Made by a program: the position numbers and the translations under genes | Notes under the pieces: model-generated | Database searches by the model: none | Told to the model about the DNA's origin: nothing | What the model saw: the letters and a program-made list of their open reading frames with translations, nothing else | Source of the DNA: Acetobacteraceae bacterium | GTDB lineage: Bacteria; Pseudomonadota; Alphaproteobacteria; Acetobacterales; Acetobacteraceae | Length of the DNA: 64,000 bases | NCBI GenBank assembly: GCA_027487675.1 | Contig: JAIYDD010000163.1 | Span: 253 to 64,252, forward strand | Reading direction: 5' to 3' | Shown here: piece after piece, positions 1 through 64,000 of the stretch | Position numbering within the stretch: position 1 is the stretch's first letter | Layout of the letters: each line of letters starts with the position of its first letter

Positions 1-540
1 CGCGCCATCCGCGTCGAGTATGAAGGCCACGCGGCGGAGCTGAATCGCCGCCCGCTGACGGCGGCCGCGCTGGCCGGCGTGCTGGCGCCGATGATGGGCG
101 CGGTGAACATGGTCAACGCGCCGGCGCTGGCGAAGGAACGCGGCATCGAGGTGGCGGAGACGGTGCTGGAGCGCAGCGGCGACTACGCGACGCTGCTGCG
201 CGTGACGATCGTGACCGCCGACTGGACGCGCAGCGTCGCCGGCACGCTGGTCGGCACAGGCAAGCCGCGCCTGGTCGAGGTGAAGGGCATCGCGGTGGAG
301 GCGGAATTCGCGCCCCACATGCTCTACGTCACCAACCAGGACCGGCCCGGCTTCATCGGCCGCTTCGGCATGACGCTGTCGGATGCGGGGGTGAACATCG
401 CCACCTTCCATCTCGGCCGCGACGCGCCGGGCGGGGACGCGATCTGCCTGGTGGGGCTCGATGCCCCGCTGCCGGCCGGCGTTCTGGACCGCGTACGCGG
501 CCTGCCGCTGGTGGTGCGCGCGGTGCCGCTGGCCTTCTGA
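1..540 (+). CDS. serA: D-3-phosphoglycerate dehydrogenase, C-terminal part (5' end outside window)
   Basis: Frame 1 is open from nt 1 to the stop at 538-540. The tail '...VEAEFAPHMLYVTNQDRPGFIGRFGMTLSDAGVNIATFHLGR' is the ASB/ACT regulatory end typical of long-form SerA. Confidence 0.85.
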   Translation, partial: RAIRVEYEGHAAELNRRPLTAAALAGVLAPMMGAVNMVNAPALAKERGIEVAETVLERSGDYATLLRVTIVTADWTRSVAGTLVGTGKPRLVEVKGIAVEAEFAPHMLYVTNQDRPGFIGRFGMTLSDAGVNIATFHLGRDAPGGDAICLVGLDAPLPAGVLDRVRGLPLVVRAVPLAF

Positions 541-618
541 AGCCTCGTCCGTCACGCGGCGCGCATGAAACTGTCATGCGCGCCGCGGTAGCGTCTTGGC
601 CCCGCAGCCCTGGGAGGC

Positions 619-1743
619 GTGGCCATGGCCAACATGCGCGACATCAGCTTCGCCAGCTTCAACCTCTACAACCTCCAGCTGCCCGGCAAGCCGATGTATC
701 CGGGCGGCAAGCCCTACACGGCCGAGGAGTATGCCGCGAAGACCGCCTGGGCCGGGGAGGCGGTGCGGCGGCTGGACGCCGATGTCATCGCCTTCCAGGA
801 GCTGTGGTCGCGCCAGGCGCTGGCCGATGTCTTCAAGGCGGCCGGGCTCGACGACCGCTACGAGCTTGCCTTCATCAAGCCCGGCGACTGGGACGGCATC
901 GCGGTGGCCGCCGCCGTGCGCAAGCCCTGGAGGATCGTGGAGACGACACGCCACAAGGCCTTCCCGCCCGGCTTCCGGCTGCGCAAGGGCAAGCGCTCCA
1001 TGGCCGACATCCAGAAGAACCCGCCCGAAGCCGACCTCGCCGCCGAGGATGACGAGGCGGAGGAGGAGACGCTGCCGAGCCATGAGGACGACGCGATCGA
1101 GGTGGTGATCGGCGAATTCTCCCGCTCGCCCCTGCAGGTCTCGATCCAGCATGGCACGGCGCGCAGCACGAAGCCGCCGCAGGTCGAGGTGTTCTGCTGC
1201 CACCTGAAGTCCAAGCTCTCGACCCGGCTGGACGATGCGGAATACCGCGACCCGAACATCCGCCCGCATGCCGAGGCGCTGGGCGCGGCGCTGTCCTCCG
1301 TGCGGCGGCTGTCGGAAGCGGCGGCGCTGCGCGTCATCCTGAACGGGCTGATGACGGGCAACGACCGGCCGGTCGTCGTGCTCGGCGACCTCAATGACGG
1401 GCAGCATTCCAATGCGCTCGCCGTGCTGGCCGGGCGGCCGACCTTCCGGCTGTTCGCGACGCACCGCGGCGGTCGGCGCAGCGATGGCGGGCTCTACAAC
1501 GCGCTGGCGCTGCAGCAGCTGCGCAGCCTGGGCGATGTCTACTACACGCATGAGCACCGCAACGTGCGGGAAGCGATCGACCATGTGCTGGTCTCGGAGC
1601 AGTTCTACGAATTCTCCGACGCCGCCTTGTGGGGCTTCCGCGGCATGCGCTTCATGAACGACCACCTGGAAGTGGTCACCAAGGCCGAGACCGACCACGG
1701 CCTGGTGCGCGCCGCCTTCGACTGGCTGCCGAAGAAGGGCTGA
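619..1743 (+). CDS. endonuclease/exonuclease/phosphatase (EEP) family protein
   Basis: 374 aa. EEP-type blocks are 'FASFNLYNL', 'DADVIAFQELW', 'VVLGDLNDG' and 'IDHVLVS'. It carries an acidic insert (EDDEAEEETLPSHEDD). Confidence 0.8.
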   Translation: MAMANMRDISFASFNLYNLQLPGKPMYPGGKPYTAEEYAAKTAWAGEAVRRLDADVIAFQELWSRQALADVFKAAGLDDRYELAFIKPGDWDGIAVAAAVRKPWRIVETTRHKAFPPGFRLRKGKRSMADIQKNPPEADLAAEDDEAEEETLPSHEDDAIEVVIGEFSRSPLQVSIQHGTARSTKPPQVEVFCCHLKSKLSTRLDDAEYRDPNIRPHAEALGAALSSVRRLSEAAALRVILNGLMTGNDRPVVVLGDLNDGQHSNALAVLAGRPTFRLFATHRGGRRSDGGLYNALALQQLRSLGDVYYTHEHRNVREAIDHVLVSEQFYEFSDAALWGFRGMRFMNDHLEVVTKAETDHGLVRAAFDWLPKKG

Positions 1744-1810
1744 CCGCGCCGCCTCGGAAGCAGCGCCGCAAGGCCCGGATCGGGGCGCGCTGCGCCGCCC
1801 CGGCGGCCGC

Positions 1811-2365
1811 TCAGCCGCGCCGGCCGCCGGATTGCAGCCGCGCGATCTCCTGCTGCGCCGCGCCGGCTGCTTCCGAGACCCGCGGCAGGAAGGGCAGGCG
1901 CGCGAGCCGCGTGAGCGCCGCCGCGCCGCCGGCCGGGAAGGCCGGGCCGGTCAGCGCCGCCTCGGCGCGCTGGCGGCTGCCGGCCCGCAGCGCTTCCGCC
2001 GCCTCGCGCAGCTGGCCGATCACCTGCTCGGGCGGCGCCTCGGGCGCGATGCCGATGGCCTGGCGCAGCTCGGCGCGGCCGGCGCGGGTCGCGGCCAGCA
2101 CGGCGATGCTGGCTTCCGGCGCGTAGCGCGGGTCGCGCGCGAAGGCATCCGCCAGCACCTCCAGCTGCACCGCCGCCAGCGCCGCATCGGCGGGGCGGCC
2201 GGCCAGGCGGGAGGTGTCGCCCAGCAGCCGCGGCGCGTGCAGCGCGGCCCCCCGCACCGGGTCGCCGAAGCCGCCCAGATTCTCGGCGGCGGGGTCCGCG
2301 CAGGCGCCGAGCAGGCCGAGCGCGAACAGGGCGAAGGCGGCAGCGGGGCGGCGGCGCATCGGCAT
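1811..2365 (-). CDS. hypothetical lipoprotein
   Basis: 184 aa with an N-terminal signal peptide and lipobox 'LGLLGAC'. I recognise no family. Confidence 0.55.
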   Translation of the reverse strand: MPMRRRPAAAFALFALGLLGACADPAAENLGGFGDPVRGAALHAPRLLGDTSRLAGRPADAALAAVQLEVLADAFARDPRYAPEASIAVLAATRAGRAELRQAIGIAPEAPPEQVIGQLREAAEALRAGSRQRAEAALTGPAFPAGGAAALTRLARLPFLPRVSEAAGAAQQEIARLQSGGRRG

Positions 2366-2506
2366 CTCTCTCCGTGGCGGCGGGCGGCGTCACTTGGCAC
2401 GCGGGGCCGGGCCGCGCCAACCCGCCGTCGCGCTTCGAAAGACTTCGTCACTGGCCTTGCCGGCCCGGACGCCGCAGACCGGCACCCAGACGACCGAGGA
2501 CCCCCG

Positions 2507-3124
2507 ATGCGCCCCGCCCTTCGCTTCCCCACGCGCCGCCTGGTCCTGGCCGCGCCCGCGCTGCTGGCCCTGCCGGCCCTGGCACAGGCGCCGCGCACCC
2601 CGGCCCAGATGGAAGGGCCCTACTACCCCGCCGCCATCCCGGCCGATGCGGATGCCGACCTGGCGCGGGTGGCAGGCCAGGGCCGCCCGGCACAGGGCCA
2701 GCCGCTGCTGCTGGAAGGCGTGGTGCGCGGCCCCGACGGCGCCGCGCTGCCCGGCGCGCGGGTCGAGATCTGGCAGGCCGACCATGCGGGCATCTACCTC
2801 CACCCGCGCGACGGGCGCCTCGCCGCACGCGACGGCGCCTTCCAGGGCTTCGGCCGCGCGGTCGCCGACGGGGCCGGGCGCTATGCCTTCCGCACCATCC
2901 GGCCAGGCCTCTATGCCGGCCGCACGCGGCACATCCACCTGCGGGCCGCCACCGCGGACCGGCGGATGGAACTGACGACCCAGCTCTACTTCCCGGGCGA
3001 GCCGCAGAACGACACGGACCCCCTGTTGCGTCGCCTGTCGCCCGATGCCCGCGCGCTGCTGACGGCGCGGCTTTCGCCGACGGATGCCGGGCAGCGGGCG
3101 GAGTTCGACATCTTCCTCGCCTGA
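2507..3124 (+). CDS. secreted intradiol ring-cleavage dioxygenase-like protein
   Basis: Trimmed from ORF 1832..3124 to the in-frame ATG at 2507 (205 aa). It has a Tat-like signal 'TRRLVLAAPALLALPALAQA'. Family motifs are 'GPYYP', 'VEIWQAD..G.Y' and 'GRTRHIHL'. Confidence 0.75.
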   Translation: MRPALRFPTRRLVLAAPALLALPALAQAPRTPAQMEGPYYPAAIPADADADLARVAGQGRPAQGQPLLLEGVVRGPDGAALPGARVEIWQADHAGIYLHPRDGRLAARDGAFQGFGRAVADGAGRYAFRTIRPGLYAGRTRHIHLRAATADRRMELTTQLYFPGEPQNDTDPLLRRLSPDARALLTARLSPTDAGQRAEFDIFLA

Positions 3125-3225
3125 ACCGCGCGGCCGGCCGCGGGGCGCCGCGCGCGCCGCAAACCCGCCGCGCGGCCGCTGCGGGTTGCGGGCGGGCCGC
3201 GCGGCTGGCAAGCCTTCGCCCTGCG

Positions 3226-4368
3226 ATGACCGAAGACCCCCCCAACCCGGCCCTGCTGCCCGCCGGCCTGATGGACCTTCTCCCCCCCGAGGCGGAGCGG
3301 GAGGCGGCGCTGGTCGAGGCCATGGCGGAGGTCTTCGCCCGCCACGGCTATGAACGCGTGAAGCCCCCCCTGCTGGAATTCGAGGACAGCCTGTTCGCCG
3401 GCGGCGGCGCGGCGCTGGCCGAGCAGACCTTCCGCCTGATGGACCCGGTCAGCCAGCGCATGATGGGCCTGCGCGCCGACACCACGCCGCAGGTCGCCCG
3501 CATCGCCGCGACGCGCCTGGCGGGCATCCCCCGGCCGCTGCGCCTGTCCTATGCCGGCCAGGTGCTGCGGGTGCGCGGCACGCAGATCGCCCCTTCGCGC
3601 CAGCTGCCGCAGGCGGGCATCGAGCTGATCGGCGTTGACCTGGCGGAAGCCGATGCCGAGGTCGCGGCGGTCGCCGCCGAAGCCCTGGCCGCCGTCGGCA
3701 TCGCGGAGGTGACGCTCGACATCACCCTGCCGCGGCTGTCGCCGGCGCTGCTGGACGCGGCCGGCGTGGAAGGCGAGGTCCGTCGCCGGCTGGCCCGTGC
3801 GCTGGACCGCAAGGATGCCGCCGCCGTCGCCGCGCTGGCGGCGGAGGCCGGCCCGGCCGCGCAGCCGCTGCCCGCGCTGCTCGGCGCCGCGGGCCCGGCC
3901 GATGGCGCGCTGGCGGCGCTGGAGGCGGCGTCCCTGCCGTCCGCCGCGCGCGCCATCGCCGACAACGCGGCGCGCGTGATCGAGGCGCTGCGCGCCCGCG
4001 CCCCTGGCCTGCGGATCACGCTGGACCCGGTGGAGTTCCGCGGCTTCCGCTACCACACCGGCGTCGCCTTCACCCTGTTCGGCCCGGGCAATGCCGGGGA
4101 ACTGGCGCGCGGCGGCCGCTACATCTCGGGCGAGGAGCCGGCCACGGGCATGACGCTCTATCCGGAAGCCGCGCTGCGCGCCGCCGCCGCCCGGCCGCCG
4201 CGGCCGCGCGTCTTCCTGCCCCATGGCGCCGACGCCGCCGCCGCGCTGGCGCTGCGCGAGCGCGGCCATGCGACGGTGCCGCAGCTTTCGCCCGCCGACA
4301 CGCCGGCGCGGCTGCGCTGCACGCACATCATGGACGAGGCCGGCGCCGCCCGGCCGCTCTCGGAGTAG
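3226..4368 (+). CDS. hisZ: ATP phosphoribosyltransferase regulatory subunit
   Basis: Trimmed from ORF 2374..4368 to the ATG at 3226 (380 aa). It has a HisRS-like core ('[25 protein letters not shown]', 'GIELIG') and no anticodon-binding domain. It sits immediately upstream of purA, as is usual in alphaproteobacteria. Confidence 0.85.
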
Positions 4369-4373
4369 CCCGC

Positions 4374-5663
<1,290 letters not shown>

Positions 5664-5712
5664 GACGGGGGCGGCGGCGGGGTTTTGGGCTTCGTCTTTT
5701 GCGGGCAGAAGG

Positions 5713-5897
5713 ATTGAGGGGCTCCGCCCCTCAAACACCCCGGCAGGAACCTGAGGTTCCTGCACCTCCCCAAGTTTGTTGGTTCGGAGTTGGTTTCGGA
5801 AAGGCCCGGCAACGACGGCCGCCCTGGACCAGCATCCGAAAAAACAGCACAAAAATCAAAGGGTTCCCGAGGGGAAAAAAGGGCCCTTGGCGGGGTG
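5713..5897. repeat. GC-rich hairpin modules plus a truncated internal fragment of the MITE-like family
   Basis: Hairpins 'ttGAGGGGCtccGCCCCTCaa' and 'GCAGGAACctgaGGTTCCTGC'. From ~5817, 'ggccgccctggaccagcatc...cccttggcggggtgc' matches the central part of the full copies at 51115, 63655 and 11437. Confidence 0.6.
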
Positions 5898-6200
5898 CCG
5901 GGGCAGCGCCGCATGGGCGCCAACTTAGCGCCCAACGGTGCGCGAGGTGGCCCGGGTGGAGGCGTTGCCTCCCCCGTCGAACGCCTTCGGCGTTCGACCC
6001 CCCCACAACCAGGGCTGCCGCCCTGGACCGGCATCAGCAAAATGAAAAATAAGCGAAGGGGGTTACAAGGTGCCGCTGCCCCTCGGCTGGGTCCAGGGAC
6101 AGCGCCCCTGGCGGAGCGCGAGGCAGAGCCTCGTACCTTCAGCCGCCGCGATTCACCAAGGTCGCCTAGCCAAAGCTGGCGCCCATGGGGCAGCGCCCCC
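5898..6200 (+). mobile_element. MITE-like repeat, full copy A (~300 bp, terminal inverted repeats)
   Basis: The left end is 'GGGGCAGCGCCGCATGGGCGCCAACTTA'. The right end is 'CCAAAGCTGGCGCCCATGGGGCAGCGCCCC', its inverted complement. The interior is collinear with copy I (63655-63978), including the hairpin 'GTCGAACGCCttcGGCGTTCGAC' and 'GGCTGCCGCCCTGGACCGGCATCAG'. Confidence 0.7.
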
Positions 6201-6245
6201 GGCCGGAGCGCAAGGCAGAGCCTCGGCCCTACCGACGCCCCCCTC

Positions 6246-8387
6246 CTACCGCCCCTCCCGCCGCCAGGCGAGGATCGCCAGACCCAGCACCAGCGGCAGC
6301 GCCAGCCAGGGCGGCAGCAGCGGCAGCGCGGTGATGCCGGTCACCGTGTGGTCGGCGTTGCGCCGCAGCCCGATCCAACCCGGCCCCGCCATGTCGCGCC
6401 CGGCGACGACGCGGCGCAGTTCCGGCACCGAAGCGCCCTCCGCCCCCAGCCAGCGCACCGCGCCGCCGCTGGCCGCGGCCACGCCGCGCAGCCTGGCGTC
6501 GTCGGCGCGCAGATCCGCGACTTCCAGCGGGTTGCCGGCCTCGGCGGCGGCGAAGGCGGTGCGGCGGCCATCGGCGGCCTGCCAGACGCCCGGCTGCGTC
6601 GCCGGCAGTTCGAGCACCGCGCGGCCGCCGCGCGATTCCGGCCGGTGGCGCGTCACGGCGCCCTCCGGCGTGGTCACCGCGATCTCGGGCGGCGGCCCGG
6701 CTTCCAGGCTGCGGCGGATGACGGTCAGGCGGCCCTGGTCGATGCGCGCCGTCAGGTCCTCCTCTTCCAGCTCCGGCTCCTTCATCGCCCAGTGCGCGAT
6801 GCGGCGCAGCAATTCCTGCTGGGGACCGCCGCCGTCATGCACGCGCGACCACAGCCAGATGTGGTCCGACAGCACCAGCGCGACGCGGCCCTCCCCCACC
6901 CGGTCCAGCACCATCAGCGGCGTGCCGTTCGGGCCCTCCATCACCGTCGATCCCGCCCGCGCCTCGGCCCGCATGGCGCGGTACCAGCGGCCCCAGCTCG
7001 GGTCGCCCGGCCCCTGGGCGGGGTTGGCGCCGGGCAGGTTCTCCGTCACCGGATGGCGCGCGCCGAGATCGGTGACGCGCGGGCGGAAGGCGGTCTCCAC
7101 CAGCCCCGCCTGCGCCGCGCCCGGCCCGGTCGGCGGCCGCGCCGGCAGGATCTGGCCGAGCGGCGTCGCCGCCAGGCTCGTCGGCCCGACGAATTCCGGC
7201 CCGACCGAGAGCAGCAGCGCCCCGCCGCCGCGGACATAGTCGGCGATGTTGCGCAGATAGACCGGCGGCAGCAGCCCGCGATTGGCGAAGCGGTCGAAGA
7301 CGATCAGGTCGAAGTCGCGCAGCTTCACCTGGAACAGCTCGCGCACCGGGAAGGCGATCAGCGCCAGCTCGTGCAGCGGGGTCAGGTCGTCCTTCTCGGG
7401 CGGCCGCAGGATGGTGAAGTGCACCAGGTCCACGTTCGGATCGGCCTTCAGCAGCCGCCGCCAGGTGCGCTGGCCGGCATGCGGCTCCCCGCTCACCAGC
7501 AGCACGCGCAGCCTCTCCCGCACGCCGTTGATGGCGACGACGGCGCGGTTGTTGATCGGGCTGACCTCTCCCGGCCGCGTCTCGGCCGTCAGCTCCACCA
7601 CCGTCTGGCCGCCGCGCTCGATCGGCACGGCGATGCGATGCTCCCGCCCCACCGGCACGCTTTCCACCCGCGGCGGCTGGCCGTCGCGACGGATCGAGAG
7701 CCGCGCCGGCGCCGCGGCGGCGTTCGGCGGCGCGCCGAGATCCTCCACCACCACGCGCAGTTCCACCGTGCGGCCGACGATGCCGAAGCCTGGCGCCTCC
7801 ACGATCCTGACGCGGCGATCCACCTCGCCTGGCCGGCCGGGCAGCACCAGGTGGAAGGGTGCATCCAGCGCGGCATTCGGCGGCACGTCATGCACCTGGC
7901 CGTCGCTCAGCGCGATCACGCCGGCCAGCCGCGTGCGCGGGATCTCGGCCAGCGCACGCTCCATCGCGGTCCAGAGCCTGGTGCCGCGATTGCCGCCCTC
8001 CGGCACCTCGATGGTCTGGATCTCGAGCTCCGGCAGGCGGCGCGCGCGGGCCTCGATCTGCTCGCGCGCCGCCGCAAGCTGCGCGGCGCGCGCGCCGACA
8101 TCGGTGCTGTCGGAGCGATCCACCACCAGCAGCGCGACATCCGGCCGCGTCTCCCGCGTCTCCTGCACCAGCCGGGGATTCGCCAACGCCAACGCCAACG
8201 CCCCGAACGCCGCCAGTCTGAGCAACGCCCCCCGCGCCGGCACCCCGAGCCGCAACCGCCCCGCCCCGTTCCGCGCCGGCCGCACCAGCGCCGGCAACAC
8301 CGCCAGCAACGCCACCACGCCCAGCACCGCCAGCAACCACACCGGCAGCACAGGCGCGAAATCGATCCCGGCAAGGGCCTGTCGCAT
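6246..8387 (-). CDS. membrane-anchored protein, 4th gene of the MoxR/DUF58/DUF4159 operon
   Basis: 713 aa with N-terminal TM helices. It is the last gene of the conserved alphaproteobacterial four-gene set. I cannot assign a specific function. Confidence 0.75.
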   Translation of the reverse strand: MRQALAGIDFAPVLPVWLLAVLGVVALLAVLPALVRPARNGAGRLRLGVPARGALLRLAAFGALALALANPRLVQETRETRPDVALLVVDRSDSTDVGARAAQLAAAREQIEARARRLPELEIQTIEVPEGGNRGTRLWTAMERALAEIPRTRLAGVIALSDGQVHDVPPNAALDAPFHLVLPGRPGEVDRRVRIVEAPGFGIVGRTVELRVVVEDLGAPPNAAAAPARLSIRRDGQPPRVESVPVGREHRIAVPIERGGQTVVELTAETRPGEVSPINNRAVVAINGVRERLRVLLVSGEPHAGQRTWRRLLKADPNVDLVHFTILRPPEKDDLTPLHELALIAFPVRELFQVKLRDFDLIVFDRFANRGLLPPVYLRNIADYVRGGGALLLSVGPEFVGPTSLAATPLGQILPARPPTGPGAAQAGLVETAFRPRVTDLGARHPVTENLPGANPAQGPGDPSWGRWYRAMRAEARAGSTVMEGPNGTPLMVLDRVGEGRVALVLSDHIWLWSRVHDGGGPQQELLRRIAHWAMKEPELEEEDLTARIDQGRLTVIRRSLEAGPPPEIAVTTPEGAVTRHRPESRGGRAVLELPATQPGVWQAADGRRTAFAAAEAGNPLEVADLRADDARLRGVAAASGGAVRWLGAEGASVPELRRVVAGRDMAGPGWIGLRRNADHTVTGITALPLLPPWLALPLVLGLAILAWRREGR

Positions 8388-8399
8388 GGCGGGGTCCTA

Positions 8400-8678
8400 G
8401 GTGAGGGCTGGGTGTGCGCGGGTGACTCTCGGGAGGGCTCCGCCCTCCCGAGCCCTCCCGCCGGGGGGCGTGGCGCCCCCCGGACCCCGCCGTGAGTTTT
8501 CAGTCGATGGCTGGGGAGGGGGCCTCACGGGCACATCCGCGACACGGGCGCGCGCGGCCCCCTCCCCAGCCATCGACCAAACTGATGGGGTCCAGGGGCC
8601 CACTGGCCCCTGGCGGATGGGGTACGGGGAAGGCGGAGCCTTCCCCGGGCCACCTGCGTCGCGCACCCAGCCCTCATC
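8400..8678. repeat. composite hairpin repeat, family 2, copy B
   Basis: It is bounded by inverted ends 'GGTGAGGGCTGGGTGTGCGCG' and 'CGCGCACCCAGCCCTCATC'. Inside is a string of hairpins, including a long one: 'TCGATGGCTGGGGAGGGGGCC...GGCCCCCTCCCCAGCCATCGA'. The scaffold is shared with 41920-42135. Confidence 0.65.
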
Positions 8679-11414
8679 TCAGTTCCCCAGCCGTTCGAGG
8701 ATGGCCGGCACGTGGACCTGGTCGCCCTTGTAGTTGCCGGTCAGGGCGTACATCACGAGGTTGACGCCGAAGCGGTAGGCCAGGGTGCGCTGGCGGGCGC
8801 CGCCGGGGATGGCGGCGTAGGGGTTGTTGCCGCGGGCGTCGATCGCCCAGGCCGCGGCCCAGTCGTGGCCGCCGATGATGACGGGGCTGACGCTGTCGTT
8901 CGCACGGTCCTGTTCGCGGGCCACCCAGACGGTGCCGCCGGTGAAGCGGCCGGGCAGGTCCGCCAGCAGGTAGAAGGCGCGGCGCAGCACGTGGTCTTCC
9001 GGCACGGGGGCCAGTGGCGGCACCACCAGGTCGCGCGTCACGCGGCGCAGGGCCGCGCGCGCGCCGGGGGAGAAGCCTTCGCCCGAGCCTTCGTCGCGCG
9101 TGTCGAACAGGATGATCCCGCCCTGGCGCATGAAGGCGTTCAGCGCCTGCACGCTGCGCGCATCGGGCGTCGGCGCGTCGCCCAGGACGGGCCAGTAGAG
9201 CAGCGGGAAGAAGGACAGGTCGTCCCGCCCCGGGACCACGCCGTGCGGGTCGGCCAGCGCGGCGGCCGTGCGCCGGTTCACGAAGTCGGACAGGCCGACG
9301 AGGCCGGCGCGGGAGATCTCGTCCACCTCCGCATTGCCGGTGACGACATAGGCCAGCCGCGTGGCGAGTGCCGCCGTGCCGTCCTGCGCCAGCGCCGGCG
9401 CGGCGCCGAGCGCCAGCACCAGCGGCAGCGCCCGCGCCATCGCGACGGTGACGCGCCCCAGCACGCCGCGCAGCAGCAGCGACAGGATCAGGTCCGCCAC
9501 CAGCAGCAGCGTGGCCGCCGCCAGCAGCCAGGGCCCGAGGTCGCGTTCCGCCGGCACGCCGCCGATGCCCTGCAGCGTGGCGGCGGGCGGCGGCGCGGCG
9601 GTCGGCCTGGGCGCGGGCACCCCGGCGCCGAGGTTCAGCGCGCGCCGATGCGCGGCGTCCCCGCCGCCGGCGCCGCTGGCGTACCAGCCGGGCGGGTGGC
9701 GGGGCGAAGGCGGTTCCTCCGTGATCCGCGCGGCCGGCAGCGGCTGCGCGCCCGGCTGCGGCGGGCCCAGGCGGCCGAAGCCGTCCAGCGTCTCGAAGGG
9801 TGCCAGCGGTGCCTCGCCATCCGTCCCGGTGACGCCGACCGACAGCGCCACCAGCCGCCGCAGCATGTCCACGAACAGGCCGGAGAGCGGCAGGCTGGAC
9901 CAGTCGGCATTCGCCGTGACGTGGAACATCACGATGCGCCCGGCGCCGCGCGCGTCATGCGTCACCAGCGGCGTGCCGTCCGCCAGCCGCGCCCAGCTGC
10001 GCCCCGAAAGCTGCGCGGAGGGCTCCGCCAGCACCTGGCGTTCCACCGTGACCTCGGGCGACGGCACCAGCCCGGCGAAGGGCGAGCCTTCCGGGAAGGG
10101 CGCCAGGCGCTGCGGCTGTTCCCAGGACAGCGCGCCGCCGATCTGGCGTTCCCCGGCGCGCAGCGGCACCGGCATCAGCGTGTCCGGCGCTTCCGCCAGG
10201 CGGGGCCCGGCGAAGCGCACCAGCGTGCCGCCTTCCTCGATCCAGCGCGTCAGCGCCTCCCTCTCCCGCCCCTCGGCGACGGGCCGGTCGGCCAGCACCA
10301 GGACGGAGAGGCGGCGGGCCAGCAGCGTCTCGATCGAGCCGCGGCGGAGTTCGGCATGCGGGGACAGCGCGCGGTCCAGGTAGAACAGCTCGCCGAGCAG
10401 CGGGGCGTTGGCGGCGGCTTCCTCGGCGCCGGCGATCAGGCCGACGGGGCGGCGGCGGAAGCGCTCGTCCAGCAGGACCGCGGCATTGGCGCCCGCCACG
10501 CCGTCCAGGTCCAGCCGCACCACCTGGTTGCGGATCTCGAGCGGCAGGGGCAGCGCGGCCTCGGCCTCCGTCGCGCCGGCCGGGATCGGCACCACGGCGC
10601 GGTCCAGCGTGCGGCCATCGCCGGTGCGGGCCAGCACCACCGCCTCGGACGGCGTGGGCAGCGGCGTCGTGCGCACCGAGACGATGAGGCGATCGGCCTC
10701 CGCCCGCGGCGGCGGCAGCACGCGCACGGGCCGGGCCTCGGCGCGCGCCACGGTCAGCGACCCGCCGGCCGCCAGCGCATCGGCCAGCGGGCGGAAGCTG
10801 CTGCCGGAGGCGACATGTTCCACCCCATCGGCGATGTAGAGCGCGGCGAAGCCGCCCGGGTTCTGCGCCCGCCAGCCCGCCAGCGCGGCCAGCGCGCCGT
10901 CGCGGTCCGGCGCCCAGGGGCGGGGGCGGAGTGCCGCGAGGCGCCCGCGCATCTCCTCGGGGGGCATCAGGCCGGTGATGCGCGGGGCGTCGGGCACCGG
11001 CGGCGGCGCGGTCAGCAGCAGCGCGGCGCGCCGGCCTTCGCGCGCGGCGGCGGAGATCGCGGCCTCGGCGGCCGCCATGCGGTCCGGCCAGTCGGCGGCG
11101 GCGGCCCAGCCATCGTCGATGGCGATCAGCAGCGGCCCCTCGCCCCCCTTGCCGCCGGCAGGGTCGAGGATGGGGCGCGCCAGGCCCAGCACGATCAGCG
11201 CCGCCGCCAGCAGCCGGAGCGCCAGCAGCCACCAGGGCGTGCGGGAGGGCGTTTCTTCCGGCGCCGGCAGGTCGCGCAGCAGGCGGGCGCCGGGGAAGTC
11301 CTGACGCTTCGGGGCGGGCGGGGTGACGCGCAGCAGCCACCACAGCAGGGGCAGCGCCGGCAGCGCCAGCAGCAGCCAGGGGGCGGCGAAGGCGAGGGGG
11401 CCGAGGGTCAGCAT
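8679..11414 (-). CDS. DUF4159 domain protein with N-terminal double-transmembrane (BatA-N-like) region
   Basis: 911 aa. The N-terminus 'LAFAAPWLLLALPALPLLWWLLRVTPP' is followed by a second TM helix. The C-terminal block is 'YWPVLGDAP...FMRQGGIILFDTRD'. It occupies position 3 of the MoxR operon. Confidence 0.8.
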   Translation of the reverse strand: MLTLGPLAFAAPWLLLALPALPLLWWLLRVTPPAPKRQDFPGARLLRDLPAPEETPSRTPWWLLALRLLAAALIVLGLARPILDPAGGKGGEGPLLIAIDDGWAAAADWPDRMAAAEAAISAAAREGRRAALLLTAPPPVPDAPRITGLMPPEEMRGRLAALRPRPWAPDRDGALAALAGWRAQNPGGFAALYIADGVEHVASGSSFRPLADALAAGGSLTVARAEARPVRVLPPPRAEADRLIVSVRTTPLPTPSEAVVLARTGDGRTLDRAVVPIPAGATEAEAALPLPLEIRNQVVRLDLDGVAGANAAVLLDERFRRRPVGLIAGAEEAAANAPLLGELFYLDRALSPHAELRRGSIETLLARRLSVLVLADRPVAEGREREALTRWIEEGGTLVRFAGPRLAEAPDTLMPVPLRAGERQIGGALSWEQPQRLAPFPEGSPFAGLVPSPEVTVERQVLAEPSAQLSGRSWARLADGTPLVTHDARGAGRIVMFHVTANADWSSLPLSGLFVDMLRRLVALSVGVTGTDGEAPLAPFETLDGFGRLGPPQPGAQPLPAARITEEPPSPRHPPGWYASGAGGGDAAHRRALNLGAGVPAPRPTAAPPPAATLQGIGGVPAERDLGPWLLAAATLLLVADLILSLLLRGVLGRVTVAMARALPLVLALGAAPALAQDGTAALATRLAYVVTGNAEVDEISRAGLVGLSDFVNRRTAAALADPHGVVPGRDDLSFFPLLYWPVLGDAPTPDARSVQALNAFMRQGGIILFDTRDEGSGEGFSPGARAALRRVTRDLVVPPLAPVPEDHVLRRAFYLLADLPGRFTGGTVWVAREQDRANDSVSPVIIGGHDWAAAWAIDARGNNPYAAIPGGARQRTLAYRFGVNLVMYALTGNYKGDQVHVPAILERLGN

Positions 11415-11436
11415 GGGGCAGCGTGCCGGACGGCCC

Positions 11437-11737
11437 GAGAGGGGCGCCGCCCGATGGGCGCCAGCTTAACTCCTCGGGGGCGGAAGCAGGCGGTGCGAGG
11501 CTCCGCCTCGCGCTCCGGCAGGGGCGCTGCCCCTGCACCCCGCCAAGGGGCAGTGGCCCCTTGGAACGCCGTTCGTTTATTTGATTCTATTTTGATTGAT
11601 GCCGGTCCAGGGCGGCAGCCCTGGTTGTGCGGGGGTCGAACGCCGAAGGCGTTCGACGGGGGGGCCAAAGCCTCCACCCGGGCCGAAGGGCGCAACGCAG
11701 ACCGTAAGTTAGCGCCTATGGGGCGCCGCCCCTCTCG
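11437..11737 (-). mobile_element. MITE-like repeat, full copy C (inverted orientation)
   Basis: The ends are 'GAGAGGGGCGCCGCCCGATGGGCGCCAGCTTAAC' and 'GTAAGTTAGCGCCTATGGGGCGCCGCCCCTCTC', which are inverted repeats. The interior is the reverse complement of copy G (51115-51397). Confidence 0.75.
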
Positions 11738-11830
11738 AAATTCTCCCCGCCAAGGGCCAGGGGGCCCTTGGAACCCGGGGGGTCGGGACGGCGCCCTCGC
11801 CAGCAAATAGCCCGTCAGCGCCCCCTCAGC

Positions 11831-11870
11831 CCTCTCCCACCACCGGGGGGAGAGGGTCGGGTGAGGGGGG
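11831..11870 (+). repeat. short REP, family 3 ('CTCTCCC-N-GGGAGAGGGTCGGGTGAGGGG')
   Basis: The same motif recurs at 23618-23664 and, inverted, at 43324-43366. Confidence 0.6.
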
Positions 11871-11934
11871 CCTGCGAAGCACGGCTGCATCGCCGCGATC
11901 CTGGCACGCGCCGAGCCCGCCACCCCGCCCCCCA

Positions 11935-12828
11935 TCACCGCGGCCCCAGCATCTGGTGCAGCGCCAGCAGCGCCATCTCCGGCGGCTGGTCGGTGCGGTG
12001 CGTGCCGAAGCTCCATCCCGCCGATTGCGCGATGGCCGCCAGCCCCGCCCGGTGGCGCGCCAGGCGCTCGGCATAGATCTCGCGCACCAATTCGACCCGC
12101 GGCACCAGCGTCGGCGGGCCGAGCGCGGCATCCACCTCCTCGAAGCGGACGCGGCCGGCATAGGGCAGCGTCTCCTCCGCCGGGTCCAGCACCTGCAGCA
12201 GGTGCCCGCGCACGCCCTGCGCCGACAGCGCCGCGACGGCCCGCCCGGTCTCCGGCAGCGGCGCCCAGAAATCGCCGAACAGCACCGCACGGGCATGCCG
12301 GGCGATCCGCGCATCCTCCGGCGCGGCGGACAGCCTGGGCAGCGACCCGGCGATGGAGGGCAGCGCCCCGCGCCCCGCGAAAGGCCGCGGCAGGCCGAAC
12401 AGCCGAACCCGCTCGCCGCCGCGCAGCAGCAGGGAGGCGAGCGCCAGCAGCAGCAGCTGCGCCCGGAAGGACTTGGCCGGCATCTCCCGCCCGCTGCGCC
12501 AATCCATGGAGGGGCCGGAGGCGCACCAGAGCGCGACCGTCTGCGCGGCCTCCCACTCCGTCTCCCGGATGAACAGCCGGTCGGACTTGCCCGATTGCCG
12601 CCAGTCGATGCGCGACGAGGGGTCGCCGGCGACATAGGGCCGGAACTGCCAGAAGGCCTCGCCGGGCCCGGCGCGGCGGCGGCCATGCACGCCCGGCATC
12701 ACGGTCGCGGCGACGCGCTCGGCTTCGACCAGCAGCGGCGGCAGCGCGGCGCCGAGCTGCTCCGCCCAGGGGATCGAGGCCTGGATCGCCGCCTGGATCG
12801 CGGCCTGCGTGGAAGGGGGGCTAGCCAA
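11935..12828 (-). CDS. DUF58 domain protein (MoxR-partner)
   Basis: 297 aa with the typical DUF58 block 'FRPYVAGDPSSRIDWRQSGKSDRLFIRETEWE'. Its start overlaps the MoxR stop by 8 nt. Confidence 0.85.
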   Translation of the reverse strand: MASPPSTQAAIQAAIQASIPWAEQLGAALPPLLVEAERVAATVMPGVHGRRRAGPGEAFWQFRPYVAGDPSSRIDWRQSGKSDRLFIRETEWEAAQTVALWCASGPSMDWRSGREMPAKSFRAQLLLLALASLLLRGGERVRLFGLPRPFAGRGALPSIAGSLPRLSAAPEDARIARHARAVLFGDFWAPLPETGRAVAALSAQGVRGHLLQVLDPAEETLPYAGRVRFEEVDAALGPPTLVPRVELVREIYAERLARHRAGLAAIAQSAGWSFGTHRTDQPPEMALLALHQMLGPR

Positions 12829-13825
12829 GCTGGGCCTTCAGCACGTCCAGGACCTCCGAGAGGTGCACGCCGTCGGCGCGCGCGGAAAAATTCAGCGCCA
12901 TGCGGTGGCGCAGCACCGGCTCGGCCAGCGCCAGCACATCCTCGACGGACGGCGCGAGCCGCCCGCCCAGAACCGCTCGTGCGCGGGTCGCCAGCATCAG
13001 CGCCTGGGCGGCGCGGGGACCGGGGCCGTAGGAGAGATGGCGGCGGACATCCTCGATGGTCGTCGTTTCCGGGCGCGCATTGCGCACCAGGCGCAGGATG
13101 GCGTCCAGCACCGCCTCGCCCACCGGCAGGCGGCGGATCAGCGCCTGGGCGGCGATCAATTCCGTGCCGGTCATCGCCTGCACCGGCTTCGCCTCCCGCG
13201 CGCCGGTGGTCGCCAGCAGCATGGCGCGTTCCGCGGCAAGATCGGGGTAGCCGACATCGATCTCCAGCAGGAAGCGGTCGAGCTGCGCTTCCGGCAGCGG
13301 ATAGGTGCCTTCCTGCTCGATCGGGTTCTGGGTGGCCAGCACGTGGAAGGGCGCCGGCAGCGGGTGCAATTCGCCCGCGATCGCCACCCGCTGTTCCTGC
13401 ATCGCCTGCAGCAGGGCGGATTGGGTGCGGGGCGAGGCGCGGTTGATCTCGTCGGCCATCAGCAGCTGGCAGAAGACCGGGCCCCGGATGAAGCGGAAGG
13501 CGCGCTTGCCATGCGCATCCTCCTCCAGCACCTCGGAGCCCAGGATGTCGGCCGGCATCAGGTCCGGGGTGAACTGCACGCGCTTGGCGTCCAGCCCCAT
13601 CACGGTGCCGAGGGTGTCCACCAGCTTGGTCTTGCCGAGCCCCGGCACGCCCACCAGCAAGACATGACCGCCGGACAGCAGGGTGATCAGGGTGCGCTCG
13701 ACCACCTGCTCCTGGCCGAAGATCACCCGCCCCACCGCGTCCCGCACCCGGGACAGGCGGGCGGCCAGGGCCTCCGCCTCCGCGACCAGGGCCTGGGCTT
13801 CCGCGGGATCGGCCACTTCAACCAT
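12821..13825 (-). CDS. MoxR-family AAA+ ATPase
   Basis: Trimmed from ORF 12821..14260 to the ATG at 13825 (334 aa). It has Walker A 'GVPGLGKT', Walker B 'LLMADEINRA' and 'VLATQNPIEQEGTYPLPEAQLDRF'. Confidence 0.92.
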   Translation of the reverse strand: MVEVADPAEAQALVAEAEALAARLSRVRDAVGRVIFGQEQVVERTLITLLSGGHVLLVGVPGLGKTKLVDTLGTVMGLDAKRVQFTPDLMPADILGSEVLEEDAHGKRAFRFIRGPVFCQLLMADEINRASPRTQSALLQAMQEQRVAIAGELHPLPAPFHVLATQNPIEQEGTYPLPEAQLDRFLLEIDVGYPDLAAERAMLLATTGAREAKPVQAMTGTELIAAQALIRRLPVGEAVLDAILRLVRNARPETTTIEDVRRHLSYGPGPRAAQALMLATRARAVLGGRLAPSVEDVLALAEPVLRHRMALNFSARADGVHLSEVLDVLKAQLG

Positions 13826-14150
13826 GCTGGTCAGGCTCCCTATATGTGCCGATGCTCGATATGGCCCGAGTATCCACGCCGGCCATCCCGAATGCCACAT
13901 CGGTAACACGCCGGTGCAATCGGGGCGGGTGGGACGGGCGGGACACACCGCCTGCGGACGAATGCGTGGGACCGGGTTCGGGCATCGGGTTGGGGATCGA
14001 GGGTGACGTGGGAAGGGTGACGTGAGCGGGGAGCAGGCTGGAAAACCGCGCGGCGCGGGCGGCAAGGCGACCTTTCCGGGCCGGCAGGCGGGCGAGCACC
14101 CGCAGGCCCGGCACGCGGGCGGCATGCCGGGCCGGCAGGCGGGCACAACC

Positions 14151-14750
14151 ATGACGGGCGCGCCGCCGGGCGAGGCGCCGCCGGGCAGCCGCGCCGCCGC
14201 GCCCGCGCGGGCACGGCACGATTGCGGCGACTTCGCGCTGCGAATCGCCAAGGACGGCACCTGGCACTATCGCGGCAGCCCGATCGGCCGGAAGGAGCTG
14301 GTCTGCCTCTTCGCCTCGGTCCTGCGCCGGGACGCCGATGGCAGCTACGTGCTGGAAACCCCGGTGGAGCGCGGCCGGATCGAGGTGGAGGACGCGCCCT
14401 TCGTCGCGGTGGAGATGTTCTGGCGCGACTGCGCCGACCCCTTCTCCCCCGACCCCAAGCCGCGGCAATGCCTGACCTTCCGCACCAACCTCGACGAGAT
14501 GGTCACCGCCGACGCCGAGCACCCGATCCGCGTCCAGATCGACCCCCGCACCCGCGAGCCCCGCCCCTACCTGACCGTCCGCCCGGGGCTGGAGGCGCGG
14601 ATCAGCCGCGCCGTCTTCTACGAGCTGGTGGCGCTCGCCGAGCCCGAGCCGGTGGAAGGCCGCCCCGTGCTCGGCGTGTGGTCGGAGGGTGTCTTCTTCC
14701 CGATCGACGACGCGCCGGCGCCGCACGCCCTCGACAGCGCGGCCGAGTGA
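14151..14750 (+). CDS. DUF1285 domain protein
   Basis: The conserved N-terminal block is 'FALRIAKDGTWHYRGSPIGRKELVCLFASVL'. The start is uncertain (ATG at 14124 or 14151). It is divergent from MoxR and followed by NUDIX and cca, a common alphaproteobacterial arrangement. Confidence 0.7.
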   Translation: MTGAPPGEAPPGSRAAAPARARHDCGDFALRIAKDGTWHYRGSPIGRKELVCLFASVLRRDADGSYVLETPVERGRIEVEDAPFVAVEMFWRDCADPFSPDPKPRQCLTFRTNLDEMVTADAEHPIRVQIDPRTREPRPYLTVRPGLEARISRAVFYELVALAEPEPVEGRPVLGVWSEGVFFPIDDAPAPHALDSAAE

Positions 14751-15433
14751 CCGCCTTCGACGACGCGCCCGGCCCGGACGAGGCCACCGCCCCGCCCGCC
14801 GCCGGCACCGCGCTGGCGGTGCAGCCCGAAGCGCCCTCCCGCGCCGAGATCGCGGCGCGGCTGGCCGATCCCGCCCGCATGGCCGCCCTGGCGGCGGAGG
14901 AGCCGGGGCGGGTGGTCGGCGGCATCCCCCCCCGGCCCGGCCCGCAGAAGCCGGCCGCGGTGCTGGTGCCGCTGGTCTGGCACGCCTCCGGCCCGACGGT
15001 GCTGCTGACGCTGCGCGCCGGCCATCTCTCCGCCCATGCCGGCCAGGTCGCCTTCCCCGGCGGCCGGATCGAAGCCGGCGAGACGCCGGAAGCCGCGGCG
15101 CTGCGCGAGGCGGCGGAGGAGGTGGGCCTCGACCCGCGCCTGCCGGTGCTGGCCGGGCGGCTGCCGGACCATGTCACCGGCACCGGCTACCGCGTGACGC
15201 CGGTGGTCGCCTTCCTCGACCCGCCCCTCGCCCTCACCGCGGACCCGTCCGAGGTGCAGTCGATCTTCGAGCTGCCGCTGGCGACCGTGCTGGACCCGGC
15301 GGCGCCGATGCGCGCGCGCGCCGAGCTGGCGGGGCGGATGCGCGAATACTGGGTCTGGCCGCACCCCGAGCACCATGTCTGGGGCGCCACCGCGGCGATG
15401 CTGGTGACGCTGGCGCGGCTGCTGCGCGGCTGA
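14747..15433 (+). CDS. CoA pyrophosphatase (NUDIX hydrolase)
   Basis: The GTG start overlaps the upstream stop (GTGA). The NUDIX box is 'GGRIEAGETPEAAALREAAEEVGL'. Confidence 0.85.
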   Translation: MTAFDDAPGPDEATAPPAAGTALAVQPEAPSRAEIAARLADPARMAALAAEEPGRVVGGIPPRPGPQKPAAVLVPLVWHASGPTVLLTLRAGHLSAHAGQVAFPGGRIEAGETPEAAALREAAEEVGLDPRLPVLAGRLPDHVTGTGYRVTPVVAFLDPPLALTADPSEVQSIFELPLATVLDPAAPMRARAELAGRMREYWVWPHPEHHVWGATAAMLVTLARLLRG

Positions 15434-15517
15434 CGCCGGGCGGCGGCACAGCGCAAGGCGGGGCAGGGCGCGGCGGGCAGGCTGCCGCCGGGCCGGATCC
15501 TCCTATATGCAGCGGCC

Positions 15518-15772
15518 ATGGCCGCCATCGTCGCCGTCCTCCTCACCCTGCTGCCCTTCGGGCTCTATCTCGCCTGGCGCCGCTTCGGCCCGGGCCGCGG
15601 CGAGCCCTCATCCGGCATGCTGGTCGCGCTGCTGCTCGGCGTCGGGCTGATGCTGGGCACGGCGGTCTGGTTCGGCCTGTCGCGCAGCTTCGACCGCGGC
15701 ACCACCTATGTCCCCGCGACGCTGGGCGCCGGCGGCGCCGTCGAGCAGGGCCGGGCGGCACCGGGGCGATGA
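15518..15772 (+). CDS. small two-TM membrane protein
   Basis: 84 aa with two hydrophobic helices. Its stop overlaps the cca ATG (ATGA), which suggests it is translated. Confidence 0.55.
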   Translation: MAAIVAVLLTLLPFGLYLAWRRFGPGRGEPSSGMLVALLLGVGLMLGTAVWFGLSRSFDRGTTYVPATLGAGGAVEQGRAAPGR

Positions 15773-17073
15773 GCGCGGGCGGCGCGGACCCGCCCCAGGC
15801 GCGGATCGCCCCGCCCGGCTTCCTCGCCGCCCCGGCGCCCGCCGCCGTGCTCGCCGCCCTGCCCGGCGCGCGCGCCGTCGGCGGCTGCGTGCGCGATGCG
15901 CTGGCCGGGCAGCCGGTGCATGACGTGGACGTCGCCGCCCCCCTGCCGCCCGAGGCGATCGCGCAGCGCCTGCGCGCCGCCGGCCTCAAGGTGTTCGAGA
16001 CGGGGCTGGCGCATGGCACCGTCACCGCCGTTCTGGACCACGCGCCGGTCGAGGTGACCGCGCTGCGCCAGGACGTCGCGACCGATGGCCGGCACGCCGA
16101 GGTCGCCTGGACCACCGACTGGCGGCTGGACGCGGCGCGGCGCGATTTTCGCATCAACGCCATGTCGCTCTCGGCCGCCGGCGAGCTGTGGGACTATTTC
16201 GACGGCCGCGCCGACCTGGAAGCCGGGCGCGTGCGCTTCGTCGGCGACCCGGCCCTGCGCCTCGCCGAGGATTTTTTGCGCGCGTTGCGGTTCTTCCGCT
16301 TCTGGGCGCGCTACGGGCGCGGCGCGCCGGATGCCGAGGCGATGGCGGCGATCGCCGGCGCGGTGGAGGGCCTCACGCGCCGCATCGCGCCGGAGCGGAT
16401 CTGGATGGAGCTGAAGCGCCTGCTCGCCGGCCCGCGGCCCGATGCGGCGCTCGGGGCGATGGCCGCCACCGGCCTGCTGGCCGCCGTGCTGCCGGAAGGC
16501 GCGGCGCCTGCCACGCTCGGCGCCGCGGTGGCGCGCGGCCTGCCGGCCGAGCCGCTGCTGCGCCTCGCGGTGCTGGTGCCGCCCGAGGCGCGGTCGGTCG
16601 CCGCCCTGCCCGACCGGCTGCGCTGGTCGCGGGAGGAAGCCGGCAGCTTCCGCGCCGCCCGCCATCCCGACCGCGCGGCGCTGGCGCCCGGGCTGGACGA
16701 TGCCGCTTTGCGCCGGCTGCTGGCCGACCACCCGCCCGGGCGCCTGCTGGACCGCGCCTGGCTGCGCATGGCCTGGGGCGAGCTGGCGCCGGAGGCGGCC
16801 GCCGCGCTGCGCGCCCGCATCGCCGCCCTGCCGGTGCCGGTCTTCCCGCTGAAGGGCCAGGATGCGCTGGACCGTGGCCAGCCACCCGGCGCCGCGATCG
16901 GCCAGCTTCTGGCGGAGCTGCGGGCATGGTGGCTGGCGGGCGGCTGCGTGGCCGACCGCGCGGCCTGCCTGGCGGAGCTGCGGCGGCGAATCGGGACCGG
17001 GGATGCACCGCAGGATGCCGCCGGGGCGGCGGACGGGCCCGCCGCCCCGGGGCGCAGCCCCGAGGGCGCCTGA
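15769..17073 (+). CDS. cca: CCA tRNA nucleotidyltransferase
   Basis: Trimmed from ORF 14689..17073 to the ATG at 15769 (434 aa). Motifs are 'VGGCVRD', 'HDVDVA', 'ETGLAHGTVT' and 'RRDFRINA'. Confidence 0.9.
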   Translation: MSAGGADPPQARIAPPGFLAAPAPAAVLAALPGARAVGGCVRDALAGQPVHDVDVAAPLPPEAIAQRLRAAGLKVFETGLAHGTVTAVLDHAPVEVTALRQDVATDGRHAEVAWTTDWRLDAARRDFRINAMSLSAAGELWDYFDGRADLEAGRVRFVGDPALRLAEDFLRALRFFRFWARYGRGAPDAEAMAAIAGAVEGLTRRIAPERIWMELKRLLAGPRPDAALGAMAATGLLAAVLPEGAAPATLGAAVARGLPAEPLLRLAVLVPPEARSVAALPDRLRWSREEAGSFRAARHPDRAALAPGLDDAALRRLLADHPPGRLLDRAWLRMAWGELAPEAAAALRARIAALPVPVFPLKGQDALDRGQPPGAAIGQLLAELRAWWLAGGCVADRAACLAELRRRIGTGDAPQDAAGAADGPAAPGRSPEGA

Positions 17074-17192
17074 CTGCCCCCGGGGTACCGGAACAAATAA
17101 AGAACTACCAGGGTCGCGCCCCGCGCGCAAGCCCGTCCTGGCCGGCGCGCCCGCCGCTTCTGTCCGCCCGCCGCATGGTCTAGACGCCGCGC

Positions 17193-18950
17193 ATGGCCCG
17201 CCGCCCCGCCCTCGACGCCGCTTCCCTGCCGCTGATCCGCCGGCTCTGGCGCGAGCATGTCGCCTTCCAGTCCCGGCTGCTGGCCCTTGCGGCGCTGGCG
17301 GCCATCGGCGTCGCCGGCACCACCGCGCTCTACCCCATCGTCATCCAGCAGGCCTTCGACCGCTTCGCCGCGGGCGATGCCTCCGTCATGTGGCTGCTGC
17401 CGCCGGTGATCATCGCCGTCACCTTCGGCAAGGCGATCGCCACCTACCTGCAGGCGGTGGTCACCCAGCGCATGGTGCAGAACGTGGTGGAGGGGCTGCA
17501 GCGCCGGCTCTTCGCCGCCCTCACCCGCGCCGACCTGGCGCAGGTGGCGCGCGACGCCCCGGCCCGCCAGGCGGCGCGCTTCACCACGGACGCCGGCATG
17601 GTGCGGGAGATGCTGGGCAAGGTGATCAGCGCCGCGGCCGACCTGCTGACGGTGATCGGCCTGGTCGGCTCGATGATCTGGATGGACTGGCAGATGGCGC
17701 TGCTCGCCGCGCTGCTCTACCCGATCGCGGCCTGGCCGATCGTCGCCATCGGCCGGCGCATCCGCCGTGCGTCGCGGGGCATGCAGGACCAGGTCGGCGA
17801 AAGCGCGTCGCTGCTGGTGGAAAGCTTCGGCGCCGCCCGCGTGGTGCGCGCCTATCGCCTGGAAGCCGCCGAGGAAGCCCGCGCGGCGGATGCCTTCGCC
17901 CGGCTGAAGGAAAGCAACCTGCGCATCGCCCGCGCCCGCGCCCGCGTCGATCCGGTGCTGGAGGCGCTGGGCGGCATCGCGGTGGCGGGCGTGCTGGCCT
18001 TCGTCGGCTGGCGCGTGTCGTCCGGCCTCGGCACGGTCGGCGACTTCACCGGCTTCGTCGCCGCGCTGCTGATCGCAGCAAGGCCGGTGCGCGCGCTCGG
18101 CAACCTCAACGCCGCGGTGCAGGAAGGCCTGGCGGGCCTCGCCCGCGTGCTGGCGGTGGTGGACGAGGCGCCGCGCATCCGGGATGCCGCGGAGGCCACG
18201 AAGCTGCCCGAAGGCCGCGGCCGACTGGCCTTTGAGGAGGTCGGCTTCCGCTACGAGGGCGTGGAGGCCGCCGCGCTGTCGGGCCTCAGCTTCGTGGCGG
18301 AGCCGGGGCGGACCGTCGCGCTGGTCGGGCCCTCGGGCGGCGGCAAGTCCACGGCGCTCGCGCTGGTGCCGCGGCTCTACGACGTCACGCAGGGCCGCGT
18401 GACGCTGGACGGCGGCGATGTGCGGGACGTCACGCTCGCCAGCCTGCGCGACGCCATCGCCTATGTCGGCCAGGATGCGGTGGTGTTCGACGACACCGCG
18501 CTCGCCAACATCGCCTGCGGCCGGCCGGGTGCGACGCGCGCGGAGGTGGAGGACGCAGCCCGTGCCGCCGCCGCGCACGACTTCATCGCCGCCCTGCCGC
18601 AGGGCTACGACACGGTGCTGGGCAGCGGCGGGTCGCGGCTGTCGGGCGGCCAGCGCCAGCGCGTGGCACTCGCCCGAGCCCTGCTGCGCAACCCGCGCGT
18701 GCTGCTGCTGGACGAGGCGACCAGCGCGCTCGATGCCGAGAACGAGGCGCTCGTGCAGCAGGCGCTGGCCCGGCTGCGGGCCGGGCGCACCACGCTGGTC
18801 ATCGCGCATCGCCTGTCCACCGTGCGCGACGCCGACTGGATCGTGGCGATGGAGGCCGGAAGCGCGGTGGAGCAGGGCACCCATGCCGAGCTGATGGCCC
18901 AGGACGGGCTCTATGCGCGGCTGGTCCGCACCCAGGCCTTTGCGGCGTGA
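17193..18950 (+). CDS. ABC transporter, fused permease/ATPase (MsbA-like exporter)
   Basis: 585 aa with a six-TM N-terminal half. It has Walker A 'GPSGGGKST', signature 'LSGGQRQR' and Walker B 'LLLDEATSALD'. Confidence 0.9.
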   Translation: MARRPALDAASLPLIRRLWREHVAFQSRLLALAALAAIGVAGTTALYPIVIQQAFDRFAAGDASVMWLLPPVIIAVTFGKAIATYLQAVVTQRMVQNVVEGLQRRLFAALTRADLAQVARDAPARQAARFTTDAGMVREMLGKVISAAADLLTVIGLVGSMIWMDWQMALLAALLYPIAAWPIVAIGRRIRRASRGMQDQVGESASLLVESFGAARVVRAYRLEAAEEARAADAFARLKESNLRIARARARVDPVLEALGGIAVAGVLAFVGWRVSSGLGTVGDFTGFVAALLIAARPVRALGNLNAAVQEGLAGLARVLAVVDEAPRIRDAAEATKLPEGRGRLAFEEVGFRYEGVEAAALSGLSFVAEPGRTVALVGPSGGGKSTALALVPRLYDVTQGRVTLDGGDVRDVTLASLRDAIAYVGQDAVVFDDTALANIACGRPGATRAEVEDAARAAAAHDFIAALPQGYDTVLGSGGSRLSGGQRQRVALARALLRNPRVLLLDEATSALDAENEALVQQALARLRAGRTTLVIAHRLSTVRDADWIVAMEAGSAVEQGTHAELMAQDGLYARLVRTQAFAA

Positions 18951-19690
18951 CCGCGCCCGGCCTTCCCGACCCCGATGCGCCGCATCGGCGTCCCGACCCG
19001 GACGCCCTGCATCGGTTGCCCGACCCGGATGCGCTGCATCGGTTGCCAGACCCGGATGCGCTGCACCCGATGCCGGGCCTGACGCGCACCGTGCATCTCC
19101 GCCCGCTGATCGCCGCGCAGGCGCAGGTCACCAACGTCTCCGCCGGCCGCTTCAGCTACTACGATGACCCCGACCACGCGCTCGATTTCCTGGCGCGCAA
19201 CATCCCCTACAATTTCCGCTTCACCGGCGACCGCCTGGTGATCGGCAGCTTCTGCGCCATCGCCGCCGGCGCGCGCTTCCTGCTGCCGGATGCGCTGCAC
19301 GCCATGGCCGGGCCCTCCACCTACCCTTTCGCGATCCATGCCGGCGCCTTCGCCGAGGCCCTGCCCTTCGACGCCTATCCCTTCCCGAAGAAGGGCGACA
19401 CCGTCATCGGCCACGATGTCTGGATCGGCACGGAGGCGATGGTGATGCCCGGCATCCGCATCGGCCATGGCGCCATCGTCGCCGCCCGCGCCGTCGTCAC
19501 GCGCGACGTGCCCGACTACGCCGTGGTGGCCGGCAACCCGGCGCGGGTGGTCAAGATGCGCTACGGCGCCGAGGACGTCGCGCGCCTGCTCGCGCTCGGC
19601 TGGTGGGATTGGCCGCTGGAGCGCATCGCGCGCGCCATCCCGGCGCTGGTCAAGGGCAGCGTGGCGGAGCTGGCGGCTATTCCCGCCTGA
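18947..19690 (+). CDS. Vat/CatB-type xenobiotic (streptogramin A-like) O-acetyltransferase, hexapeptide-repeat family
   Basis: The GTG start overlaps the ABC gene stop. Vat-like blocks are 'GRFSYYDD', 'LHAMAGPSTYPF' (catalytic His), 'GDTVIGHDVWIGTEAMVMPGIRIGHGAIVAA' and 'WWDWP'. The N-terminus is extended by a 9-aa tandem repeat. Confidence 0.85.
   Translation: MTAPGLPDPDAPHRRPDPDALHRLPDPDALHRLPDPDALHPMPGLTRTVHLRPLIAAQAQVTNVSAGRFSYYDDPDHALDFLARNIPYNFRFTGDRLVIGSFCAIAAGARFLLPDALHAMAGPSTYPFAIHAGAFAEALPFDAYPFPKKGDTVIGHDVWIGTEAMVMPGIRIGHGAIVAARAVVTRDVPDYAVVAGNPARVVKMRYGAEDVARLLALGWWDWPLERIARAIPALVKGSVAELAAIPA
18965..19072 (+). repeat. 4 x 27-bp tandem repeat inside the vat 5' coding region
   Basis: The units 'CCCGACCCGGATGCGCTGCATCGGTTG' (with variants) are head to tail. 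They encode PDPDA(P/L)H(R/P)(R/L/M). Confidence 0.85.
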
Positions 19691-20345
19691 GCACGCCGTC
19701 CACCAGCCTGTCCGCCCAGGGCTGGCTGCGGAAGCCGGCGCGCAGCGCCTCCGGGTCGTAGTCCTCGCGCACCCAGTCCAGGAACGGCTTCGGGCCATGC
19801 GCCGCCTGGAAAGCCGCGTAGGCGCGGAAGAAGGCGTCCAGGATCCCCGTCCGCCCGGCCGAGACATGGCCGAAGCGCCAACGCAGCTGGTCGAGCGCCG
19901 CCTCCACCGGCCGGCCCTGCAGCAGCAGCCAGATGCCGGCCACGAGGCCGGTGCGGTCGGCGCCCGACTTGCAGTGGATCAGCACCGGCTCCGGCAGTTC
20001 CGCGAACAGCCCGGCCAGGCGCGCAATGCGGTCCTTGTGGGGGGCGCCGCGGCTTTCGAAGGGCGCGTCGGCATGGATCAGCCCGATCTCGGTCGCCCGC
20101 GCCCGCCCCAGCGCATCCGACCCGCAGACCTGCCGGTGGCCGCGCAGGTTGATCACGCTGCGCAGCCCATGCCGGCGCATCGCCTGCCCGAACTGCCAGG
20201 GCAGCGGGTGATTGGACCGATAGAGGCGGCCCGCCTCCACCACCCCCCAGTTGCGCCAGGAGATGCGCAGGATCGCGTGGTCGACCAGCAGGCTGTTCAG
20301 CCAGGCGCCGCGGCGCCCGGCCGCGGAGGAAAGGTCGCGAGGCAT
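19677..20345 (-). CDS. protein tyrosine/dual-specificity phosphatase
   Basis: Trimmed from ORF 19677..20648 to the ATG at 20345 (222 aa). The CX5R active site is 'HCKSGADRTG'. Confidence 0.8.
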   Translation of the reverse strand: MPRDLSSAAGRRGAWLNSLLVDHAILRISWRNWGVVEAGRLYRSNHPLPWQFGQAMRRHGLRSVINLRGHRQVCGSDALGRARATEIGLIHADAPFESRGAPHKDRIARLAGLFAELPEPVLIHCKSGADRTGLVAGIWLLLQGRPVEAALDQLRWRFGHVSAGRTGILDAFFRAYAAFQAAHGPKPFLDWVREDYDPEALRAGFRSQPWADRLVDGVLRRE

Positions 20346-20429
20346 GGCCGCGATATGGCCGCCCCGGCGCCGCTTGGCCAGCCACCCCGCGGGGCAGGCC
20401 GCGGCGAACCCGCGCCGCCGCCGGCGCGT

Positions 20430-20446
20430 TGGCACGGGTTCACGCA
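20430..20446 (+). promoter_or_regulatory. weak sigma54-like -24/-12 candidate upstream of the small QQDR gene
   Basis: In 'TGGCACGGGTTCACGCA' the -24 half (TGGCACG) is perfect. The GC of the -12 half is 1 nt too far away and TTGC is replaced by ACGC. Confidence 0.2.
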
Positions 20447-20465
20447 TCCAGGGACGCGCCACACC

Positions 20466-20672
20466 ATGTCGAACAAGGCCAGGCTGCCGCCCGTGCCGCC
20501 CGCCGCCGTCAGCCCCGCCGGCCCGGGCAGCGCCACGCCCGGCGAGGGCAAGCTGCCGGAGACCCTCGCCGAGGAGAACCGCCGGTCCCGCGACCGCCAC
20601 CTGGAGCAGCAGGGCCGCCAGGGCGACTTCCACCAGAACACCCACCACCAGGGCTACCAGCAGGACCGCTGA
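20466..20672 (+). CDS. small conserved hypothetical protein (C-terminal '...QNTHHQGYQQDR')
   Basis: 68 aa, the last part of ORF 19467..20672. I recall the C-terminal 'QGxxxQNTxxxGxQQDR' tail from small alphaproteobacterial proteins of unknown function, but this is from memory and not searched. Confidence 0.55.
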   Translation: MSNKARLPPVPPAAVSPAGPGSATPGEGKLPETLAEENRRSRDRHLEQQGRQGDFHQNTHHQGYQQDR

Positions 20673-20711
20673 GGGACCGGGCCGGCCGCCGCCTCACCCC
20701 GGCCGGGCCCC

Positions 20712-22043
20712 TCACCCCTCCACGCCGAGGTCGCGCATCCGCTTCCACAGCGTGGTGCGCGAGATCCCGAGCAGCCGCGCCGCCTCCGCCCGGCTGCCGC
20801 CGGCCCGCGCCAGCGCCTCCTCGATCGCCGCGCGGGTCGCCGCATCCAGCGCCGCGGCCAGCGGTCCCTGCGCCTCCCCGGCCGGCGCCGGCGCCTCTTC
20901 CAGCGCCTGTTCGGGGAAGAGGTCGGCGGCGCCGATCGCCTCGCCATCGGCCAGGGCGGCCGCGCGCTCGATGCGGTTGCGCAGCTCCCGCACATTGCCC
21001 GGCCAGTCATGCTCCGCCAGCGCCGCCAGCGCCCCTTCCGCCAGCCGGCGCGGGCCGAGCCCGAAGCGCGCCACCGCCTCGGCCAGCAGGCGCTGCGCCA
21101 GCCAGGGCAGGTCATCCGCGCGGCGGCGCAGCGGCGGCACCTCCACGGCGATCACGTTCAGCCGGTAGAACAGGTCCTGCCGGAACCGCCCCTGCCGCAC
21201 CAGGTCCGCCAGGTCGGCATGCGTCGCGCAGACCAGCCGCGCGCCGAAGGGCTTCTCGGCCGCGGCGCCGAGCGGCAGGAAGCTGCGTTCCTGCACCAGC
21301 CGCAGCAGCTTGGCCTGCAGCTCGGGCGGCAGCTCCGCCACCTCGTCCAGCAGCAGCGTCCCCGCCCCGGCGCGTTCCGCCACGCCGGCATGGCGCGCCG
21401 CGGCGCCGGTGAAGGCGCCGCGCTCATGCCCGAACAGCGTGCTCTCCGCCAGGTCGCGCGGGATCGCCGCGCAGTTCAGCGCGACGAAGGGTTTGTCCGC
21501 GCGCGCCGACGCGGCGTGGAGGAAGCGCGCCGCGACCTCCTTCCCCGCCCCCGTCTCCCCGGCCAGCACCACGGGGACATCGACGCGCGCCGCCTTGCGC
21601 AGCAGCGCCTCCACCGCGCGCATGGCGGCCGAGACGCCCAGCGCCGCCTGCTCCGGCGCGCCCTGCGCGGCTTCCGGCGCCGCCAGCGCCTCGGCCAGGG
21701 CGGCGACCAGCCGGTCCACGTCCACCGGCTTCGTCAGGTAGTCGCGCGCCCCGGCGCGCACCAGCCGCACCGCCTGCGCCACCTCGCCGAAGGCGGTCAT
21801 GAAGAAGGCCGGCAGCGCGCCGGCCTCGGCCAGCAGGCGCCGATAGACCTCCTCGCCGGACATGTCGGGCAGGCGGATGTCGCTGACCACGGCGTCGGGG
21901 CGCAGCGACCGCGCCTCCCGCAGCGCCGCCGCCCCGTCCGGCGCCAGGCGCGGCCAGAAGCCTTCCAGCCGCAGCCGCTGCACCAGCGCGGGGCCCAGCA
22001 CCGGGTCGTCCTCCACCACCAGCACGATCCGCCGCTGGCTCAT
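20712..22043 (-). CDS. sigma54-dependent response regulator (NtrC/AtoC/ZraR class)
   Basis: 443 aa. The receiver ('VVSDIRLPDMSG') is followed by an AAA+ domain with Walker A 'GETGAGKE' and the sigma54-contact loop 'GAFTGA'. The C-terminus carries an HTH ('AARLLGISRTTLWKRMR'). Confidence 0.9.
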   Translation of the reverse strand: MSQRRIVLVVEDDPVLGPALVQRLRLEGFWPRLAPDGAAALREARSLRPDAVVSDIRLPDMSGEEVYRRLLAEAGALPAFFMTAFGEVAQAVRLVRAGARDYLTKPVDVDRLVAALAEALAAPEAAQGAPEQAALGVSAAMRAVEALLRKAARVDVPVVLAGETGAGKEVAARFLHAASARADKPFVALNCAAIPRDLAESTLFGHERGAFTGAAARHAGVAERAGAGTLLLDEVAELPPELQAKLLRLVQERSFLPLGAAAEKPFGARLVCATHADLADLVRQGRFRQDLFYRLNVIAVEVPPLRRRADDLPWLAQRLLAEAVARFGLGPRRLAEGALAALAEHDWPGNVRELRNRIERAAALADGEAIGAADLFPEQALEEAPAPAGEAQGPLAAALDAATRAAIEEALARAGGSRAEAARLLGISRTTLWKRMRDLGVEG

Positions 22044-23551
22044 CCCGCCGCCCCCGCCCGCAGCGGGATCGCCAGCCGGATCAGCGTGCCGCCGCCCGGC
22101 CGCGCCGCGACCGAGGCGCGGGCGTCCAGGCTGCCCAGCAGGCCCACCACCACGTCGAGCCCGATCCCGCGCGAGGCCGCCGGCGCCGCGCCGCCGCCTG
22201 CCAGCCGTTCCGCCCGGGCGGGATCCAGGCCCGGGCCCTCATCCTCCACCTCGCAGACCAGCTCCGCCCCCTCGATCCGCGCCGCCAGCCCGACGCGCCC
22301 GCCGGGCGGCGTCGCGGCGCAGGCGTTCAGCAGCAGGTTCAGCAGCACCTGGCGCAACCCGCCGGAGGCCAGCGCCACCTCCTCCTCCGGCAGGTCGATC
22401 GCGAAGCGCAGCGCGACGCCGCGGCGTTCCGCGGCCGGGCGCAGCAGGTGGCGCAGGTCCTCGAAATCGGCGCGGGACAGCCGCCGGTCCTCCTCCGGCC
22501 GGTAGACGTTCAGCGTGCTGGTGACGATGCGGTCCAGCGCCGCGATGCCGCGGTCCAGGAAATCGAGCGATTCGGCGCGCACCTCGGCGCGGTCCCCGAA
22601 GCGGCGCAGCGTGGAGACGGCGGTGGCCAGCCCGCCGAGGGGGTTGCGCACCTCATGCGCGATGGTGGCCGCCAGCCGGCCGAGCGCGGCGCCCTGTTCC
22701 TGCTCGGCCAGCCGCGCGGCCAGCCTCTCGCGCTCCCGCACCCCGTCCACCATGCGGTTGTAGGCGGCCAGCACCTGCGCGGTGCGCGGGTCGGCGGCGG
22801 CCACCAGCGCCTCCGGCAGCTTGGCGGCCGGGCGCTCCGCACCGTCCGACAGGCGGTCCACCAGGGCGCGCAGCGGCCGGCCGATGCGGCGCAGCACCAG
22901 CCAGGCGGCGGCGGCGAACAGCGCCGCCAGCAGCGAATCGACGAGGACGATCCCCCAGGCGAGCCGCGCGCGGGCCGCCAGGATCGGCGCGACGTCGAGC
23001 GCGGCGACGACGCGCCCGACCTCCCCCGCCTCGCCGTCCACCGTGCGGACGACCCAGCCGGTGCCGGTCGCCGCCTCCATCACCAGGGGGCCGCGCGGCA
23101 GCGCCCGCGCCGTCTCCTCGGGCAGGGCAGGATCGCCATGGCGGGCGATCAGCGCGCCATCGGGGGCGAAGGCGAACAGCGCGCGTTCGGCGATGCCGCG
23201 CTGCTCGGCGAAGGCGCGGGCGAAGCGCGCCTCGACATAGGCGCCGTCGCGGCCCTCCAGCCCCTGGCGGACGCTGGCCGCCAGCCCGTCCAGGTAGACC
23301 TGGCCGAGCCGTTCCAGCTGGCGGTCGGCCTCGCGGTTCTTGACCGACAGCGCGACCTGGGTGGTGCCCACCGCGACGACGAAGACGATGGCCCCGGCCG
23401 CCGCCGGCAGGCGCAGCGCGGGCAGGACGCCGGTTGTCGGGCGGGACAGCCCGGGGGCGGCGCCGGGTGGCCCGGGGGGAGGCTTCGGCTCGCCCCCATA
23501 TCCGTCGCGGCAGTGCCGCGCCCCACCAGGACCGGCGTCCCGGACCTGCAT
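22040..23551 (-). CDS. sensor histidine kinase (two TM, periplasmic sensor)
   Basis: H-box 'AHEVRNPLGG', N-box 'LLNLLLNA' and G-box 'DEGPGL...GIGL'. Its stop overlaps the regulator start (ATGA). The start is uncertain: I chose ATG 23551 because the longer ORF runs through a REP element. Confidence 0.75.
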   Translation of the reverse strand: MQVRDAGPGGARHCRDGYGGEPKPPPGPPGAAPGLSRPTTGVLPALRLPAAAGAIVFVVAVGTTQVALSVKNREADRQLERLGQVYLDGLAASVRQGLEGRDGAYVEARFARAFAEQRGIAERALFAFAPDGALIARHGDPALPEETARALPRGPLVMEAATGTGWVVRTVDGEAGEVGRVVAALDVAPILAARARLAWGIVLVDSLLAALFAAAAWLVLRRIGRPLRALVDRLSDGAERPAAKLPEALVAAADPRTAQVLAAYNRMVDGVRERERLAARLAEQEQGAALGRLAATIAHEVRNPLGGLATAVSTLRRFGDRAEVRAESLDFLDRGIAALDRIVTSTLNVYRPEEDRRLSRADFEDLRHLLRPAAERRGVALRFAIDLPEEEVALASGGLRQVLLNLLLNACAATPPGGRVGLAARIEGAELVCEVEDEGPGLDPARAERLAGGGAAPAASRGIGLDVVVGLLGSLDARASVAARPGGGTLIRLAIPLRAGAAG

Positions 23552-23617
23552 CAAAGGGCCATGCCTGCGGGAGGCGGCGCGCGTCGGGGCCATCCCGGCC
23601 GCGCCGAGGCGCAACCG

Positions 23618-23664
23618 CTCTCCCTCTCCCGCCCTGGCGGGAGAGGGTCGGGGTGAGGGTGGGG
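23618..23664 (+). repeat. short REP, family 3
   Basis: 'CTCTCCCTCTCCCGCCCTGGCGGGAGAGGGTCGGGGTGAGGGTGGGG'. Confidence 0.6.
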
Positions 23665-23727
23665 CGCGCTGCGCCGGACGGACAGCCTCGCCTGGCCCAG
23701 GCACTGCCGCCGCACCCCGCGACCGCC

Positions 23728-23809
23728 CCGTGCCGCCGCGCGTTCCGCCCCGCGCGCCAGCGCGACCGCCCCGCGCGCCAGCGCCGCGGCGGAACGCGCG
23801 GCGGCACGG
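23728..23809. terminator. long GC hairpin between mrpG and the kinase gene (possible attenuator/terminator, no U-tract)
   Basis: The 22-nt arms 'CCGTGCCGCCGCGCGTTCCGCC' and 'GGCGGAACGCGCGGCGGCACGG' are perfectly complementary. The loop contains a direct repeat 'CCCGCGCGCCAGCGC' x2. Confidence 0.3.
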
Positions 23810-23862
23810 CCGGGGGTGGCGCGGCTGGGGTCCATGCCCGGACCCTGCCCGCCGCCCGCGCC

Positions 23863-25209
23863 CTAGGGCAAGAGGGTCAGCGGCGCCGTCTCGCCGGCGA
23901 TCTCGTGCGCGCAGATGCGCAGGCTGTCGAAGACGCCGCCCTGGCGGGTGGTCAGGCAGGACATCACCGCCGCGTCGTAGCGGGCGATGCGGGCGCGGAG
24001 CGCCGGCGCCTCGAAGTCCGGCTCCAGCGCCGGCAGCATCGCCACCTGGCGGCCATGCGCCCGCAGCAGCGCCGCCTGGCCATCGGCCATGGCGCGCACC
24101 GCCGGGCGGTCCTCGCCCAGCGCCAGGATCGAGACGGTGGCCTCCGGCCAGAGCCCGCTGCGCAGCAGCCCGGCCGCCAGCGCGCCGCAGCCATCGCCGG
24201 CGCCGACCAGCATCACCACCTCCCGCACCACGCCAGGCCGGCGGGCGACGCGCAGCACCGGCGCGATGCGGGCGCGCGCGACGGCGGCGGCGACCTCCTC
24301 GGCGGGGTCGCAGGGCAGGCCGTGCGGGCCGGCGCCGGCGGGCAGCACCACCAGGTCATGCCCGGCGAGCAGCATGGCCAGCGCGCGCGGATCGGCTTCC
24401 TCGTGCCGGGCCTCGGCCTCCAGGCCCGGCAGGGCGGCCACCGCCTCCTGGAAGGCCTGCAGCGCGACGGCGGCGTCCTGGCGCAGCCGGGCGCGGCTGC
24501 GGCCTTCCGCCCATTCCGCCCAATAGGCACCGCCGATGCCGACCGGCCCCTGCCAGCGCCGCGGCGCCTGGCCGAGGCCCGACAGCCCGACCAGCTGCGC
24601 GCCCGCCCCCCGCGCCAGGTCGATCGCGGTCGCGGTGGCCGCCGGCTGGGCCGGGCCGCCCACCAGGCCGCAGAGGATGCGGCGGATCGCCGCGGGCTCC
24701 GCCGCGGCCTGGGCCTGCCGCGCGGTGGCGGCGCCGCGGCGGGCGGCATCGCCCGGCCAGCGGAATTCCGGGGTGGCGCTCATCGAAGGGTCCTTGCCGG
24801 ACGGGTCGGTGGAGGGGGAGAAGCGCGCCGGCCGGGGCCTGGCGGTGCGTGCCGGGTCGATGTCGAACACCTTGCGGTCCAGCACGCCGGACAGCGCATC
24901 GGCGACCGAGGCCGCGCCGAGCGGCGCGCCGGCGACATAGGCCGCGCGCCCCAGCGCGTGGGAGGCCAGCGGCGCGGTCAGCAGGATGAAGGCCACCGCG
25001 GCCAGCGCGGTCAGCACCGCGCCGGCGGTGCCGATGGCAAGCCCGGCGCCGAGCACCAGCAGCCCCGCGCCCATCGCACCCGCCTTGGCGGCGGCATGCA
25101 TGCGCATGAAGGGATCGGTCAGCCGCGCGACGCCGACCGCCGCAAAGGCCACGATCGCGCCGCCGCCGACCAGCAGCAGCGACGCCAGGATCTCGATCGC
25201 GATCCTCAT
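23863..25209 (-). CDS. mrpG: Na+/H+ antiporter subunit G fused to a C-terminal tandem USP-like domain
   Basis: 448 aa. The first ~110 aa are a normal MnhG/PhaG ('LTDPFMRMHAAAKAGAMGAG', 3 TM). No stop separates them from ~300 further soluble residues with two alpha/beta segments that look USP-like ('VVMLVGAGDG...', '...APLTLLP'). Confidence 0.8.
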   Translation of the reverse strand: MRIAIEILASLLLVGGGAIVAFAAVGVARLTDPFMRMHAAAKAGAMGAGLLVLGAGLAIGTAGAVLTALAAVAFILLTAPLASHALGRAAYVAGAPLGAASVADALSGVLDRKVFDIDPARTARPRPARFSPSTDPSGKDPSMSATPEFRWPGDAARRGAATARQAQAAAEPAAIRRILCGLVGGPAQPAATATAIDLARGAGAQLVGLSGLGQAPRRWQGPVGIGGAYWAEWAEGRSRARLRQDAAVALQAFQEAVAALPGLEAEARHEEADPRALAMLLAGHDLVVLPAGAGPHGLPCDPAEEVAAAVARARIAPVLRVARRPGVVREVVMLVGAGDGCGALAAGLLRSGLWPEATVSILALGEDRPAVRAMADGQAALLRAHGRQVAMLPALEPDFEAPALRARIARYDAAVMSCLTTRQGGVFDSLRICAHEIAGETAPLTLLP

Positions 25210-25517
25210 TCCGCCGGTTCCCGCGGCGGCGACAGGCTCGCGCGTTCCAGCAGCCGCGCGAAGGCGATGGCCGTCAGGAAGCCGACCAGCGCCAGGCCGA
25301 AGGCGATGTCGAGGAAGGCGGCATGCCCCGCGATCACCGCGACCAGCGCCGCGAAGCAGACGCCGATCAGCCCGAGCATGTCGGTGGCGATCGCGCGGTC
25401 CGCCGAGGACGGGCCCGCCAGCAGCCGCAGCGCCACGGGGATGCAGCCCAGGCCGACGAGCAGCGCGGCGAAGCCCGCCGCCCAGGGGATCAGGCCGGGG
25501 ATCAGGCCGGTGGTCAT
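25206..25517 (-). CDS. mrpF: Na+/H+ antiporter subunit F
   Basis: 103 aa with 3 TM. The gene has ATGA overlaps at both ends. Confidence 0.85.
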   Translation of the reverse strand: MTTGLIPGLIPWAAGFAALLVGLGCIPVALRLLAGPSSADRAIATDMLGLIGVCFAALVAVIAGHAAFLDIAFGLALVGFLTAIAFARLLERASLSPPREPAE

Positions 25518-25836
25518 GGCAGCACCTCCCGCGCGCGGGCTTCGAGCGTCGACTTCATGCCCGCGATCGCCGCCGCATGGTCCGGCGCGTCGAGCACATG
25601 GACATAGAGCGTGCGGCCATCGGCCGAGACGTCGAGGCTGGTGGTGCCCGGCGTCAGCGTGACCATGTCCGCGAACAGCACCGTCCCGCCGGGCGAGCGC
25701 ACGTCGAGCGGCACCGCCAGGATGGCCGGGCGCAGCCGCCCGGGATCGCCGAGCACGGCGCGGATGGTGGCGACGGTGGACTTCGCGAGCTCGGCGACGA
25801 AGGTGACGCCGACGCGGATCCAGGCGAGGACGAGCC

Positions 25837-25840
<4 letters not shown>
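25514..25840 (-). CDS. mrpE: Na+/H+ antiporter subunit E (short form)
   Basis: Trimmed to the ATG at 25840 (108 aa), which overlaps the mrpD stop (ATGA). The conserved MnhE block is 'FADMVTLTPGTTSLDVSADGRTLYVHVLD'. The usual N-terminal TM segment is missing. Confidence 0.75.
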
Positions 25841-27359
<1,519 letters not shown>

Positions 27360-27363
<4 letters not shown>

Positions 27364-27773
27364 GCGGCCTCCTTCCGGCCGGCGACGGCGGCGGCGGGCG
27401 CGGGGGCGGGCGCGGCGGCGTCATCCGGGCGCTCGGCCTCGTCCATCTCCTCGGCGCTGACGGTGCCGAAGGCGGCATGGGCGCGCATCACCAGCACCAG
27501 CGCGAAGGCCGCCAGGCCGAAGCCGATGACGATCGCGGTCAGCACCAGCGCCTGCGGCAGCGCGTTGGCGGCATCCGCCGCCAGCGCCTCGGCGCCCGGC
27601 GGCACCAGCGGCGGCACCATGGTGCCGGTGCGCCCGGCGGCGAAGATCGTCAGGTTGGCCCCGGTGCCGAGCAGCACGAAGCCCAGCAGCCCGCGCAGCA
27701 GGTCGCGCGCCAGCAACAGCCAGGCGGCGGCGGCGACCAGCACGCCGACGGTCAGCGCGAACATGGCGTCCAT
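27360..27773 (-). CDS. mrpC: Na+/H+ antiporter subunit C (NuoK-like)
   Basis: 137 aa, the last part of ORF 27360..29093, starting at ATG 27773. It has 3 TM and 'LTAIVIGFGLAAF'. Confidence 0.85.
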
Positions 27774-28195
27774 CAGGCCGCCTCCTCGCCCAGCAGGGCG
27801 AAGACCATCGCGGTGATCGTGCCGATCACGGTCAGGTAGACGCCGATGTCGAAGACCAGCGCGGTGCCGATCGGCAGCTTGAAGCCGATGTCGGGGAACC
27901 ACCAGCGATGCGTCAGGTAGCCCGCCGAGGGGTCGATCCAGGCCAGCAGCCCGCTGCCGAGGCCGAGCAGCAGCCCGATGCCGCACCAGCTGGCCGGCGG
28001 CAGGCGCATGGCGCGCAGCGCCGCCCCCTGCCCGCGGCTGATCGCGTAGAAGACCAGCCCCGCGGAGGCCACCAGCCCGCCGACGAAGCCGCCGCCCGGC
28101 TCGTTGTGCCCGCGGACCAGCAGGTAGGCGGAGACGGCCATCGGCACCCAGAGCAGCAGCGGTGCCGAGACCCGCAGGATGAGGGAGGCGTCCAT
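27773..28195 (-). CDS. mrpB: Na+/H+ antiporter subunit B
   Basis: 140 aa with the MnhB core '[13 protein letters not shown]'. Confidence 0.85.
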
Positions 28196-28198
28196 GGC

Positions 28199-30520
28199 TC
28201 AGTTCCCCGGGCGCAGCGGCCGCGCCGCGCCGCGCAGCAGCGCGATGACGGCGAAGGCGGCGATGGCCAGCACCGCGATCTCGCCCAGCGTGTCGAGCGC
28301 GCGGAAATCCACCAGGATGACGTTGACGACGTTGCGGCCATGCCCGGCCGGCACGCTGGTCTCGCCGAACCAGGCGCCGAGCCGCGGGTCGAAGGGTGCC
28401 GCCAGCACCGCCATCAGCAGCGCGGCGACCGAGCCGCCGAGCAGCAGCGCCACCCCCGCATCGCCGGCGCGCTGGCCGCGCGTGCGCGTGTCGGTGCCGC
28501 GGATCGGCAGGCGGATCAGCACGGTGGCCAGGATGACCACCAGCAGCACCTCGACCGTGAACTGCGTGAGCGCCACGTCGGGCGCGCCGAACATCAGGAA
28601 GACCAGCGCCGTGCCGAAGCCGACCAGGCCGAGCGCCATCACGGCGGCGAAGGTGCTGCGCGCCAGCGCCGCCGCGATGGCGCCCAGCACGATGACGCCG
28701 AAGGCGAAGGCGCGCGGATCGAGCGCGCCCTCCGCCGGCCGGTCGAGCCCGCCGCGCGCCAGCAGCACCGCCAGCGGCGCGATCGCCAGCACCAGCAGCA
28801 GCACGCGCATGTAGCCGCGCAGGCTGCCATGCTGCACGGCGCGCGTCGTGCCCTCGGCCCAGGCGACCAGGCCAGCAAGCGCATGCTCGTAGCCGCGCGA
28901 CGGGCCATGGCTGTCGAAGGTGGAGACGCGGCGCAGCCGGGGCATCAGCCTTTCCCACCCCAGCAGGATCAGCAGGCCGAGGCCGATGGTCGCGGCGCTC
29001 AGCGCCAGCACCGGCGTGAAGCCGTGCCAGAGCTTCAGCGGCACCTCGACCGGGCGGCCGAGGATCGCGGTCGCGGCGCCGTCCAGCATCCAATGGCCGA
29101 CCAGCCCCGGCGCGATGCCGGCCAGCAGGCCGAAGCCCGCCAGCAGGATCGGCCCGGCCAGCATGGATTTCGGCGGGTCGTGCGGGACGGCCGGCGTCGG
29201 CCGGCGCGCGCCGAAGAAGATGCGCAAGGACAGCAGGCCCGCCACCGCGACCATCGCCGCGTTGACCGCGAAGCCGATCGCCGCGACCACGCCCGCCGCG
29301 CCGCCCGCGGCCAGCTTCGCCTCATAGACGATCTCCTTCGCCACGAAGCCGACGAAAGGCGGCAGGCCGGCCATGGACAGCGCCGCCAGCACAGCGGCGG
29401 TGGCCGTCCAGGGCATCGCGCCGCGCAGCCCGCCGAGCGCGGAGGCATCGCGCGAGCCCGTCTCGTGGTCCAGGATGCCGGCGATCAGGAACAGCGCCGC
29501 CTTGTAGAGCGCGTGCACCAGCAGGAAGGTCACGGCGGCGGTCGCCGACAGTTCCGGCGCCAGGCCGATCAGCAGCACCAGCGTGCCGAGCGCGGTGACG
29601 GTGGTGTAGGCCAGCACGCGCTTGAGGTCGGTCTCGCGCAGCGCCAGCACCGCGCCGGTGGCCGCCGTCAGCAGGCCCGTCCAGGTCAGCAGGCCCTGCC
29701 ACAGCGCATCCTCCTGCCAGACCGGGTTGAGCCGCGCCAGCAGGTAGACGCCGAGCTTCACCATGGTGGCGGAATGCAGGTAGGCGCTGACCGGCGTCGG
29801 CGCGGCCATCGCGTTGGGCAGCCAGAAATGGAAGGGGAACTGCGCCGACTTGGTGAAGCAGCCGAGGATCACCAGCAGCATCGCCGGCACCGCGGCAGGA
29901 TGCGCCAGCACCGCCTCCCGCGCCGCGACGATGCCGGAGATGCTGGTGGTGCCGGCGGCGATCGCCACCAGGACCAGCCCCGCCAGCAGCGCCAGCCCGC
30001 CGCCGCCGGTGACCAGCAGTGCCTGCAGCGCCGCGCGCCGCGCGCCCGGCTTCTCGTGGTCGTGGGCGACCAGGAAGAAGGAGGCGATGCTGGTCAGCTC
30101 CCAGAACACGAACAGCGTCACGACGTCGTCCGCCGTGACGGCGCCGAGCATCGCGACCATGAACACCATCAGCAGCACGACCAGCCGGTTCAGCCGCGGG
30201 TCGGCCTTCAGGTAGCGCCCGGCATAGAGCAGCACGAGCGCGCCGATCCCGGTGATCAGCAGCGCGAAGAGCAGCGACAGCCCGTCGAGCCGGAGCCCCC
30301 CCGCGATGCCGAGCGAGGGCACCGCCCAGAAGGCCGCCGCCGGCGGCGGCTCCGCGCCCGCCACGGCGGCGATCATGGCCAGGTAGCAGACGAAGCCGAG
30401 GCCGGCGGCGCCGCAGCCCAGCACCGCGCCGCGCCGGCCATCGAGCCGTGCGGCGACGCAGGCCGCGACCAGCCCGGCCGCGAGCGGGATCAGCAGGAGG
30501 AAGGGGTGCAGGGCGCTCAT
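28199..30520 (-). CDS. mrpA: Na+/H+ antiporter subunit A (NuoL/ND5-like with MrpB-like C-terminal extension)
   Basis: Trimmed from ORF 28199..31081 to the ATG at 30520 (773 aa). Motifs are 'FVFWELTSIASFFLV' and 'KSAQFPFHFWLPNAMAAPTPVSAYLHSATMVKLGVY'. Confidence 0.92.
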   Translation of the reverse strand: MSALHPFLLLIPLAAGLVAACVAARLDGRRGAVLGCGAAGLGFVCYLAMIAAVAGAEPPPAAAFWAVPSLGIAGGLRLDGLSLLFALLITGIGALVLLYAGRYLKADPRLNRLVVLLMVFMVAMLGAVTADDVVTLFVFWELTSIASFFLVAHDHEKPGARRAALQALLVTGGGGLALLAGLVLVAIAAGTTSISGIVAAREAVLAHPAAVPAMLLVILGCFTKSAQFPFHFWLPNAMAAPTPVSAYLHSATMVKLGVYLLARLNPVWQEDALWQGLLTWTGLLTAATGAVLALRETDLKRVLAYTTVTALGTLVLLIGLAPELSATAAVTFLLVHALYKAALFLIAGILDHETGSRDASALGGLRGAMPWTATAAVLAALSMAGLPPFVGFVAKEIVYEAKLAAGGAAGVVAAIGFAVNAAMVAVAGLLSLRIFFGARRPTPAVPHDPPKSMLAGPILLAGFGLLAGIAPGLVGHWMLDGAATAILGRPVEVPLKLWHGFTPVLALSAATIGLGLLILLGWERLMPRLRRVSTFDSHGPSRGYEHALAGLVAWAEGTTRAVQHGSLRGYMRVLLLVLAIAPLAVLLARGGLDRPAEGALDPRAFAFGVIVLGAIAAALARSTFAAVMALGLVGFGTALVFLMFGAPDVALTQFTVEVLLVVILATVLIRLPIRGTDTRTRGQRAGDAGVALLLGGSVAALLMAVLAAPFDPRLGAWFGETSVPAGHGRNVVNVILVDFRALDTLGEIAVLAIAAFAVIALLRGAARPLRPGN

Positions 30521-30532
30521 CGCACCCGCATC

Positions 30533-30550
30533 AACAAGCGGCGTGCCAGG
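30533..30550 (-). promoter_or_regulatory. near-consensus sigma54 -24/-12 element immediately upstream of mrpA
   Basis: The minus strand reads 'CCTGGCACGCCGCTTGTTGATGCGGGTGCGATG'. This is TGGCACG-N4-TTGT with correct spacing and one mismatch (T for the conserved -12 C). The element ends 12 nt before the mrpA ATG. Confidence 0.3.
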
Positions 30551-30797
30551 ACGCCGGCCGCGAGCCGCATCAAGGGGATGCGTGGCGGGCAGGCCGGCGC
30601 GCGGCAGGCCGGCGTCCGCGGCGGCGGACATCGGCGGGGCGCGGCGTTGCGCCCCGCGAACGCCGGCGCGGTCCCGGCCTTGACGCCCTCGCCCGGGCTG
30701 TTGTTTGTCCGGGTGCCCCGCCCCACCCGCCCGGCAGGCGGCCTGGGCGCGCGGGGCCGGGAGGCAGCGGCCGGTGATTTCCACGGACTCGGACCCC

Positions 30798-32936
30798 ATG
30801 AGCCCCGCCGCCCCCGCCGGGACGGCGCCGGCGCGCGGCCGCGGCGCGGATGCCGCGCAGCTGACACGGGCCTGGCGGGCCGCCAGGTGGTCGGAGGTGC
30901 CGATCAGCCTGCCCCCGCCCGAGGGGCCCGCGGCGGCCGCGCCAAGGCCGCAGAAGGCCGCCCCGCGGCGGCGAACGGTGCCCGTGCTGGGCGGCGAGGC
31001 GACGGACCGGCCGCTGGTGGTGATCGGCAACGGCCCCTCTCTGGAGGGGTTCGATTTCGGCCGCTTCGCCGGGCACGACACGATCGGGCTGAACGCCGCC
31101 TATCGCTACTGGGACGAGATCGGCTGGTACCCGACCTACTATGCCTGCCTCGACACCGTCGTCGGCCTGTCGCACCGCGCCGCGATCGAGCGGCTGGTCG
31201 CCAACCGCCAGCGCTACGGCATCCGCCGCTTCTTCCTGCGCGCCAACCTGGTCGACGCCATGCCGATGGCGGAGGAGCAGGGCGACGCGGTGGTGGAGTT
31301 CGAGAGCCTGCGCGCCGGCAACCCGCTGCTCGGGACGCTGCCGCTCACCACCGGCAGCCATGCCCTGCTGCTCGGCGCCGCCATGGGCTACCGGCGGATC
31401 AAGATCGTCGGCGTCGATTGCCGCTACGTCGAGATCCTGCCGGAGGTGGAGCAGCTGCAGGGCACGGAGCTCGAGCTGCGCGCCACCCCGGCCGCCAACC
31501 CGAACTACTTCTTCGCCGGCTACCAGCAGAAGGGCGACCGCTACAACGTCCCGAACCCGACGCCCGACCTGCACCTGCGCGCCTGGCGCGCGGCGGCGAA
31601 GGCGGTCGACGGGCTCGGGCTGTCGGTCGTGAACTGCAACCCGGCCTCGGCGCTCGACTGCTTTCCCGTGATGGCGTGGGAGGACGCGCTCGCCGAGGAT
31701 GCGCGGCACCTATCCGACACCGCCATCCAGGGCGTGCCGGCGGTGCTGGAGACGGCGGCGCTGGCCCGGCTGCTCGGCACGCGCCAGGGCGCGCAGCATG
31801 CCGCCTTCGACATCTGCCCGCCGCCGGCCGGCGGATTGGGCGAAGCCTTCCGCGACGGGCTGGGCTGGTCGGTGTACCCCTTCGCGCCGGATGCCGACCG
31901 GCCGGATGCCCTCGCCGCCGGCCCGGCCCGGCCATCCGCCGCGGCGGAGCCCAGCCCGGCGGAGGCCGACATCACCGCGCTGGCCGCGACGATCGGCGCG
32001 CGCGGCCTGCGGCAGGTGGAGCTGCTGCGCACCGGCTCGGCGTCCTTCGGCCTGGCCGCGCTGCGGGGCATGCGCTGGGGGAACCTGCGCCCGGAGGTGG
32101 TGCATGCCGTGGCGGCGGAGGCCGGCGCGGCGGCGCCCGACTGGGCCGACATCGCGGCCTTCCTCTCGGCGGGGGGCTATGCGGTCTATGCCAGCGAATG
32201 GGCCCCGCCGGCCGAGCCGGGCGGCGCGATGAGCTGGCGCGGCGTGGCGCCCTGGCCGATGCAGGACGCGCCGCCGCCGGGCAGCCTGCTGGCCTTCCGC
32301 GCCGATCCGGGCCTGCCGGCGCTGCGCATGGCCTTCGCGGCGGCGCGCACGCCGTGGGAGGCGCCCGCCGGGCCGCCGGCGCCCGCCCCCGCCGGGCCGG
32401 CGGCCGTCGCGCCACCGGGGGCGGGGCCGGCGCGGCCGGAGCTGACGGCGGAATGGAGCCTGCTGCCCGGCGCCCCGCTGCAGCACGGCCCCCTGGTGGC
32501 CGAGGTCGAGACGGATCGCGGCGTGGCGCTGGAATTCCGCGACCGGCTGCACGTGGTCTCCACGCGCCAGGCAATCGCGCTGCGGCCAGGCGGGCAGGTG
32601 CGGGTGCGCCATGTCGGGCGGCTGGTGCGGCCGCACGGCAATTCCACCGCGCGGTCCGGCTTCCTGCTCCTGGCGCGGATCTTCGATGCGGGCGGGCTTC
32701 TCGCCCCGCCGCATGTCATCGCGGTCCAGCCCGCGGGCGCGGCGTGGCGGGACGGCAGCTGGGTGGTGCGGATGGACGAGGTGCTGCGCCGCTATCCTGG
32801 CGCGACGCAGCTGCGCGTCTCGGTCAGCTGCAACTGGGTGGACGACAAGGCGGCGGAAAGTTCCGGCGACGGCGTCAGCCAGAGCCTGCTGCTCGAGGTG
32901 ACCGAGGCGGAGCCGGGCGTGGCGCGGCGCCGATGA
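30798..32936 (+). CDS. multidomain protein with an N-terminal sialyltransferase-like (GT42 / DUF115 MptE-like) domain
   Basis: The start is uncertain (ATG 30798 in ORF 30705..32936). 'PLVVIGNGPSLEGFDFGRF..HDTIGLNAAY' and 'TTGSHALLLGAAMGYRRIKIVGVDCRY' parallel the Cst-type 'AGNGPSL' and 'TSG..aiaLGYkeIyL.GiD' blocks. The middle segment resembles the tail of an FkbM-type methyltransferase. I do not recognise the C-terminal ~200 aa. Confidence 0.6.
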   Translation: MSPAAPAGTAPARGRGADAAQLTRAWRAARWSEVPISLPPPEGPAAAAPRPQKAAPRRRTVPVLGGEATDRPLVVIGNGPSLEGFDFGRFAGHDTIGLNAAYRYWDEIGWYPTYYACLDTVVGLSHRAAIERLVANRQRYGIRRFFLRANLVDAMPMAEEQGDAVVEFESLRAGNPLLGTLPLTTGSHALLLGAAMGYRRIKIVGVDCRYVEILPEVEQLQGTELELRATPAANPNYFFAGYQQKGDRYNVPNPTPDLHLRAWRAAAKAVDGLGLSVVNCNPASALDCFPVMAWEDALAEDARHLSDTAIQGVPAVLETAALARLLGTRQGAQHAAFDICPPPAGGLGEAFRDGLGWSVYPFAPDADRPDALAAGPARPSAAAEPSPAEADITALAATIGARGLRQVELLRTGSASFGLAALRGMRWGNLRPEVVHAVAAEAGAAAPDWADIAAFLSAGGYAVYASEWAPPAEPGGAMSWRGVAPWPMQDAPPPGSLLAFRADPGLPALRMAFAAARTPWEAPAGPPAPAPAGPAAVAPPGAGPARPELTAEWSLLPGAPLQHGPLVAEVETDRGVALEFRDRLHVVSTRQAIALRPGGQVRVRHVGRLVRPHGNSTARSGFLLLARIFDAGGLLAPPHVIAVQPAGAAWRDGSWVVRMDEVLRRYPGATQLRVSVSCNWVDDKAAESSGDGVSQSLLLEVTEAEPGVARRR

Positions 32937-33111
32937 CCGCGGGGCGCGGCCGTTCCGGCGGGCAGGGCCGGCGGGCCCGGTGACCCGGCAGCCGGCCGAC
33001 CACACGCGAAGTTTTGCCGGACGAAGGAGTGACAAGGCGCCGCGCCCCCGCGAAACGGCATCGGCAAGGCCCGAGCATGCCGCGCCGGGCCGCGAGGGGG
33101 TCGGAGGGAGG

Positions 33112-34059
33112 ATGAGGGTCGGGCTGCTCTATTTCGGCCTGCTGAACACCTTCCCGCGGATCTACGGTCCGGATGGGACGATGCCGAACATCGCCGCCGC
33201 GCTGGAGGCGCTGGGGATGGAGTTCGAGGTGTTCCTCGACACCAGCCCGCTGGCGTTCCTGAAGGTTCCCGCGTCTGCGCCGAACATCCATCCGAATGAA
33301 CTCGCCGCCGGCTTCACGTTCATCGACCGCGTCCCGGCGACCGACACCGGCGACCGCGACTACCTCGTGTTGCAACACGATCCTGAAGACTTGCGGCGCA
33401 TGGTCCTCGGCGCCTTTCCAGGCCGCGAAGTGCATCTGAGCGTCACGCCGCCAGAAGCCGCCACCTGGTCGGGCGAGGGCTACCTCGAGAACATGATCCG
33501 GCTCTTTCTCCGCCGGAAGGCGAGGCTGGTCGAGAACGCAGTTGCGCGCGCCGCGGCAGGGGCAAGACCGTTCGATCTGCTGATCATGGCGCGGCCCGAC
33601 AGCGCGCTTCGACCGCGAGGTCGCAAGCGACGTGGCCTCGCCGAGGTGGTTCCGCTGCTGGCGAAGGATATCGAGGATCTGCTCGACGATCCGGCGTTGG
33701 GCGCGGATTTCGGGGCGTTCCACGTCGAAGGCAGCGAACGACGCCTGAGGATGTTCAAGAACGACCTTCTGATCGGCAGTCCGGAGGCGCTTCGGGCAGC
33801 GACGTCGCTCATCGATCTGGTCGATGCCCACGCAGGGGATGTGTATGGTGTCTACCCGGATGGGGTGTTCCGCTGCGGGGCTTGCCGAAAGCTGACCTTC
33901 GGCAAGCCGGACCGCTGCACCAACTGCGGTGCCGACGAATCGTTCACGGATATCACCACCTGGCCGGAGCTGATCACGTCGCAGCATGTCGACGCTCTTG
34001 GCCTCGCGGTGCGGCCGCTGCGCATCACGGGCGACTCGATCCGGGCGGACGCGGTGTAG
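33112..34059 (+). CDS. hypothetical protein with C-terminal CxxC...CxxC zinc-ribbon
   Basis: ATG 33112 is preceded by a strong SD 'GGAGGGAGG'. The protein is 315 aa and contains 'CGACRKLTFGKPDRCTNCG'. Its codons are visibly more A/T-ending than in neighbouring genes. Confidence 0.65.
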   Translation: MRVGLLYFGLLNTFPRIYGPDGTMPNIAAALEALGMEFEVFLDTSPLAFLKVPASAPNIHPNELAAGFTFIDRVPATDTGDRDYLVLQHDPEDLRRMVLGAFPGREVHLSVTPPEAATWSGEGYLENMIRLFLRRKARLVENAVARAAAGARPFDLLIMARPDSALRPRGRKRRGLAEVVPLLAKDIEDLLDDPALGADFGAFHVEGSERRLRMFKNDLLIGSPEALRAATSLIDLVDAHAGDVYGVYPDGVFRCGACRKLTFGKPDRCTNCGADESFTDITTWPELITSQHVDALGLAVRPLRITGDSIRADAV

Positions 34060-34078
34060 CCGCGCTGACGCCCGCACC

Positions 34079-35260
34079 TCACCCCAGCCCGCGCAGCACC
34101 GCGTGCAGCTCGGCCTTCGCCTCGAAGCCGATGCCCGGCACGTCGGGCATCCGCACGCGCCCCTCCACCACCGGCACCGCGTCGGCGAAGCCGCCGAAGG
34201 GCGCGAAGACTTCCGGGTAGCTCTCATTGCCGCCGAGGCCGAGGCCCACCGCGATGTTCAGCGCGAACTGGTGGCCGCCATGCGGCACGCAGCGCCTCGG
34301 GCTCCAGCCATGGTCCGCCAGCATCCGCAGCGTGCGCAGGTATTCGACCAGGCCGTAGGACAGCGCGGGGTCGAATTGCAGCACGTCGCGATCGGGGCGC
34401 AGCCCGCCATGGCGGACCAGGTTGCGCGCATCCTGCATCGAGAACAGGTTTTCCCCGGTTGCGATCGGCGGGCCGTAATGCTCGGCGAGCGTCGCATGGG
34501 TGGCGTAGTCCAGCGGATCCAGCGGCTCCTCGTACCAGCGCAGGCGATAGGGGGCGAGGGCCGCGGCATAGGTCAGCGCCGCGTGCAGCCCGAAGCGGCC
34601 ATTGACGTCGACGGCCAGGCGCGAGCCGTCGCCGCCGAGCAGCTTCAGCACCGCCTCGATCCGCCGCAGGTCGTCGGGCAGCGCGTCCTTCAGGGCCACG
34701 CCGGGCGCGCCGCCGATCTTCATCTTCACCGTGGCGTAGCCGAGGCCGAGATAGCGCTTCATCTCCTCGACCAGCGCGGCGACGTCCTTGCCCGGATAGT
34801 AGTAGCCGCCGGCGGCATAGACCCAGGCGGCGTCGTCGGCGGCACCGCCGTTGAAGCGGTCCGCCAGCAGCCGCCAGAGCGGCACGCCTTCAAGCTTCGC
34901 CGCCGCGTCCCACAGCGCCATGTCGAGCACGCCGACCGCGACGCTGCGCTCGCCATGCCCGCCCGGCTTCTCGTTCTTCATCATCGCGGCCCAGGCGCCG
35001 GCGGGATCGAGGCTGCCATCGGGGGCGGTGATCTCGGCCTCCGTCGCCGCCAGCAGGCGCGGGACGAAGCGCTCGGTCAGCAGGCCGGGCTGGGCGTAGC
35101 GGCCGTTGGAGTTGAAGCCGTAGCCGGTGGCGCGCTTGCCGCCCGGCCCCTCCACCGTCACCGCGACGATGGAGGCGGTCATCTTCGAGAAGTCGATATA
35201 GGCGTTGGCGATGGCGCTCGCGATCGGCGCGACGCCCTGCTTCACGGAGAGGATGCGCAT
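34079..35260 (-). CDS. enolase-superfamily dehydratase, D-tartrate dehydratase-like
   Basis: Trimmed to the ATG at 35260 (393 aa). Long blocks match the Bradyrhizobium TarD sequence as I remember it: 'NAYIDFSKMT', 'GYGFNSNGRY', 'MMKNEKPGGHGERSVAVG', 'VYAAGGYYYPGK', 'VKMKIGGAP', 'WYEEP.DPLDY', 'ATGENLFS.QDARNL', 'PHGGHQ..LNIA.GLGLGGNESYP'. Confidence 0.85.
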   Translation of the reverse strand: MRILSVKQGVAPIASAIANAYIDFSKMTASIVAVTVEGPGGKRATGYGFNSNGRYAQPGLLTERFVPRLLAATEAEITAPDGSLDPAGAWAAMMKNEKPGGHGERSVAVGVLDMALWDAAAKLEGVPLWRLLADRFNGGAADDAAWVYAAGGYYYPGKDVAALVEEMKRYLGLGYATVKMKIGGAPGVALKDALPDDLRRIEAVLKLLGGDGSRLAVDVNGRFGLHAALTYAAALAPYRLRWYEEPLDPLDYATHATLAEHYGPPIATGENLFSMQDARNLVRHGGLRPDRDVLQFDPALSYGLVEYLRTLRMLADHGWSPRRCVPHGGHQFALNIAVGLGLGGNESYPEVFAPFGGFADAVPVVEGRVRMPDVPGIGFEAKAELHAVLRGLG

Positions 35261-35347
35261 CGGAAGGGACCTCGGCCGCCGCGGAAGGGCCGCCCTTGTG
35301 GCAAGCGCGCCCCCGCCGCACAACCCACCGCGGGAGGACCGACGACC

Positions 35348-36127
35348 ATGCCCGACATCCTGCACGAGACGCGCGGCGCCATCGCCTGGACCACGCTCAA
35401 CCGCCCGGCCGCGCGCAACGCGCTGACCTTCGCGATGTATGAGGGGCTGGAGGAGCAGGCGAAGCGGGTCGCCGCCGACCCCGCCATCCGCGCCTGGGTC
35501 ATCACGGGGGCCGGCGGCAAGGCCTTCGCGGCCGGCACCGACATCGGCCAGTTCACGGAATTTCGCAGCGGCCAGGACGGCCTGGACTACGAGGCGCGGA
35601 TCGAGCGCGCGCCGTCCTCCATCGAGGATTGCCCGAAGCCCGTCATCGCCGCCATCGCCGGCTTCTGCACCGGCGGCGGGCTGGCGATCGCCGCCGCCTG
35701 CGATCTGCGCATCGCGACCGAGGATGCGCGCTTCGGCATGCCGGTCGCGCGCACGCTGGGCAATTGCCTGTCCATGCAGAACTACGCGCGGCTCGTCGCG
35801 CTGCTCGGCGTGGCGCGGGTGAAGGAGGTGGTGTTCACCGCGCGGATGGTGACGGGGGCGGAGGCGCTGTCGGCCGCGCTGGTCACCGAGCTGCTGCCGG
35901 ACGCCGCGGCGCTGGACGCGCGCGCCCTGGCGCTGGCCGAGACGCTGGCGGGAATGGCGCCGCTGACGCTGGCGGCCACCAAGGCGGCGCTGGTGCGGCT
36001 GCGACGCGCGCAGGTGGCGCATGCCGATGGCGACGACCTGGTGGCGATGGCCTTCGGCAGCGAGGATTTCCGCGAAGGCGTGGCGGCCTTCCTGGGCAAG
36101 CGGCCGCCGGTCTGGACGGGGCGGTAG
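35348..36127 (+). CDS. enoyl-CoA hydratase/isomerase family protein
   Basis: Trimmed from ORF 33986..36127 to the ATG at 35348 (259 aa). Crotonase blocks are 'LNRPAARNAL', 'VITGAGGKAFAAGTDI', 'PVIAAIAGFCTGGGLAIAAACDLRIA' and 'EDFREGVAAFLGKRPP'. Confidence 0.88.
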   Translation: MPDILHETRGAIAWTTLNRPAARNALTFAMYEGLEEQAKRVAADPAIRAWVITGAGGKAFAAGTDIGQFTEFRSGQDGLDYEARIERAPSSIEDCPKPVIAAIAGFCTGGGLAIAAACDLRIATEDARFGMPVARTLGNCLSMQNYARLVALLGVARVKEVVFTARMVTGAEALSAALVTELLPDAAALDARALALAETLAGMAPLTLAATKAALVRLRRAQVAHADGDDLVAMAFGSEDFREGVAAFLGKRPPVWTGR

Positions 36128-36185
36128 GCGGCCCCCCACCCCGACCCTCCCCCGCGCGAGCGGCGGAGGGCGCAGGGCCTCATCC

Positions 36186-37076
36186 CTACCGCTGGGCCAG
36201 CCGCTGCGGGTGCGCCGGGTAGGTGCCGAGGATGCTGAGATCCGCCGAGAAGAAGGCCAGTTCCTCCAGCGCGCGGGCCAGCCCCGGCTGCTCCGGATGG
36301 CCGTCCACATCGGCCAGGAACTGCGTCGCGGTGAAGGCGCCGTCCAGCATGTAGGATTCCAGCTTCGTCATGTTCACGCCGTTGGTCGCGAAGCCGCCCA
36401 GCGCCTTGTAGAGCGCGGCCGGGATGTTGCGCACCCGGAAGACGAAGCTGGTCACCCAGTGCTCGCCCGCGAAGGGCGGCAGCAGGGGGTCGCGGGCCAT
36501 CACGTAGAAGCGCGTGGTGTTGTGGGCCGCGTCCTCGACGTTGCGGCGCAGGATCTCGAGGCCATAGACCTCGGCCGCCAGCTCGCTGGCGATGGCCGCA
36601 TCCTCCACCCCGCCGCGCGCGGCGATCAGGGATGCGGCGCCGGCGGTGTCGGCCTCGATCACCGCCTCGAGCTCCAGCTCCTTCAGCACCTTCAGCACCT
36701 GGCCGAGCGCCATCGGGTGGCTGTGCGCGCGGCGGATGGTCGCGGTGGTGGCGCCCTTCGGCGCCAGCAGGCAGTGTTCCACCCGCTCGTAATGCTCGCC
36801 CACCACGTGCAGGCCGGAGCCGGGCAGCAGCCGGTGGATGTCGGGCACGCGCCCGGCCAGCGAATTCTCGCAGGGCAGCATGGCGAGGTCGGCGGCGCCG
36901 GACCGCACCGCCTCCATCGCCGCCTCGAAGCTCGGGCTGGGCAGGGTGGTCCAGCCGGGATGGGCCCGCCGGCACGCCAGGTCGGAATAGGCGCCGGGCA
37001 GGCCCTGGAAGGCGATGGTGCCGCTCGCCGCCGTCACGGGATGGGCGGGGCGGGGCGCGACGTCGGGGCCATGCAT
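36186..37076 (-). CDS. pheA: prephenate dehydratase
   Basis: 296 aa with 'IAFQGLPGAYS', 'LPCENSLAGRV', 'NTTRFYV' and a C-terminal ACT domain. Confidence 0.9.
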   Translation of the reverse strand: MHGPDVAPRPAHPVTAASGTIAFQGLPGAYSDLACRRAHPGWTTLPSPSFEAAMEAVRSGAADLAMLPCENSLAGRVPDIHRLLPGSGLHVVGEHYERVEHCLLAPKGATTATIRRAHSHPMALGQVLKVLKELELEAVIEADTAGAASLIAARGGVEDAAIASELAAEVYGLEILRRNVEDAAHNTTRFYVMARDPLLPPFAGEHWVTSFVFRVRNIPAALYKALGGFATNGVNMTKLESYMLDGAFTATQFLADVDGHPEQPGLARALEELAFFSADLSILGTYPAHPQRLAQR

Positions 37077-37317
37077 CGGGACTGTCCTGTCTGATCCTGT
37101 CGCGCGCGCCCTCGCGCGGCGGCGCGGTCGCGGCCGGGTTGTCGATCCCCCATGCCGCCTCTATGTTCCGGCCGGTTTTACGGCAGGGCGGCCCTGGTGC
37201 AACCCCGGCGCGCGCGCCCCCGGCGAGCCGCTGGCCGCGCCGGGACATGCCGGCGGGATGTCGTGACGCGGGCGGCTCCGGGACGCCGCGTGTGCAGGAT
37301 AGAGGGTGCGAAGCGGG

Positions 37318-37857
37318 ATGAGCCTCGAGTTCAACAAGATCGCCGCGGCGGGTCTGACGGCCGGCATCACCTTCATGCTGGCCGGCCTGGTCGGCGATGG
37401 GCTGGTCAGCCCGCCCCGGCTGCAACAGACGGCCATCGCGGTGGCCAGCGCGCCGGCGCCGGCGGCCGCGCCCGCCGCCCCGGCCGCGCCGACCGTGGAG
37501 CCGATCGCGCCGCTGCTGGCCGCGGCCAATGCCGACAATGGCCGCGTGCTGGCGCAGCGGCTCTGCGCCTCCTGCCACAATTTCGCACAGGGCGGGGCGA
37601 ACGGCGTGGGCCCGAACCTCTGGGGCATCGTCGGCGCGGCGCATGCGCGCGTGGCGGGCTTCAACTATTCGGCCGCCAACCGGGCGCTGGCCGACAAGCC
37701 CTGGGACTACGAGGCGCTGAACGCCTTCCTGCTGCGGCCCTCGGCCGCCATGCCGGGCACGCGCATGGCCTTCGCCGGCATCGGCAATGCCGGGCAGCGG
37801 GCCGACGTGATCGCCTTCCTGCGCACGCTGGACACCAGCCCGAAGCCGCTGCCCTGA
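37318..37857 (+). CDS. membrane-anchored c-type cytochrome (CycM-like)
   Basis: An N-terminal anchor 'FNKIAAAGLTAGITFMLAGLV' and an Ala/Pro linker precede the heme site 'CASCH' and 'MAFAGI'. The ATG at 37318 is preferred over the GTG at 37306. Confidence 0.85.
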   Translation: MSLEFNKIAAAGLTAGITFMLAGLVGDGLVSPPRLQQTAIAVASAPAPAAAPAAPAAPTVEPIAPLLAAANADNGRVLAQRLCASCHNFAQGGANGVGPNLWGIVGAAHARVAGFNYSAANRALADKPWDYEALNAFLLRPSAAMPGTRMAFAGIGNAGQRADVIAFLRTLDTSPKPLP

Positions 37858-38031
37858 TCCTTTCCCCACGACGTCGCTGCGCGTCGCCGTGGGGGCCCCG
37901 ATCAGGCGCCGGTGCCGCCGGGCCTGGTTCATCCTGCCGCGGCAAAGCCGCTCGAGGGCACCGGGGGGCGGACAGGCGGGCGCGGGCACGGCTGACACGG
38001 TGCGGCAGCACCGGCTGACACGGGGGCGCGC

Positions 38032-38814
38032 ATGACGGACGCATCGCAGTTCCTGCCCGCCGCGGAGGCCGCCGCCGACCTCGCCGGCCAGGTCATCCGC
38101 CCGCTGTTCCGCAGCCAGCTGCTGGTCGATGCCAAGGGCGACGCCAGCCCGGTCACCGAGGCCGACCGCGCCGCCGAGCGCGCCATCCGCGCCCTGCTCG
38201 CCGACCGCCTGCCCGCCCATGGCGTGATCGGCGAGGAATACGGCGACCACCAGGCCGACGCCGAATGGGTCTGGGTGCTGGACCCGATCGACGGCACCCG
38301 CGCCTTCGTCACCGGCCGGCCCCTGTTCGGCACGCTGATCGGCCTGCTGCACCGCGGCCGGCCGGTGCTCGGCCTGATCGACCAGCCCGCCACCGGCGAA
38401 CGCTGGATCGGCATCGCCGGCCGGCCGACCACCTTCCGCGCCCCGCTCGGCGGCACGCCCGGCTGCCGGCCCTGCGCGACGCTGGCCGAGGCCGAGCTGT
38501 CCTGCACCTCGCCGGACATGTTCGACGCAACCACCGCCCCCCGCTTCGCCGCGCTGAAGGCGGCCGCGCGGCGCACCACCTGGGGCGGCGATTGCTACGC
38601 CTATGGTTTGCTGGCGATCGGCCTGGTCGATGTGGTGGTGGATGCCACCATGAAGCCCTGGGACTGGGCCGCCCTGGTCCCGGTGATCGAGGGCGCGGGC
38701 GGGCGCTGCACGGACTGGGCCGGGCGGCCCCTGGCGCTGGACGGCGACGGCACCGTGCTGGCCGTCGGCGACCCCGCGCTGCTCGCGCCCGCGTCAAGCC
38801 TTCTCTCAGGCTGA
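38032..38814 (+). CDS. inositol monophosphatase family protein (possibly histidinol-phosphatase HisN-type)
   Basis: 260 aa with 'VTEADRAAE', 'WVLDPIDGT' and 'WDWAALVPVIEGAGG'. Confidence 0.85.
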   Translation: MTDASQFLPAAEAAADLAGQVIRPLFRSQLLVDAKGDASPVTEADRAAERAIRALLADRLPAHGVIGEEYGDHQADAEWVWVLDPIDGTRAFVTGRPLFGTLIGLLHRGRPVLGLIDQPATGERWIGIAGRPTTFRAPLGGTPGCRPCATLAEAELSCTSPDMFDATTAPRFAALKAAARRTTWGGDCYAYGLLAIGLVDVVVDATMKPWDWAALVPVIEGAGGRCTDWAGRPLALDGDGTVLAVGDPALLAPASSLLSG

Positions 38815-38859
38815 ATGGCGCGGTTGTCGCGGCGGGGGGGAACCCCCAAACTGTCAGCC

Positions 38860-40716
38860 ATGCGACGCCGCGACCTGCTCTCGATCTCCGCCGCCCTCGG
38901 CCTTGCGGCCCCGGGCCTGCACGCCGCCACCCCCGCCGGCGGCGCCGCCGCGCCCGGGCAGGCGGTGCGCACCCATGCGCTGTCGCTGCTGGGCGAGCCC
39001 GCCCTGCCCGCCGACTTCACCCATTTCCCCTGGGTGAACCCCTCGGCGCCCAAGGGCGGCGAGATCGTGCGCTGGGCGCTCGGCACCTTCGACAGCTTCA
39101 ACCCCTTCATCATCCGCGGCACGGCGGCCGTCGGCAGCGCGCTGATCTACGACACGCTGCTGAAGGAAAGCGCGGACGAGGCCAGCACCGAATACCCCTA
39201 TCTCGCCAGCTGGATCGACCTGCCCGCCGACCGCCGCGGCGTGACCTTCGAGCTGCACCAAGAGGCACGCTGGCACGACGGCCGCCCCGTCACCGCCGCC
39301 GACGTCGCCTGGACCTTCAACGCGCTGCGCCAGCACGGGCGGCCCTTCTTCCGGTCCTACTACGGCGACGTGACGGAGGTGGTGGCGGAGGCCGAGAAGC
39401 GCGTGACCTTCCGCTTCCGCGACGACCAGAACCGGGAACTCGCCCTGATCCTCGGCCAGATGCCGGTGCTGCCGCGCCACTGGTGGGAAGGCCGCGACTT
39501 CACCCGCCCCATCCTCGACCCGCCGCTGGGATCGGGCCCGTATCGCATCGAGCGCTTCGAGCCCGGCCGCAGCATCGTGCTGCGCCGGTCGCCGGCATGG
39601 TGGGCGCGCGACATCCCGACCATGCGCGGCACCCAGAACTTCGACACCATCCGCTTCGAATACTTCCGCGACAACACGGTCGCGCTGGAAGCCTTCAAGG
39701 CCGGCCAGATCGACTTCCGCACGGAGAACGTCGCGCGCGACTGGGCCACCGGCTACGACTTCCCCGCCCGCCGCCGCGGCCTGGTGAAGCTGGAGGAGCT
39801 GAGGCACGAGCTGCCCACCGGCATGCAGGCCTTCGTGGTGAACCTGCGCCGCCCGGTCTTCCAGGACCAGCGCGTGCGCCGCGCCCTGGTCGAGCTGTTC
39901 GACTTCGAGTGGATGAACGCCAACATCTTCTTCGGCGCCTATGCCCGCACCGCCAGCTACTTCAGCAATTCCGAACTCGCCTCCTCCGGCCTGCCGCAGG
40001 GGCGCGAGCGGGAGATCCTGGAAGGTTTTCGGGGCCGCGTGCCCGATGCCGTCTTCACCACGGAATTCCGCCTGCCCGTCACCGACGGATCGGGCAACAA
40101 CCGCGACGGCATCCGCCGCGCGCTGGGCCTGCTGCAGCAGGCCGGCTGGCGCGTGCAGGACCGCCGCCTGGTGAACGCGCAAGGCGCGCGCTTCGAGTTC
40201 GAGATCCTGCTCTCCTCCCCCACCTTCGAACGCGTGGCACTTCCCTACGTGCAGGCGCTGGAGCGCGTCGGCATGGCGGTGCGCGTGCGCACCGTGGACC
40301 CCGCGCAATACCAGCGGCGGATGGACAGCTTCGACTACGACATGACGCTGGGCGGCCAGGGCCAGAGCCTGTCGCCCGGCAACGAGCAGCGCGACTTCTT
40401 CACCTGCGCCAAGTCGCGGGAGGAAGGCAGCCGCAACATCTCCGGCATCTGCGACCCGGCGATCGACGCGCTGGTGGAGCTGGTGGTCAACGCGCCGGAC
40501 CGGGCGGAGCTGGTGGCGCGCACCCGCGCGCTGGACCGCGTGCTGCTCTCGCACGACTTCCTGGTGCCGCACTGGCACATCCAGTCCTTCCGCATCGCCT
40601 ATTGGGACAAGTTCGGCCGGCCGCCGCGCCATCCGCGCTTCGACATCGGGCTGGACAGCTGGTGGGTGGACCCGCAGCGCGAACAGGCGCTGGCGGAAGC
40701 GCGCCGCAGCCTCTGA
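38860..40716 (+). CDS. yejA: ABC peptide/microcin C-type transporter, periplasmic substrate-binding protein
   Basis: The start ATG 38860 gives a Tat/Sec signal 'MRRRDLLSISAALGLAAPGLHAA'. It is a family-5 SBP followed by yejB/E/F-like genes. Confidence 0.8.
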   Translation: MRRRDLLSISAALGLAAPGLHAATPAGGAAAPGQAVRTHALSLLGEPALPADFTHFPWVNPSAPKGGEIVRWALGTFDSFNPFIIRGTAAVGSALIYDTLLKESADEASTEYPYLASWIDLPADRRGVTFELHQEARWHDGRPVTAADVAWTFNALRQHGRPFFRSYYGDVTEVVAEAEKRVTFRFRDDQNRELALILGQMPVLPRHWWEGRDFTRPILDPPLGSGPYRIERFEPGRSIVLRRSPAWWARDIPTMRGTQNFDTIRFEYFRDNTVALEAFKAGQIDFRTENVARDWATGYDFPARRRGLVKLEELRHELPTGMQAFVVNLRRPVFQDQRVRRALVELFDFEWMNANIFFGAYARTASYFSNSELASSGLPQGREREILEGFRGRVPDAVFTTEFRLPVTDGSGNNRDGIRRALGLLQQAGWRVQDRRLVNAQGARFEFEILLSSPTFERVALPYVQALERVGMAVRVRTVDPAQYQRRMDSFDYDMTLGGQGQSLSPGNEQRDFFTCAKSREEGSRNISGICDPAIDALVELVVNAPDRAELVARTRALDRVLLSHDFLVPHWHIQSFRIAYWDKFGRPPRHPRFDIGLDSWWVDPQREQALAEARRSL

Positions 40717-40764
40717 CGCCGATGCGGCCACCCTTCCCGCGCCCGTCCCGGGCCGGCGGCTGAC

Positions 40765-41886
40765 ATGGCCGCCTATATCCTGCGCCGCCTGCTGCTGGTG
40801 GTGCCGACGCTGTTCGGCATCATCCTGATCAACTTCGCCGTGGTGCAGTTCGCGCCGGGCGGCCCCGTCGAGCAGATGCTGGCCGAGTTGCGCGGGGAAG
40901 GCCAGACGCTCGGCCGCCTGACCGGCGAAGGTGGCGGCGAGACGCGCCAGCCCGGCGCCGGCGCGCCCACGCAAGGCGGAGACGGCGCCGGCGGCGGGCC
41001 GGTCGGCACCTATCGCGGCGCGCGCGGGCTCGACCCCGCCATCGTCGCCGACATCGAGAAGCTGTTCGGCTTCGACAAGCCCGCGCATGTCCGCTTCCTC
41101 GACATGCTGCGCGGCTACCTGACCTTCGACTTCGGCCGCTCGCTGTTCCAGGACCGGCCGGTGGTGGACCTCATCATCGAGAAGATGCCGGTCTCCGTCA
41201 GCCTCGGCCTGTGGTCGACGCTGATCATCTACCTGGTCTCCATCCCGCTCGGCATCCGCAAGGCGGTGAAGGACGGCAGCCGCTTCGACGTCGCGACCAG
41301 CGGCGTGGTGCTGGTGGGCTACGCGATCCCGGGCTTCCTCTTCGCGATCCTGCTCGTCGTGCTCTTCGCCGGCGGATCCTTTCTGCAGTGGTTCCCGCTG
41401 CGCGGCCTGGCCACGCCCGGCAGCGAGACCTGGCCCTTCTGGGAGCGCGCGGGGGACTATGCCTGGCACATGGCGCTGCCGACGCTGGCGCTCGTCGTCG
41501 GCGGCTTCGCCGGGCTGACGATGCTGACCAAGAACAGCTTCCTGGACGAGATCGGCAAGCAATACGTCGTCACCGCCCGCGCCAAGGGCAACACCGAAAC
41601 CCGCACGCTCTACGGCCACGTCTTCCGCAACGCGATGCTGCTGATCATCGCCGGCTTCCCGGCGGCCTTCATCGGCATCCTGTTCACCGGCGCGCTGCTG
41701 GTGGAAATCGTCTTCTCGCTGGACGGGCTCGGCCTGCTGGGCTTCGAAGCGGCGATCCGACGCGACTACCCGATCATGTTCGCCACCCTCTACATCTTCA
41801 CGCTGCTCGGGTTGCTGATGCAGATCGTGGGGGACGTGACCTACACGGTGGTGGACCCCCGCATCGACTTCGAGGCGCGACGGTGA
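40765..41886 (+). CDS. yejB: ABC transporter permease
   Basis: 373 aa, a DppB/OppB-type permease with the YejB-typical insert after TM1. Confidence 0.85.
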
Positions 41887-41919
41887 TGGGGGTGGTGCTT
41901 GCGGTCGCGGTCGCGGGCG

Positions 41920-42135
41920 CGGGGGCGCTGCCCCCGCACCCCCGCCGGGGACCGTGGCGGTCCCCGGACCCCAGCCTTCAGTTTTTCAGTCGTTGTTCGG
42001 GGAGGGGGCCTCGCCGGTGCGCCAATGCCGCTGGCGCACATGGCCCCCTCCCCGAACAACGACCAAACCGATGCCGGGTCCAGGGGCGGCGCGCCCCTGG
42101 CGGGGGGTGCAGGGGGGCAGCGCCCCCCTGCGAAA
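41920..42135. repeat. composite hairpin repeat, family 2, copy D (inside the yej operon)
   Basis: It has the same scaffold as 8400-8678. The scaffold runs 'CCGGGG..CCCCGG-GACCCC..AGTTTTTCAGTCG', then a long hairpin 'TTGTTCGGGGAGGGGGCC...GGCCCCCTCCCCGAACAA', then 'CAAACCGATGCCGGGTCCAGGGG...CCCCTGG'. Confidence 0.65.
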
Positions 42136-42151
42136 CCGGACCATCCCCGGC

Positions 42152-43186
42152 ATGACCCCCATCACCCGTCGGCGTCTCGCCAATTTCCGCGCGAACAGGC
42201 GCGGGTTCTGGTCCTTGTGGATCTTCCTGCTGTTGTTCGTGCTGACGTTGTTCGCGGAGTTCGTCGCCAACGACAAGCCGCTGGTCGCGCGGGTGGACGA
42301 CAGGTGGTTGTTCCCGGTGCTGGTCGGCTATGCGGAAGCGGATGTGTTGCCGGACGGGCTGCCGATCGCGATGGACTGGCACGACCCGGAATTGCGGGAG
42401 GAATTCGCGCAGCGCGGCGGCTGGAGCGTCTGGCCGATCATCCCCTATCGGCACGACACGGTGGTGCGCGATCTCGGCCGGCCTTCGCCGGCGCCGCCAT
42501 CGGCGCGCAACTGGCTCGGCACGGACGACCAAGGGCGGGACGTGCTGGCGCGCGTGATCTACGGCTTCCGCATCTCGGTGCTGTTCGGCTTCAGCCTGAC
42601 CATCGTGAGTTCCATCATCGGCGTCGCGGCGGGTGCGGTGCAGGGCTATTACGGCGGCTGGGTGGATCTCGGCTTCCAGAGGTTCATCGAGATCTGGTCG
42701 GGCATGCCGCAGCTCTATCTGCTGATCATCCTGGCCAGCGTGATCGAGCCGACCTTCTGGACGCTGCTGGTCTTCCTGCTGCTGTTCAGCTGGATGGGCC
42801 TGACGGGCGTGGTACGCGCGGAATTCCTGCGCGGCCGCAACTTCGACTATGTGCGCGCCGCGCGCGCGATGGGGGTGGGCGACGTGACGCTGATGTTCCG
42901 CCACATCCTGCCGAATGCGATGGTCGCCACCCTGACCTTCCTGCCCTTCGTGCTGTCGGGTTCGGTGACGGTGCTGACCACGCTCGACTTCCTGGGCTTC
43001 GGCCTGCCGCCGGGTTCGGCCTCGCTGGGCGAGCTGGTGGCGCAGGGCAAGAACAACCTGCAGGCGCCCTGGCTCGGCATCAGCGCCTTCGTGGTGCTGG
43101 GCGGCGTGCTGACGCTGCTGATCTTCGTGGGCGAGGCGGTGCGCGACGCCTTCGATCCGCGCAAGCTGCCGGGGGGCGGGCGATGA
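42152..43186 (+). CDS. yejE: ABC transporter permease
   Basis: Trimmed from ORF 41954..43186 to the ATG at 42152 (344 aa). The longer ORF reads through the repeat. It is a DppC/OppC-type permease. Confidence 0.85.
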   Translation: MTPITRRRLANFRANRRGFWSLWIFLLLFVLTLFAEFVANDKPLVARVDDRWLFPVLVGYAEADVLPDGLPIAMDWHDPELREEFAQRGGWSVWPIIPYRHDTVVRDLGRPSPAPPSARNWLGTDDQGRDVLARVIYGFRISVLFGFSLTIVSSIIGVAAGAVQGYYGGWVDLGFQRFIEIWSGMPQLYLLIILASVIEPTFWTLLVFLLLFSWMGLTGVVRAEFLRGRNFDYVRAARAMGVGDVTLMFRHILPNAMVATLTFLPFVLSGSVTVLTTLDFLGFGLPPGSASLGELVAQGKNNLQAPWLGISAFVVLGGVLTLLIFVGEAVRDAFDPRKLPGGGR

Positions 43187-43249
43187 GCCGCATCGCACCC
43201 CATCAGCCCTATCCCCCCGACGGGGAGGAGAGCGCCGGCGCAGAGCACC

Positions 43250-43370
43250 GTCGGGGTGAGGGGGGCCATCGGGCTGAGGCGGGGCAGCCCCGATCCGCTC
43301 CCCCGGCGCACCCGGCGACCACGCCCCCCCTCACCCCGACCCTCTCCCCCCTTCGGGTGGAGAGGGAGAT
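43250..43370. repeat. REP cluster (family 3, inverted pair) between yejE and yejF
   Basis: 'GGGGTGAGGGGGGCC' at 43253-43267 faces 'CCCCCCCTCACCCCGACCCTCTCCCCCCTTCGGGTGGAGAGGG' at 43324-43366. Confidence 0.6.
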
Positions 43371-43406
43371 GGCCGGCACCGCGCCGGGCGACCGGGGCTG
43401 CACCCG

Positions 43407-45020
43407 ATGACCGCGCCCATTCTCTCGGTCGAGGACCTCTCCGTCGCCTTCCGCGGCAAGCCCGTGGTGCAGGGCGTGTCCTTCGACCTCCGCCGCGGCG
43501 AGACGGTCGCGCTGGTGGGCGAATCGGGCAGCGGCAAGTCCGTCACCGCGCTGTCCTGCCTGCGCCTGCTCGGCCCGGGCGGCAGCAACCCCGCGGGCCG
43601 CATCACCCTCGACGGCACGGATGTGCTGACCGCGGAAGGCGAGGCGCTGCGGCGGCTGCGCGGCGGCGTCGCCGGCATGGTCTTCCAGGAACCGATGACC
43701 TCGCTCAACCCGCTGCACACGGTGGGCCGCCAGGTGGGCGAGGCGATCACCCTGCACCGCCCCCTGCGCGGGGAGGCGCTGGACAGGCGCATCATCGAAT
43801 TGCTGCGCCGCGCGGGCTTCCCCGCCGCCGAATCGCGGCTCGGCGCCTATCCGCACCAGCTCTCCGGCGGCCAGCGCCAGCGGGTGATGATCGCGGCCGC
43901 GCTGGCCAACGACCCCGCTTTGCTGATTGCCGACGAACCCACCACCGCGCTCGACGTGACGATCCAGGCGCAGATCCTGGACCTGCTTGCGGATCTCAAG
44001 CGCCGGCTCGACATGGCGATGCTGCTGATCACCCACGACCTGCAGATCGTGAAGCGGCACGCCGACCGCGTCGTCGTCATGCGCCACGGCATCGCGGTGG
44101 AGCAGGGCCCGGTCGCCGAGGTCTTCGGCCATCCCCGCCACGACTACACGAAGATGCTGCTGGCCACCGAACCGCGCGGCCGCCCCGCGCCCGTCACGGC
44201 CGAGGCCCCGACGGTGCTGGAAGGCGACCAGGTGAAGGTGCATTTTCCGATCCGCCGCGGCCTGCTGCGCCGGACGGTCGCACATGTGAAGGCCGTCGAC
44301 GGCGTCTCCGTCGCGATCCGCGAGGGCGAGACGGTCGGCCTGGTCGGCGAATCGGGCAGCGGCAAGACCACGCTCGGCCTGGCCATGCTGCGCCTCGAGA
44401 CCAGCGAGGGCGCGATCCGCTTCGAAGGCCGCGACATCCAGGCGCTCGACCGCGGCGCGATGCGGCCGCTGCGCGCGCGCATGCAGATCGTCTTCCAGGA
44501 CCCCTATGGCTCGCTCAGCCCGCGCATGACGGTGGGCGAGATCGTGGGCGAGGGCCTGGCCGTCCACGAGCGCCTGCCCCGCGACCAGCAGGCGGCGCGC
44601 GTCGCCGACGCCCTGCGCGAAGTGGGCCTCGCGCCCGACATGGCGGAACGCTACCCGCACGAATTCAGCGGCGGCCAGCGCCAGCGCATCGCGATCGCCC
44701 GCGCCTTGGTCCTCAAGCCGCGGCTCGTCGTGCTCGACGAACCCACCAGCGCGCTCGACGTCTCGGTCCAGGCCCAGGTGGTGGAGCTGCTGCGCGAGCT
44801 GCAGGCCAAGCACCGCCTCGCCTACCTGTTCATCTCCCACGATCTGCGCGTGGTGCGCGCCATGGCGCACCGCATCGTCGTGCTGAAGGACGGCAAGGTC
44901 GTCGAGGAAGGCGAGGCCGAGGCGGTTGTCCGCGCCCCGCAGCAGCCCTACACGCGCGCGCTGATGGCGGCGGCCTTCGACCTTTCCGCCGCCGAAGCGG
45001 CGGGGCACGTCAGGACATGA
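43407..45020 (+). CDS. yejF: ABC transporter ATP-binding protein (two fused ABC domains)
   Basis: 537 aa with two Walker A motifs ('GESGSGKS' x2) and two signatures ('LSGGQRQR', 'FSGGQRQR'). Confidence 0.92.
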
Positions 45021-45499
45021 GCGCGACCGAGACCGGCGACCCCGACCCGACGCCGCCGCTCGAGATGATGAAGGCCCTGCTGGATGCCCAGGTGCTCAAG
45101 CTCGGCGTGCACATCCGCAGGATGAACTCGCCCGGCAGCCCGGTCTATCGGGCGGGGGAGAACATCTGGCCGGTCTCGCTGATCCTCGGCGCCTCCTTCG
45201 CCGGCACGGCGCTGGTGCACTACTACCTGGGCGCGGCGCTGCTGGTGGCGGGCTGCGTCTGGTGGCTGGGCAAGGTGCAGCCGCGCATCAAGGACGGCGT
45301 GTTCGACCGCACCTCCGCCTGGGCGCTGCAATCGGACGAGCATTTCGACGCGCTCTGGGCCAAGGGCGTGCTGAGCCTCTTCGCCGAGTTGCCCGATGGC
45401 CGCAAATTCGCCGCGACCCGCCGCGACGAATGGCGCGGCTTCGTCCGCCTGGTGGCCGCCGAGAGCCGCGTCGAACCCGCCCTGAAGGACGCCGCCTGA
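45017..45499 (+). CDS. hypothetical membrane protein
   Basis: 160 aa, the tail of ORF 43256..45499. Its ATG overlaps the yejF stop (ATGA) and its stop overlaps the next ATG (TGATG). It has two predicted TM helices. Confidence 0.55.
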   Translation: MSATETGDPDPTPPLEMMKALLDAQVLKLGVHIRRMNSPGSPVYRAGENIWPVSLILGASFAGTALVHYYLGAALLVAGCVWWLGKVQPRIKDGVFDRTSAWALQSDEHFDALWAKGVLSLFAELPDGRKFAATRRDEWRGFVRLVAAESRVEPALKDAA

Positions 45500-46431
45500 T
45501 GGCCGTGCTGCTCTCCACCAAGGCGGCGACCATGGCGATGTGGCGCGACGCGCTGCTAGCCGTCGATCCGACGCTTGAGATCCGGCTCTTTCCCGATGCC
45601 GGCGACCCTGCCGGGATCGAGGCCGCGGTGGTCTGGACCGCGCACGACATGGCGGAGCTGCGGCGCTATCCGAACCTTCGCCTCATCGTCTCGATGGGTG
45701 CCGGCGTCGACCATCTGCTGCGCCCGCCGGGCCCGCCGCCCGGCATCCCGGTGGCCCGCCTGGTGGACCGGATGCTGACCACGCAGATGGGCGAATGGGT
45801 GCTGCTGAACGTGCTGCGCTTCCATCGCCAGGACCTCGACTACCGCGCCCAGCAGCGGGACCGCGTCTGGCTGGAACTGCCCGCGCCGGTCACGGCGGAA
45901 CGCCGCATCGGCATACTGGGCCTGGGCGAGCTCGGCACGCATGCGGCCGGGCTGCTGCGCGGCCTGGGCTTCCCCGTGATGGGCTGGTCGCGGCGGCCGA
46001 AGGACGTGCCGGGCGTGCAGGGCTTCCACGGCCCGGACGGGCTGGCCGCCATGGCCGCGCGATCGGACATGCTGGTCTGCCTGCTGCCGCTGACGCCGGA
46101 GACGCGCGGGATCGTCGATGCGAAGCTGCTCGGCCTGCTGCCGCGCGGCGCCTTCGTCATCAACGGGGCGCGCGGCGCGCATGTGGTGGATGCCGACCTG
46201 CTGGCGGCGCTGGAGGGCGGCCAGGTGGCGGGCGCAGCGCTCGACGTCTTCGACCCGGAACCGCTGCCCGCGGCGCACCCCTTCTGGGCGCATCTGCGGG
46301 TGGTGATGACGCCGCATGCCGCGAGCATCACCATCCCCGCCAGCGCCGCGCCGCAGCTGGTGGAGAACATCCACCGCGCCCGCCGTGGCGATGCGCCGCT
46401 GAACCTGGTGGATTTCGGCGCCGGCTACTGA
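45499..46431 (+). CDS. D-2-hydroxyacid dehydrogenase (glyoxylate/hydroxypyruvate reductase A-like)
   Basis: 310 aa. The NAD site is 'IGILGLGELG', with 'VINGARG', 'ALDVFDPEPLP' and 'MTPHAAS'. Confidence 0.85.
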   Translation: MAVLLSTKAATMAMWRDALLAVDPTLEIRLFPDAGDPAGIEAAVVWTAHDMAELRRYPNLRLIVSMGAGVDHLLRPPGPPPGIPVARLVDRMLTTQMGEWVLLNVLRFHRQDLDYRAQQRDRVWLELPAPVTAERRIGILGLGELGTHAAGLLRGLGFPVMGWSRRPKDVPGVQGFHGPDGLAAMAARSDMLVCLLPLTPETRGIVDAKLLGLLPRGAFVINGARGAHVVDADLLAALEGGQVAGAALDVFDPEPLPAAHPFWAHLRVVMTPHAASITIPASAAPQLVENIHRARRGDAPLNLVDFGAGY

Positions 46432-46480
46432 GCGGCGCGCCGCGCCCCGCCAATCCTTCGCGTCTCTGTTTTCCCCTGAG

Positions 46481-46549
46481 GCCGGTCCAGGGCGGCAGCC
46501 CTGGTGGTGGGGGGTACGGGGGTGAGGCGAAGCCTCCCCCCGGGCCACC
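46481..46549 (-). repeat. internal fragment of the MITE-like family
   Basis: 'GCCGGTCCAGGGCGGCAGCCCTGGT...GCCTCCCCCCGGGCC' matches the centre of copy C (11600-11680). Confidence 0.55.
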
Positions 46550-46590
46550 GAGCGCTGCTTCGCCCGCGACCTTGCCCGTCCGGCGCGCAT

Positions 46591-46715
46591 ATCCCCGCGT
46601 CCCTCCGGGCCGCCCATTCCTGCGCCCCTCCGGGCCGCCCATCCCCGCGCCCCTCCGGGGCGCCCATCCCCGCGCCCCTCCGGGGCGCCCATCCCCGCGC
46701 CCCTCCGGGGCGACG
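46591..46715. repeat. 5 x 25-bp tandem array of hairpin units
   Basis: The units 'ATCCCCGCGCCCCTCCGGGGCGCCC' (copies 3 and 4 identical, 1, 2 and 5 variants) are head to tail. Each contains the palindrome GCGCCCC-TCC-GGGGCGC. The array lies between the convergent stops at 46431 and 46762. Confidence 0.85.
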
Positions 46716-46761
46716 ATCCGCGCCCCCCGGCGCGCATCGTCGTCCTGGAGGTGGCGGTCGT

Positions 46762-47160
46762 TCAGCCCGCCTTGCGGGAGGCCTCGGTGCCGGTCTCGGC
46801 CGGCGCCGGCACCTCGGCCGCCGTCTGCTCGGCCTGCGCCATGATGTTGCGCATGTCGCGCAGGAAGGCGGCGCCCTTCAGCGTGCGCTGCACCAGCACG
46901 CTGCGGCGGTCCATCGGGTCCACCTTGCGCCGCGCCAGGTCCAGCTCCCCCAGCCGGTCGAGCGCGCGGGTGATGGCGGGCTTGGACACGTTCAGTTCCG
47001 CCGCCAGGCCGCGCACGGTGTGCGGCCCGTCGGTGAGGTAGACGGTCAGAAAGACGCCGAGTTGTCGGGCCGAAAGGTCCGGTCCGTCGCGGCGGACGAG
47101 GGCGACGACTGTATCGCGCAGGATACCGACGAGCACGTCCGGGTTGGTCTGCGTGGCCAT
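46762..47160 (-). CDS. MarR-family transcriptional regulator
   Basis: Trimmed from ORF 46762..47463 to the ATG at 47160 (132 aa, SD 'AGGAAGGA' upstream). The winged helix is 'LSARQLGVFLTVY...VRGLAAELNVSKPAITRALDRLGELDLARRKVDPMDRRSV'. Confidence 0.8.
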   Translation of the reverse strand: MATQTNPDVLVGILRDTVVALVRRDGPDLSARQLGVFLTVYLTDGPHTVRGLAAELNVSKPAITRALDRLGELDLARRKVDPMDRRSVLVQRTLKGAAFLRDMRNIMAQAEQTAAEVPAPAETGTEASRKAG

Positions 47161-47332
47161 GGTCTCAAATCCTTCCTGGGCGCGGTCAAGGGCTGCCGTT
47201 GCCGCTTTCGCCTTGGCGCCGGACTTTCGCTTGGCGCGCTCCTCCGATGGGTCATTCCGTGAAAGGTGCTTGCGCGTCCCAACCTTCTGAGAGCGGCGTG
47301 ACCGAGAAAGTTCCCGTTTCATCTTGGCTTTG

Positions 47333-48727
47333 TTACCGCTTCGGGTTGTCGGGTCGCGCGGCCAGGTCGCCGACAGCGCGGAAGATCGCCCGCGCTGCCT
47401 GGACCTCGCCACCCTCGGGGCGCCCCGCCCTGGACTGCTCGTTCCAGGCATGGAGGTCGACATGGCACCATGGCTGGCCCTCCGCGACGAACCTGCTCAG
47501 GAACAGCGCCGCGACGATGGCGCCCGCCATCGGCCGCGACGCCACGTTGTTCAGGTCCGCGACCTGGCTGTCCAGCCATGCTTCGTAGTCTTCATGCAAC
47601 GGAAGCTGCCAGAGCGGATCGGCTTCCGCAACACCTGCATCGATAAGGTGGTGCGCCAGGACATCATCCGACGCGAACAGCGCCGGCAGGTCCGGGCCCA
47701 GCGCCACCCGCGCCGCCCCGGTCAGCGTCGCGCAATCGATCACCAGCGCCGGCGCGTGTTCCGCCGCGAAGGCCAGCAGGTCGGCCAGCACCAGCCGCCC
47801 CTCGGCGTCGGTGTTGCCGATCTCCACCGTCAGCCCCTTGCGGGTGCGGATCACGTCGAGCGGCCGGAAGGCGGTGCCGGAGACGGCGTTTTCCACCGCG
47901 CCGACCAGCAGCAGCAGGCGCACGGGCAGGCGGGCGGACATGATCATCTCCGCCGCCGCGATCACGCTGGCCGCGCCGCCCATGTCCTTCTTCATCCGCT
48001 TCATGGCATCGGCGGGTTTCAGGTCGAGCCCGCCGGTGTCGAAGCACACTCCCTTGCCGCACAGCGCCACCAGCGGCCCCGTCGCGCTGCCGTCCCACCG
48101 CAGCACCGCGACGCGCGGCGCGCGCGGCGATCCGTTGCCCACCGCGGCGACGGCGGGGAAGCCTTCCTCCAGCGCCGGGCCGGAAATCTCCTCGAACGCC
48201 GCGCCATGCTCGGCGGCGAGCCCGGCCACCGCGGCGGCGAGCTCGGCCGGACCCAGATGGCCGGCGGGCGTGTTGATCAGGTCGCGGCCGCGACGGATGG
48301 CCGCCGCGCGCAGCCGGGCGCCCTCGGTCCCCGCGGGCGCGACCAGCAGCGCCGGGCCGCGCGCGGCATCCGTCCGGAAACGGCGGAAGCGATAGGCGCC
48401 GAGGCTCCAGCCCAGCACCGCCGCCGAAGGGTCGTGCGCATCCACCAGGTGCCAGGCGCTGCCTTCCGGCAGGGCGAAGGGCAGCGCGCCGAACGACCAG
48501 GGCGAGGAGGCGGCGTCCGGCGCCGCGCCGAGGCCCAACACCGCGCCCGCCACGCCTTCGGGGCCGGGCAGCAGGCACAGGTCCTGCGCCTTGGCCTTGA
48601 AGCCGCTGGCCCTGGCGAAGGCCGCCTGCATCGGCGGCAGGCCGGCAAGCCAAGTCTCCAGCGCCACCGGCGCCACCGCATGCAGCGGCAGCGATCCCGG
48701 CTCCGCGCTGGTCAGCCCATCGAGCAT
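47333..48727 (-). CDS. M17 leucyl aminopeptidase family protein
   Basis: Motifs are 'CGKGVCFDTGGLDLKP', 'MKKDMGGAA' and 'NTDAEGRLVLAD'. The start is either ATG 48727 or 48760. Confidence 0.88.
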   Translation of the reverse strand: MLDGLTSAEPGSLPLHAVAPVALETWLAGLPPMQAAFARASGFKAKAQDLCLLPGPEGVAGAVLGLGAAPDAASSPWSFGALPFALPEGSAWHLVDAHDPSAAVLGWSLGAYRFRRFRTDAARGPALLVAPAGTEGARLRAAAIRRGRDLINTPAGHLGPAELAAAVAGLAAEHGAAFEEISGPALEEGFPAVAAVGNGSPRAPRVAVLRWDGSATGPLVALCGKGVCFDTGGLDLKPADAMKRMKKDMGGAASVIAAAEMIMSARLPVRLLLLVGAVENAVSGTAFRPLDVIRTRKGLTVEIGNTDAEGRLVLADLLAFAAEHAPALVIDCATLTGAARVALGPDLPALFASDDVLAHHLIDAGVAEADPLWQLPLHEDYEAWLDSQVADLNNVASRPMAGAIVAALFLSRFVAEGQPWCHVDLHAWNEQSRAGRPEGGEVQAARAIFRAVGDLAARPDNPKR

Positions 48728-48961
48728 TCCCGTTCCCCGCGATCCGCAGGCCGGAACCACCGGCTTCGCTGCGAATCGTCAGAGATCGTTACCACGGAGT
48801 CCCGCGAATTGCCATGACTGGCGGAAATAGATGTTTCTCTCAGCACATGGAGGAGGTGGCAAACACATTACGCAACCGGGGCGGGAGCGGGAAGCGCCGT
48901 TTCGCCAAGCCTGCGCGGAATGCGCGAACCGCACGCCCGTCCTGGAGCCCCGGCGGCCGGG

Positions 48962-50257
48962 TCAGCGCACCGGCGCCGGCGCGGCCCCGACCGGCACGCC
49001 CACCCGCCCCTCATGCAGCCGCGCCACCGTGCCCGCGACCGCCAGCGCCCGCCCGGCGGCGCCGTAGAACACGCCATGCACCTGCGTCGTCGCCTGCAGC
49101 GCCGCCATGAAGGCGTCCCGCAGCCGCGGCTCGGGCGGCCTTCCCTCCGACCAGAAGGCATCGAGCGAGCCCTGGTGGGTCAGGCCGGGCACGTCCCACA
49201 CCGCCCGTCCGAGCGCCTTCACCGGCCTGCCCAGCGCCAGCGCGCGCATGCCCACCGTGCTGTTCACCGTCAGCAGCCCGCGCGCGCCGGACAGCATCGC
49301 GTCCAGCGGGCCGTGATGCGCGACCAGCACCCTCTCCCGCACCCCGGCCGCCGCGGCGATCGCGGGAATGCGCCGCCCCCAGCGCTTCAGGCAGGGGTCC
49401 AGCGGATGCACCTTGCAGACCAGCCGCGCATCGGCCGGCGCATGGCGGGCGAAGGACCGCACCGTCTCGGCCACCGGCGTGTCCATGTCGCGATAGGGCG
49501 AATAGGCGCGGACGGAGAAGTCGCTTTCCATCTGCATGGCGAAGACCCAGTGCGGATGCGGCGCTGCCAGCGCCAGCACCCGCGCGCCTTCCGCCCGTTC
49601 CGCGCCCCGCCGCAGCAGCCGCCAGCCGATCCCGGCATAGGTCGCCAGCGGGTGGTGCAGGTGGTGGCTGCGGTAGTGCCGGAACGGCCAGGGCAGCATG
49701 GAGGCCAGGTGGTAGGACACGTCCCAGAAGGCCTGCAGGGGAAAACTGTCCGCCAGCCGCGGCTCCAGCTGCGCCGGCGGCAGGCCCCCGGCCAGCGCAT
49801 GGATCGCCGCCGCCTCACGCGGGAACAGGCTGCCGCCGCCCATGGCGGTGCTCTCCAGCGTGATCCAGTCGGGCCGGAAATAGCCGAAATCGGTGACGGT
49901 CACCGCCGCGCCGCGGGCTTCCGCCGCCGCGATCGCCGCGCTGTGGTAGTCCCGCCGCTCGCCCAGCAGCACCAGGTCGGTGATGGCGTGGCGGTCGAGG
50001 TAGGCGCGGATGAAGCCGGGCCAGGCGGCTTCCGGCCCCTGGTACCAGGCCGGCGCCGGCGCGCCGGGGATGCGGCGCCAGAACAGCACGTCGCCCAGGT
50101 TCAGGTGGATGCGGTGCACCTCATGCCCCAGCGCCGCCAGGCTGGCCGCGACCTCGGCGAAGAAAGGGCTGATCGGGCCCTGGAGGAAGAGGACGCGGCG
50201 CCGCCCTGGCGATCCGGCCGGGGGCGCCGGCAGGTCCGAGGTGTCGCGCGCTGTCAT
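48962..50257 (-). CDS. kpsS: capsule polysaccharide biosynthesis protein, KpsS/LipB/RkpJ-type (beta-Kdo transferase family)
   Basis: Trimmed from ORF 48962..50998 to the ATG at 50257 (431 aa). The upstream part of that ORF is the alternate frame of the formyltransferase gene. The N-terminus 'VLFLQGPISPFF..L...L...G..V.RI.LN.GD' and the later 'CKVHPLD' and 'TVNSTVG..AL..G.PV' blocks are as I remember the Capsule_synth family. Confidence 0.7.
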   Translation of the reverse strand: MTARDTSDLPAPPAGSPGRRRVLFLQGPISPFFAEVAASLAALGHEVHRIHLNLGDVLFWRRIPGAPAPAWYQGPEAAWPGFIRAYLDRHAITDLVLLGERRDYHSAAIAAAEARGAAVTVTDFGYFRPDWITLESTAMGGGSLFPREAAAIHALAGGLPPAQLEPRLADSFPLQAFWDVSYHLASMLPWPFRHYRSHHLHHPLATYAGIGWRLLRRGAERAEGARVLALAAPHPHWVFAMQMESDFSVRAYSPYRDMDTPVAETVRSFARHAPADARLVCKVHPLDPCLKRWGRRIPAIAAAAGVRERVLVAHHGPLDAMLSGARGLLTVNSTVGMRALALGRPVKALGRAVWDVPGLTHQGSLDAFWSEGRPPEPRLRDAFMAALQATTQVHGVFYGAAGRALAVAGTVARLHEGRVGVPVGAAPAPVR

Positions 50258-50291
50258 GCCTGCCCATACCTCCCGGGCGCAGGCGGGCCTG

Positions 50292-51089
50292 TCAACGCCC
50301 CGGCGGCATCGCGGTCGCGTGAAGTCCGGGGTTGCGCAGCAGCCGGAGGTCGCCGGCGCGCACCAGCCGCACCCCGCGCGCGGCGGCGTCCCGGATCGCG
50401 GCGCGGTCGGGAAACGGGCGATAGGGCAGCGGCTCGGGCGCCGGGGCGGGATCGGCGCGGCCTTCCGCCAGCGCGCGCAGCGCCTGGCGCAGCGGGTCGA
50501 GCCCCGCCAGGTGCAGCAGCCGCGCCGCTTCCAGCGCCGAGACGCCTTCGGGCAGCGCGACCGGGCGCTGCGCCAGCACCGCGCCGGCATCGATCCGCGC
50601 GACCAGGCGGTGGATGCTGACCCCCGTCTCGCCGCGCCCCTCCGCCAGCGCCCAGAAGGCGGGGATGGGCCCGCGGTGCCGCGGCAGCAGCGAGGGATGC
50701 AGGTTGATCCCCCCGAGCCGCGCCAGCGCCAGCGTCTCGGGCGCCAGGATCTGGTCGAAATGCAGCGTGACGATGAGGTCCGGCGCGGCCTGGCGCAGCG
50801 CGGCGCGGAAGGCCGGGCCGTTGACCTCCGGGACATGGACGAAGGCCGCGCCGGCCGCCGCCGCCGCGTCGCGGTGCGGCCCGCGCCGGAACGGCACGCC
50901 ATAGCCCAGCAGCAGATAGGCGAGCATCGCCGGCCCGGACCGCGCCAGCGCCGCCCGCAGCCGCGCCGGGCCCCGGCCTGCGGGGTCCGAGAGGCCAAGC
51001 AGCACGAGATCCCGGCCGAGGCCGCGCGCGAAGGCCAGCGAAGCGGCGTCGCTGATGACTGAAGCCAGGGTCAGCAGGGCTACGCGCAT
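50292..51089 (-). CDS. formyltransferase-fold protein (Fmt/ArnA N-domain-like)
   Basis: 265 aa. The catalytic region is 'DLIVTLHFDQIL....GGINLHPSLLPRHRGPIPAFWALAEGRGETGVSIHRLVARIDAGAVL'. The Asn, His and Asp of the formyltransferase triad positions are all present. Confidence 0.8.
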   Translation of the reverse strand: MRVALLTLASVISDAASLAFARGLGRDLVLLGLSDPAGRGPARLRAALARSGPAMLAYLLLGYGVPFRRGPHRDAAAAAGAAFVHVPEVNGPAFRAALRQAAPDLIVTLHFDQILAPETLALARLGGINLHPSLLPRHRGPIPAFWALAEGRGETGVSIHRLVARIDAGAVLAQRPVALPEGVSALEAARLLHLAGLDPLRQALRALAEGRADPAPAPEPLPYRPFPDRAAIRDAAARGVRLVRAGDLRLLRNPGLHATAMPPGR

Positions 51090-51114
51090 CGGCGCGGCGC
51101 GGCGCGGGTGGCCC

Positions 51115-51397
51115 GAGAGGGGCGCCGCCCCATAGGCGCTAACTTACGGTCTGCGTTGCACCCGTCGGCCCGGGTGGAGGCTTTGCCTCCCCCCGATACC
51201 CCCCGCCACCAGGGCTGCCGCCCTGGACCGGCATCAGTCAGAAGAGAACCAGATAAGTGAAGGGGGTTCCAAGGGGCCGCTGCCCCTTGGCGGGGTGCAG
51301 GGGCAGCGCCCCTGCCGGAGCGCGAGGCGGAGCCTCGCACCGCCTGCTTCCGCCCCCGAGGAGTTAAGCTAGCGCCTATGGGGCGCCGCCCCTCTCG
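51115..51397 (+). mobile_element. MITE-like repeat, full copy G (inside the PKS operon)
   Basis: The ends 'GAGAGGGGCGCCGCCCCATAGGCGCTAACTTAC' and 'GTTAAGCTAGCGCCTATGGGGCGCCGCCCCTCTCG' are inverted repeats. The interior is the reverse complement of copy C. Extra hairpin modules follow ('CCAAGGGCCgaaaGGCCCTTGG', 'CCAGGGGCCtttcGGCCCCTGG') up to ~51500. Confidence 0.75.
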
Positions 51398-51522
51398 TAC
51401 TCTCCCGGCCAAGGGCCGAAAGGCCCTTGGAACCCGGGGTCCAGGGGCCTTTCGGCCCCTGGCGGGGTGGGTATCGGGAGGGGCGGAGCCCCTCCCGGGG
51501 TCACCGGCGCCCATCCCTCCGC

Positions 51523-52830
51523 TCAGGCCTTCACCGACGCCACCGCCGCCGCCAGCTGCGCCACGGCCTCCCGCAGGTCGGCCTCCTCATGCTCCGCCGA
51601 GAAGAAGAAGCGCAGCCGCGCCGTCTTCTCCGGCACCGCGGGGAAGACGATCGGCAGCGCGTTCACCCCGCGCTCGAGCAGCGCCGCCGAGACCTGCACC
51701 GCCCGCAGCGAGCTGCCCAGCACCACGGGGACGATGCCGAGCCCCGCACTCTCCCCGGTGTCCAGCCCGCGCGCCCGGCAGAGGTCGCGGAACAGCAGCG
51801 CATTGGCCTGCAGCTTCGCCACCCGCCAGGGCTCGGCCGCCATGATGTCGAAGGCGGCGGTGGCGGCCGCGGCCAGCGGCGGTGCGAGGCCCACCGAATA
51901 GACGAAGCCCGGCACGGTGTAGCGCAGCCAGTCCACCAGCTCCGCCCGCGCCGCGACATAGCCGCCGCAGGAACACAGCGTCTTGGACAGCGTGCCCATC
52001 CAGATGTCGATCTCGGCGGGATCGACGCCGGCGGCCTCGAAGACCCCCTTGCCGGTGGCACCGACCACGCCCAGCCCATGCGCGTCGTCCACCATCAGCC
52101 AGGCATCGTGCTTCCGCGCGAGCCGCACGAAGCCCGCCAAATCGGGCACGTCGCCATCCATGGAGTAGTGGCCCTCGACCACCACCAGCGCGCGCTGGGC
52201 GGCGCGCCGGGCACGGGCCAACTCGCGCTCCGCCGCCGCCAGGTCGTTGTGCGGGAAGGGCAGGCGCCGCGCGCCGGAAAGCCTGGCGCCCTCGGTGCAG
52301 GAATTGTGGATGGCCGCGTCGTGCAGCACCAGGTCGCGCGGGCCGACCAGGTGGCCGATGACCGTGACGTTGGTGGCATGGCCGCTGGTCAGCACGAGCG
52401 CCGCCTCCGCCCCGTAATGAGCGGCGATCCGCGCCTCCAGCGCGCCATGCACCGGCCGCTCCCCGCTGACAAGGCGCGAGGCGGAACAGGACACGCCGTG
52501 GCGCGCCATGGCGTCCGCCGCCGCGGCATGGATGCGCGGGTCGCCGTTCAAGCCGAGATAGTCGTAGGAGCCGAAATTGATGACCTCCCGCCCCGCGATC
52601 ACGCTGCGCGCGCCGGCGCGGCCCTCATGGGGGCGGAAATAGGGGCTCTCGATGCCCAGCGCCTCGACGCCGTCGCGCACCAGCGCCCAGTCCTTGAGGT
52701 TCTGGATCGCGCCGAAGCCGCGCGGATCGGCGGCGGCCTGCCTTTCCTGGCCCTCGCGCCGGCGGGCGAGGCGCTGCACCAGGGCGAGACGGGCGGCGCC
52801 GGAGAGGCCGAAGCTGGGGGCGCCGGTCAT
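51523..52830 (-). CDS. PLP-dependent alpha-oxoamine synthase (AONS/SPT/KBL family; RkpG-like acyltransferase)
   Basis: Trimmed from ORF 51523..53226 to the ATG at 52830 (435 aa). Motifs are 'NFGSYDYLGL', 'SGHATN', 'DDAHGLGVVG' and the PLP lysine in 'MGTLSKTLCSCGGY'. Confidence 0.88.
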   Translation of the reverse strand: MTGAPSFGLSGAARLALVQRLARRREGQERQAAADPRGFGAIQNLKDWALVRDGVEALGIESPYFRPHEGRAGARSVIAGREVINFGSYDYLGLNGDPRIHAAAADAMARHGVSCSASRLVSGERPVHGALEARIAAHYGAEAALVLTSGHATNVTVIGHLVGPRDLVLHDAAIHNSCTEGARLSGARRLPFPHNDLAAAERELARARRAAQRALVVVEGHYSMDGDVPDLAGFVRLARKHDAWLMVDDAHGLGVVGATGKGVFEAAGVDPAEIDIWMGTLSKTLCSCGGYVAARAELVDWLRYTVPGFVYSVGLAPPLAAAATAAFDIMAAEPWRVAKLQANALLFRDLCRARGLDTGESAGLGIVPVVLGSSLRAVQVSAALLERGVNALPIVFPAVPEKTARLRFFFSAEHEEADLREAVAQLAAAVASVKA

Positions 52831-52839
52831 GGGGCGGGA

Positions 52840-53200
52840 TGCGCCGATGGCCCGGGGGAGGCGTTGCCTCCCCCGTACCCCCACCACCAGGCCCGGGCCG
52901 GGCCTGGACCGGCGTGTTCGGGACGCAGCGTGGGGCGGGCGCAGGGCGTGGGCGAGCGGGGTGGCTTGCGAGGCTCCGCCTCGCGCTCCGCCAGGGGCGC
53001 TGCCCCTGGACCCCGGCAAGGGACACAGGTCCCTTGCAACCCTTTCAATTGACTTGCCTCGCGCACCCACAGCCAGCGCAGACCGGAACGCACCGCACCA
53101 CCCCGCGCCCACCCAAACCCCCGGGTTCCAAGGGCCTTTCGGCCCTTGGCGGGGAGAGTACGAGAGGGGCGGAGCCCCTCTCGGGCCCGCAGGGAGCCCC
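52840..53200. repeat. rearranged (head-to-head) chimera of MITE-family internal modules, no intact TIRs
   Basis: 52850-52915 matches the forward centre of copy G ('GGAGGCGTTGCCTCC...CCTGGACCGGCGTG'). 52965-53050 matches the reverse half as in copy C ('GCGAGGCTCCGCCTCGCGCTCCGCCAGGGGCGCTGCCCCTG'). 53125-53195 carries the 'CCAAGGGCCtttcGGCCCTTGG' module. Confidence 0.6.
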
Positions 53201-53261
53201 CGCGCCGGCCCGTCGTCGTCACCCACAGCCCCGGCATCGGCAGGTCACTCCTCCTGCGGCG

Positions 53262-56200
53262 TCACTCCGCGGCCACCGACTTGCCCGGCGCGTCTTCCGG
53301 CGCGAAGGTCTCCATCAGCGTCGAGATGGTCGCCGCTTCGGTCGCCGGGTCCAGGGCCGCCGCGGCGATCTGCCGTGCCAGGGCCGCCACGGTCAACTCC
53401 TCGGACAGTCCCGCAATGGGGATCTGTCGCCCGAGCCGCCCTTCCAGCGAGGAGCGCAGTTCCAGCGCGCCCAGGCTGTCGAGGCCGAGCCCCGTCACCT
53501 TCGCCTCCACCCCCACCGCGTCGGGCGGCAGGCGCAGGATGCGGCCGATCTCCTCCTGCGCCAGGCGCAGCACCAGCGCCTCCGCCTCCGCGCGCGGCAG
53601 GGCGGCCAGGCGTTCGCGCAGATCCCCCGCCTCCGCCACCGGCGCCGCCGCCGCCAGCGCCGCGAAGGCGGGCTCGGCGAAGACCGGCAGCGCGATGCGG
53701 GCGTCCCCGGGGTTCAGCCGCACCAGCAGCGGCGCGGCATGCGGCGCGGCGAGCATGGCCGGCAGGGCCGACAGCGCTTCCTCCGCCGTCATCGCCGCCA
53801 CGCCGAGCCGCCGGCGCAGCGCCTCCGCCTTGCCGGCATCGGCGGCCAGCCATCCGGCATCGGCGATCGGCCCCCAGCCGACGCAGAGCGCCGGCTTCCC
53901 CGCCGCGCGCCGGCGCCGCGCCAGGGCTTCCAGCGCCGCATTCGCCGCCACGTAGTTCGCCTGGCCCGGATTGCCGAAGGCGACGGTCGCCGAGCCGAAC
54001 AGCAGGAACAGCGACAGCGGATCGCCCGCGGTCAGCCGGTCCAGGTTCTCCGCCGCGGCGAGCTTCGGCGCCAGCGCCCGCCGGAAGCGCGCCGCGTCCA
54101 TCGACAGCGCCGCCCCGTCCTCCAGCACGCCGGCCGCATGCACCACGCCGCCGATCGGCCGCGCCGCGCGGATTTTTGCAAGGGTCGCCGCCAACGCATC
54201 GGCATCCGAAGCATCGCAGGCGTGCAGCGCCGCCTGGGCGCCGAGCGCCGCAAGGTCCCGCAGCGCCTCCGCATGTCCGGTCGGGCCGGCGCGGCGCGCC
54301 ACCAGCGCCAGGTGCCGGGCGCCCTGCCGGGCGAGCCATTTGGCGCAGGCCAGCCCGAAGCCCCGCGTGCCGCCCACGACGACGATGGTGGCCTCCGCCG
54401 GCGGCGCCCAGGGCGCGGCGGCGGCCGGGCGGGGTGCCGGCGGGCGGATCACCAGCTTGCCGATATGGGCGGAGGCCTGCAGCGTCCGGAACGCCGCCTC
54501 CACCTCGCCCGCGCCGAAGACGGCGAAGGGCAGCGGGCGGAAGGTCTCCTCCCGCAGCGCTTCGCGGATGCGCGCCAGCAGGCGGGCGGCATGCGCCGGG
54601 CGGGCGCGCGGCAGTTCGTCGACGTCCACCGCGAACCAGGTCGCGTTGCGGCGCAGCGCGCGGAAGGGCGTGCGGCGGTTCTCCACGAAGTCGCGCTTGC
54701 CGAGCTCCACGAACCGCCCGAAGGGCCGCAGCAGGCCGAGGCTGCGCTCCATCGCCTCCCCGGCCAGGCTGTTCAGCACCACGTCCACGACGCCTTCGCC
54801 CGCGCCCCGCCCACCCCATTCCGCGCGCAGCGCATCGGCGAAGCCGGGGTCGCGGCTGTCCAGCACCAGCTCGGCACCGGCCGCGCGCAGGAAGGCGCGC
54901 TTGGCGGGCGTGCCGGCGGTCATCGCCACCCGCGCGCCGATCGCCTGCGCCACCTGCAGCGCGGCCAGCCCGACGGCACCGGCGCCGCCATGCACCAGCA
55001 GCGTCTCGCCCGGCTGCAGCCGGGCGCACTCCTCCAGCGCGTGCAGGGCGGTCAGGAAAGCCACCGGCATGGTCGCCGCCGCCTCCGGCGCCATTCCCTC
55101 CGGCAGCGGCGCCAGCGCCTCCGCCCGCGTCACCGCGCGCGCGGCGAGCGCGGCCGGCGCCACGCCGAACACCCGCTGCCCCGGCCGCAGCGCGACGCCG
55201 GGCCCGGCTTCCTCCACCACGCCCGCGCATTCCATGCCGAGCGTCGGCCCGGCGAAGCCGACGGCCAGCAATTCCTCCGGCAGCAGCCCCTGCGCCCACA
55301 TCAGGTCGCGGAAGTTCAGCCCCGCGGCCTCGACCCGGATCGCGACCTCCCCCGGCCCCGGCCGGCGCGGCGCGGGGGGCCGCCAGCCCAGCGTGCCGAG
55401 CCGGCCCGGCTGCCCGACCTCCAGCGCCAGCGCGCCCCCCGGCGGCGGCAGCGCCAGCCCCGGCACCAGCCGCGGCACCAGCCGGGCGGTGGCGGCCAGC
55501 GCGACTTCCGGCTCCGCCTCCGCCGCCTCCAGCTCGCCGGCCAGGCGCCGCGCCGCGGCATCGGGGCGCAGCTCGGGCGCCAGGTCGATGCGCCGCGGCC
55601 GCAGCGCCGGCATCTCGTTGGCCAGCACCCGCGCCAGGCCCAGCAGCGCGGCGGCTTCCGGCGCGTGGCGGCCCTCCGCCGGCTGCGCGCCGCCCGCCGT
55701 CACCAGCACGAAGCCGGCCGCGCTGCCGGCCGCCGCCTCGGCCAGCCGCACCAGCCCGGCCAGCGTCTCCGGCAGCGACGCCGCGTCGGGCGCCAGCAGC
55801 GCCAGCACCCGCGCGCCGGCCAGCGCCCGGGGTGCCGGCGCCGCGCCGAACTCCAGCCGCTCCACCGCCGCCCCGCGGGAGCCGAGCAGCCCCGCCAGCG
55901 CATCGGCCAGCGCCCGGCCGCCGGCATCGGCGACCAGCACGCTGCGCGGCGGCGCCGGGCGCGCGGCGGGGGGCGGCGGCGGCGCCTCGGCCGCGACCAG
56001 CGCGGCGGGCCAGGGGGCGCAGGGCAGCGCCTCGGCGCTCGCGGCCCGGAATCCCGCCGCCTCCAGGCTGCCGAGCCAGAGCGCGGCGTCCGGCAGCGAC
56101 CCGCCCTGCGATCCCGGCGCCGGCGGCGGGCCGAGCCCGCTCCACCATTCGGGGTCCTGCCCGCAGGCGAAGGTCCAGGCGCGGCCCGGCAGCGGCTCGG

Positions 56201-59200
56201 CCAGCAGCAGCGCGCCGCCCTCGGCCAGCGCCGGGCGCAGCGCCGCCGCCAGCCGCGCGCCGGCCCGCCCGCGCGCCGCCGGCGCCAGCCCCACCACCAG
56301 GTCGGCGACGATCGGCGGCGGCGTGCCGGCGTCCGGGTCCCAGACCGCGCTGTCCAGCGCCATCCCCGGCGGGGCCGGCGGCAGCGGCACCCGCGCCTCC
56401 CCGGAAGCGACGTAGCGCACCTGCCGCCCGAGCGGCGCCAGCCGCGCCACGACCCGCCGCGCCAGCGCATCGCCGGCCGCCGAGACTTCCAGGATCCGCA
56501 GCGGCCGCGTCTCCGGCCAGGCGGCGGCCAGCGCGGCGACGGCCGCGGCCAGCGCATCGGCCAGCCGCCCGAAGGCGGCGCCCTGGGCGGGCGGCGGGGC
56601 GGCGCCGTGGCGCCCGCCCTGCAACGCCGACGGCAGCGCCTCCATCGCCTCGGCCAGCCAGGCGAGGTCGAGCGCCAGTTCCGGCCGCTCCGCCAGGATG
56701 GCGCGCCAGATCTCGGCGGCCGGCGGCAGCGCCTGGTCCGGCAGCAGGCGGAAGCCGGACGGCGTCGCCTCCGCCGCCCCGTCCTCGACCAGGGCGCGGC
56801 GCAGGAAGGCCTGGTAGGCGGCGGCCTCCGGCGCGGCGGCGGCCAGCGGCATCGATTGCGCGGCGGCGGCCACCATCGCCTCGACCAGCAGCGCCACCTC
56901 CGACAGGTCGCGCGACGCCGCCTCCCGCGCCGCGGCATCCACCGCCACGCCCAGGGCCGGCGGCGGCGGCGCGCCTTCCGCGGCGGGCACCCAGTCGATG
57001 CGGCTGGCGATCTCGGCCGCCGGCGCGGCGCCGGGCAGGGCGATGCGCCAGAACTCCGCGCCCTCGGCCACCGCCACCGCGCGCCCGGCGCCGTCGCGCA
57101 GCACCAGCCGCGCCTCCGCCGAGCGCGTGCCGAGCCGCGTCACCTCGAGCTCCGCCGCCACCGCCGGCGCGGCGCCGGGCAGCGCGACCAGCCGGGCGAC
57201 GCGCACCGGCACCACCCCGGTGCCGTCGGGGATGTCCGGCGCCAGCAGGCCCAGCAGCCCCTGGAAGGCCCCGTCCAGCCGGGACGGATGCAGCAGGAAG
57301 CCGGCATCCGGCGGCGCCGCCTGCGGCAGGGCGAGCTCCACCCGCGCACGCCCGGCCGCGCGGTCCGCCGCCACCGACGCCACCGCCGCGAAGGCCGGGC
57401 CGTAGGCCAGGCCGAGCCGGGCGGCGACGGCGCGCACCGCCTCCCCCGCCACGGGCTCCGCCGCCGCGACCGGCAGGGGCGGCACGGCGAGCGCGTTGGC
57501 CGAGCCCGGCCGCGCCTCGGCCAGGGCATGCAGGGTCCAGCCCTCCTCCGCCAGGCGCCGGCGGCTTTCCAGCCGGAAGGCGCCCTCGGGCGAGAGGCTG
57601 CAGCGGACCTCGCGCGCCCGGGACGTCTCCAGCGGCAGGGCGCGCAGGATGCGGAATTCCGCGAGTTCCAGCGCCGCGGCATCCGGGTGGCAGGCGCGCG
57701 CCGCGGCCAGCGCCATGTCGAGCATCGCCGCCGCCGGCAGGACCGCATCGGGCCCCAGCCGGTGGTCGGCCAGCCAGGGCGCGGCTTCCGTGTCGAGCGC
57801 GCGGGTCCACACCCCGGGCTCGGCCCCGGCGCGGCGGAAGCCCAGCAGCGGATGGTCCTCGACGGGGTCCACGATGCGCAGGCTTTCGGGGGTGGCGGCG
57901 TGCCAGGCGCGGATGCGGTGGAACGGGGTCGGCGGCAGGCGGCGTTCCGCGGGGCCGGCGAAGGCCGGGCCCTCGCGCGGGTCGGCGCCGGCGGCGAAGG
58001 CGCGGTCGGCGGTGGCGGCGAAGGGGTCCTCGCCGGCCGGGTCGCGGCGCGACAGGCTGGGCAGGCAGGCGGCCGGCAGCCGCGCGGCGCGGCAGGTCTC
58101 CCGCAGGTAGGATTGCAGGACGGGGTTGGGCCCGATCTCCAGGAACAGCCGCGCGCCCTGCGCCAGCGCCGCGCGCATGGCGGCCTCGAAGCGCACCGGC
58201 TGGCGCAGGTTGCGCCACCAATAGGCGGGGCCCGCCTCGCCCGCCGCCAGCGCCGCGCCGGTGACGGTGGAGAGCATCGGCAGGGCCGGCGCCGCCGGCC
58301 GCAGCCCGGCCAGCTCCGCCAGCAGCCCGTCGCGCGCGGGGTCCATCGCCGCGCTGTGGAAGGCGTAGTCCAGGTCGAGCCCGATCCAGCCGATGCGCCG
58401 CGCCTCCGCCCGTTCCCGCACCACGGCAAGGTCGGCCTCCGGGCCCGCCAGGGTGACGGAGCCGGGCGCGTTCAGCGCCGCGACCTCCACCGCCGTGCCG
58501 GCAACCAGCGCGGCGGCTTCCTCGGCCCCCGCGGCGAGCGCGGCCATCCGCCCCTGTCCGCGCAGCAGGTGCTGGTGGCGGCTGCGCGCCACGATCAGCC
58601 GCGCGGCATCGCCCAGCCCGAGCACCCCGGCCGCCAGCGCGGCCGCGACCTCGCCGACCGAATGGCCGAGCACCATCGCCGGCCGCAGCCCCTGCCCGGC
58701 CAGCGCGTCCAGGCTCGCCGCCTGGATCGCGAAGAGCAGCGGCTGCGCGCGGTCGGTGGCGGCCAGTTCCTCCGCCGTGACGCCGGCCTCGATCCGCGCC
58801 ATCGGCGACCAGCCGAGCAGCGGCGCCAGCGCCCCGTCCACCCGCGCCAGCGCCGCACGGAACGGCGCGGAGGCGGCCAGCGCCGCCTGCGCCATGCCCG
58901 CATGCTGCGCGCCGTTGCCGGCGAAGACGAAGCAGGCCGGCGCGGCGCCGGTATCGGCGGCCAGCCCCGCGGCGACGCCGGGCGCCGCGCCGTCGCGCGC
59001 CCAGCCATCGAGCGCCGCGGCCAGCGCCGCCCCGTCCGCCCCGCGCAGCGCGAGGCGATGCGGCAGCAGGTCGCGGTGCCGCGCCGCGCCGCGCGCGAGT
59101 GCGGCCGCCTGGCGCGGGGCCGCGCCGGCCAGCCGGTCGCGCCAGGCGCCGGCCAGGGCCTTCAGCCCCTCCGCAGAGCGCGCCGAGAGCAGCAGCGGCG

Positions 59201-60869
59201 GCGCCCCGCCCGCCTTCGGCGCGCGCCGCCGCGGCGTGGCGGGGGCGGGGCCGAGCAGCACGCAGGCATTGGTGCCGCCGAAGCCGAAGGAATTGACGCC
59301 CGCCACCGCATCCGCCGGCGCGTCCAGCGGCTCCGCCAGCGCGGGGACGCGGATGTTCAGCGCTGCGTAGTCGATGTGCGGGTTGGGTGCCGACTGGTGC
59401 AGCGTCGGCGGCACCACCCGCTTCGCCAGCACCAGCATGGCCTTGACCAAGCCGGCGATGCCGGAGGCGGGCTCCAGGTGGCCGATGTTCGACTTGATCG
59501 AGCCGATCGGCAGCGGCGAAGCGCGTCCCGCCGCCGCGGCGCTGCCGATCGCCCAGGCCTCCATCGGGTCGCCGACGGAGGTGCCGGTGCCATGCGCCTC
59601 GAAATAGCCGATGCGGTCGGGGCCGATGCCGGCTTCCGCCATCACCCGGCGGATCAGCGCGGCCTGGGCGTCGCGGTTGGGCAGCGACAGGCCGATGGTC
59701 CGCCCGGCGCTGTTCACCCCGCTGCCCAGGATGACGGCGCGGATGGCATCGCCGTCCCTGAGCGCCGCATCCAGCGGCTTCAGCAGCAGCGCGCCCGCGC
59801 CTTCCGCCCGGACATAGCCGTCCGCCGCCGCATCGAAGGCCCGGCACCGCCCGGTGGGGGAGAGCATGCCGGCGCGGGAGAAGCCGCCGAAGGCGAAGGG
59901 CGAGAGCAGCAGCTGCACGCCGGCCGCCACCGCGACCTCGACCCGCCCTTCCGCCAGTTCCCGGCAGGCGCGGTGCAGCGCGACGAGCGAGGAGGAGCAG
60001 GCGGTGTCGATCGTCTCCGCCGCGCCGCGCAGGTCGAAGACATTGGCGATGCGGTTGGACAGGATCGACAGCGCGTTGCCGGTCATGAAATACCGGTCGG
60101 CGCCGGCATAGTCCTGCAGCCGGAGTTCCGCGTAGTCGGTGGACGACCCGCCGACGAAGACCGCCGCCTCCCGCCCCGCCAGGGCGGAGGCGCGCCAGCC
60201 GGCATCGTCTATCGCGTGCTGGGTGACTTCCAGCAGCAGGCGCTGCTGCGGGTCCATCTCGGCGGCTTCGCGCGGGGAGATGCCGAAGAAGGCGGCGTCG
60301 AAGCCGGAAACGTCGCCGAGATGGCCGGCGGCATGGGTGTAGCCGCGCCCCGGCTCGCCGCGGCGGGGATGCAGGAAGGCGGCCTGGGGGAAGCGGTCCT
60401 GCGGCAGGGTGGAGACGGCGTCGCGGCCGCTGGCCAGCAATTCCCAGGCGGCATCGAGGCCATCGGCCCCGGGCAGCCGGCAGGCCGCGCCGACGATGGC
60501 GATGGGCACCGCCCTGCGGCGCGCGGCATCCACGCCCCCGCGGGACGCGGCATCCACGCCCCCGCGGGACGCGGCATCCACGCTTCTGCGGGGCGCGGCA
60601 TCCACGCCCCCGCGGGACGCGGCATCCACGCTTCTCCGGGGCGCGGCATCCACGCTTCTGCGGGGCGCGGCATCCACGCCCCCGCGGGACGCGGCATCGA
60701 CGGCCCTGCGGGGCGCGGCATCCACTCCCCCGCGGGGCGCGTCATCCACGGCCCTGCGGGACGCGTCATCCACGGCCCTGCGGGACGCGTCATCCACGGC
60801 CCTGCGGGACGCGTCATCCACGGCCCTGCGGGCCGGGGCAGCCCGTGGAGGACGAGCGCTGCGGGACAT
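53262..60869 (-). CDS. type I polyketide/fatty-acid synthase, single fully reducing module KS-AT-DH-psiMT-ER-KR-ACP, no thioesterase (RkpA-like)
   Basis: Trimmed from the 2800-aa ORF 53262..61664 to ATG 60869 (2535 aa), because the upstream part overlaps the GT4 gene in another frame. Every domain has recognisable motifs (see the domain features). The start may instead be GTG ~60509, just before 'PIAIVGAACRLPG'. Confidence 0.93.
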   Translation of the reverse strand: MSRSARPPRAAPARRAVDDASRRAVDDASRRAVDDASRRAVDDAPRGGVDAAPRRAVDAASRGGVDAAPRRSVDAAPRRSVDAASRGGVDAAPRRSVDAASRGGVDAASRGGVDAARRRAVPIAIVGAACRLPGADGLDAAWELLASGRDAVSTLPQDRFPQAAFLHPRRGEPGRGYTHAAGHLGDVSGFDAAFFGISPREAAEMDPQQRLLLEVTQHAIDDAGWRASALAGREAAVFVGGSSTDYAELRLQDYAGADRYFMTGNALSILSNRIANVFDLRGAAETIDTACSSSLVALHRACRELAEGRVEVAVAAGVQLLLSPFAFGGFSRAGMLSPTGRCRAFDAAADGYVRAEGAGALLLKPLDAALRDGDAIRAVILGSGVNSAGRTIGLSLPNRDAQAALIRRVMAEAGIGPDRIGYFEAHGTGTSVGDPMEAWAIGSAAAAGRASPLPIGSIKSNIGHLEPASGIAGLVKAMLVLAKRVVPPTLHQSAPNPHIDYAALNIRVPALAEPLDAPADAVAGVNSFGFGGTNACVLLGPAPATPRRRAPKAGGAPPLLLSARSAEGLKALAGAWRDRLAGAAPRQAAALARGAARHRDLLPHRLALRGADGAALAAALDGWARDGAAPGVAAGLAADTGAAPACFVFAGNGAQHAGMAQAALAASAPFRAALARVDGALAPLLGWSPMARIEAGVTAEELAATDRAQPLLFAIQAASLDALAGQGLRPAMVLGHSVGEVAAALAAGVLGLGDAARLIVARSRHQHLLRGQGRMAALAAGAEEAAALVAGTAVEVAALNAPGSVTLAGPEADLAVVRERAEARRIGWIGLDLDYAFHSAAMDPARDGLLAELAGLRPAAPALPMLSTVTGAALAAGEAGPAYWWRNLRQPVRFEAAMRAALAQGARLFLEIGPNPVLQSYLRETCRAARLPAACLPSLSRRDPAGEDPFAATADRAFAAGADPREGPAFAGPAERRLPPTPFHRIRAWHAATPESLRIVDPVEDHPLLGFRRAGAEPGVWTRALDTEAAPWLADHRLGPDAVLPAAAMLDMALAAARACHPDAAALELAEFRILRALPLETSRAREVRCSLSPEGAFRLESRRRLAEEGWTLHALAEARPGSANALAVPPLPVAAAEPVAGEAVRAVAARLGLAYGPAFAAVASVAADRAAGRARVELALPQAAPPDAGFLLHPSRLDGAFQGLLGLLAPDIPDGTGVVPVRVARLVALPGAAPAVAAELEVTRLGTRSAEARLVLRDGAGRAVAVAEGAEFWRIALPGAAPAAEIASRIDWVPAAEGAPPPPALGVAVDAAAREAASRDLSEVALLVEAMVAAAAQSMPLAAAAPEAAAYQAFLRRALVEDGAAEATPSGFRLLPDQALPPAAEIWRAILAERPELALDLAWLAEAMEALPSALQGGRHGAAPPPAQGAAFGRLADALAAAVAALAAAWPETRPLRILEVSAAGDALARRVVARLAPLGRQVRYVASGEARVPLPPAPPGMALDSAVWDPDAGTPPPIVADLVVGLAPAARGRAGARLAAALRPALAEGGALLLAEPLPGRAWTFACGQDPEWWSGLGPPPAPGSQGGSLPDAALWLGSLEAAGFRAASAEALPCAPWPAALVAAEAPPPPPAARPAPPRSVLVADAGGRALADALAGLLGSRGAAVERLEFGAAPAPRALAGARVLALLAPDAASLPETLAGLVRLAEAAAGSAAGFVLVTAGGAQPAEGRHAPEAAALLGLARVLANEMPALRPRRIDLAPELRPDAAARRLAGELEAAEAEPEVALAATARLVPRLVPGLALPPPGGALALEVGQPGRLGTLGWRPPAPRRPGPGEVAIRVEAAGLNFRDLMWAQGLLPEELLAVGFAGPTLGMECAGVVEEAGPGVALRPGQRVFGVAPAALAARAVTRAEALAPLPEGMAPEAAATMPVAFLTALHALEECARLQPGETLLVHGGAGAVGLAALQVAQAIGARVAMTAGTPAKRAFLRAAGAELVLDSRDPGFADALRAEWGGRGAGEGVVDVVLNSLAGEAMERSLGLLRPFGRFVELGKRDFVENRRTPFRALRRNATWFAVDVDELPRARPAHAARLLARIREALREETFRPLPFAVFGAGEVEAAFRTLQASAHIGKLVIRPPAPRPAAAAPWAPPAEATIVVVGGTRGFGLACAKWLARQGARHLALVARRAGPTGHAEALRDLAALGAQAALHACDASDADALAATLAKIRAARPIGGVVHAAGVLEDGAALSMDAARFRRALAPKLAAAENLDRLTAGDPLSLFLLFGSATVAFGNPGQANYVAANAALEALARRRRAAGKPALCVGWGPIADAGWLAADAGKAEALRRRLGVAAMTAEEALSALPAMLAAPHAAPLLVRLNPGDARIALPVFAEPAFAALAAAAPVAEAGDLRERLAALPRAEAEALVLRLAQEEIGRILRLPPDAVGVEAKVTGLGLDSLGALELRSSLEGRLGRQIPIAGLSEELTVAALARQIAAAALDPATEAATISTLMETFAPEDAPGKSVAAE
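53370..53627 (-). other. PKS acyl carrier protein domain (aa ~2415-2500)
   Basis: The phosphopantetheine site is 'GLGLDSLGALEL' (S2465). Only ~35 aa follow before the stop, so there is no TE, R or C domain. Confidence 0.88.
53850..54398 (-). other. PKS ketoreductase domain (aa ~2158-2340)
   Basis: 'IVVVGGTRGFGL', 'VVHAAGV' and the catalytic Tyr in 'GQANYVAANA'. Confidence 0.85.
54444..55442 (-). other. PKS enoylreductase domain (aa ~1810-2142)
   Basis: MDR fold with the NADPH loop 'LLVHGGAGAVGLAALQVA', 'GMECAG' and 'GKLVI'. Confidence 0.85.
55995..56852 (-). other. degenerate methyltransferase-like (psiMT) region (aa ~1340-1625)
   Basis: It occupies the position of C-MT/psiME in FAS-like megasynthases. 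The SAM motif I is decayed to 'ILEVSAAGD', compared with the consensus (V/I)LE(V/I)GxGxG. Confidence 0.5.
57030..57887 (-). other. PKS dehydratase domain (aa ~995-1280)
   Basis: 'HPLLG' (H1006), 'LPAAAMLDMAL' and 'HPSRLDGAFQ' (DxxxQ). Confidence 0.8.
58065..58937 (-). other. PKS acyltransferase domain (aa ~645-935), malonyl-type
   Basis: 'FVFAGNGAQ', the active Ser in 'GHSVGE' (S737) and the specificity motif 'YAFHS'. Phe at the third position is the malonyl signature, in contrast to YASH. Confidence 0.85.
59250..60512 (-). other. PKS ketosynthase domain (aa ~120-540)
   Basis: 'PIAIVGAACRLPG', active-site Cys in 'DTACSSS' (C291), 'EAHGTGT' (H426), 'SNIGHLEPASG' (H464) and 'NSFGFGGTNA'. Confidence 0.9.
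60519..60830 (-). repeat. 13 x 24-bp tandem repeat at the 5' end of the PKS reading frame
   Basis: On the plus strand the units are 'GCGGCATCCACGCCCCCGCGGGAC' and 'GCGTCATCCACGGCCCTGCGGGAC' variants, head to tail. In the PKS frame they encode R(R/G)(A/G/S)VD(D/A)A(S/P/R) x13 (aa 14-117). Confidence 0.9.
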
Positions 60870-60937
60870 CGCCTCAGACCAGGGGCGCGGAACGGGACGC
60901 GGCGGTTCGGGACGCGGCGGATGGGCCGCCGGCGGGG

Positions 60938-62212
60938 TCAGGCCCCGCCATCTTCGCGCCGCTGCACGCCGATGGCGGGCACCCGCGGGCGGCTGGCGAT
61001 GGCCGGCAGCGGCCGCGGGCCGGCGGGCCGCCCGACCAGGCTGTCGAGCATGCCTTCCACCTGGCGGAAATGCTCGTCCCAGCTCGGGGCGCGCCATTGG
61101 CCGAGCCGCGCGAGCTGCGCGCGGCGCGCCAGGCTGTCCGGGCGGGCATAGTCCAGCACCGCGCTGCGCCAGGCCGCGCCGTCCAGCGGGTCCAGGTAGT
61201 CGGGGACGCCGCGCCCCACCTCCCGCAGTGCCGGCAGGTCGGAGACGATGGCCGGCACGCCAAGCGCCAGCGCCTCGCCCAGCGGCAGGCCGAAGCCTTC
61301 CGCGAAGCTGGGCAGCAGCAGGGCGCGGGCGCCGCGCAGCAGCGACGCGACCTCGCGGTCCGGCAGGGCGCCGGCTTCCCGCACCAGGCCGTCCAGCGCC
61401 GCGCAGCGCTCCAGCATGTCGAGGACGTTCTCGTTCTCCCAGCCGCGGCGGCCGACCACCACCAGGCGTGGCGCGGCCGCGCCATGGGTGCCGGCCAGGT
61501 GCCGCCAGAGGTTCAGCAGCAGCAGGTGGTTCTTGCGCGGCTCGATGGTGCCGAGGGCGACGAAATAGGGCCGGATCGCGACCGGCGGCTCCTCCACCTG
61601 CGGAAGCTCGACGCCGAGGGGGGCCACCACCAGCGGCGGCTCCGTCGCGCGCGCCGCCAGCCACGGGCCGAGTTCCTTGCCGGTGGCGGCGGAGTTGACG
61701 ACGATCGCATCCGCCAGCGCCGCGGTGGTGGCGATGCGGCGCCGGTGCTTCTCCGCCTGGCCGGCGCGGGCGAATTCCGGGTGCTGCATCGGGATCAGGT
61801 CGTGGATCAGCGGCACGAAGTGGCAGCCCTGCCGGCGCAGCGCGGCGATCAGGGCGGGGCGTTCCAGCGCGCGGTGGGACACCAGCAGGAAGATCTTGTG
61901 GCCCGGCCGGCGCAGCGCCTCCGCCAGGGCGCTGCGGCCGAAGGGCAGCGCCAGGCGGGCGCGCCGCACCACGGCGGCGGCCGAGGCGGTGCCGCTGGCC
62001 CAGCTGGCTTCGATCGCCTGCACGAGGTCGCGCACCAGCGCGATCGGCAGCGCCGCGAAGCCGACCAGCGGCAGTTCGGCGACGAAGGTGGTGCGGTCCG
62101 CGGATTGGAAGGCCCAGTGGCGGGCATAGGCGAGTTCGACGCGATCAATGCCGGTCGGGGCGGGCCGACGGGCCACGGTGAGCAGGCGCGAAATATCGAG
62201 GATGACCTGCAC
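60938..62212 (-). CDS. glycosyltransferase family 4 (GT-B, group 1)
   Basis: ORF 60938..62314. The likely start is GTG 62212 (SD 'GAGGG'), just before 'VILDISRLL...GIDRVELAY'. ATG 62266 or 62314 are also possible. The EX7E region is 'PSFAEGFGLPLGEALALGVP'. Confidence 0.85.
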   Translation of the reverse strand: MQVILDISRLLTVARRPAPTGIDRVELAYARHWAFQSADRTTFVAELPLVGFAALPIALVRDLVQAIEASWASGTASAAAVVRRARLALPFGRSALAEALRRPGHKIFLLVSHRALERPALIAALRRQGCHFVPLIHDLIPMQHPEFARAGQAEKHRRRIATTAALADAIVVNSAATGKELGPWLAARATEPPLVVAPLGVELPQVEEPPVAIRPYFVALGTIEPRKNHLLLLNLWRHLAGTHGAAAPRLVVVGRRGWENENVLDMLERCAALDGLVREAGALPDREVASLLRGARALLLPSFAEGFGLPLGEALALGVPAIVSDLPALREVGRGVPDYLDPLDGAAWRSAVLDYARPDSLARRAQLARLGQWRAPSWDEHFRQVEGMLDSLVGRPAGPRPLPAIASRPRVPAIGVQRREDGGA

Positions 62213-62345
62213 GCTGACCCTCGACCCCCGCTTCTGCTGCGAACACAATCTCAACAACGCAACCATGGGTTTAAGGTTTCCCCTGCCCATCCGCGCTGCG
62301 CGATTGCTTCGCATCCTGTAGAACAGAACGCGCGATACGCTGCGT

Positions 62346-62357
62346 CACAATATTGTG
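62346..62357. promoter_or_regulatory. perfect 12-bp palindrome in the 5' region of the GT4-PKS operon
   Basis: 'CACAATATTGTG' lies in a locally AT-richer stretch upstream of the GT4 start. Confidence 0.3.
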
Positions 62358-62401
62358 CAGCGCGGAACCGCGCGTCAATCGCACATTTGTCGCGCGGTCC
62401 G

Positions 62402-62417
62402 TTGCATTTTGGTGCAA
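62402..62417. promoter_or_regulatory. inverted repeat TTGCA-N6-TGCAA upstream of the GT4-PKS operon
   Basis: 'TTGCATTTTGGTGCAA' has 5-bp arms. The binding factor is unknown. Confidence 0.25.
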
Positions 62418-62534
62418 TGCCCAGGATCGCAGCGCCGCGTGCATGCGCCGCGCGCAGCCCGGGCACACGTGTTGCGTGCAGATGCGGACAGCATCGGCGG
62501 CGGAGGCGCCGCCCACCCGCCGCACAGGGCGCGA

Positions 62535-63554
62535 TCAGTCGCCGTCCGGGCGGATCACGTTGCTCGGGATGCCGAGTAGCAAATTGTCCCGCATCGTCTC
62601 GGCGCTCTTCCGCCGGATATCGGCCCAGGCCTCCGGCGTGTGGAAGGCGCTGTGCGGCGTCACCACCAGGCGGCCGGCCAGCCAGGGCTCGCGCCGCCGA
62701 TAGGCCTGCAGCAGCGCCGGCGCCGGCTCCGGCGGCGGCTCCACCGGGATCACGTCGAGCCCGGCGCCCGCCACATGCCCCGACCGGAGCGCCGCTTCCA
62801 GCGCATCGAGGTCGAGGCTGGTGCCGCGTGCCGTGTTCACCACCACCGCGCCGGCCGGCAGCTGCGCCAGCTGCGCCGCCCCCACCAGCCCGCGCGTCAG
62901 CCGCGTGTCCGGCACGTGGATCGACAGCACGTCCGCATGCCGCATCAGCTCGTCGAGCGTCCGGCACCGCCCGATGCCGAGCGCCCGATCCGCGCCGTTC
63001 GGCAGGAAGGGGTCGAAGAAGGCGACCTTGAAGCCGAAGGCCTTGGCGCGCAGCGCGACCGCCGTGCCGATCCGGCCGAGGCCCAATATGCCGAAGCCCT
63101 GCACCTCCGCCCGGCGGATCAGCGGGTGGTCGAGGTAGCGCCAGGGTGCCGGCGGGTCGGCGCGCTGCAGGTCATGGTGCAGCACGATGCCCCGCCGCAG
63201 CGACAGCGCCAGCGCCATCGCGTGGTCCGCCACCTCCATCGTGCCGTAGTCGGGGACGTTGCAGACGGTGATGCCGCGCGCCGCGCAGGCCGCCCGGTCC
63301 AGCCGGTCGTAGCCCACGCCGGTGCGCACCACGACCTTGAGCCGGGGGAACCGCGCGACATGGTGGGCGCGCAGCCAGTGGCGGAAGACCAGCAGCCCGT
63401 CGACGCGCGCGCAGACCTCGTCGGACAGCGCATCGAGGCTCCCGGTGTGCGGCGCGCCGCCGCGCAGCAGCTCAACCTCCGGCCCCAGGATCTCCTGCTC
63501 GAGCGCCGCGTCGGGGTACATCGCCTCGGGCTCGAGGACCGTCAGTCGCGCCAA
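62535..63554 (-). CDS. C-terminal-binding-protein-like D-2-hydroxyacid dehydrogenase
   Basis: 339 aa with a TTG start. Motifs are 'GYDRLD', 'VCNVPDYGTMEVADHAMAL', 'GILGLGRIG', 'VVNTARG', 'AGLDVIPVEP' and 'VTPHSAF'. Confidence 0.85.
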   Translation of the reverse strand: MARLTVLEPEAMYPDAALEQEILGPEVELLRGGAPHTGSLDALSDEVCARVDGLLVFRHWLRAHHVARFPRLKVVVRTGVGYDRLDRAACAARGITVCNVPDYGTMEVADHAMALALSLRRGIVLHHDLQRADPPAPWRYLDHPLIRRAEVQGFGILGLGRIGTAVALRAKAFGFKVAFFDPFLPNGADRALGIGRCRTLDELMRHADVLSIHVPDTRLTRGLVGAAQLAQLPAGAVVVNTARGTSLDLDALEAALRSGHVAGAGLDVIPVEPPPEPAPALLQAYRRREPWLAGRLVVTPHSAFHTPEAWADIRRKSAETMRDNLLLGIPSNVIRPDGD

Positions 63555-63654
63555 ATCCGCCTCCCCTCCCGCCGGCGTGGCCGGCTGGCGGCACGATGCG
63601 CCGGCGAGCCCTCGGGCGACAAGCCGGGGTGGCGGCGCGGGGCGGCCGCAGCCG

Positions 63655-63978
63655 GGCGGGGCGCCGCCCCATCGGCGCTAACTTATCGGCGAAGGGTGCG
63701 CGAGGTGGCCCGGGTGGAGGCGTTGCCTCCCCCCCGTCGAACGCCTTCGGCGTTTGACCCCCCCCCACAACCAGAGCTGCCGCCCTGGACCGGCGTCAGT
63801 AGAAAGAACAAGCAAATCAGGGGGGTTCCAACGGGCCGCTGCCCCTTGGCGGGGGTCGGACGCATGCGTCCGACGGGCAGAGCCCCGGCCGGAGCGCGAG
63901 GCGGAGCCTCGCACCTTCCGCCGTCGCCGTTCCCATGGTCGCCAAGCCAAAGTTGGCGCCCATGGGGCGCCGCCCCTT
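63655..63978 (+). mobile_element. MITE-like repeat, full copy I
   Basis: The ends 'GGGGCGCCGCCCCATCGGCGCTAACTTA' and 'CCAAAGTTGGCGCCCATGGGGCGCCGCCCC' are inverted repeats. The interior is collinear with copy A. Confidence 0.72.
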
Positions 63979-64000
63979 CACGGGGGGCCTCCGGCGGCGC

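Follow-up and report, generated by a model that had tools for sequence, protein, structure and literature searches.

A polyketide synthase, oxoamine synthase and KpsS-type gene cluster of the rkp-1/wcb kind in Acetobacteraceae, with added formyltransferase, glycosyltransferase and dehydrogenase genes

We analysed a 64,000-nucleotide stretch of Acetobacteraceae DNA (the window). On its minus strand lie five genes, for a GT4 glycosyltransferase, a giant type I polyketide synthase (PKS), a PLP-dependent alpha-oxoamine synthase (AOS), a formyltransferase-fold protein (FMT) and a KpsS-type protein. A preliminary description had reported these five as co-directional with intact catalytic motifs, and both points were confirmed: each gene is tracked by the third-position GC frame plot, and Pfam matches and motifs agree. 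The size given for the unit did not stand, as an upstream D-2-hydroxyacid dehydrogenase gene (HADH) also belongs to it and brings the count to six. Coordinates are collected in Table 1.

Table 1. Features of the locus, in the direction of transcription.
Feature	Position	Strand	Evidence
D-2-hydroxyacid dehydrogenase, CtBP/PGDH-like, 339 aa, TTG start	62535..63554	-	Pfam 2-Hacid_dh_C, 7.8e-42
Sigma-70-like promoter match TTGACG-18-AATATT, dehydrogenase/GT4 gap	62349..62378	-	consensus match only
GT4 family retaining glycosyltransferase	60938..62266	-	Glyco_trans_1_4 + Glycos_transf_1, about 1e-15 (Pfam)
24-bp tandem repeat, 13.7 copies, GT4/KS-domain gap	60512..60840		TRF score 434, 87% matches
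Single-module fully reducing type I PKS, RkpA/WcbR type (probable start)	53262..60509	-	Pfam domains, motifs, RkpA colinearity
Spacer PKS/AOS, 431 bp, REP-like hairpin repeats, e.g. CCAAGGGCCTTTCGGCCCTTGG at 53128	52831..53261		repeat search
PLP-dependent alpha-oxoamine synthase, 435 aa, RkpG/WcbT type, SPT-like	51523..52830	-	Aminotran_1_2, 3e-48 (Pfam)
Spacer AOS/FMT, 433 bp, three REP-like hairpin copies	51090..51522		repeat search
Stand-alone formyltransferase-fold protein, 265 aa	50292..51089	-	Formyl_trans_N PF00551, 7e-21 (Pfam)
KpsS/RkpJ-type beta-Kdo glycosyltransferase, 431 aa	48962..50257	-	Capsule_synth PF05159, 3.5e-65 (Pfam)

The PKS has the Pfam domain order KS-AT-DH-(linker/pseudo-KR region)-ER-KR-ACP, with intact DTACSS, HGTGT, NIGH, GHSVG and GLDSL motifs and the DH His. 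Neither a TE nor an R domain was found in it by Pfam and motif searches. It is colinear with S. meliloti RkpA at 38-40% identity and shares 37% identity over 98% with the PKS of a wcb-like locus on a Pseudomonas plasmid. RkpA-type enzymes cannot be told from other FAS-like PKSs by PKS sequence similarity alone. The enzyme had been described as a 2535-aa protein at 53262-60869; the KS-AT-DH-ER-KR-ACP content was upheld, and the length was revised to about 2415 aa. Because Met1 of RkpA falls on residue 121 of the longer reading in the alignment, homologous PKSs are 2384-2441 aa long and residues 1-120 are encoded by the tandem repeat, translation probably starts at GTG 60509 (2415 aa). The repeat is in frame with the PKS, giving 8-aa units of RRAVDDAS / RGGVDAAP, and was not found in relatives, in which 17-175 bp separate GT4 from the PKS. 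An alternative start at ATG 60869 would add the repeat to the protein.

The AOS shares 51% identity with S. meliloti RkpG and has its PLP lysine in GTLSKT. Its best solved relative is the Sphingobacterium serine palmitoyltransferase (SPT; 2e-65), in which this lysine is conserved. Placement in a bioF or other characterised pathway, the outcome that the preliminary description took as counting against its reading, was not found: the AOS scores under the bioF, Kbl and all SPT equivalog cut-offs, and no bio genes lie nearby. The two spacers flanking the AOS gene have inverted and direct repeat families in common, and the REP-like hairpin occurs in 8 copies in the window against 0.17 expected. The frame plot gave no coding signal in the PKS/AOS spacer, and the AOS/FMT spacer had no Rfam family match. 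The genes are not tightly packed; FMT and KpsS are separated by 34 bp, and the repeat-filled spacers of about 430 bp leave co-transcription of the cluster open.

FMT consists of an N-terminal catalytic domain and a short conserved tail, LPYxxFP. Its Asn129/His131/Asp167 and HPSLLPRHRGP motif are invariant in 15 homologues. The best match in both sequence and structure is the formyltransferase domain of ArnA, which N-formylates UDP-Ara4N in lipid A modification: the two align at 7e-22 with NLH...D conserved, and an AF2 model (pLDDT 87) had ArnA-FT, Fmt and WbkC as top Foldseek matches. Both proteins have the catalytic Asn-His-Asp triad and the SLLP folate motif. However, their identity is about 25%; FMT has neither the C-terminal domain of Fmt/ArnA nor a fused decarboxylase, and the window is without Ara4N pathway genes, FMT's conserved neighbours being PKS, AOS and KpsS. 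The characterised close structural relatives all have nucleotide-sugar amines or Met-tRNA as substrates, and none has a lipid. The AOS is the sole conserved amine-generating enzyme near FMT.

The KpsS-type protein is 44% identical to S. meliloti RkpJ, and its QxxxD and HP motifs, whose meaning is described elsewhere (PMC10148158), are invariant in 8 homologues; its profile matches the KpsC and WbbB structures weakly. It matches the NCBIfam KpsS model over the full length at 166 bits, far under the cut-off of 600 for E. coli KpsS equivalogs, so that its acceptor could differ from that of the E. coli enzyme. E. coli group 2 initiation, in which KpsS and then KpsC act on phosphatidylglycerol, involves the same Kdo-transferase family (PF05159, GT107-like, QxxxD and HP), and relatives carry kpsC and kpsMTED. 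By contrast, the E. coli acceptor is an ordinary membrane phospholipid, and no PKS, AOS or FMT takes part.

The GT4 protein has an intact EX7E motif (FAEGFGLPLGE) and weak solved relatives in MshA and PimA. The family assigned to it earlier was right. Its start differs: the gene had been placed at 60938-62212 (424 aa from ATG 62212), and the database gene call begins at 62266, giving a 442-aa protein (P0121) 100% identical to GT4. The best solved relatives of the dehydrogenase are CtBP1/2 (2e-45). All four relatives checked (L087, L088, L089 and L090) have a homologue of 335-340 aa immediately upstream of GT4, and the genes beyond it differ; the dehydrogenase is therefore a sixth, co-directional member of the conserved unit. 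The promoter-like match in the gap between these two genes is the sole sigma-70-like one in 47000-64000 (shuffles, mean 0.1).

The likeness to the composition of the rkp-1 region, proposed earlier, held in a direct test against the S. meliloti locus. That locus (rkpA, rkpG, rkpH, rkpI, rkpJ, with rkpU and kpsF nearby) resembles the window in having a single-module PKS of the FAS-like sort, after which come a PLP enzyme resembling AONS/SPT and a Kdo transferase of the KpsS type. It differs in that the SDR RkpH and the LtaS-family RkpI stand between rkpG and rkpJ and that no FMT, GT4 or D-2-hydroxyacid dehydrogenase lies within 12 kb, the reverse of the pattern in the window. Loci of the Burkholderia-type wcbO-P-Q-R-S-T (Paraburkholderia dioscoreae pII, Caballeronia insecticola p2 and the Pseudomonas plasmid) have a core of KpsS, SDR, LtaS-family, PKS and AOS genes and adjoin kpsMTED-type export genes; Shinella has the core of a wcb-like locus too. 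In the three Burkholderia-type loci the PKS is 37-40% identical to that of the window, but there is no GT4 or dehydrogenase partner, and the place of FMT is taken by a GNAT, an LpxC-like deacetylase or both, with a dioxygenase in addition in Pseudomonas. The earlier impression that GT4 and the formyltransferase are foreign to rkp-1 was borne out: neither was found in any version examined, from Sinorhizobium, Paraburkholderia, Caballeronia, Pseudomonas and Shinella; these have GNAT, LpxC-like or methyltransferase genes instead. Among the tailoring genes of other lineages (GNAT, LpxC-like deacetylase and SAM methyltransferase), two kinds act on amine or amide groups.

A genome scan found the FMT family in 183 species genomes. 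AOS is directly upstream of FMT in 46 of the 73 loci with enough upstream sequence, and both AOS and KpsS stand beside FMT in 33 of the 52 with both flanks. In 14 of these 52, mostly of freshwater Roseomonas-like MAGs with the order hisD-FMT-SDR, neither AOS nor KpsS is near the FMT orthologue, and three further loci pair FMT with KpsS in the absence of PKS-AOS; the FMT substrate may therefore be independent of the PKS. In 13 loci FMT is followed by a divergent LtaS(-SDR)-KpsS-KpsC group and then by KpsM-T-E-D, and in three by KpsS, SDR-KpsC and KpsM-T-E-D; at least 16 species loci have kpsC and kpsMTED adjoining the module. Across nearly all of the loci compared, the AOS gene comes directly after the PKS gene. 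The capsule link put forward in the preliminary description gains support from this context, in which the GT4-PKS-AOS-FMT block adjoins kpsS-kpsC and kpsM-T-E-D. No kpsC, kpsMTED, RkpH-type SDR or RkpI-type LtaS gene was found within the 64-kb window. The absence of kpsC and kpsMTED from its 64.5-kb source contig is uninformative, since in one assembly of the closest named relative, Falsiroseomonas sp. HW251 (65-78% identity), the PKS locus and kpsD-E-T-M / kpsC-SDR lie on different contigs. KpsC homologues are present in many species with a stand-alone PKS locus. These comparisons establish the following: 1) the gene cluster is real, intact and of the rkp-1/wcb kind, with which bacteria make the lipid on which a capsule polysaccharide is begun; 2) it represents a variant common to the Roseomonas group, with an extra formyltransferase, sugar transferase and dehydrogenase; and 3) this variant is lineage-wide in Acetobacteraceae and not peculiar to the window genome, HADH-GT4-PKS-AOS-FMT(-KpsS) being kept across dozens of species, in many of which it adjoins kpsC and kpsMTED.

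We propose, with a probability of about 0.7, that the locus forms the initiation half, which provides the lipid acceptor, of a group-2-like capsule system that depends on an ABC transporter and is of the rkp-1 / wcbO-T kind. The variant is one typical of Acetobacteraceae (relatives of Roseomonas and Falsiroseomonas), and in it the PKS-AOS lipid would be N-formylated, glycosylated and Kdo-primed to serve as capsule anchor. The PKS would be used iteratively, like a fatty acid synthase, to make a long saturated acyl chain; for want of a thioesterase, this chain would remain bound to the ACP of the PKS itself. A decarboxylative condensation of the chain with a small amino acid, catalysed by the SPT-like AOS, would then set it free as a 2-amino-3-keto long-chain base; such release fits a PKS with no TE or R domain and an AOS gene directly after it. 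Fumonisin Fum1/Fum8 are a case of PKS-plus-AOS offloading, and the window PKS without thioesterase, followed by an AOS, is alike. Among solved structures a bacterial SPT is nearest to the AOS, yet the locus differs from sphingoid-base synthesis: genes for a ceramide synthase and other sphingolipid genes are missing, and the acyl donor would be the PKS ACP, not acyl-CoA or a free-standing ACP. Keto reduction would probably fall to an RkpH-type SDR, which is next to kpsC in relatives, or alternatively to the clustered dehydrogenase. FMT may cap the free amine with formyl from N10-formyl-tetrahydrofolate, GT4 may add a hexose to the lipid, and the KpsS-type enzyme may add the first beta-Kdo from CMP-Kdo. 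The polymer would then be extended and exported by KpsC, serotype-specific transferases and KpsMTED, whose genes presumably lie elsewhere in the genome. The lipid product of rkp-1, earlier called structurally undefined, is only partly so, as a phospholipid anchor has been reported on the poly-Kdo KPS of S. meliloti 1021 (Fraysse 2005, as cited in PMC5539429). The wcb operon is assigned to capsule lipid biosynthesis of unknown chemistry (PMC11766843; PMC3908369). We see in the locus a useful clue to an unsolved lipid, and not a system of a new kind.

The capsule role and the PKS-AOS lipid could both hold while FMT, GT4 and the dehydrogenase act on carbohydrate and do not tailor the lipid; they might, for instance, make or attach an N-formylated amino sugar or glycerate-type residue as adaptor linking the Kdo primer to the polymer. 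GT4 enzymes usually have sugar or lipid-linked sugar acceptors, and the closest solved FMT relatives, ArnA and WbkC, are nucleotide-sugar N-formyltransferases. FMT adjoins KpsS, KpsC or GT4 without PKS-AOS in the loci L021, L074 and L067. However, in none of the architectures does FMT have a sugar aminotransferase or dehydratase as a conserved neighbour, and HADH-GT4-PKS-AOS-FMT stays constant while the downstream polysaccharide genes vary by species, whereas adaptor enzymes ought to differ between serotypes. We regard this division of labour as unlikely, though worth keeping in view.

Less probable still is a Kdo- and hexose-bearing, sphingolipid-like glycolipid, free in the outer membrane, as the end product instead of a capsule anchor. 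The divergence of the KpsS-like protein from E. coli KpsS would suit it, and in the window and most FMT-then-KpsS architectures the module is on its own, surrounded by housekeeping genes and without export genes over 10 kb. It is opposed by the contiguity with kpsC and kpsMTED in relatives, by the KpsC still encoded in species with a stand-alone module (in HW251 beside kpsMTED) and by the effect of rkp-1 homologues, rkpA included, on KPS in S. meliloti (PMC5539429). Finally, PKS and AOS might make a diffusible small molecule, either a CqsA-like alpha-hydroxyketone signal or an amino-polyketide secondary metabolite, with KpsS adjacent by chance. Autoinducer synthases do belong to the AOS family, the AOS weakly matches a CqsA-type NCBIfam model (154 bits; cut-off 428), and similar FAS-like PKSs occur in non-capsule contexts on Paracoccus and Deinococcus plasmids. 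Yet this is very hard to credit, given that no regulator, receptor or exporter of a signal system is conserved at the locus, that the AOS is so close to RkpG, and that PKS-AOS is linked to KpsS-family genes across Alpha-, Beta- and Gammaproteobacteria.

Because the G+C content of the window is about 75%, genes were located by third-position GC and not by ORF length. The frame signal tracked five consecutive minus-strand genes, placed as in the preliminary description, and a sixth immediately upstream of them. Pfam and motif searches agreed with the frame plot, and the claim of five co-directional genes with intact motifs was thus borne out. These genes encode a KpsS-like protein, a formyltransferase-fold protein (FMT), a PLP-dependent alpha-oxoamine synthase (AOS), a polyketide synthase (PKS) and a GT4 glycosyltransferase. 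All five belong to the unit proposed earlier, which had left out one gene: a D-2-hydroxyacid dehydrogenase of 335-340 aa lies upstream of GT4 in 4 of 4 genomes checked, with differing genes beyond it, and is a sixth conserved member of the module. An M17 aminopeptidase, a MarR regulator and an oligopeptide ABC system follow downstream of the cluster, and the remaining genes of the window are housekeeping genes. A 144-aa ORF at 51080-51514 was rejected as a gene; it lies within a repeat-filled spacer and lacks a coding frame signal.

Positions of the module genes and of the dispersed hairpin repeat in the window
Feature	Position	Strand	Evidence or remark
Capsule_synth/KpsS family	48962-50257	minus	Pfam 3.5e-65 (PF05159)
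Formyl_trans_N (PF00551)	50292-51089	minus	Pfam 7e-21
Class I/II aminotransferase fold (AOS)	51523-52830	minus	Pfam
PKS: KS, AT, DH, ER, KR, phosphopantetheine site	53262-60869	minus	Pfam
GT4	60938-62212	minus	Pfam PF13692 + PF00534
D-2-hydroxyacid dehydrogenase	62535-63554	minus	Pfam
Hairpin copies	8592, 11543, 11750, 51269, 51409, 51441, 53128, 63828		dispersed

The PKS is a single-module type I enzyme of the order KS-AT-DH-ER-KR-ACP, carrying the motifs DTACSS, HGTGT, NIGH, DPQQR, GHSVG and GLDSL, the DH histidine and the ER nucleotide motif. Pfam and motif searches revealed no thioesterase or reductase domain, and the protein stops 70 residues past the ACP; it fits the RkpA/WcbR type (about 2400-2550 aa, without thioesterase). 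The PKS of a wcb-like plasmid locus also shares 37% identity with it over 98%. In the comparison with the PKS of the window, RkpA scored 1210 bits, versus 931 bits for a Paracoccus PKS that is not paired with an AOS. Full-length PKS similarity alone does not separate RkpA-type enzymes from other FAS-like PKSs, and the family assignment therefore rests on the AOS, the KpsS-like protein and the context.

The PKS and its domains stand as first described, but its length of 2535 aa probably does not. Between GT4 and the KS domain there is a 24-bp tandem repeat (13.7 copies, 87% matches, 60512-60840); it keeps the PKS reading frame and would be translated into units of 8 residues. Since the Met1 of S. 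meliloti RkpA pairs with residue 121 of the 2535-aa version, the first 120 codons are encoded by the repeat, and homologous PKSs measure 2384-2441 aa, the likely start is GTG 60509, giving 2415 aa. Initiation at ATG 60869, with a repeat-bearing N-terminus, is possible, and in our own reading the repeat retains a coding-like GC pattern in the PKS frame. The repeat was not found in any relative examined; the GT4-PKS gap there is 17-175 bp, and these short gaps together with the homologous PKS lengths indicate that it is specific to this genome. It could be a variable-number repeat altering PKS translation or the PKS N-terminus. In a Logan contig (L086), the sequence stops about 135 bp past an identical GT4 gene.

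The AOS gene adjoins the PKS gene, as in the RkpG/WcbT type, and the protein keeps the PLP lysine (GTLSKT). Its closest solved structure is the serine palmitoyltransferase (SPT) of Sphingobacterium (2e-65). It scored 347 bits against the BioF model TIGR00858 (cut-off 426), 203-297 bits against the SPT equivalogs (cut-offs 500-670), and also fell under the curated cut-offs for Kbl, ALAS and CqsA-type enzymes. Pfam and the window annotation showed no bio genes in the window. Roles as a biotin, sphingolipid or quorum-signal enzyme were each rejected on these scores and the context; the bioF setting that the preliminary description had named as contrary to its proposal was not what we found.

The KpsS-like protein, of the RkpJ/WcbO type and in the same locus, covered positions 13-389 of 390 of the NCBIfam KpsS model (NF050054) at 166 bits, below the cut-off of 600. 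Its QxxxD and HP motifs are invariant; QxxxD is the nucleophile motif, and the two together mark retaining beta-Kdo transferases (PMC10148158). A single-sequence search of solved structures with this protein gave no match, and a profile search gave weak matches to KpsC and WbbB only. GT4 has a GT-B C-terminal domain with the EX7E motif FAEGFGLPLGE, its solved relatives, both weak, being MshA and PimA. Exact-match look-ups with the 424-aa form of GT4 and with FMT returned no protein. The clustered dehydrogenase is CtBP/PGDH-like.

FMT matched the ArnA formyltransferase domain at 7e-22, sharing the Asn-x-His and Asp catalytic residues and the SLLP folate motif. Its N129, H131 and D167 align with the catalytic Asn-His-Asp of ArnA, which we take to be N102, H104 and D140. 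This triad, the stretch HPSLLPRHRGP and a short C-terminal tail, LPYxxFP, were invariant in 15 family members. The AlphaFold model (pLDDT 87) matched ArnA-FT, Fmt and WbkC in Foldseek with TM values of 0.6-0.67. FMT belongs to none of the named NCBIfam subfamilies Fmt, PurN, ArnA and sugar N-formyltransferase (best 90 bits versus a cut-off of 316), and Pfam detected no Fmt/ArnA C-terminal domain in it. From sequence and predicted fold, FMT most probably represents an undescribed subfamily of N-formyltransferases and is catalytically active.

Knowledge of the PKS-AOS-KpsS module dates from the 1990s, through work on Sinorhizobium symbiosis (rkp-1) and on the Burkholderia pseudomallei capsule (wcb), which is a virulence factor. 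The rkp-1 composition claimed for the locus was upheld by comparison with S. meliloti: the PKS is colinear with RkpA at 38-40% identity, the AOS is 51% identical to RkpG over 413 residues, and the KpsS-like protein is 44% identical to RkpJ. The S. meliloti order is rkpA-rkpG-SDR-(LtaS-like)-rkpJ-kpsF, with no homologue of FMT or GT4 within 12 kb, in agreement with the earlier impression that these two are not part of rkp-1. The record used (L004, GenBank CP090106.1, strain Ak57, 3.72 Mb) is labelled 'plasmid pSymB'; it carries murA, secD and rkp-1, which we take to be chromosomal genes, and appears to be the S. meliloti chromosome mislabelled in a plasmid collection.

The classical SDR of these systems (RkpH/WcbP) had no tblastn match in the window. 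In relatives an SDR accompanies kpsC, adjacent in loci L032, L044 and L046 and on a different contig from the PKS locus in Falsiroseomonas sp. HW251. An LtaS/sulfatase-family protein (RkpI/WcbQ) was found neither in the window nor in relatives where KpsS directly follows FMT; it is present in relatives with a divergent LtaS after FMT, and in Sinorhizobium and Burkholderiaceae. The relatives' SDR and LtaS-like proteins matched no informative NCBIfam family and gave no 3-ketosphinganine reductase signal. Other lineages differ in arrangement: Paraburkholderia dioscoreae has KpsS-SDR-LtaS-PKS-LpxC-like-AOS-GNAT adjoining kpsMT and kpsE; Caballeronia insecticola has SDR-LtaS-PKS-LpxC-like-AOS-kpsDMTE; a Pseudomonas plasmid has PKS-AOS followed by dioxygenase, KpsC, GNAT, LtaS, SDR and KpsS; and a Shinella plasmid has PKS-AOS-SDR-methyltransferase with capsule genes. 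The core thus recurs in three proteobacterial classes, and the tailoring genes vary by lineage. The literature treats rkp and wcb as homologous capsule-lipid modules (PMC3908369), and according to a 2025 paper the wcbPQRT proteins are still poorly understood (PMC11766843). The KPS of S. meliloti 1021 is described as poly-Kdo on a lipid anchor and is affected by rkpA mutations (PMC5539429); as cited there, the anchor is a phospholipid (Fraysse 2005) and rkp-1 is needed for secretion (Müller 2009). Literature searches for the FMT/GT4 combination with this module found nothing specific.

The source organism falls within the Roseomonas/Falsiroseomonas group of Acetobacteraceae. With one genome taken per species, 183 genomes contained the FMT family, and its 80 best loci were mapped. 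AOS lay directly upstream of FMT, preceded by PKS and GT4, in 46 of the 73 mapped loci with enough upstream sequence. Among the 52 of these best 80 loci that had both flanks, 33 had AOS and KpsS, 2 AOS only, 3 KpsS only and 14 neither. Two architectures dominated the best 80. One, GT4-PKS-AOS-FMT-KpsS, is that of the window and in three species runs onward to a divergent SDR-KpsC and then KpsM-T-E-D. The other has a divergent LtaS(-SDR)-KpsS-KpsC after FMT and then KpsM-T-E-D, and occurs in 13 of the scanned loci as well as in Roseomonas fluvialis. Methylobacterium (L078, L085) has KpsS, KpsC, SDR and FMT beside a divergent AOS-PKS pair, and AR75 and Paraburkholderia ferrariae have FMT with KpsS but without PKS-AOS. 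The variant is conserved across Acetobacteraceae and not unique to this genome. In freshwater Roseomonas-like MAGs, FMT orthologues of 51-56% identity lie between hisD and a generic, unrelated SDR (L008-L011, L013, L014, L016-L020, L022, L026-L028, L030, L031, L036 and L048; checked in L017, 8657-11591), and PKS, AOS and KpsS are all missing within 10 kb. These MAGs either have a dispersed module or use the formyltransferase in a second role.

No kpsC, kpsM, kpsT, kpsE or kpsD was found in the 64-kb window. In at least 16 related species loci, kpsC and kpsMTED adjoin the module. HW251, the closest named relative, carries kpsD-E-T-M, kpsC and SDR on a separate contig of the same assembly, and many other species with a solitary PKS locus also have KpsC homologues, indicating that the system is often split into two loci. 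Given this split and a source contig of only 64.5 kb, the absence from the window is uninformative and is not evidence against a capsule role. Roseomonas is an opportunistic human pathogen genus, and R. mucosa and R. gilardii carry KpsC homologues. The HW251 PKS locus continues into glycosyltransferases and heptose-nucleotide genes: downstream of KpsS (L001, 12182-20792) are GT2 genes, a methyltransferase-GT fusion, an epimerase/dehydratase, a GHMP kinase, a nucleotidyltransferase, an SIS isomerase and an HAD phosphatase, a set that recalls the 6-deoxy-manno-heptan capsule genes of Burkholderia pseudomallei.

The proposal that the locus makes a PKS-derived amino-lipid anchor for a capsule or glycolipid holds through its parts, their intact active sites, the RkpA, RkpG and RkpJ homology and the conserved kpsC and kpsMTED linkage in relatives; the chemistry is what the enzyme families predict at every step. 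The single FAS-like PKS module would be used iteratively. Because the PKS has no thioesterase, the adjacent SPT-like AOS would offload the chain by decarboxylative condensation with an amino acid, yielding a 2-amino-3-keto long-chain base, whose ketone may be reduced by an SDR or by the clustered dehydrogenase. FMT would then formylate the amine of this base, since, of the conserved enzymes near it, only the AOS generates an amine and since the GNAT and LpxC-like deacetylase of other lineages are N-acyl-handling enzymes. GT4 would add a hexose and KpsS the first Kdo. The scheme is weakest in the substrates it assigns to FMT, GT4 and the dehydrogenase.

We tentatively propose, at a probability of about 0.3, that the KpsS acceptor is not phosphatidylglycerol but a dedicated PKS-derived, sphingoid-like long-chain amino-lipid, N-formylated and glycosylated at a hydroxyl, and that FMT, GNAT, LpxC-like and methyltransferase enzymes are interchangeable tailoring of one ancient rkp-1/wcb pathway. 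If true, this would add a chemically new class of capsule anchor and would indicate the product of RkpA/WcbR. The Acetobacteraceae variant adds three conserved enzymes whose chemistry is well understood (a folate-dependent N-formyltransferase, a retaining GT4 and a D-2-hydroxyacid dehydrogenase), which constrain the lipid structure: a free amine and a glycosylatable hydroxyl are predicted, with a mass-spectrometric signature of +28 Da (formyl), +162 Da (hexose) and +220 Da (Kdo) on a long-chain base. The locus is a tractable chemical clue to an old lipid question and not a new kind of system.

The PKS-AOS and AOS-FMT gaps measure 431 and 433 bp, versus 0-130 bp at the same positions in relatives; FMT-KpsS (34 bp) is the only tightly coupled pair. 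Both long spacers are packed with hairpin repeats. The hairpin core, CCAAGGGCC-N4-GGCCCTTGG, occurs in 8 copies in the window against 0.17 expected, every copy being intergenic, and sits inside longer inverted and direct repeat families of up to 76 nt. An Rfam scan of 48800-64000 gave no RNA family match, and the dispersed hairpin is REP/MITE-like; it has enlarged the two in-cluster spacers to about 430 bp. A promoter scan returned one sigma-70-like match on the minus strand (62378-62349), between the dehydrogenase and GT4 genes. Terminator-like sites were no commoner than in shuffled sequence.

PKS loci on Paracoccus and Deinococcus plasmids were rejected as relatives and are unrelated systems. 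On plasmid p3 of Paracoccus sp. SCSIO 75233 (L092, 8935-18423), a FAS-like single-module PKS of similar kind has, in place of an AOS, a 418-aa protein labelled 'peptide deformylase' and a glycosyltransferase behind it, apparently a different, undescribed PKS-glycolipid-type arrangement. Within the window, a second D-2-hydroxyacid dehydrogenase-like sequence (about 45640-46332, plus strand), 33% identical to the clustered copy by tblastn, has the oligopeptide ABC genes on one side and the MarR gene on the other. The 393-aa minus-strand ORF overlapping it (45556-46737) lacks a Pfam match and is likely to be spurious. A Bat/aerotolerance-like operon on the minus strand (8679-14266) encodes a MoxR-type AAA ATPase, a DUF58 protein and a BatA/DUF4159 protein; an adjoining 716-aa ORF (6246-8396), possibly part of it, had no Pfam match. 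Mrp/Mnh-type multisubunit cation/proton antiporter genes occupy 25837-31099 on the minus strand, their subunits including a 966-aa MbhD/MbhE/Proton_antipo_M fusion and a second Proton_antipo_M protein.

Follow-up and report, generated by a model that had tools for sequence, protein, structure and literature searches.

A polyketide synthase without a release domain and its neighbouring alpha-oxoamine synthase in an Acetobacteraceae genome: relatives of the RkpA/RkpG capsule-lipid pair

How does a polyketide synthase (PKS) with no release domain let go of its product, and what is the product for? These questions are raised by two neighbouring genes, one for a PKS and one for an alpha-oxoamine synthase (AOS), in a 64-kb stretch of Acetobacteraceae DNA; we refer to this whole stretch, which is the DNA that was analysed, as the window. 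The original prediction was that the AOS frees the chain from the PKS and that the end product is a sphingoid-like base. Judged by its relatives, the pair is an Acetobacteraceae (Falsiroseomonas/Roseomonas-group) version of the RkpA/RkpG (= WcbR/WcbT) capsule-lipid module and not a new kind of system. The predicted release step is well supported by comparison, whereas the end product is probably something else.

Domains, linker and start of the synthase

The PKS gene lies on the minus strand at 53262..60869 and, read from the ATG at 60869, encodes 2535 residues of a predicted RkpA/WcbR-type single-module type I PKS. Pfam bore out the domain order that had been read from motifs, namely KS, AT, DH, ER, KR and ACP, and every motif quoted for it is present. 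The KS domain covers residues 122-492 (nucleotides 59394-60506, E 3e-83) and has the motifs DTACSSS, DPQQR, HGTGT and GHLE; the AT domain covers residues 647-963 (57981-58931, E 3e-63) and has GHSVGE, an arginine at 762 and YAFHS at 835. On checking, the essential residues of the two domains are intact, i.e., C291, H426 and H464 in the first, third and fourth KS motifs, S737 in GHSVGE and R762. The other domains are the DH (residues 1006-1275, 57045-57854; HPLLG with H1006 and DGAFQ with D1199), the ER (residues 1838-2141, 54447-55358; HGGAGAVG at 1960), the KR (residues 2160-2336, 53862-54392, E 3e-51; GGTRGFG at 2166 and YVAAN with Y2306) and the ACP (residues 2439-2500, 53370-53555; GLDSLG with S2465). 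By its YAFHS motif, the AT is of the malonyl type, and the motifs and domain content agree with the earlier description of a malonyl-type, fully reducing synthase. The protein ends 35 residues past the Pfam ACP domain, about 70 past the phosphopantetheine serine, and Pfam agrees with the prediction that it has no thioesterase (TE), reductase or condensation domain. Going by these domains, the enzyme is a single-module, fully reducing synthase without a release domain. Its F. bella orthologue is 72% identical, and its closest solved structure is mycocerosic acid synthase (MAS, E 2e-237), with FAS at 7e-176.

A linker of 555 residues separates the DH and ER domains (55380-57044, minus strand). 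It had been described as methyltransferase (MT)-like; no methyltransferase match to it was found by sequence in Pfam or the PDB, even at E<=1, and the label now stands weakly, on a structure model. The homologue search for the linker gave five proteins only, and the AlphaFold model is therefore shallow and of low confidence (mean pLDDT 52). The best Foldseek matches of this model are PKS C-methyltransferases (CurJ, AprA and the citrinin CMeT) and the structural subdomains of PKS KR domains; for the C-MT domains, the E value is ~5e-4 and the TM only 0.25-0.37, at this same pLDDT. The SAM motif in the linker is degenerate (ILEVSAAGDAL). The model would fit a pseudo-MT (inactive) plus a pseudo-KR, as in animal FAS.

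The beginning of the PKS also deserves a comment. Between the ATG at 60869 and the KS domain, TRF finds a 24-bp (8-codon) tandem repeat of 13.7 in-frame copies (60512..60840, minus strand), which makes up the first ~120 residues from this ATG. The PKS relatives begin 5-25 residues ahead of the IAIVGAACR motif, and Met1 of S. meliloti RkpA aligns at residue 121 of the window PKS. Since these relatives are without the ~120-residue repeat, the true start of the PKS may be the alternative GTG at 60509. The repeat would be either an N-terminal RRAVDDAS/GGVDAAS extension of the PKS or an array in the 5' leader.

The AOS, the gene block and its relatives

The AOS gene (51523..52830, minus strand) encodes a 435-residue protein that we class as a PLP-dependent AOS of the RkpG/WcbT type (Pfam Aminotran_1_2, E 3e-48). 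It has TLSK with the PLP lysine K283, DDAH (D248 and H251) and SGHATN (H151), and K283, D248 and H251 are invariant across a 13-sequence AOS alignment. As predicted, it is the next gene after the PKS; however, the two genes do not abut, and a 431-nt spacer (52831..53261) with a copy of a dispersed intergenic repeat at ~52967-53178 lies between them. In F. bella the gap is 23 nt, and in S. meliloti the rkpA and rkpG reading frames share 4 nt. The 431-nt spacer of the window showed no terminator-like site, and its repeat could disturb co-expression of the PKS and the AOS in this genome. The spacer on the other side of the AOS (51090..51522, minus strand) is filled by the same repeat family (~51114-51482). 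The AOS is 51% identical to S. meliloti RkpG and 52% identical to a WcbT-like protein of Caballeronia. An identical 435-residue protein is already among the public protein sequences, and the exact sequence matched only one 1.5-kb Logan contig in a contig search.

The PKS, the AOS and their neighbours in the block are all on the minus strand. The first gene of the putative operon (60938..62314) encodes a GT4-family glycosyltransferase (Pfam Glyco_trans_1_4 and Glycos_transf_1), which starts at ATG 62314 or, from the F. bella alignment, at ~62224; a sigma-70-like site lies ahead of it at 62378-62349. The protein is 74% identical to that of the same-position gene in F. bella. Its gene is kept upstream of the PKS in the genome loci L004, L005, L006 and L014 and adjoins the AOS gene in L010, L012, L025, L032 and L033.

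On the other side of the AOS is a gene (50292..51089) for a 265-residue formyltransferase-like protein (Pfam Formyl_trans_N) with the active-site motif NLHPSLLPRHRG. It scores under the cut-offs of the NCBIfam formyltransferase, fmt and ArnA models, and among solved structures it is nearest to the formyltransferase domain of ArnA (7e-22) and to sugar N-formyltransferases. We propose that it would N-formylate an amine, either a lipid amine or that of an amino sugar. Its gene is also found between the AOS and KpsS genes in L005-L008 and L014 (48-53% identity). In F. bella, the slot has an unrelated gene for a 361-residue protein that had no Pfam or NCBIfam match; we suspect an N-acyltransferase. 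The last gene of the block (48962..50257) encodes a 431-residue RkpJ/KpsS-like Capsule_synth protein (Pfam Capsule_synth, 1e-64), which shares 44% identity with S. meliloti RkpJ over 426 residues and 69% with its F. bella counterpart. Its score with the NCBIfam KpsS model (NF050054) is 164 bits, far under the cut-off of 600, and no solved relative was found by sequence. It is homologous to the beta-Kdo transferase by which the lipid anchors of capsules are primed, and we infer its donor and acceptor.

KpsC and the kpsMTED export genes were not found in the 64-kb window, nor were an SDR (RkpH/WcbP) and a sulfatase/LTA-synthase-family protein (RkpI/WcbQ) detected in the block, which has the formyltransferase-like and GT4 genes instead. 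Because all of these are missing, the chemistry downstream of the AOS may differ from that in rhizobia and Burkholderia. The block also has no obvious reductase for a 3-keto group. A 2-hydroxyacid dehydrogenase (62535-63554) was considered as the missing ketoreductase; its gene is absent from L005, L006 and L014, and because it is kept only in F. bella, it is probably outside the module. In the rest of the window, Pfam searches of essentially all GC3-supported ORFs turned up only housekeeping genes, including those for an Mrp antiporter, a peptide ABC transporter, MoxR/BatA, a sigma-54 two-component system and PurA.

On alignment, the PKS and AOS are related to S. meliloti RkpA and RkpG at the level of orthologues. 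The identity between the window PKS and RkpA is 38-47% over the full length (by BLASTP, 38% over 1336 residues and 40% over 847), and tblastn against loci L001 and L002 gave 44-47% in the KS-AT and ER-KR regions and 29% in the DH-linker region. Intact DPQQR and HGTGT motifs are traits of WcbR and RkpA (PMC3908369), and the window PKS has both.

The association of the two genes is conserved across the Proteobacteria. Among the 70 genome loci with a related AOS and at least 2.5 kb of upstream sequence, there are 53 in which an RkpA-like PKS immediately precedes the AOS on its strand. The pair is found in the company of KpsS-like or kps export genes in alpha-, beta- and gammaproteobacteria, and a kps gene lies within 10 kb in 33 of the 57 PKS+AOS loci. 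The SDR (20 of 80 genome loci) and the LTA-synthase-like gene (14 of 80) are frequent, not universal, partners. In the Acetobacteraceae, the GT4, PKS, AOS, formyltransferase-like and KpsS-like genes form a conserved block, whose order is kept in five genera at 45-74% identity. The same five genes adjoin KpsC-like, KpsM, KpsT, KpsE and KpsD genes in R. indoligenes; the Roseococcus blocks (L006 and L014) have no kps export genes beside them. According to reviews, the locus has been genetically tied to K-antigen or capsule production since the 1990s, with such evidence confined to rhizobia and B. pseudomallei.

Release of the chain and its probable fate

The relatives of the AOS are informative about release. 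We looked at the best-scoring 150 cluster representatives among 1.8 billion (44-62% identical to the AOS); 128 of these 150 are longer than 650 residues, and in at least 107 the AOS is preceded by KS, AT, DH, ER, KR or ACP domains. For example, P0197 is a KS-AT-DH-ER-KR-ACP-AOS fusion and P0130 is FAAL-ACAD-ACP-AOS. Where a locus lacks an RkpA-like PKS, the AOS is often part of an X-ACP-AOS fusion. Because the PKS-AOS adjacency is conserved and the relatives are often fused C-terminally to PKS or ACP domains, the predicted removal of the chain from the PKS ACP by the AOS is well supported by these comparisons. A discrete thioesterase or acyltransferase was also looked for as an alternative, and no thioesterase, reductase, acyltransferase or other candidate release enzyme was found in the 64-kb window (Pfam, essentially all GC3-supported ORFs). 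Literature searches turned up no biochemical study of RkpG/WcbT and none of a capsule anchor made by a PKS.

We predict, with a probability of about 0.6, that the block is a capsule-lipid module making an amino-lipid that primes or anchors a Kdo-containing capsule-type polysaccharide. The PKS would work iteratively on malonyl-CoA and keep the resulting saturated long acyl chain on its own ACP. The AOS would form a PLP aldimine with an amino acid, Ser or Ala being likelier than Gly, and this aldimine would attack the acyl-S-ACP in a decarboxylative Claisen condensation to give free ACP and a 2-amino-3-keto long-chain compound. The free amine would then be capped, here probably by N-formylation (other lineages have a different gene in the slot), and a lipid hydroxyl would be glycosylated by the GT4 enzyme and/or the KpsS-like Kdo transferase. 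The end result would be a glycolipid primer or anchor for the polysaccharide, in the role that lyso-phosphatidylglycerol has for E. coli KpsS. The amino acid choice and the 'sphingoid-like' nature of the product are points that we purely infer; no sequence feature that reliably discriminates the amino-acid substrate of the AOS was found with the data at hand.

The original prediction overlooked the conserved GT4, formyltransferase-like and KpsS-like neighbours, which point to a Kdo glycolipid or capsule primer and away from a sphingoid-like base as the end product. Because the Roseomonas group keeps these three genes together with the pair, the amino-keto lipid is probably an intermediate that is N-modified and then glycosylated. 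It is conceivable, if doubtful, that RkpA/RkpG-type modules build an undescribed class of capsule or glycolipid anchor; this would consist of an AOS-released 2-amino-3-keto lipid with a lineage-specific amine cap (N-formyl here, another acyl group where the slot has a different gene, and phosphoglycerol decoration via RkpI/WcbQ elsewhere), to which a KpsS-like enzyme would add the first Kdo instead of adding it to lyso-phosphatidylglycerol. Under this reading, nitrogen-containing polyketide lipids would anchor rhizobial K-antigens, the B. pseudomallei CPS-I capsule and Roseomonas-group polysaccharides.

The poly-Kdo of S. meliloti 1021 reportedly has a 'phospholipid anchor', in the words of the title of Fraysse et al. 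2005. Such an anchor is not obviously an amino-lipid, and this counts against the amino-lipid model.

A different possibility is that the pair makes a free end product, be it a membrane amino-lipid, a sphingoid-like base or a metabolite or signal that diffuses away, with the KpsS-like, GT4 and formyltransferase genes as mere neighbours. The closest solved relatives of the AOS in the PDB are indeed bacterial serine palmitoyltransferases (SPT, 2e-65), followed by BioF/Kbl and with ALAS also matched; the block is not beside kps export genes in the window or in the two Roseococcus loci, and ~40% of the PKS+AOS loci are without a kps gene within 10 kb. However, the AOS is under the equivalog cut-offs of all three NCBIfam SPT models (296.5 bits versus 640, 275.7 versus 500 and 202.8 versus 670), and the five-gene order kept in five genera, the kps-type genes that accompany the pair in three proteobacterial classes and the rhizobial genetics of K-antigen production, as given in reviews, make a free product fairly unlikely. 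Release by another route, be it a stand-alone thioesterase or acyltransferase encoded at another site in the genome or a direct transfer to a sugar or glycerol, would leave the AOS to use acyl-CoA separately. This is unlikely given that fusion or adjacency to ACP-bearing synthases is overwhelmingly the rule in the AOS clade, that the two genes are adjacent in 53 of 70 genomes and overlap translationally in S. meliloti, and that the window has no candidate, although our view is confined to 64 kb of the genome. It is also true that the solved structures closest to the PKS belong to MAS-like enzymes, which dedicated acyltransferases off-load in trans (PapA5 in the case of MAS), and that free-standing members of the AOS family, among them BioF, Kbl and many SPTs, use CoA thioesters.

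Finally, the AOS might be a housekeeping enzyme, namely BioF (biotin), Kbl (threonine catabolism) or a canonical SPT (sphingolipid), and lie beside the PKS by chance. Public annotation calls its relatives '8-amino-7-oxononanoate synthase', and bioF (TIGR00858) is its best NCBIfam model. However, the bioF score of 347.4 bits is under the cut-off of 426.45, as is the Kbl score (300 versus 460), and with the SPT scores given above, the AOS is under every one of these equivalog cut-offs. No bio, tdh or sphingolipid (cerS/cerR-type) neighbours were found in the 64-kb window, and the AOS is most closely related to RkpG/WcbT proteins and to AOS domains fused to PKSs, which makes a chance neighbour very improbable.

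We therefore return to the capsule-lipid module. RkpA/RkpG (WcbR/WcbT) have been tied for ~30 years to the capsule in rhizobial symbiosis and to the virulence capsule of B. pseudomallei. The module would replace a vague 'lipid carrier' with a precise proposal, in which the AOS frees the ACP-bound chain as an amino-lipid that KpsS-type and GT4 enzymes decorate; the proposal can be this precise because the PKS-AOS adjacency is widespread, natural PKS-ACP-AOS fusions are many and the gene in the AOS-KpsS slot is lineage-specific. If true, some ABC-transporter capsules would be anchored by a dedicated polyketide amino-lipid and not by a housekeeping phospholipid. This would be relevant to capsule-targeted inhibitors and glycoconjugate design. 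The window alone adds one more member to the RkpA/RkpG family; its block of five genes is compact and could lend itself to reconstitution in a heterologous host.

Comparison with known systems

In the rkp-1 region of S. meliloti, RkpA (fused RkpABCDEF, a FAS-like type I PKS) matches the window PKS in domain order and likewise lacks a TE, the gene for RkpG (an AOS-like 'acyltransferase') is directly downstream, and that for the KpsS-like RkpJ is a few kb past it, with one strand used throughout. The gene order is rkpU, rkpA, rkpG, rkpH (SDR), rkpI (sulfatase-family), rkpJ and kpsF, and the genome matches the order described in PMC7902896. According to reviews, the region is needed for the K-antigen/poly-Kdo capsule and has been proposed to produce a lipid carrier. 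The differences are that S. meliloti has the SDR and the sulfatase/LTA-synthase-family RkpI between the AOS and KpsS-like genes, with rkpU and kpsF flanking, whereas the window has the formyltransferase-like gene in this slot, GT4 upstream and no nearby export genes. The possible N-terminal repeat of ~110 residues is in the window PKS only.

The wcbP-wcbQ-wcbR-wcbS-wcbT genes of the Burkholderia pseudomallei type (CPS-I locus; also in Caballeronia and Cobetia) encode a WcbR-like PKS that is ~46-47% identical to that of the window in KS-AT and ER-KR, together with the WcbT-like AOS mentioned above. The wcbPQRT operon has been described as one for 'capsular polysaccharide lipid biosynthesis' whose function is 'little known' (PMC11766843). 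The Caballeronia/Burkholderia loci have SDR, LTA-synthase-like, PKS, LpxC-like, AOS and kpsDMTE genes (wcbP-T) in an ABC-transporter capsule locus. They differ from the window in the LpxC-like deacetylase between the PKS and the AOS and in the SDR and LTA-synthase-family genes upstream, and they lack both a formyltransferase-like gene and a neighbouring GT4.

PKS-AOS fusions (KS-AT-DH-ER-KR-ACP-AOS and FAAL-ACP-AOS) are the best-scoring AOS relatives, 44-57% identical where PKS or ACP domains are present. Fungi make sphingolipid-like toxins with PKS/AOS pairs, e.g., Fum1/Fum8 for fumonisin, and sphingofungin is another case. The fusions and the fungal pairs share the logic proposed here, in which a reduced chain leaves its ACP when an amino acid is joined to it in a decarboxylative Claisen condensation; their context is toxins and alkaloids, whereas that of the window is capsule or glycolipid. 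Unlike the fused forms, the window AOS is a separate polypeptide with an extra ~55-residue N-terminal segment. Bacterial SPTs (Sphingobacterium, Sphingomonas) belong to the same AOS fold family and would share its type of reaction, on a long acyl thioester, but the window AOS is far under the SPT cut-offs and has no ceramide-synthase or reductase neighbours.

MAS-like PKSs and animal FAS have the same KS-AT-DH-ER-KR-ACP order as the window PKS, with pseudo domains between DH and ER to which the window linker may correspond. MAS also has no TE and is off-loaded in trans, but its substrate is methylmalonyl-CoA, and an acyltransferase transfers its product to an alcohol. A missing TE is not remarkable in itself, because this is normal for MAS-like iterative PKSs. 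Animal FAS has a TE, whereas the window PKS has none and combines a malonyl-type AT with a PLP partner predicted to form a C-C bond.

The last comparison is with the KpsS-KpsC system of E. coli and Neisseria, which builds a poly-Kdo linker on lyso-phosphatidylglycerol and shares a Capsule_synth (KpsS-family) protein with the window block. Unlike E. coli and Neisseria, the window is without KpsC, and the R. indoligenes block adjoins KpsC-like and KpsMTED genes. The E. coli acceptor is an ordinary membrane phospholipid that involves neither a PKS nor an AOS, whereas the window couples a putative lipid-building pair to its KpsS-like gene.

The gene block and its repeats

The G+C content of the window is about 75%, and so, long spurious ORFs are abundant; genuine reading frames were chosen by codon-position GC. 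One co-directional block on the minus strand consists of genes for a GT4 glycosyltransferase (60938-62314), a type I polyketide synthase (PKS, 53262-60869), an alpha-oxoamine synthase (AOS, 51523-52830), a formyltransferase-like protein (50292-51089) and a KpsS-like Capsule_synth protein (48962-50257). A sigma-70-like site lies ahead of the GT4 gene; no terminator-like sites were found in the spacers between the other four genes, and two weak terminator-like matches fall within the GT4 ORF. Upstream of the block, beside the GT4 gene, is a D-isomer family 2-hydroxyacid dehydrogenase gene (62535-63554). Falsiroseomonas bella has it in the same position (81% identity), whereas the other Roseomonas-group loci do not, and it is therefore probably outside the PKS-AOS module. 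A second gene of this family is at about 45262-46431, and M17 aminopeptidase and MarR regulator genes lie downstream of the block.

The window also contains several repeats. A dispersed intergenic REP/MITE-like family of about 200-400 nt (5818-6250, 11436-11800, 46470-46560, 51114-51482, 52967-53178 and 63657-63932) occurs in both orientations, with arms of up to about 200 nt that are 85-97% identical and recurring motifs that include CCAGGGCTGCCGCCCTGGACCGGCATCAG and CCAAGGGGCAGCGGCCCCTTGG. Two copies are inside the operon and four are at other intergenic sites. One of the two fills the AOS-formyltransferase spacer, and the other widens the PKS-AOS gap to 431 nt, versus 23 nt in F. bella. A 25-bp tandem repeat (46561-46735; about 5-7 copies of CGCCCATCCCCGCGCCCCTCCGGGG) lies just 3' of the MarR-family gene (46762-47463, minus) and overlaps a 393-aa ORF (45556-46737) that has no Pfam or NCBIfam match. 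A 91-nt element, present in or near intergenic regions in two copies that are 74% identical (8497-8587 and 41983-42073), has internal dyad symmetry (TTTTCAGTCG...GGGGAGGGGGCC...GGCCCCCTCCCC...CGACCAAAC).

The two synthases and chain release

Pfam places the PKS domains in the order KS, AT, DH, ER, KR and ACP, as in the original prediction, and all of the motifs listed there were found at the expected residues. Numbered from the ATG at 60869, the KS has C291, H426 and H464, and the malonyl-type AT has GHSVGE, R762 and YAFHS, so no key KS or AT residue among these is lost. Also present are DH residues H1006 and D1199, the ER and KR nucleotide-binding motifs with KR Y2306, and ACP S2465. Pfam finds no domain in the 35 aa that follow the ACP, which agrees with the predicted lack of a release domain. 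The closest solved structures are MAS-like iterative PKSs, in which the absence of a thioesterase (TE) is ordinary.

The 555-aa DH-ER segment, originally labeled MT-like, matches no methyltransferase by sequence. However, for a low-confidence AlphaFold model (pLDDT 52, built on a six-sequence alignment), the top Foldseek matches are C-methyltransferase domains and KR structural subdomains of PKSs. The degenerate SAM motif agrees with these matches, and a pseudo-MT plus a pseudo-KR is therefore a plausible reading of the modeled segment.

A 24-bp tandem repeat (60512-60840, minus; 13.7 copies, 87% matches), absent from all relatives examined, lies in frame between the ATG and the KS; translated, it would give octapeptide repeats of the type RRAVDDAS/GGVDAAS. 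The start of the orthologous PKS is 5-25 aa ahead of the KS in F. bella, R. indoligenes, Roseococcus and others. Either the window PKS has a repetitive N-terminal tail of about 110 aa or translation starts at GTG 60509; the array, in the N-terminus or the 5' leader, may vary in copy number.

The AOS has K283, D248, H251 and H151. It is 85% identical to Falsiroseomonas proteins, which places the source genome in the Roseomonas group of the Acetobacteraceae. In S. meliloti RkpG (locus L001, 13788-15203), a Tyr (SGYLTN) aligns with the PLP-stacking H151 (SGHATN), and therefore, this position is not invariant in the family. The best solved relatives are serine palmitoyltransferases (SPTs), closely followed by BioF/Kbl, and the protein scores under the curated cut-offs of BioF, Kbl, three SPT models and CqsA-type synthases. 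By the established chemistry of AOS enzymes such as SPT, BioF and Fum8, this AOS would release a 2-amino-3-keto long-chain compound, formed with loss of CO2.

The proposal that the AOS releases the chain is reasonable and is now better supported by three agreeing lines of evidence. The 64-kb window contains no candidate thioesterase, reductase, condensation enzyme or acyltransferase that could free the chain. A full HMMER search over 1.8 billion cluster representatives provided the second line: the best-scoring 150 AOS relatives (44-62% identical) are mostly C-terminal domains of large synthases. Of these, 128 exceed 650 aa and at least 107 have KS, AT, DH, ER, KR or ACP domains N-terminal to the AOS. 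For example, by Pfam one large relative (P0197) is KS-AT-DH-ER-KR-ACP-AOS, the window's two proteins as a single fusion, and another (P0130) is FAAL-ACAD-ACP-AOS. Such fusions put the AOS right behind a carrier protein, in the position of a release domain. Finally, X-ACP-AOS fusions are frequent in loci without an RkpA-like PKS.

Distribution and predicted tailoring

Scanning one genome per species with an alignment of 13 AOS sequences (A1) gave 80 loci in alpha-, beta-, gamma- and deltaproteobacteria, Planctomycetes and others, whose neighbors were identified by tblastn with reference proteins. Of the 70 loci with 2.5 kb or more of upstream sequence, 53 have an RkpA-like PKS as the immediate upstream neighbor in the same orientation; of the 57 PKS+AOS loci, 33 have one or more kps genes within 10 kb. 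In Planctomycetes, cyanobacterial and myxobacterial loci (L036, L044, L053, L056, L060, L063, L075 and others), the AOS is 46-54% identical, has no adjoining RkpA-like PKS and carries, fused on its N-terminal side, an ACP-containing polypeptide of about 500-950 aa; these fusions are predicted to combine another loading system with the same release chemistry.

Within the Roseomonas group, the order GT4, PKS, AOS, formyltransferase-like, KpsS-like is kept in R. indoligenes, where the block adjoins KpsC-like, KpsM, KpsT, KpsE and KpsD genes, and in two Roseococcus genomes, Pseudoroseomonas and Paracraurococcus. F. bella keeps all of the other block genes, with an unrelated 361-aa protein that matches no Pfam or NCBIfam family between AOS and KpsS (L004, 11362-12447). 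Relatives of about 350-360 aa, with no Pfam or NCBIfam family, are 3' of the AOS in L042, L061, L062 and L069 and near it in L075; in Methylocella and other alphaproteobacterial loci, they directly follow an AOS lacking an upstream RkpA-like PKS. This protein is a conserved AOS partner, possibly an N-acyltransferase.

The N-x-H-x-SLLP-x-x-RG motif is retained in the formyltransferase-like protein, whose nearest relatives are the ArnA formyltransferase domain and sugar N-formyltransferases. Such enzymes formylate primary amines, and the primary amine of the AOS product is a candidate target. Because the slot gene differs between lineages (formyltransferase-like in the window, the 361-aa protein in F. 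bella, SDR plus sulfatase-family in rhizobia, LpxC-like in Burkholderiaceae), a common amino-lipid core with lineage-specific tailoring is suggested. The KpsS-like protein and GT4 would then glycosylate the amino-lipid; KpsS-family enzymes add Kdo to a lipid acceptor and so prime capsule synthesis (PMC11766843; PMC11041684). Two points count against this reading: the window has no export genes, KpsC or obvious 3-ketoreductase, and the poly-Kdo anchor of S. meliloti 1021 is termed a phospholipid in a paper's title. The sphingoid-like base first proposed as the end product is not supported, since the formyltransferase-like, GT4 and KpsS-like genes suggest further tailoring.

Relation to known capsule systems

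A tblastn search of plasmid-collection records with the window AOS matched a 3.7-Mb S. meliloti replicon. The region there encodes, in order, a polysaccharide export protein, a 2502-aa PKS, an AOS whose gene overlaps the PKS gene by 4 nt, an SDR, a sulfatase-family protein (in an unannotated stretch after the SDR), a 'capsule biosynthesis protein' and KpsF. The arrangement is that published for rkp-1: rkpU, rkpA (fused rkpABCDEF), rkpG, rkpH, rkpI, rkpJ (PMC7902896). The window PKS shares 38-40% identity with RkpA in BLASTP alignments and 44-47% over KS-AT and ER-KR, the AOS is 51% identical to RkpG and the KpsS-like protein is 44% identical to RkpJ. A Caballeronia plasmid has the Burkholderia-type version, with SDR, LTA-synthase-family, PKS, LpxC-like and AOS genes within a kpsDMTE capsule locus; this gene set matches the wcbP-Q-R-S-T order (PMC11766843).

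WcbR/RkpA is treated as a recognized clade of capsule-locus PKSs (PMC3908369), and the rkp-1 products are reviewed as making and modifying 'a specific lipid carrier' (PMC4881576). A 2025 paper notes that little is known about Wcb homologues (PMC11766843), and our literature searches found no biochemical study of RkpG/WcbT or of a PKS-derived capsule anchor. By architecture, sequence and synteny, we assign the window pair to the RkpA/RkpG = WcbR/WcbT family, and so, the novelty first claimed for it is not supported; the pair adds a new member to a known family. Whereas S. meliloti rkp-1 has the partners RkpH and RkpI, the window block lacks both and has its own accessory set instead.
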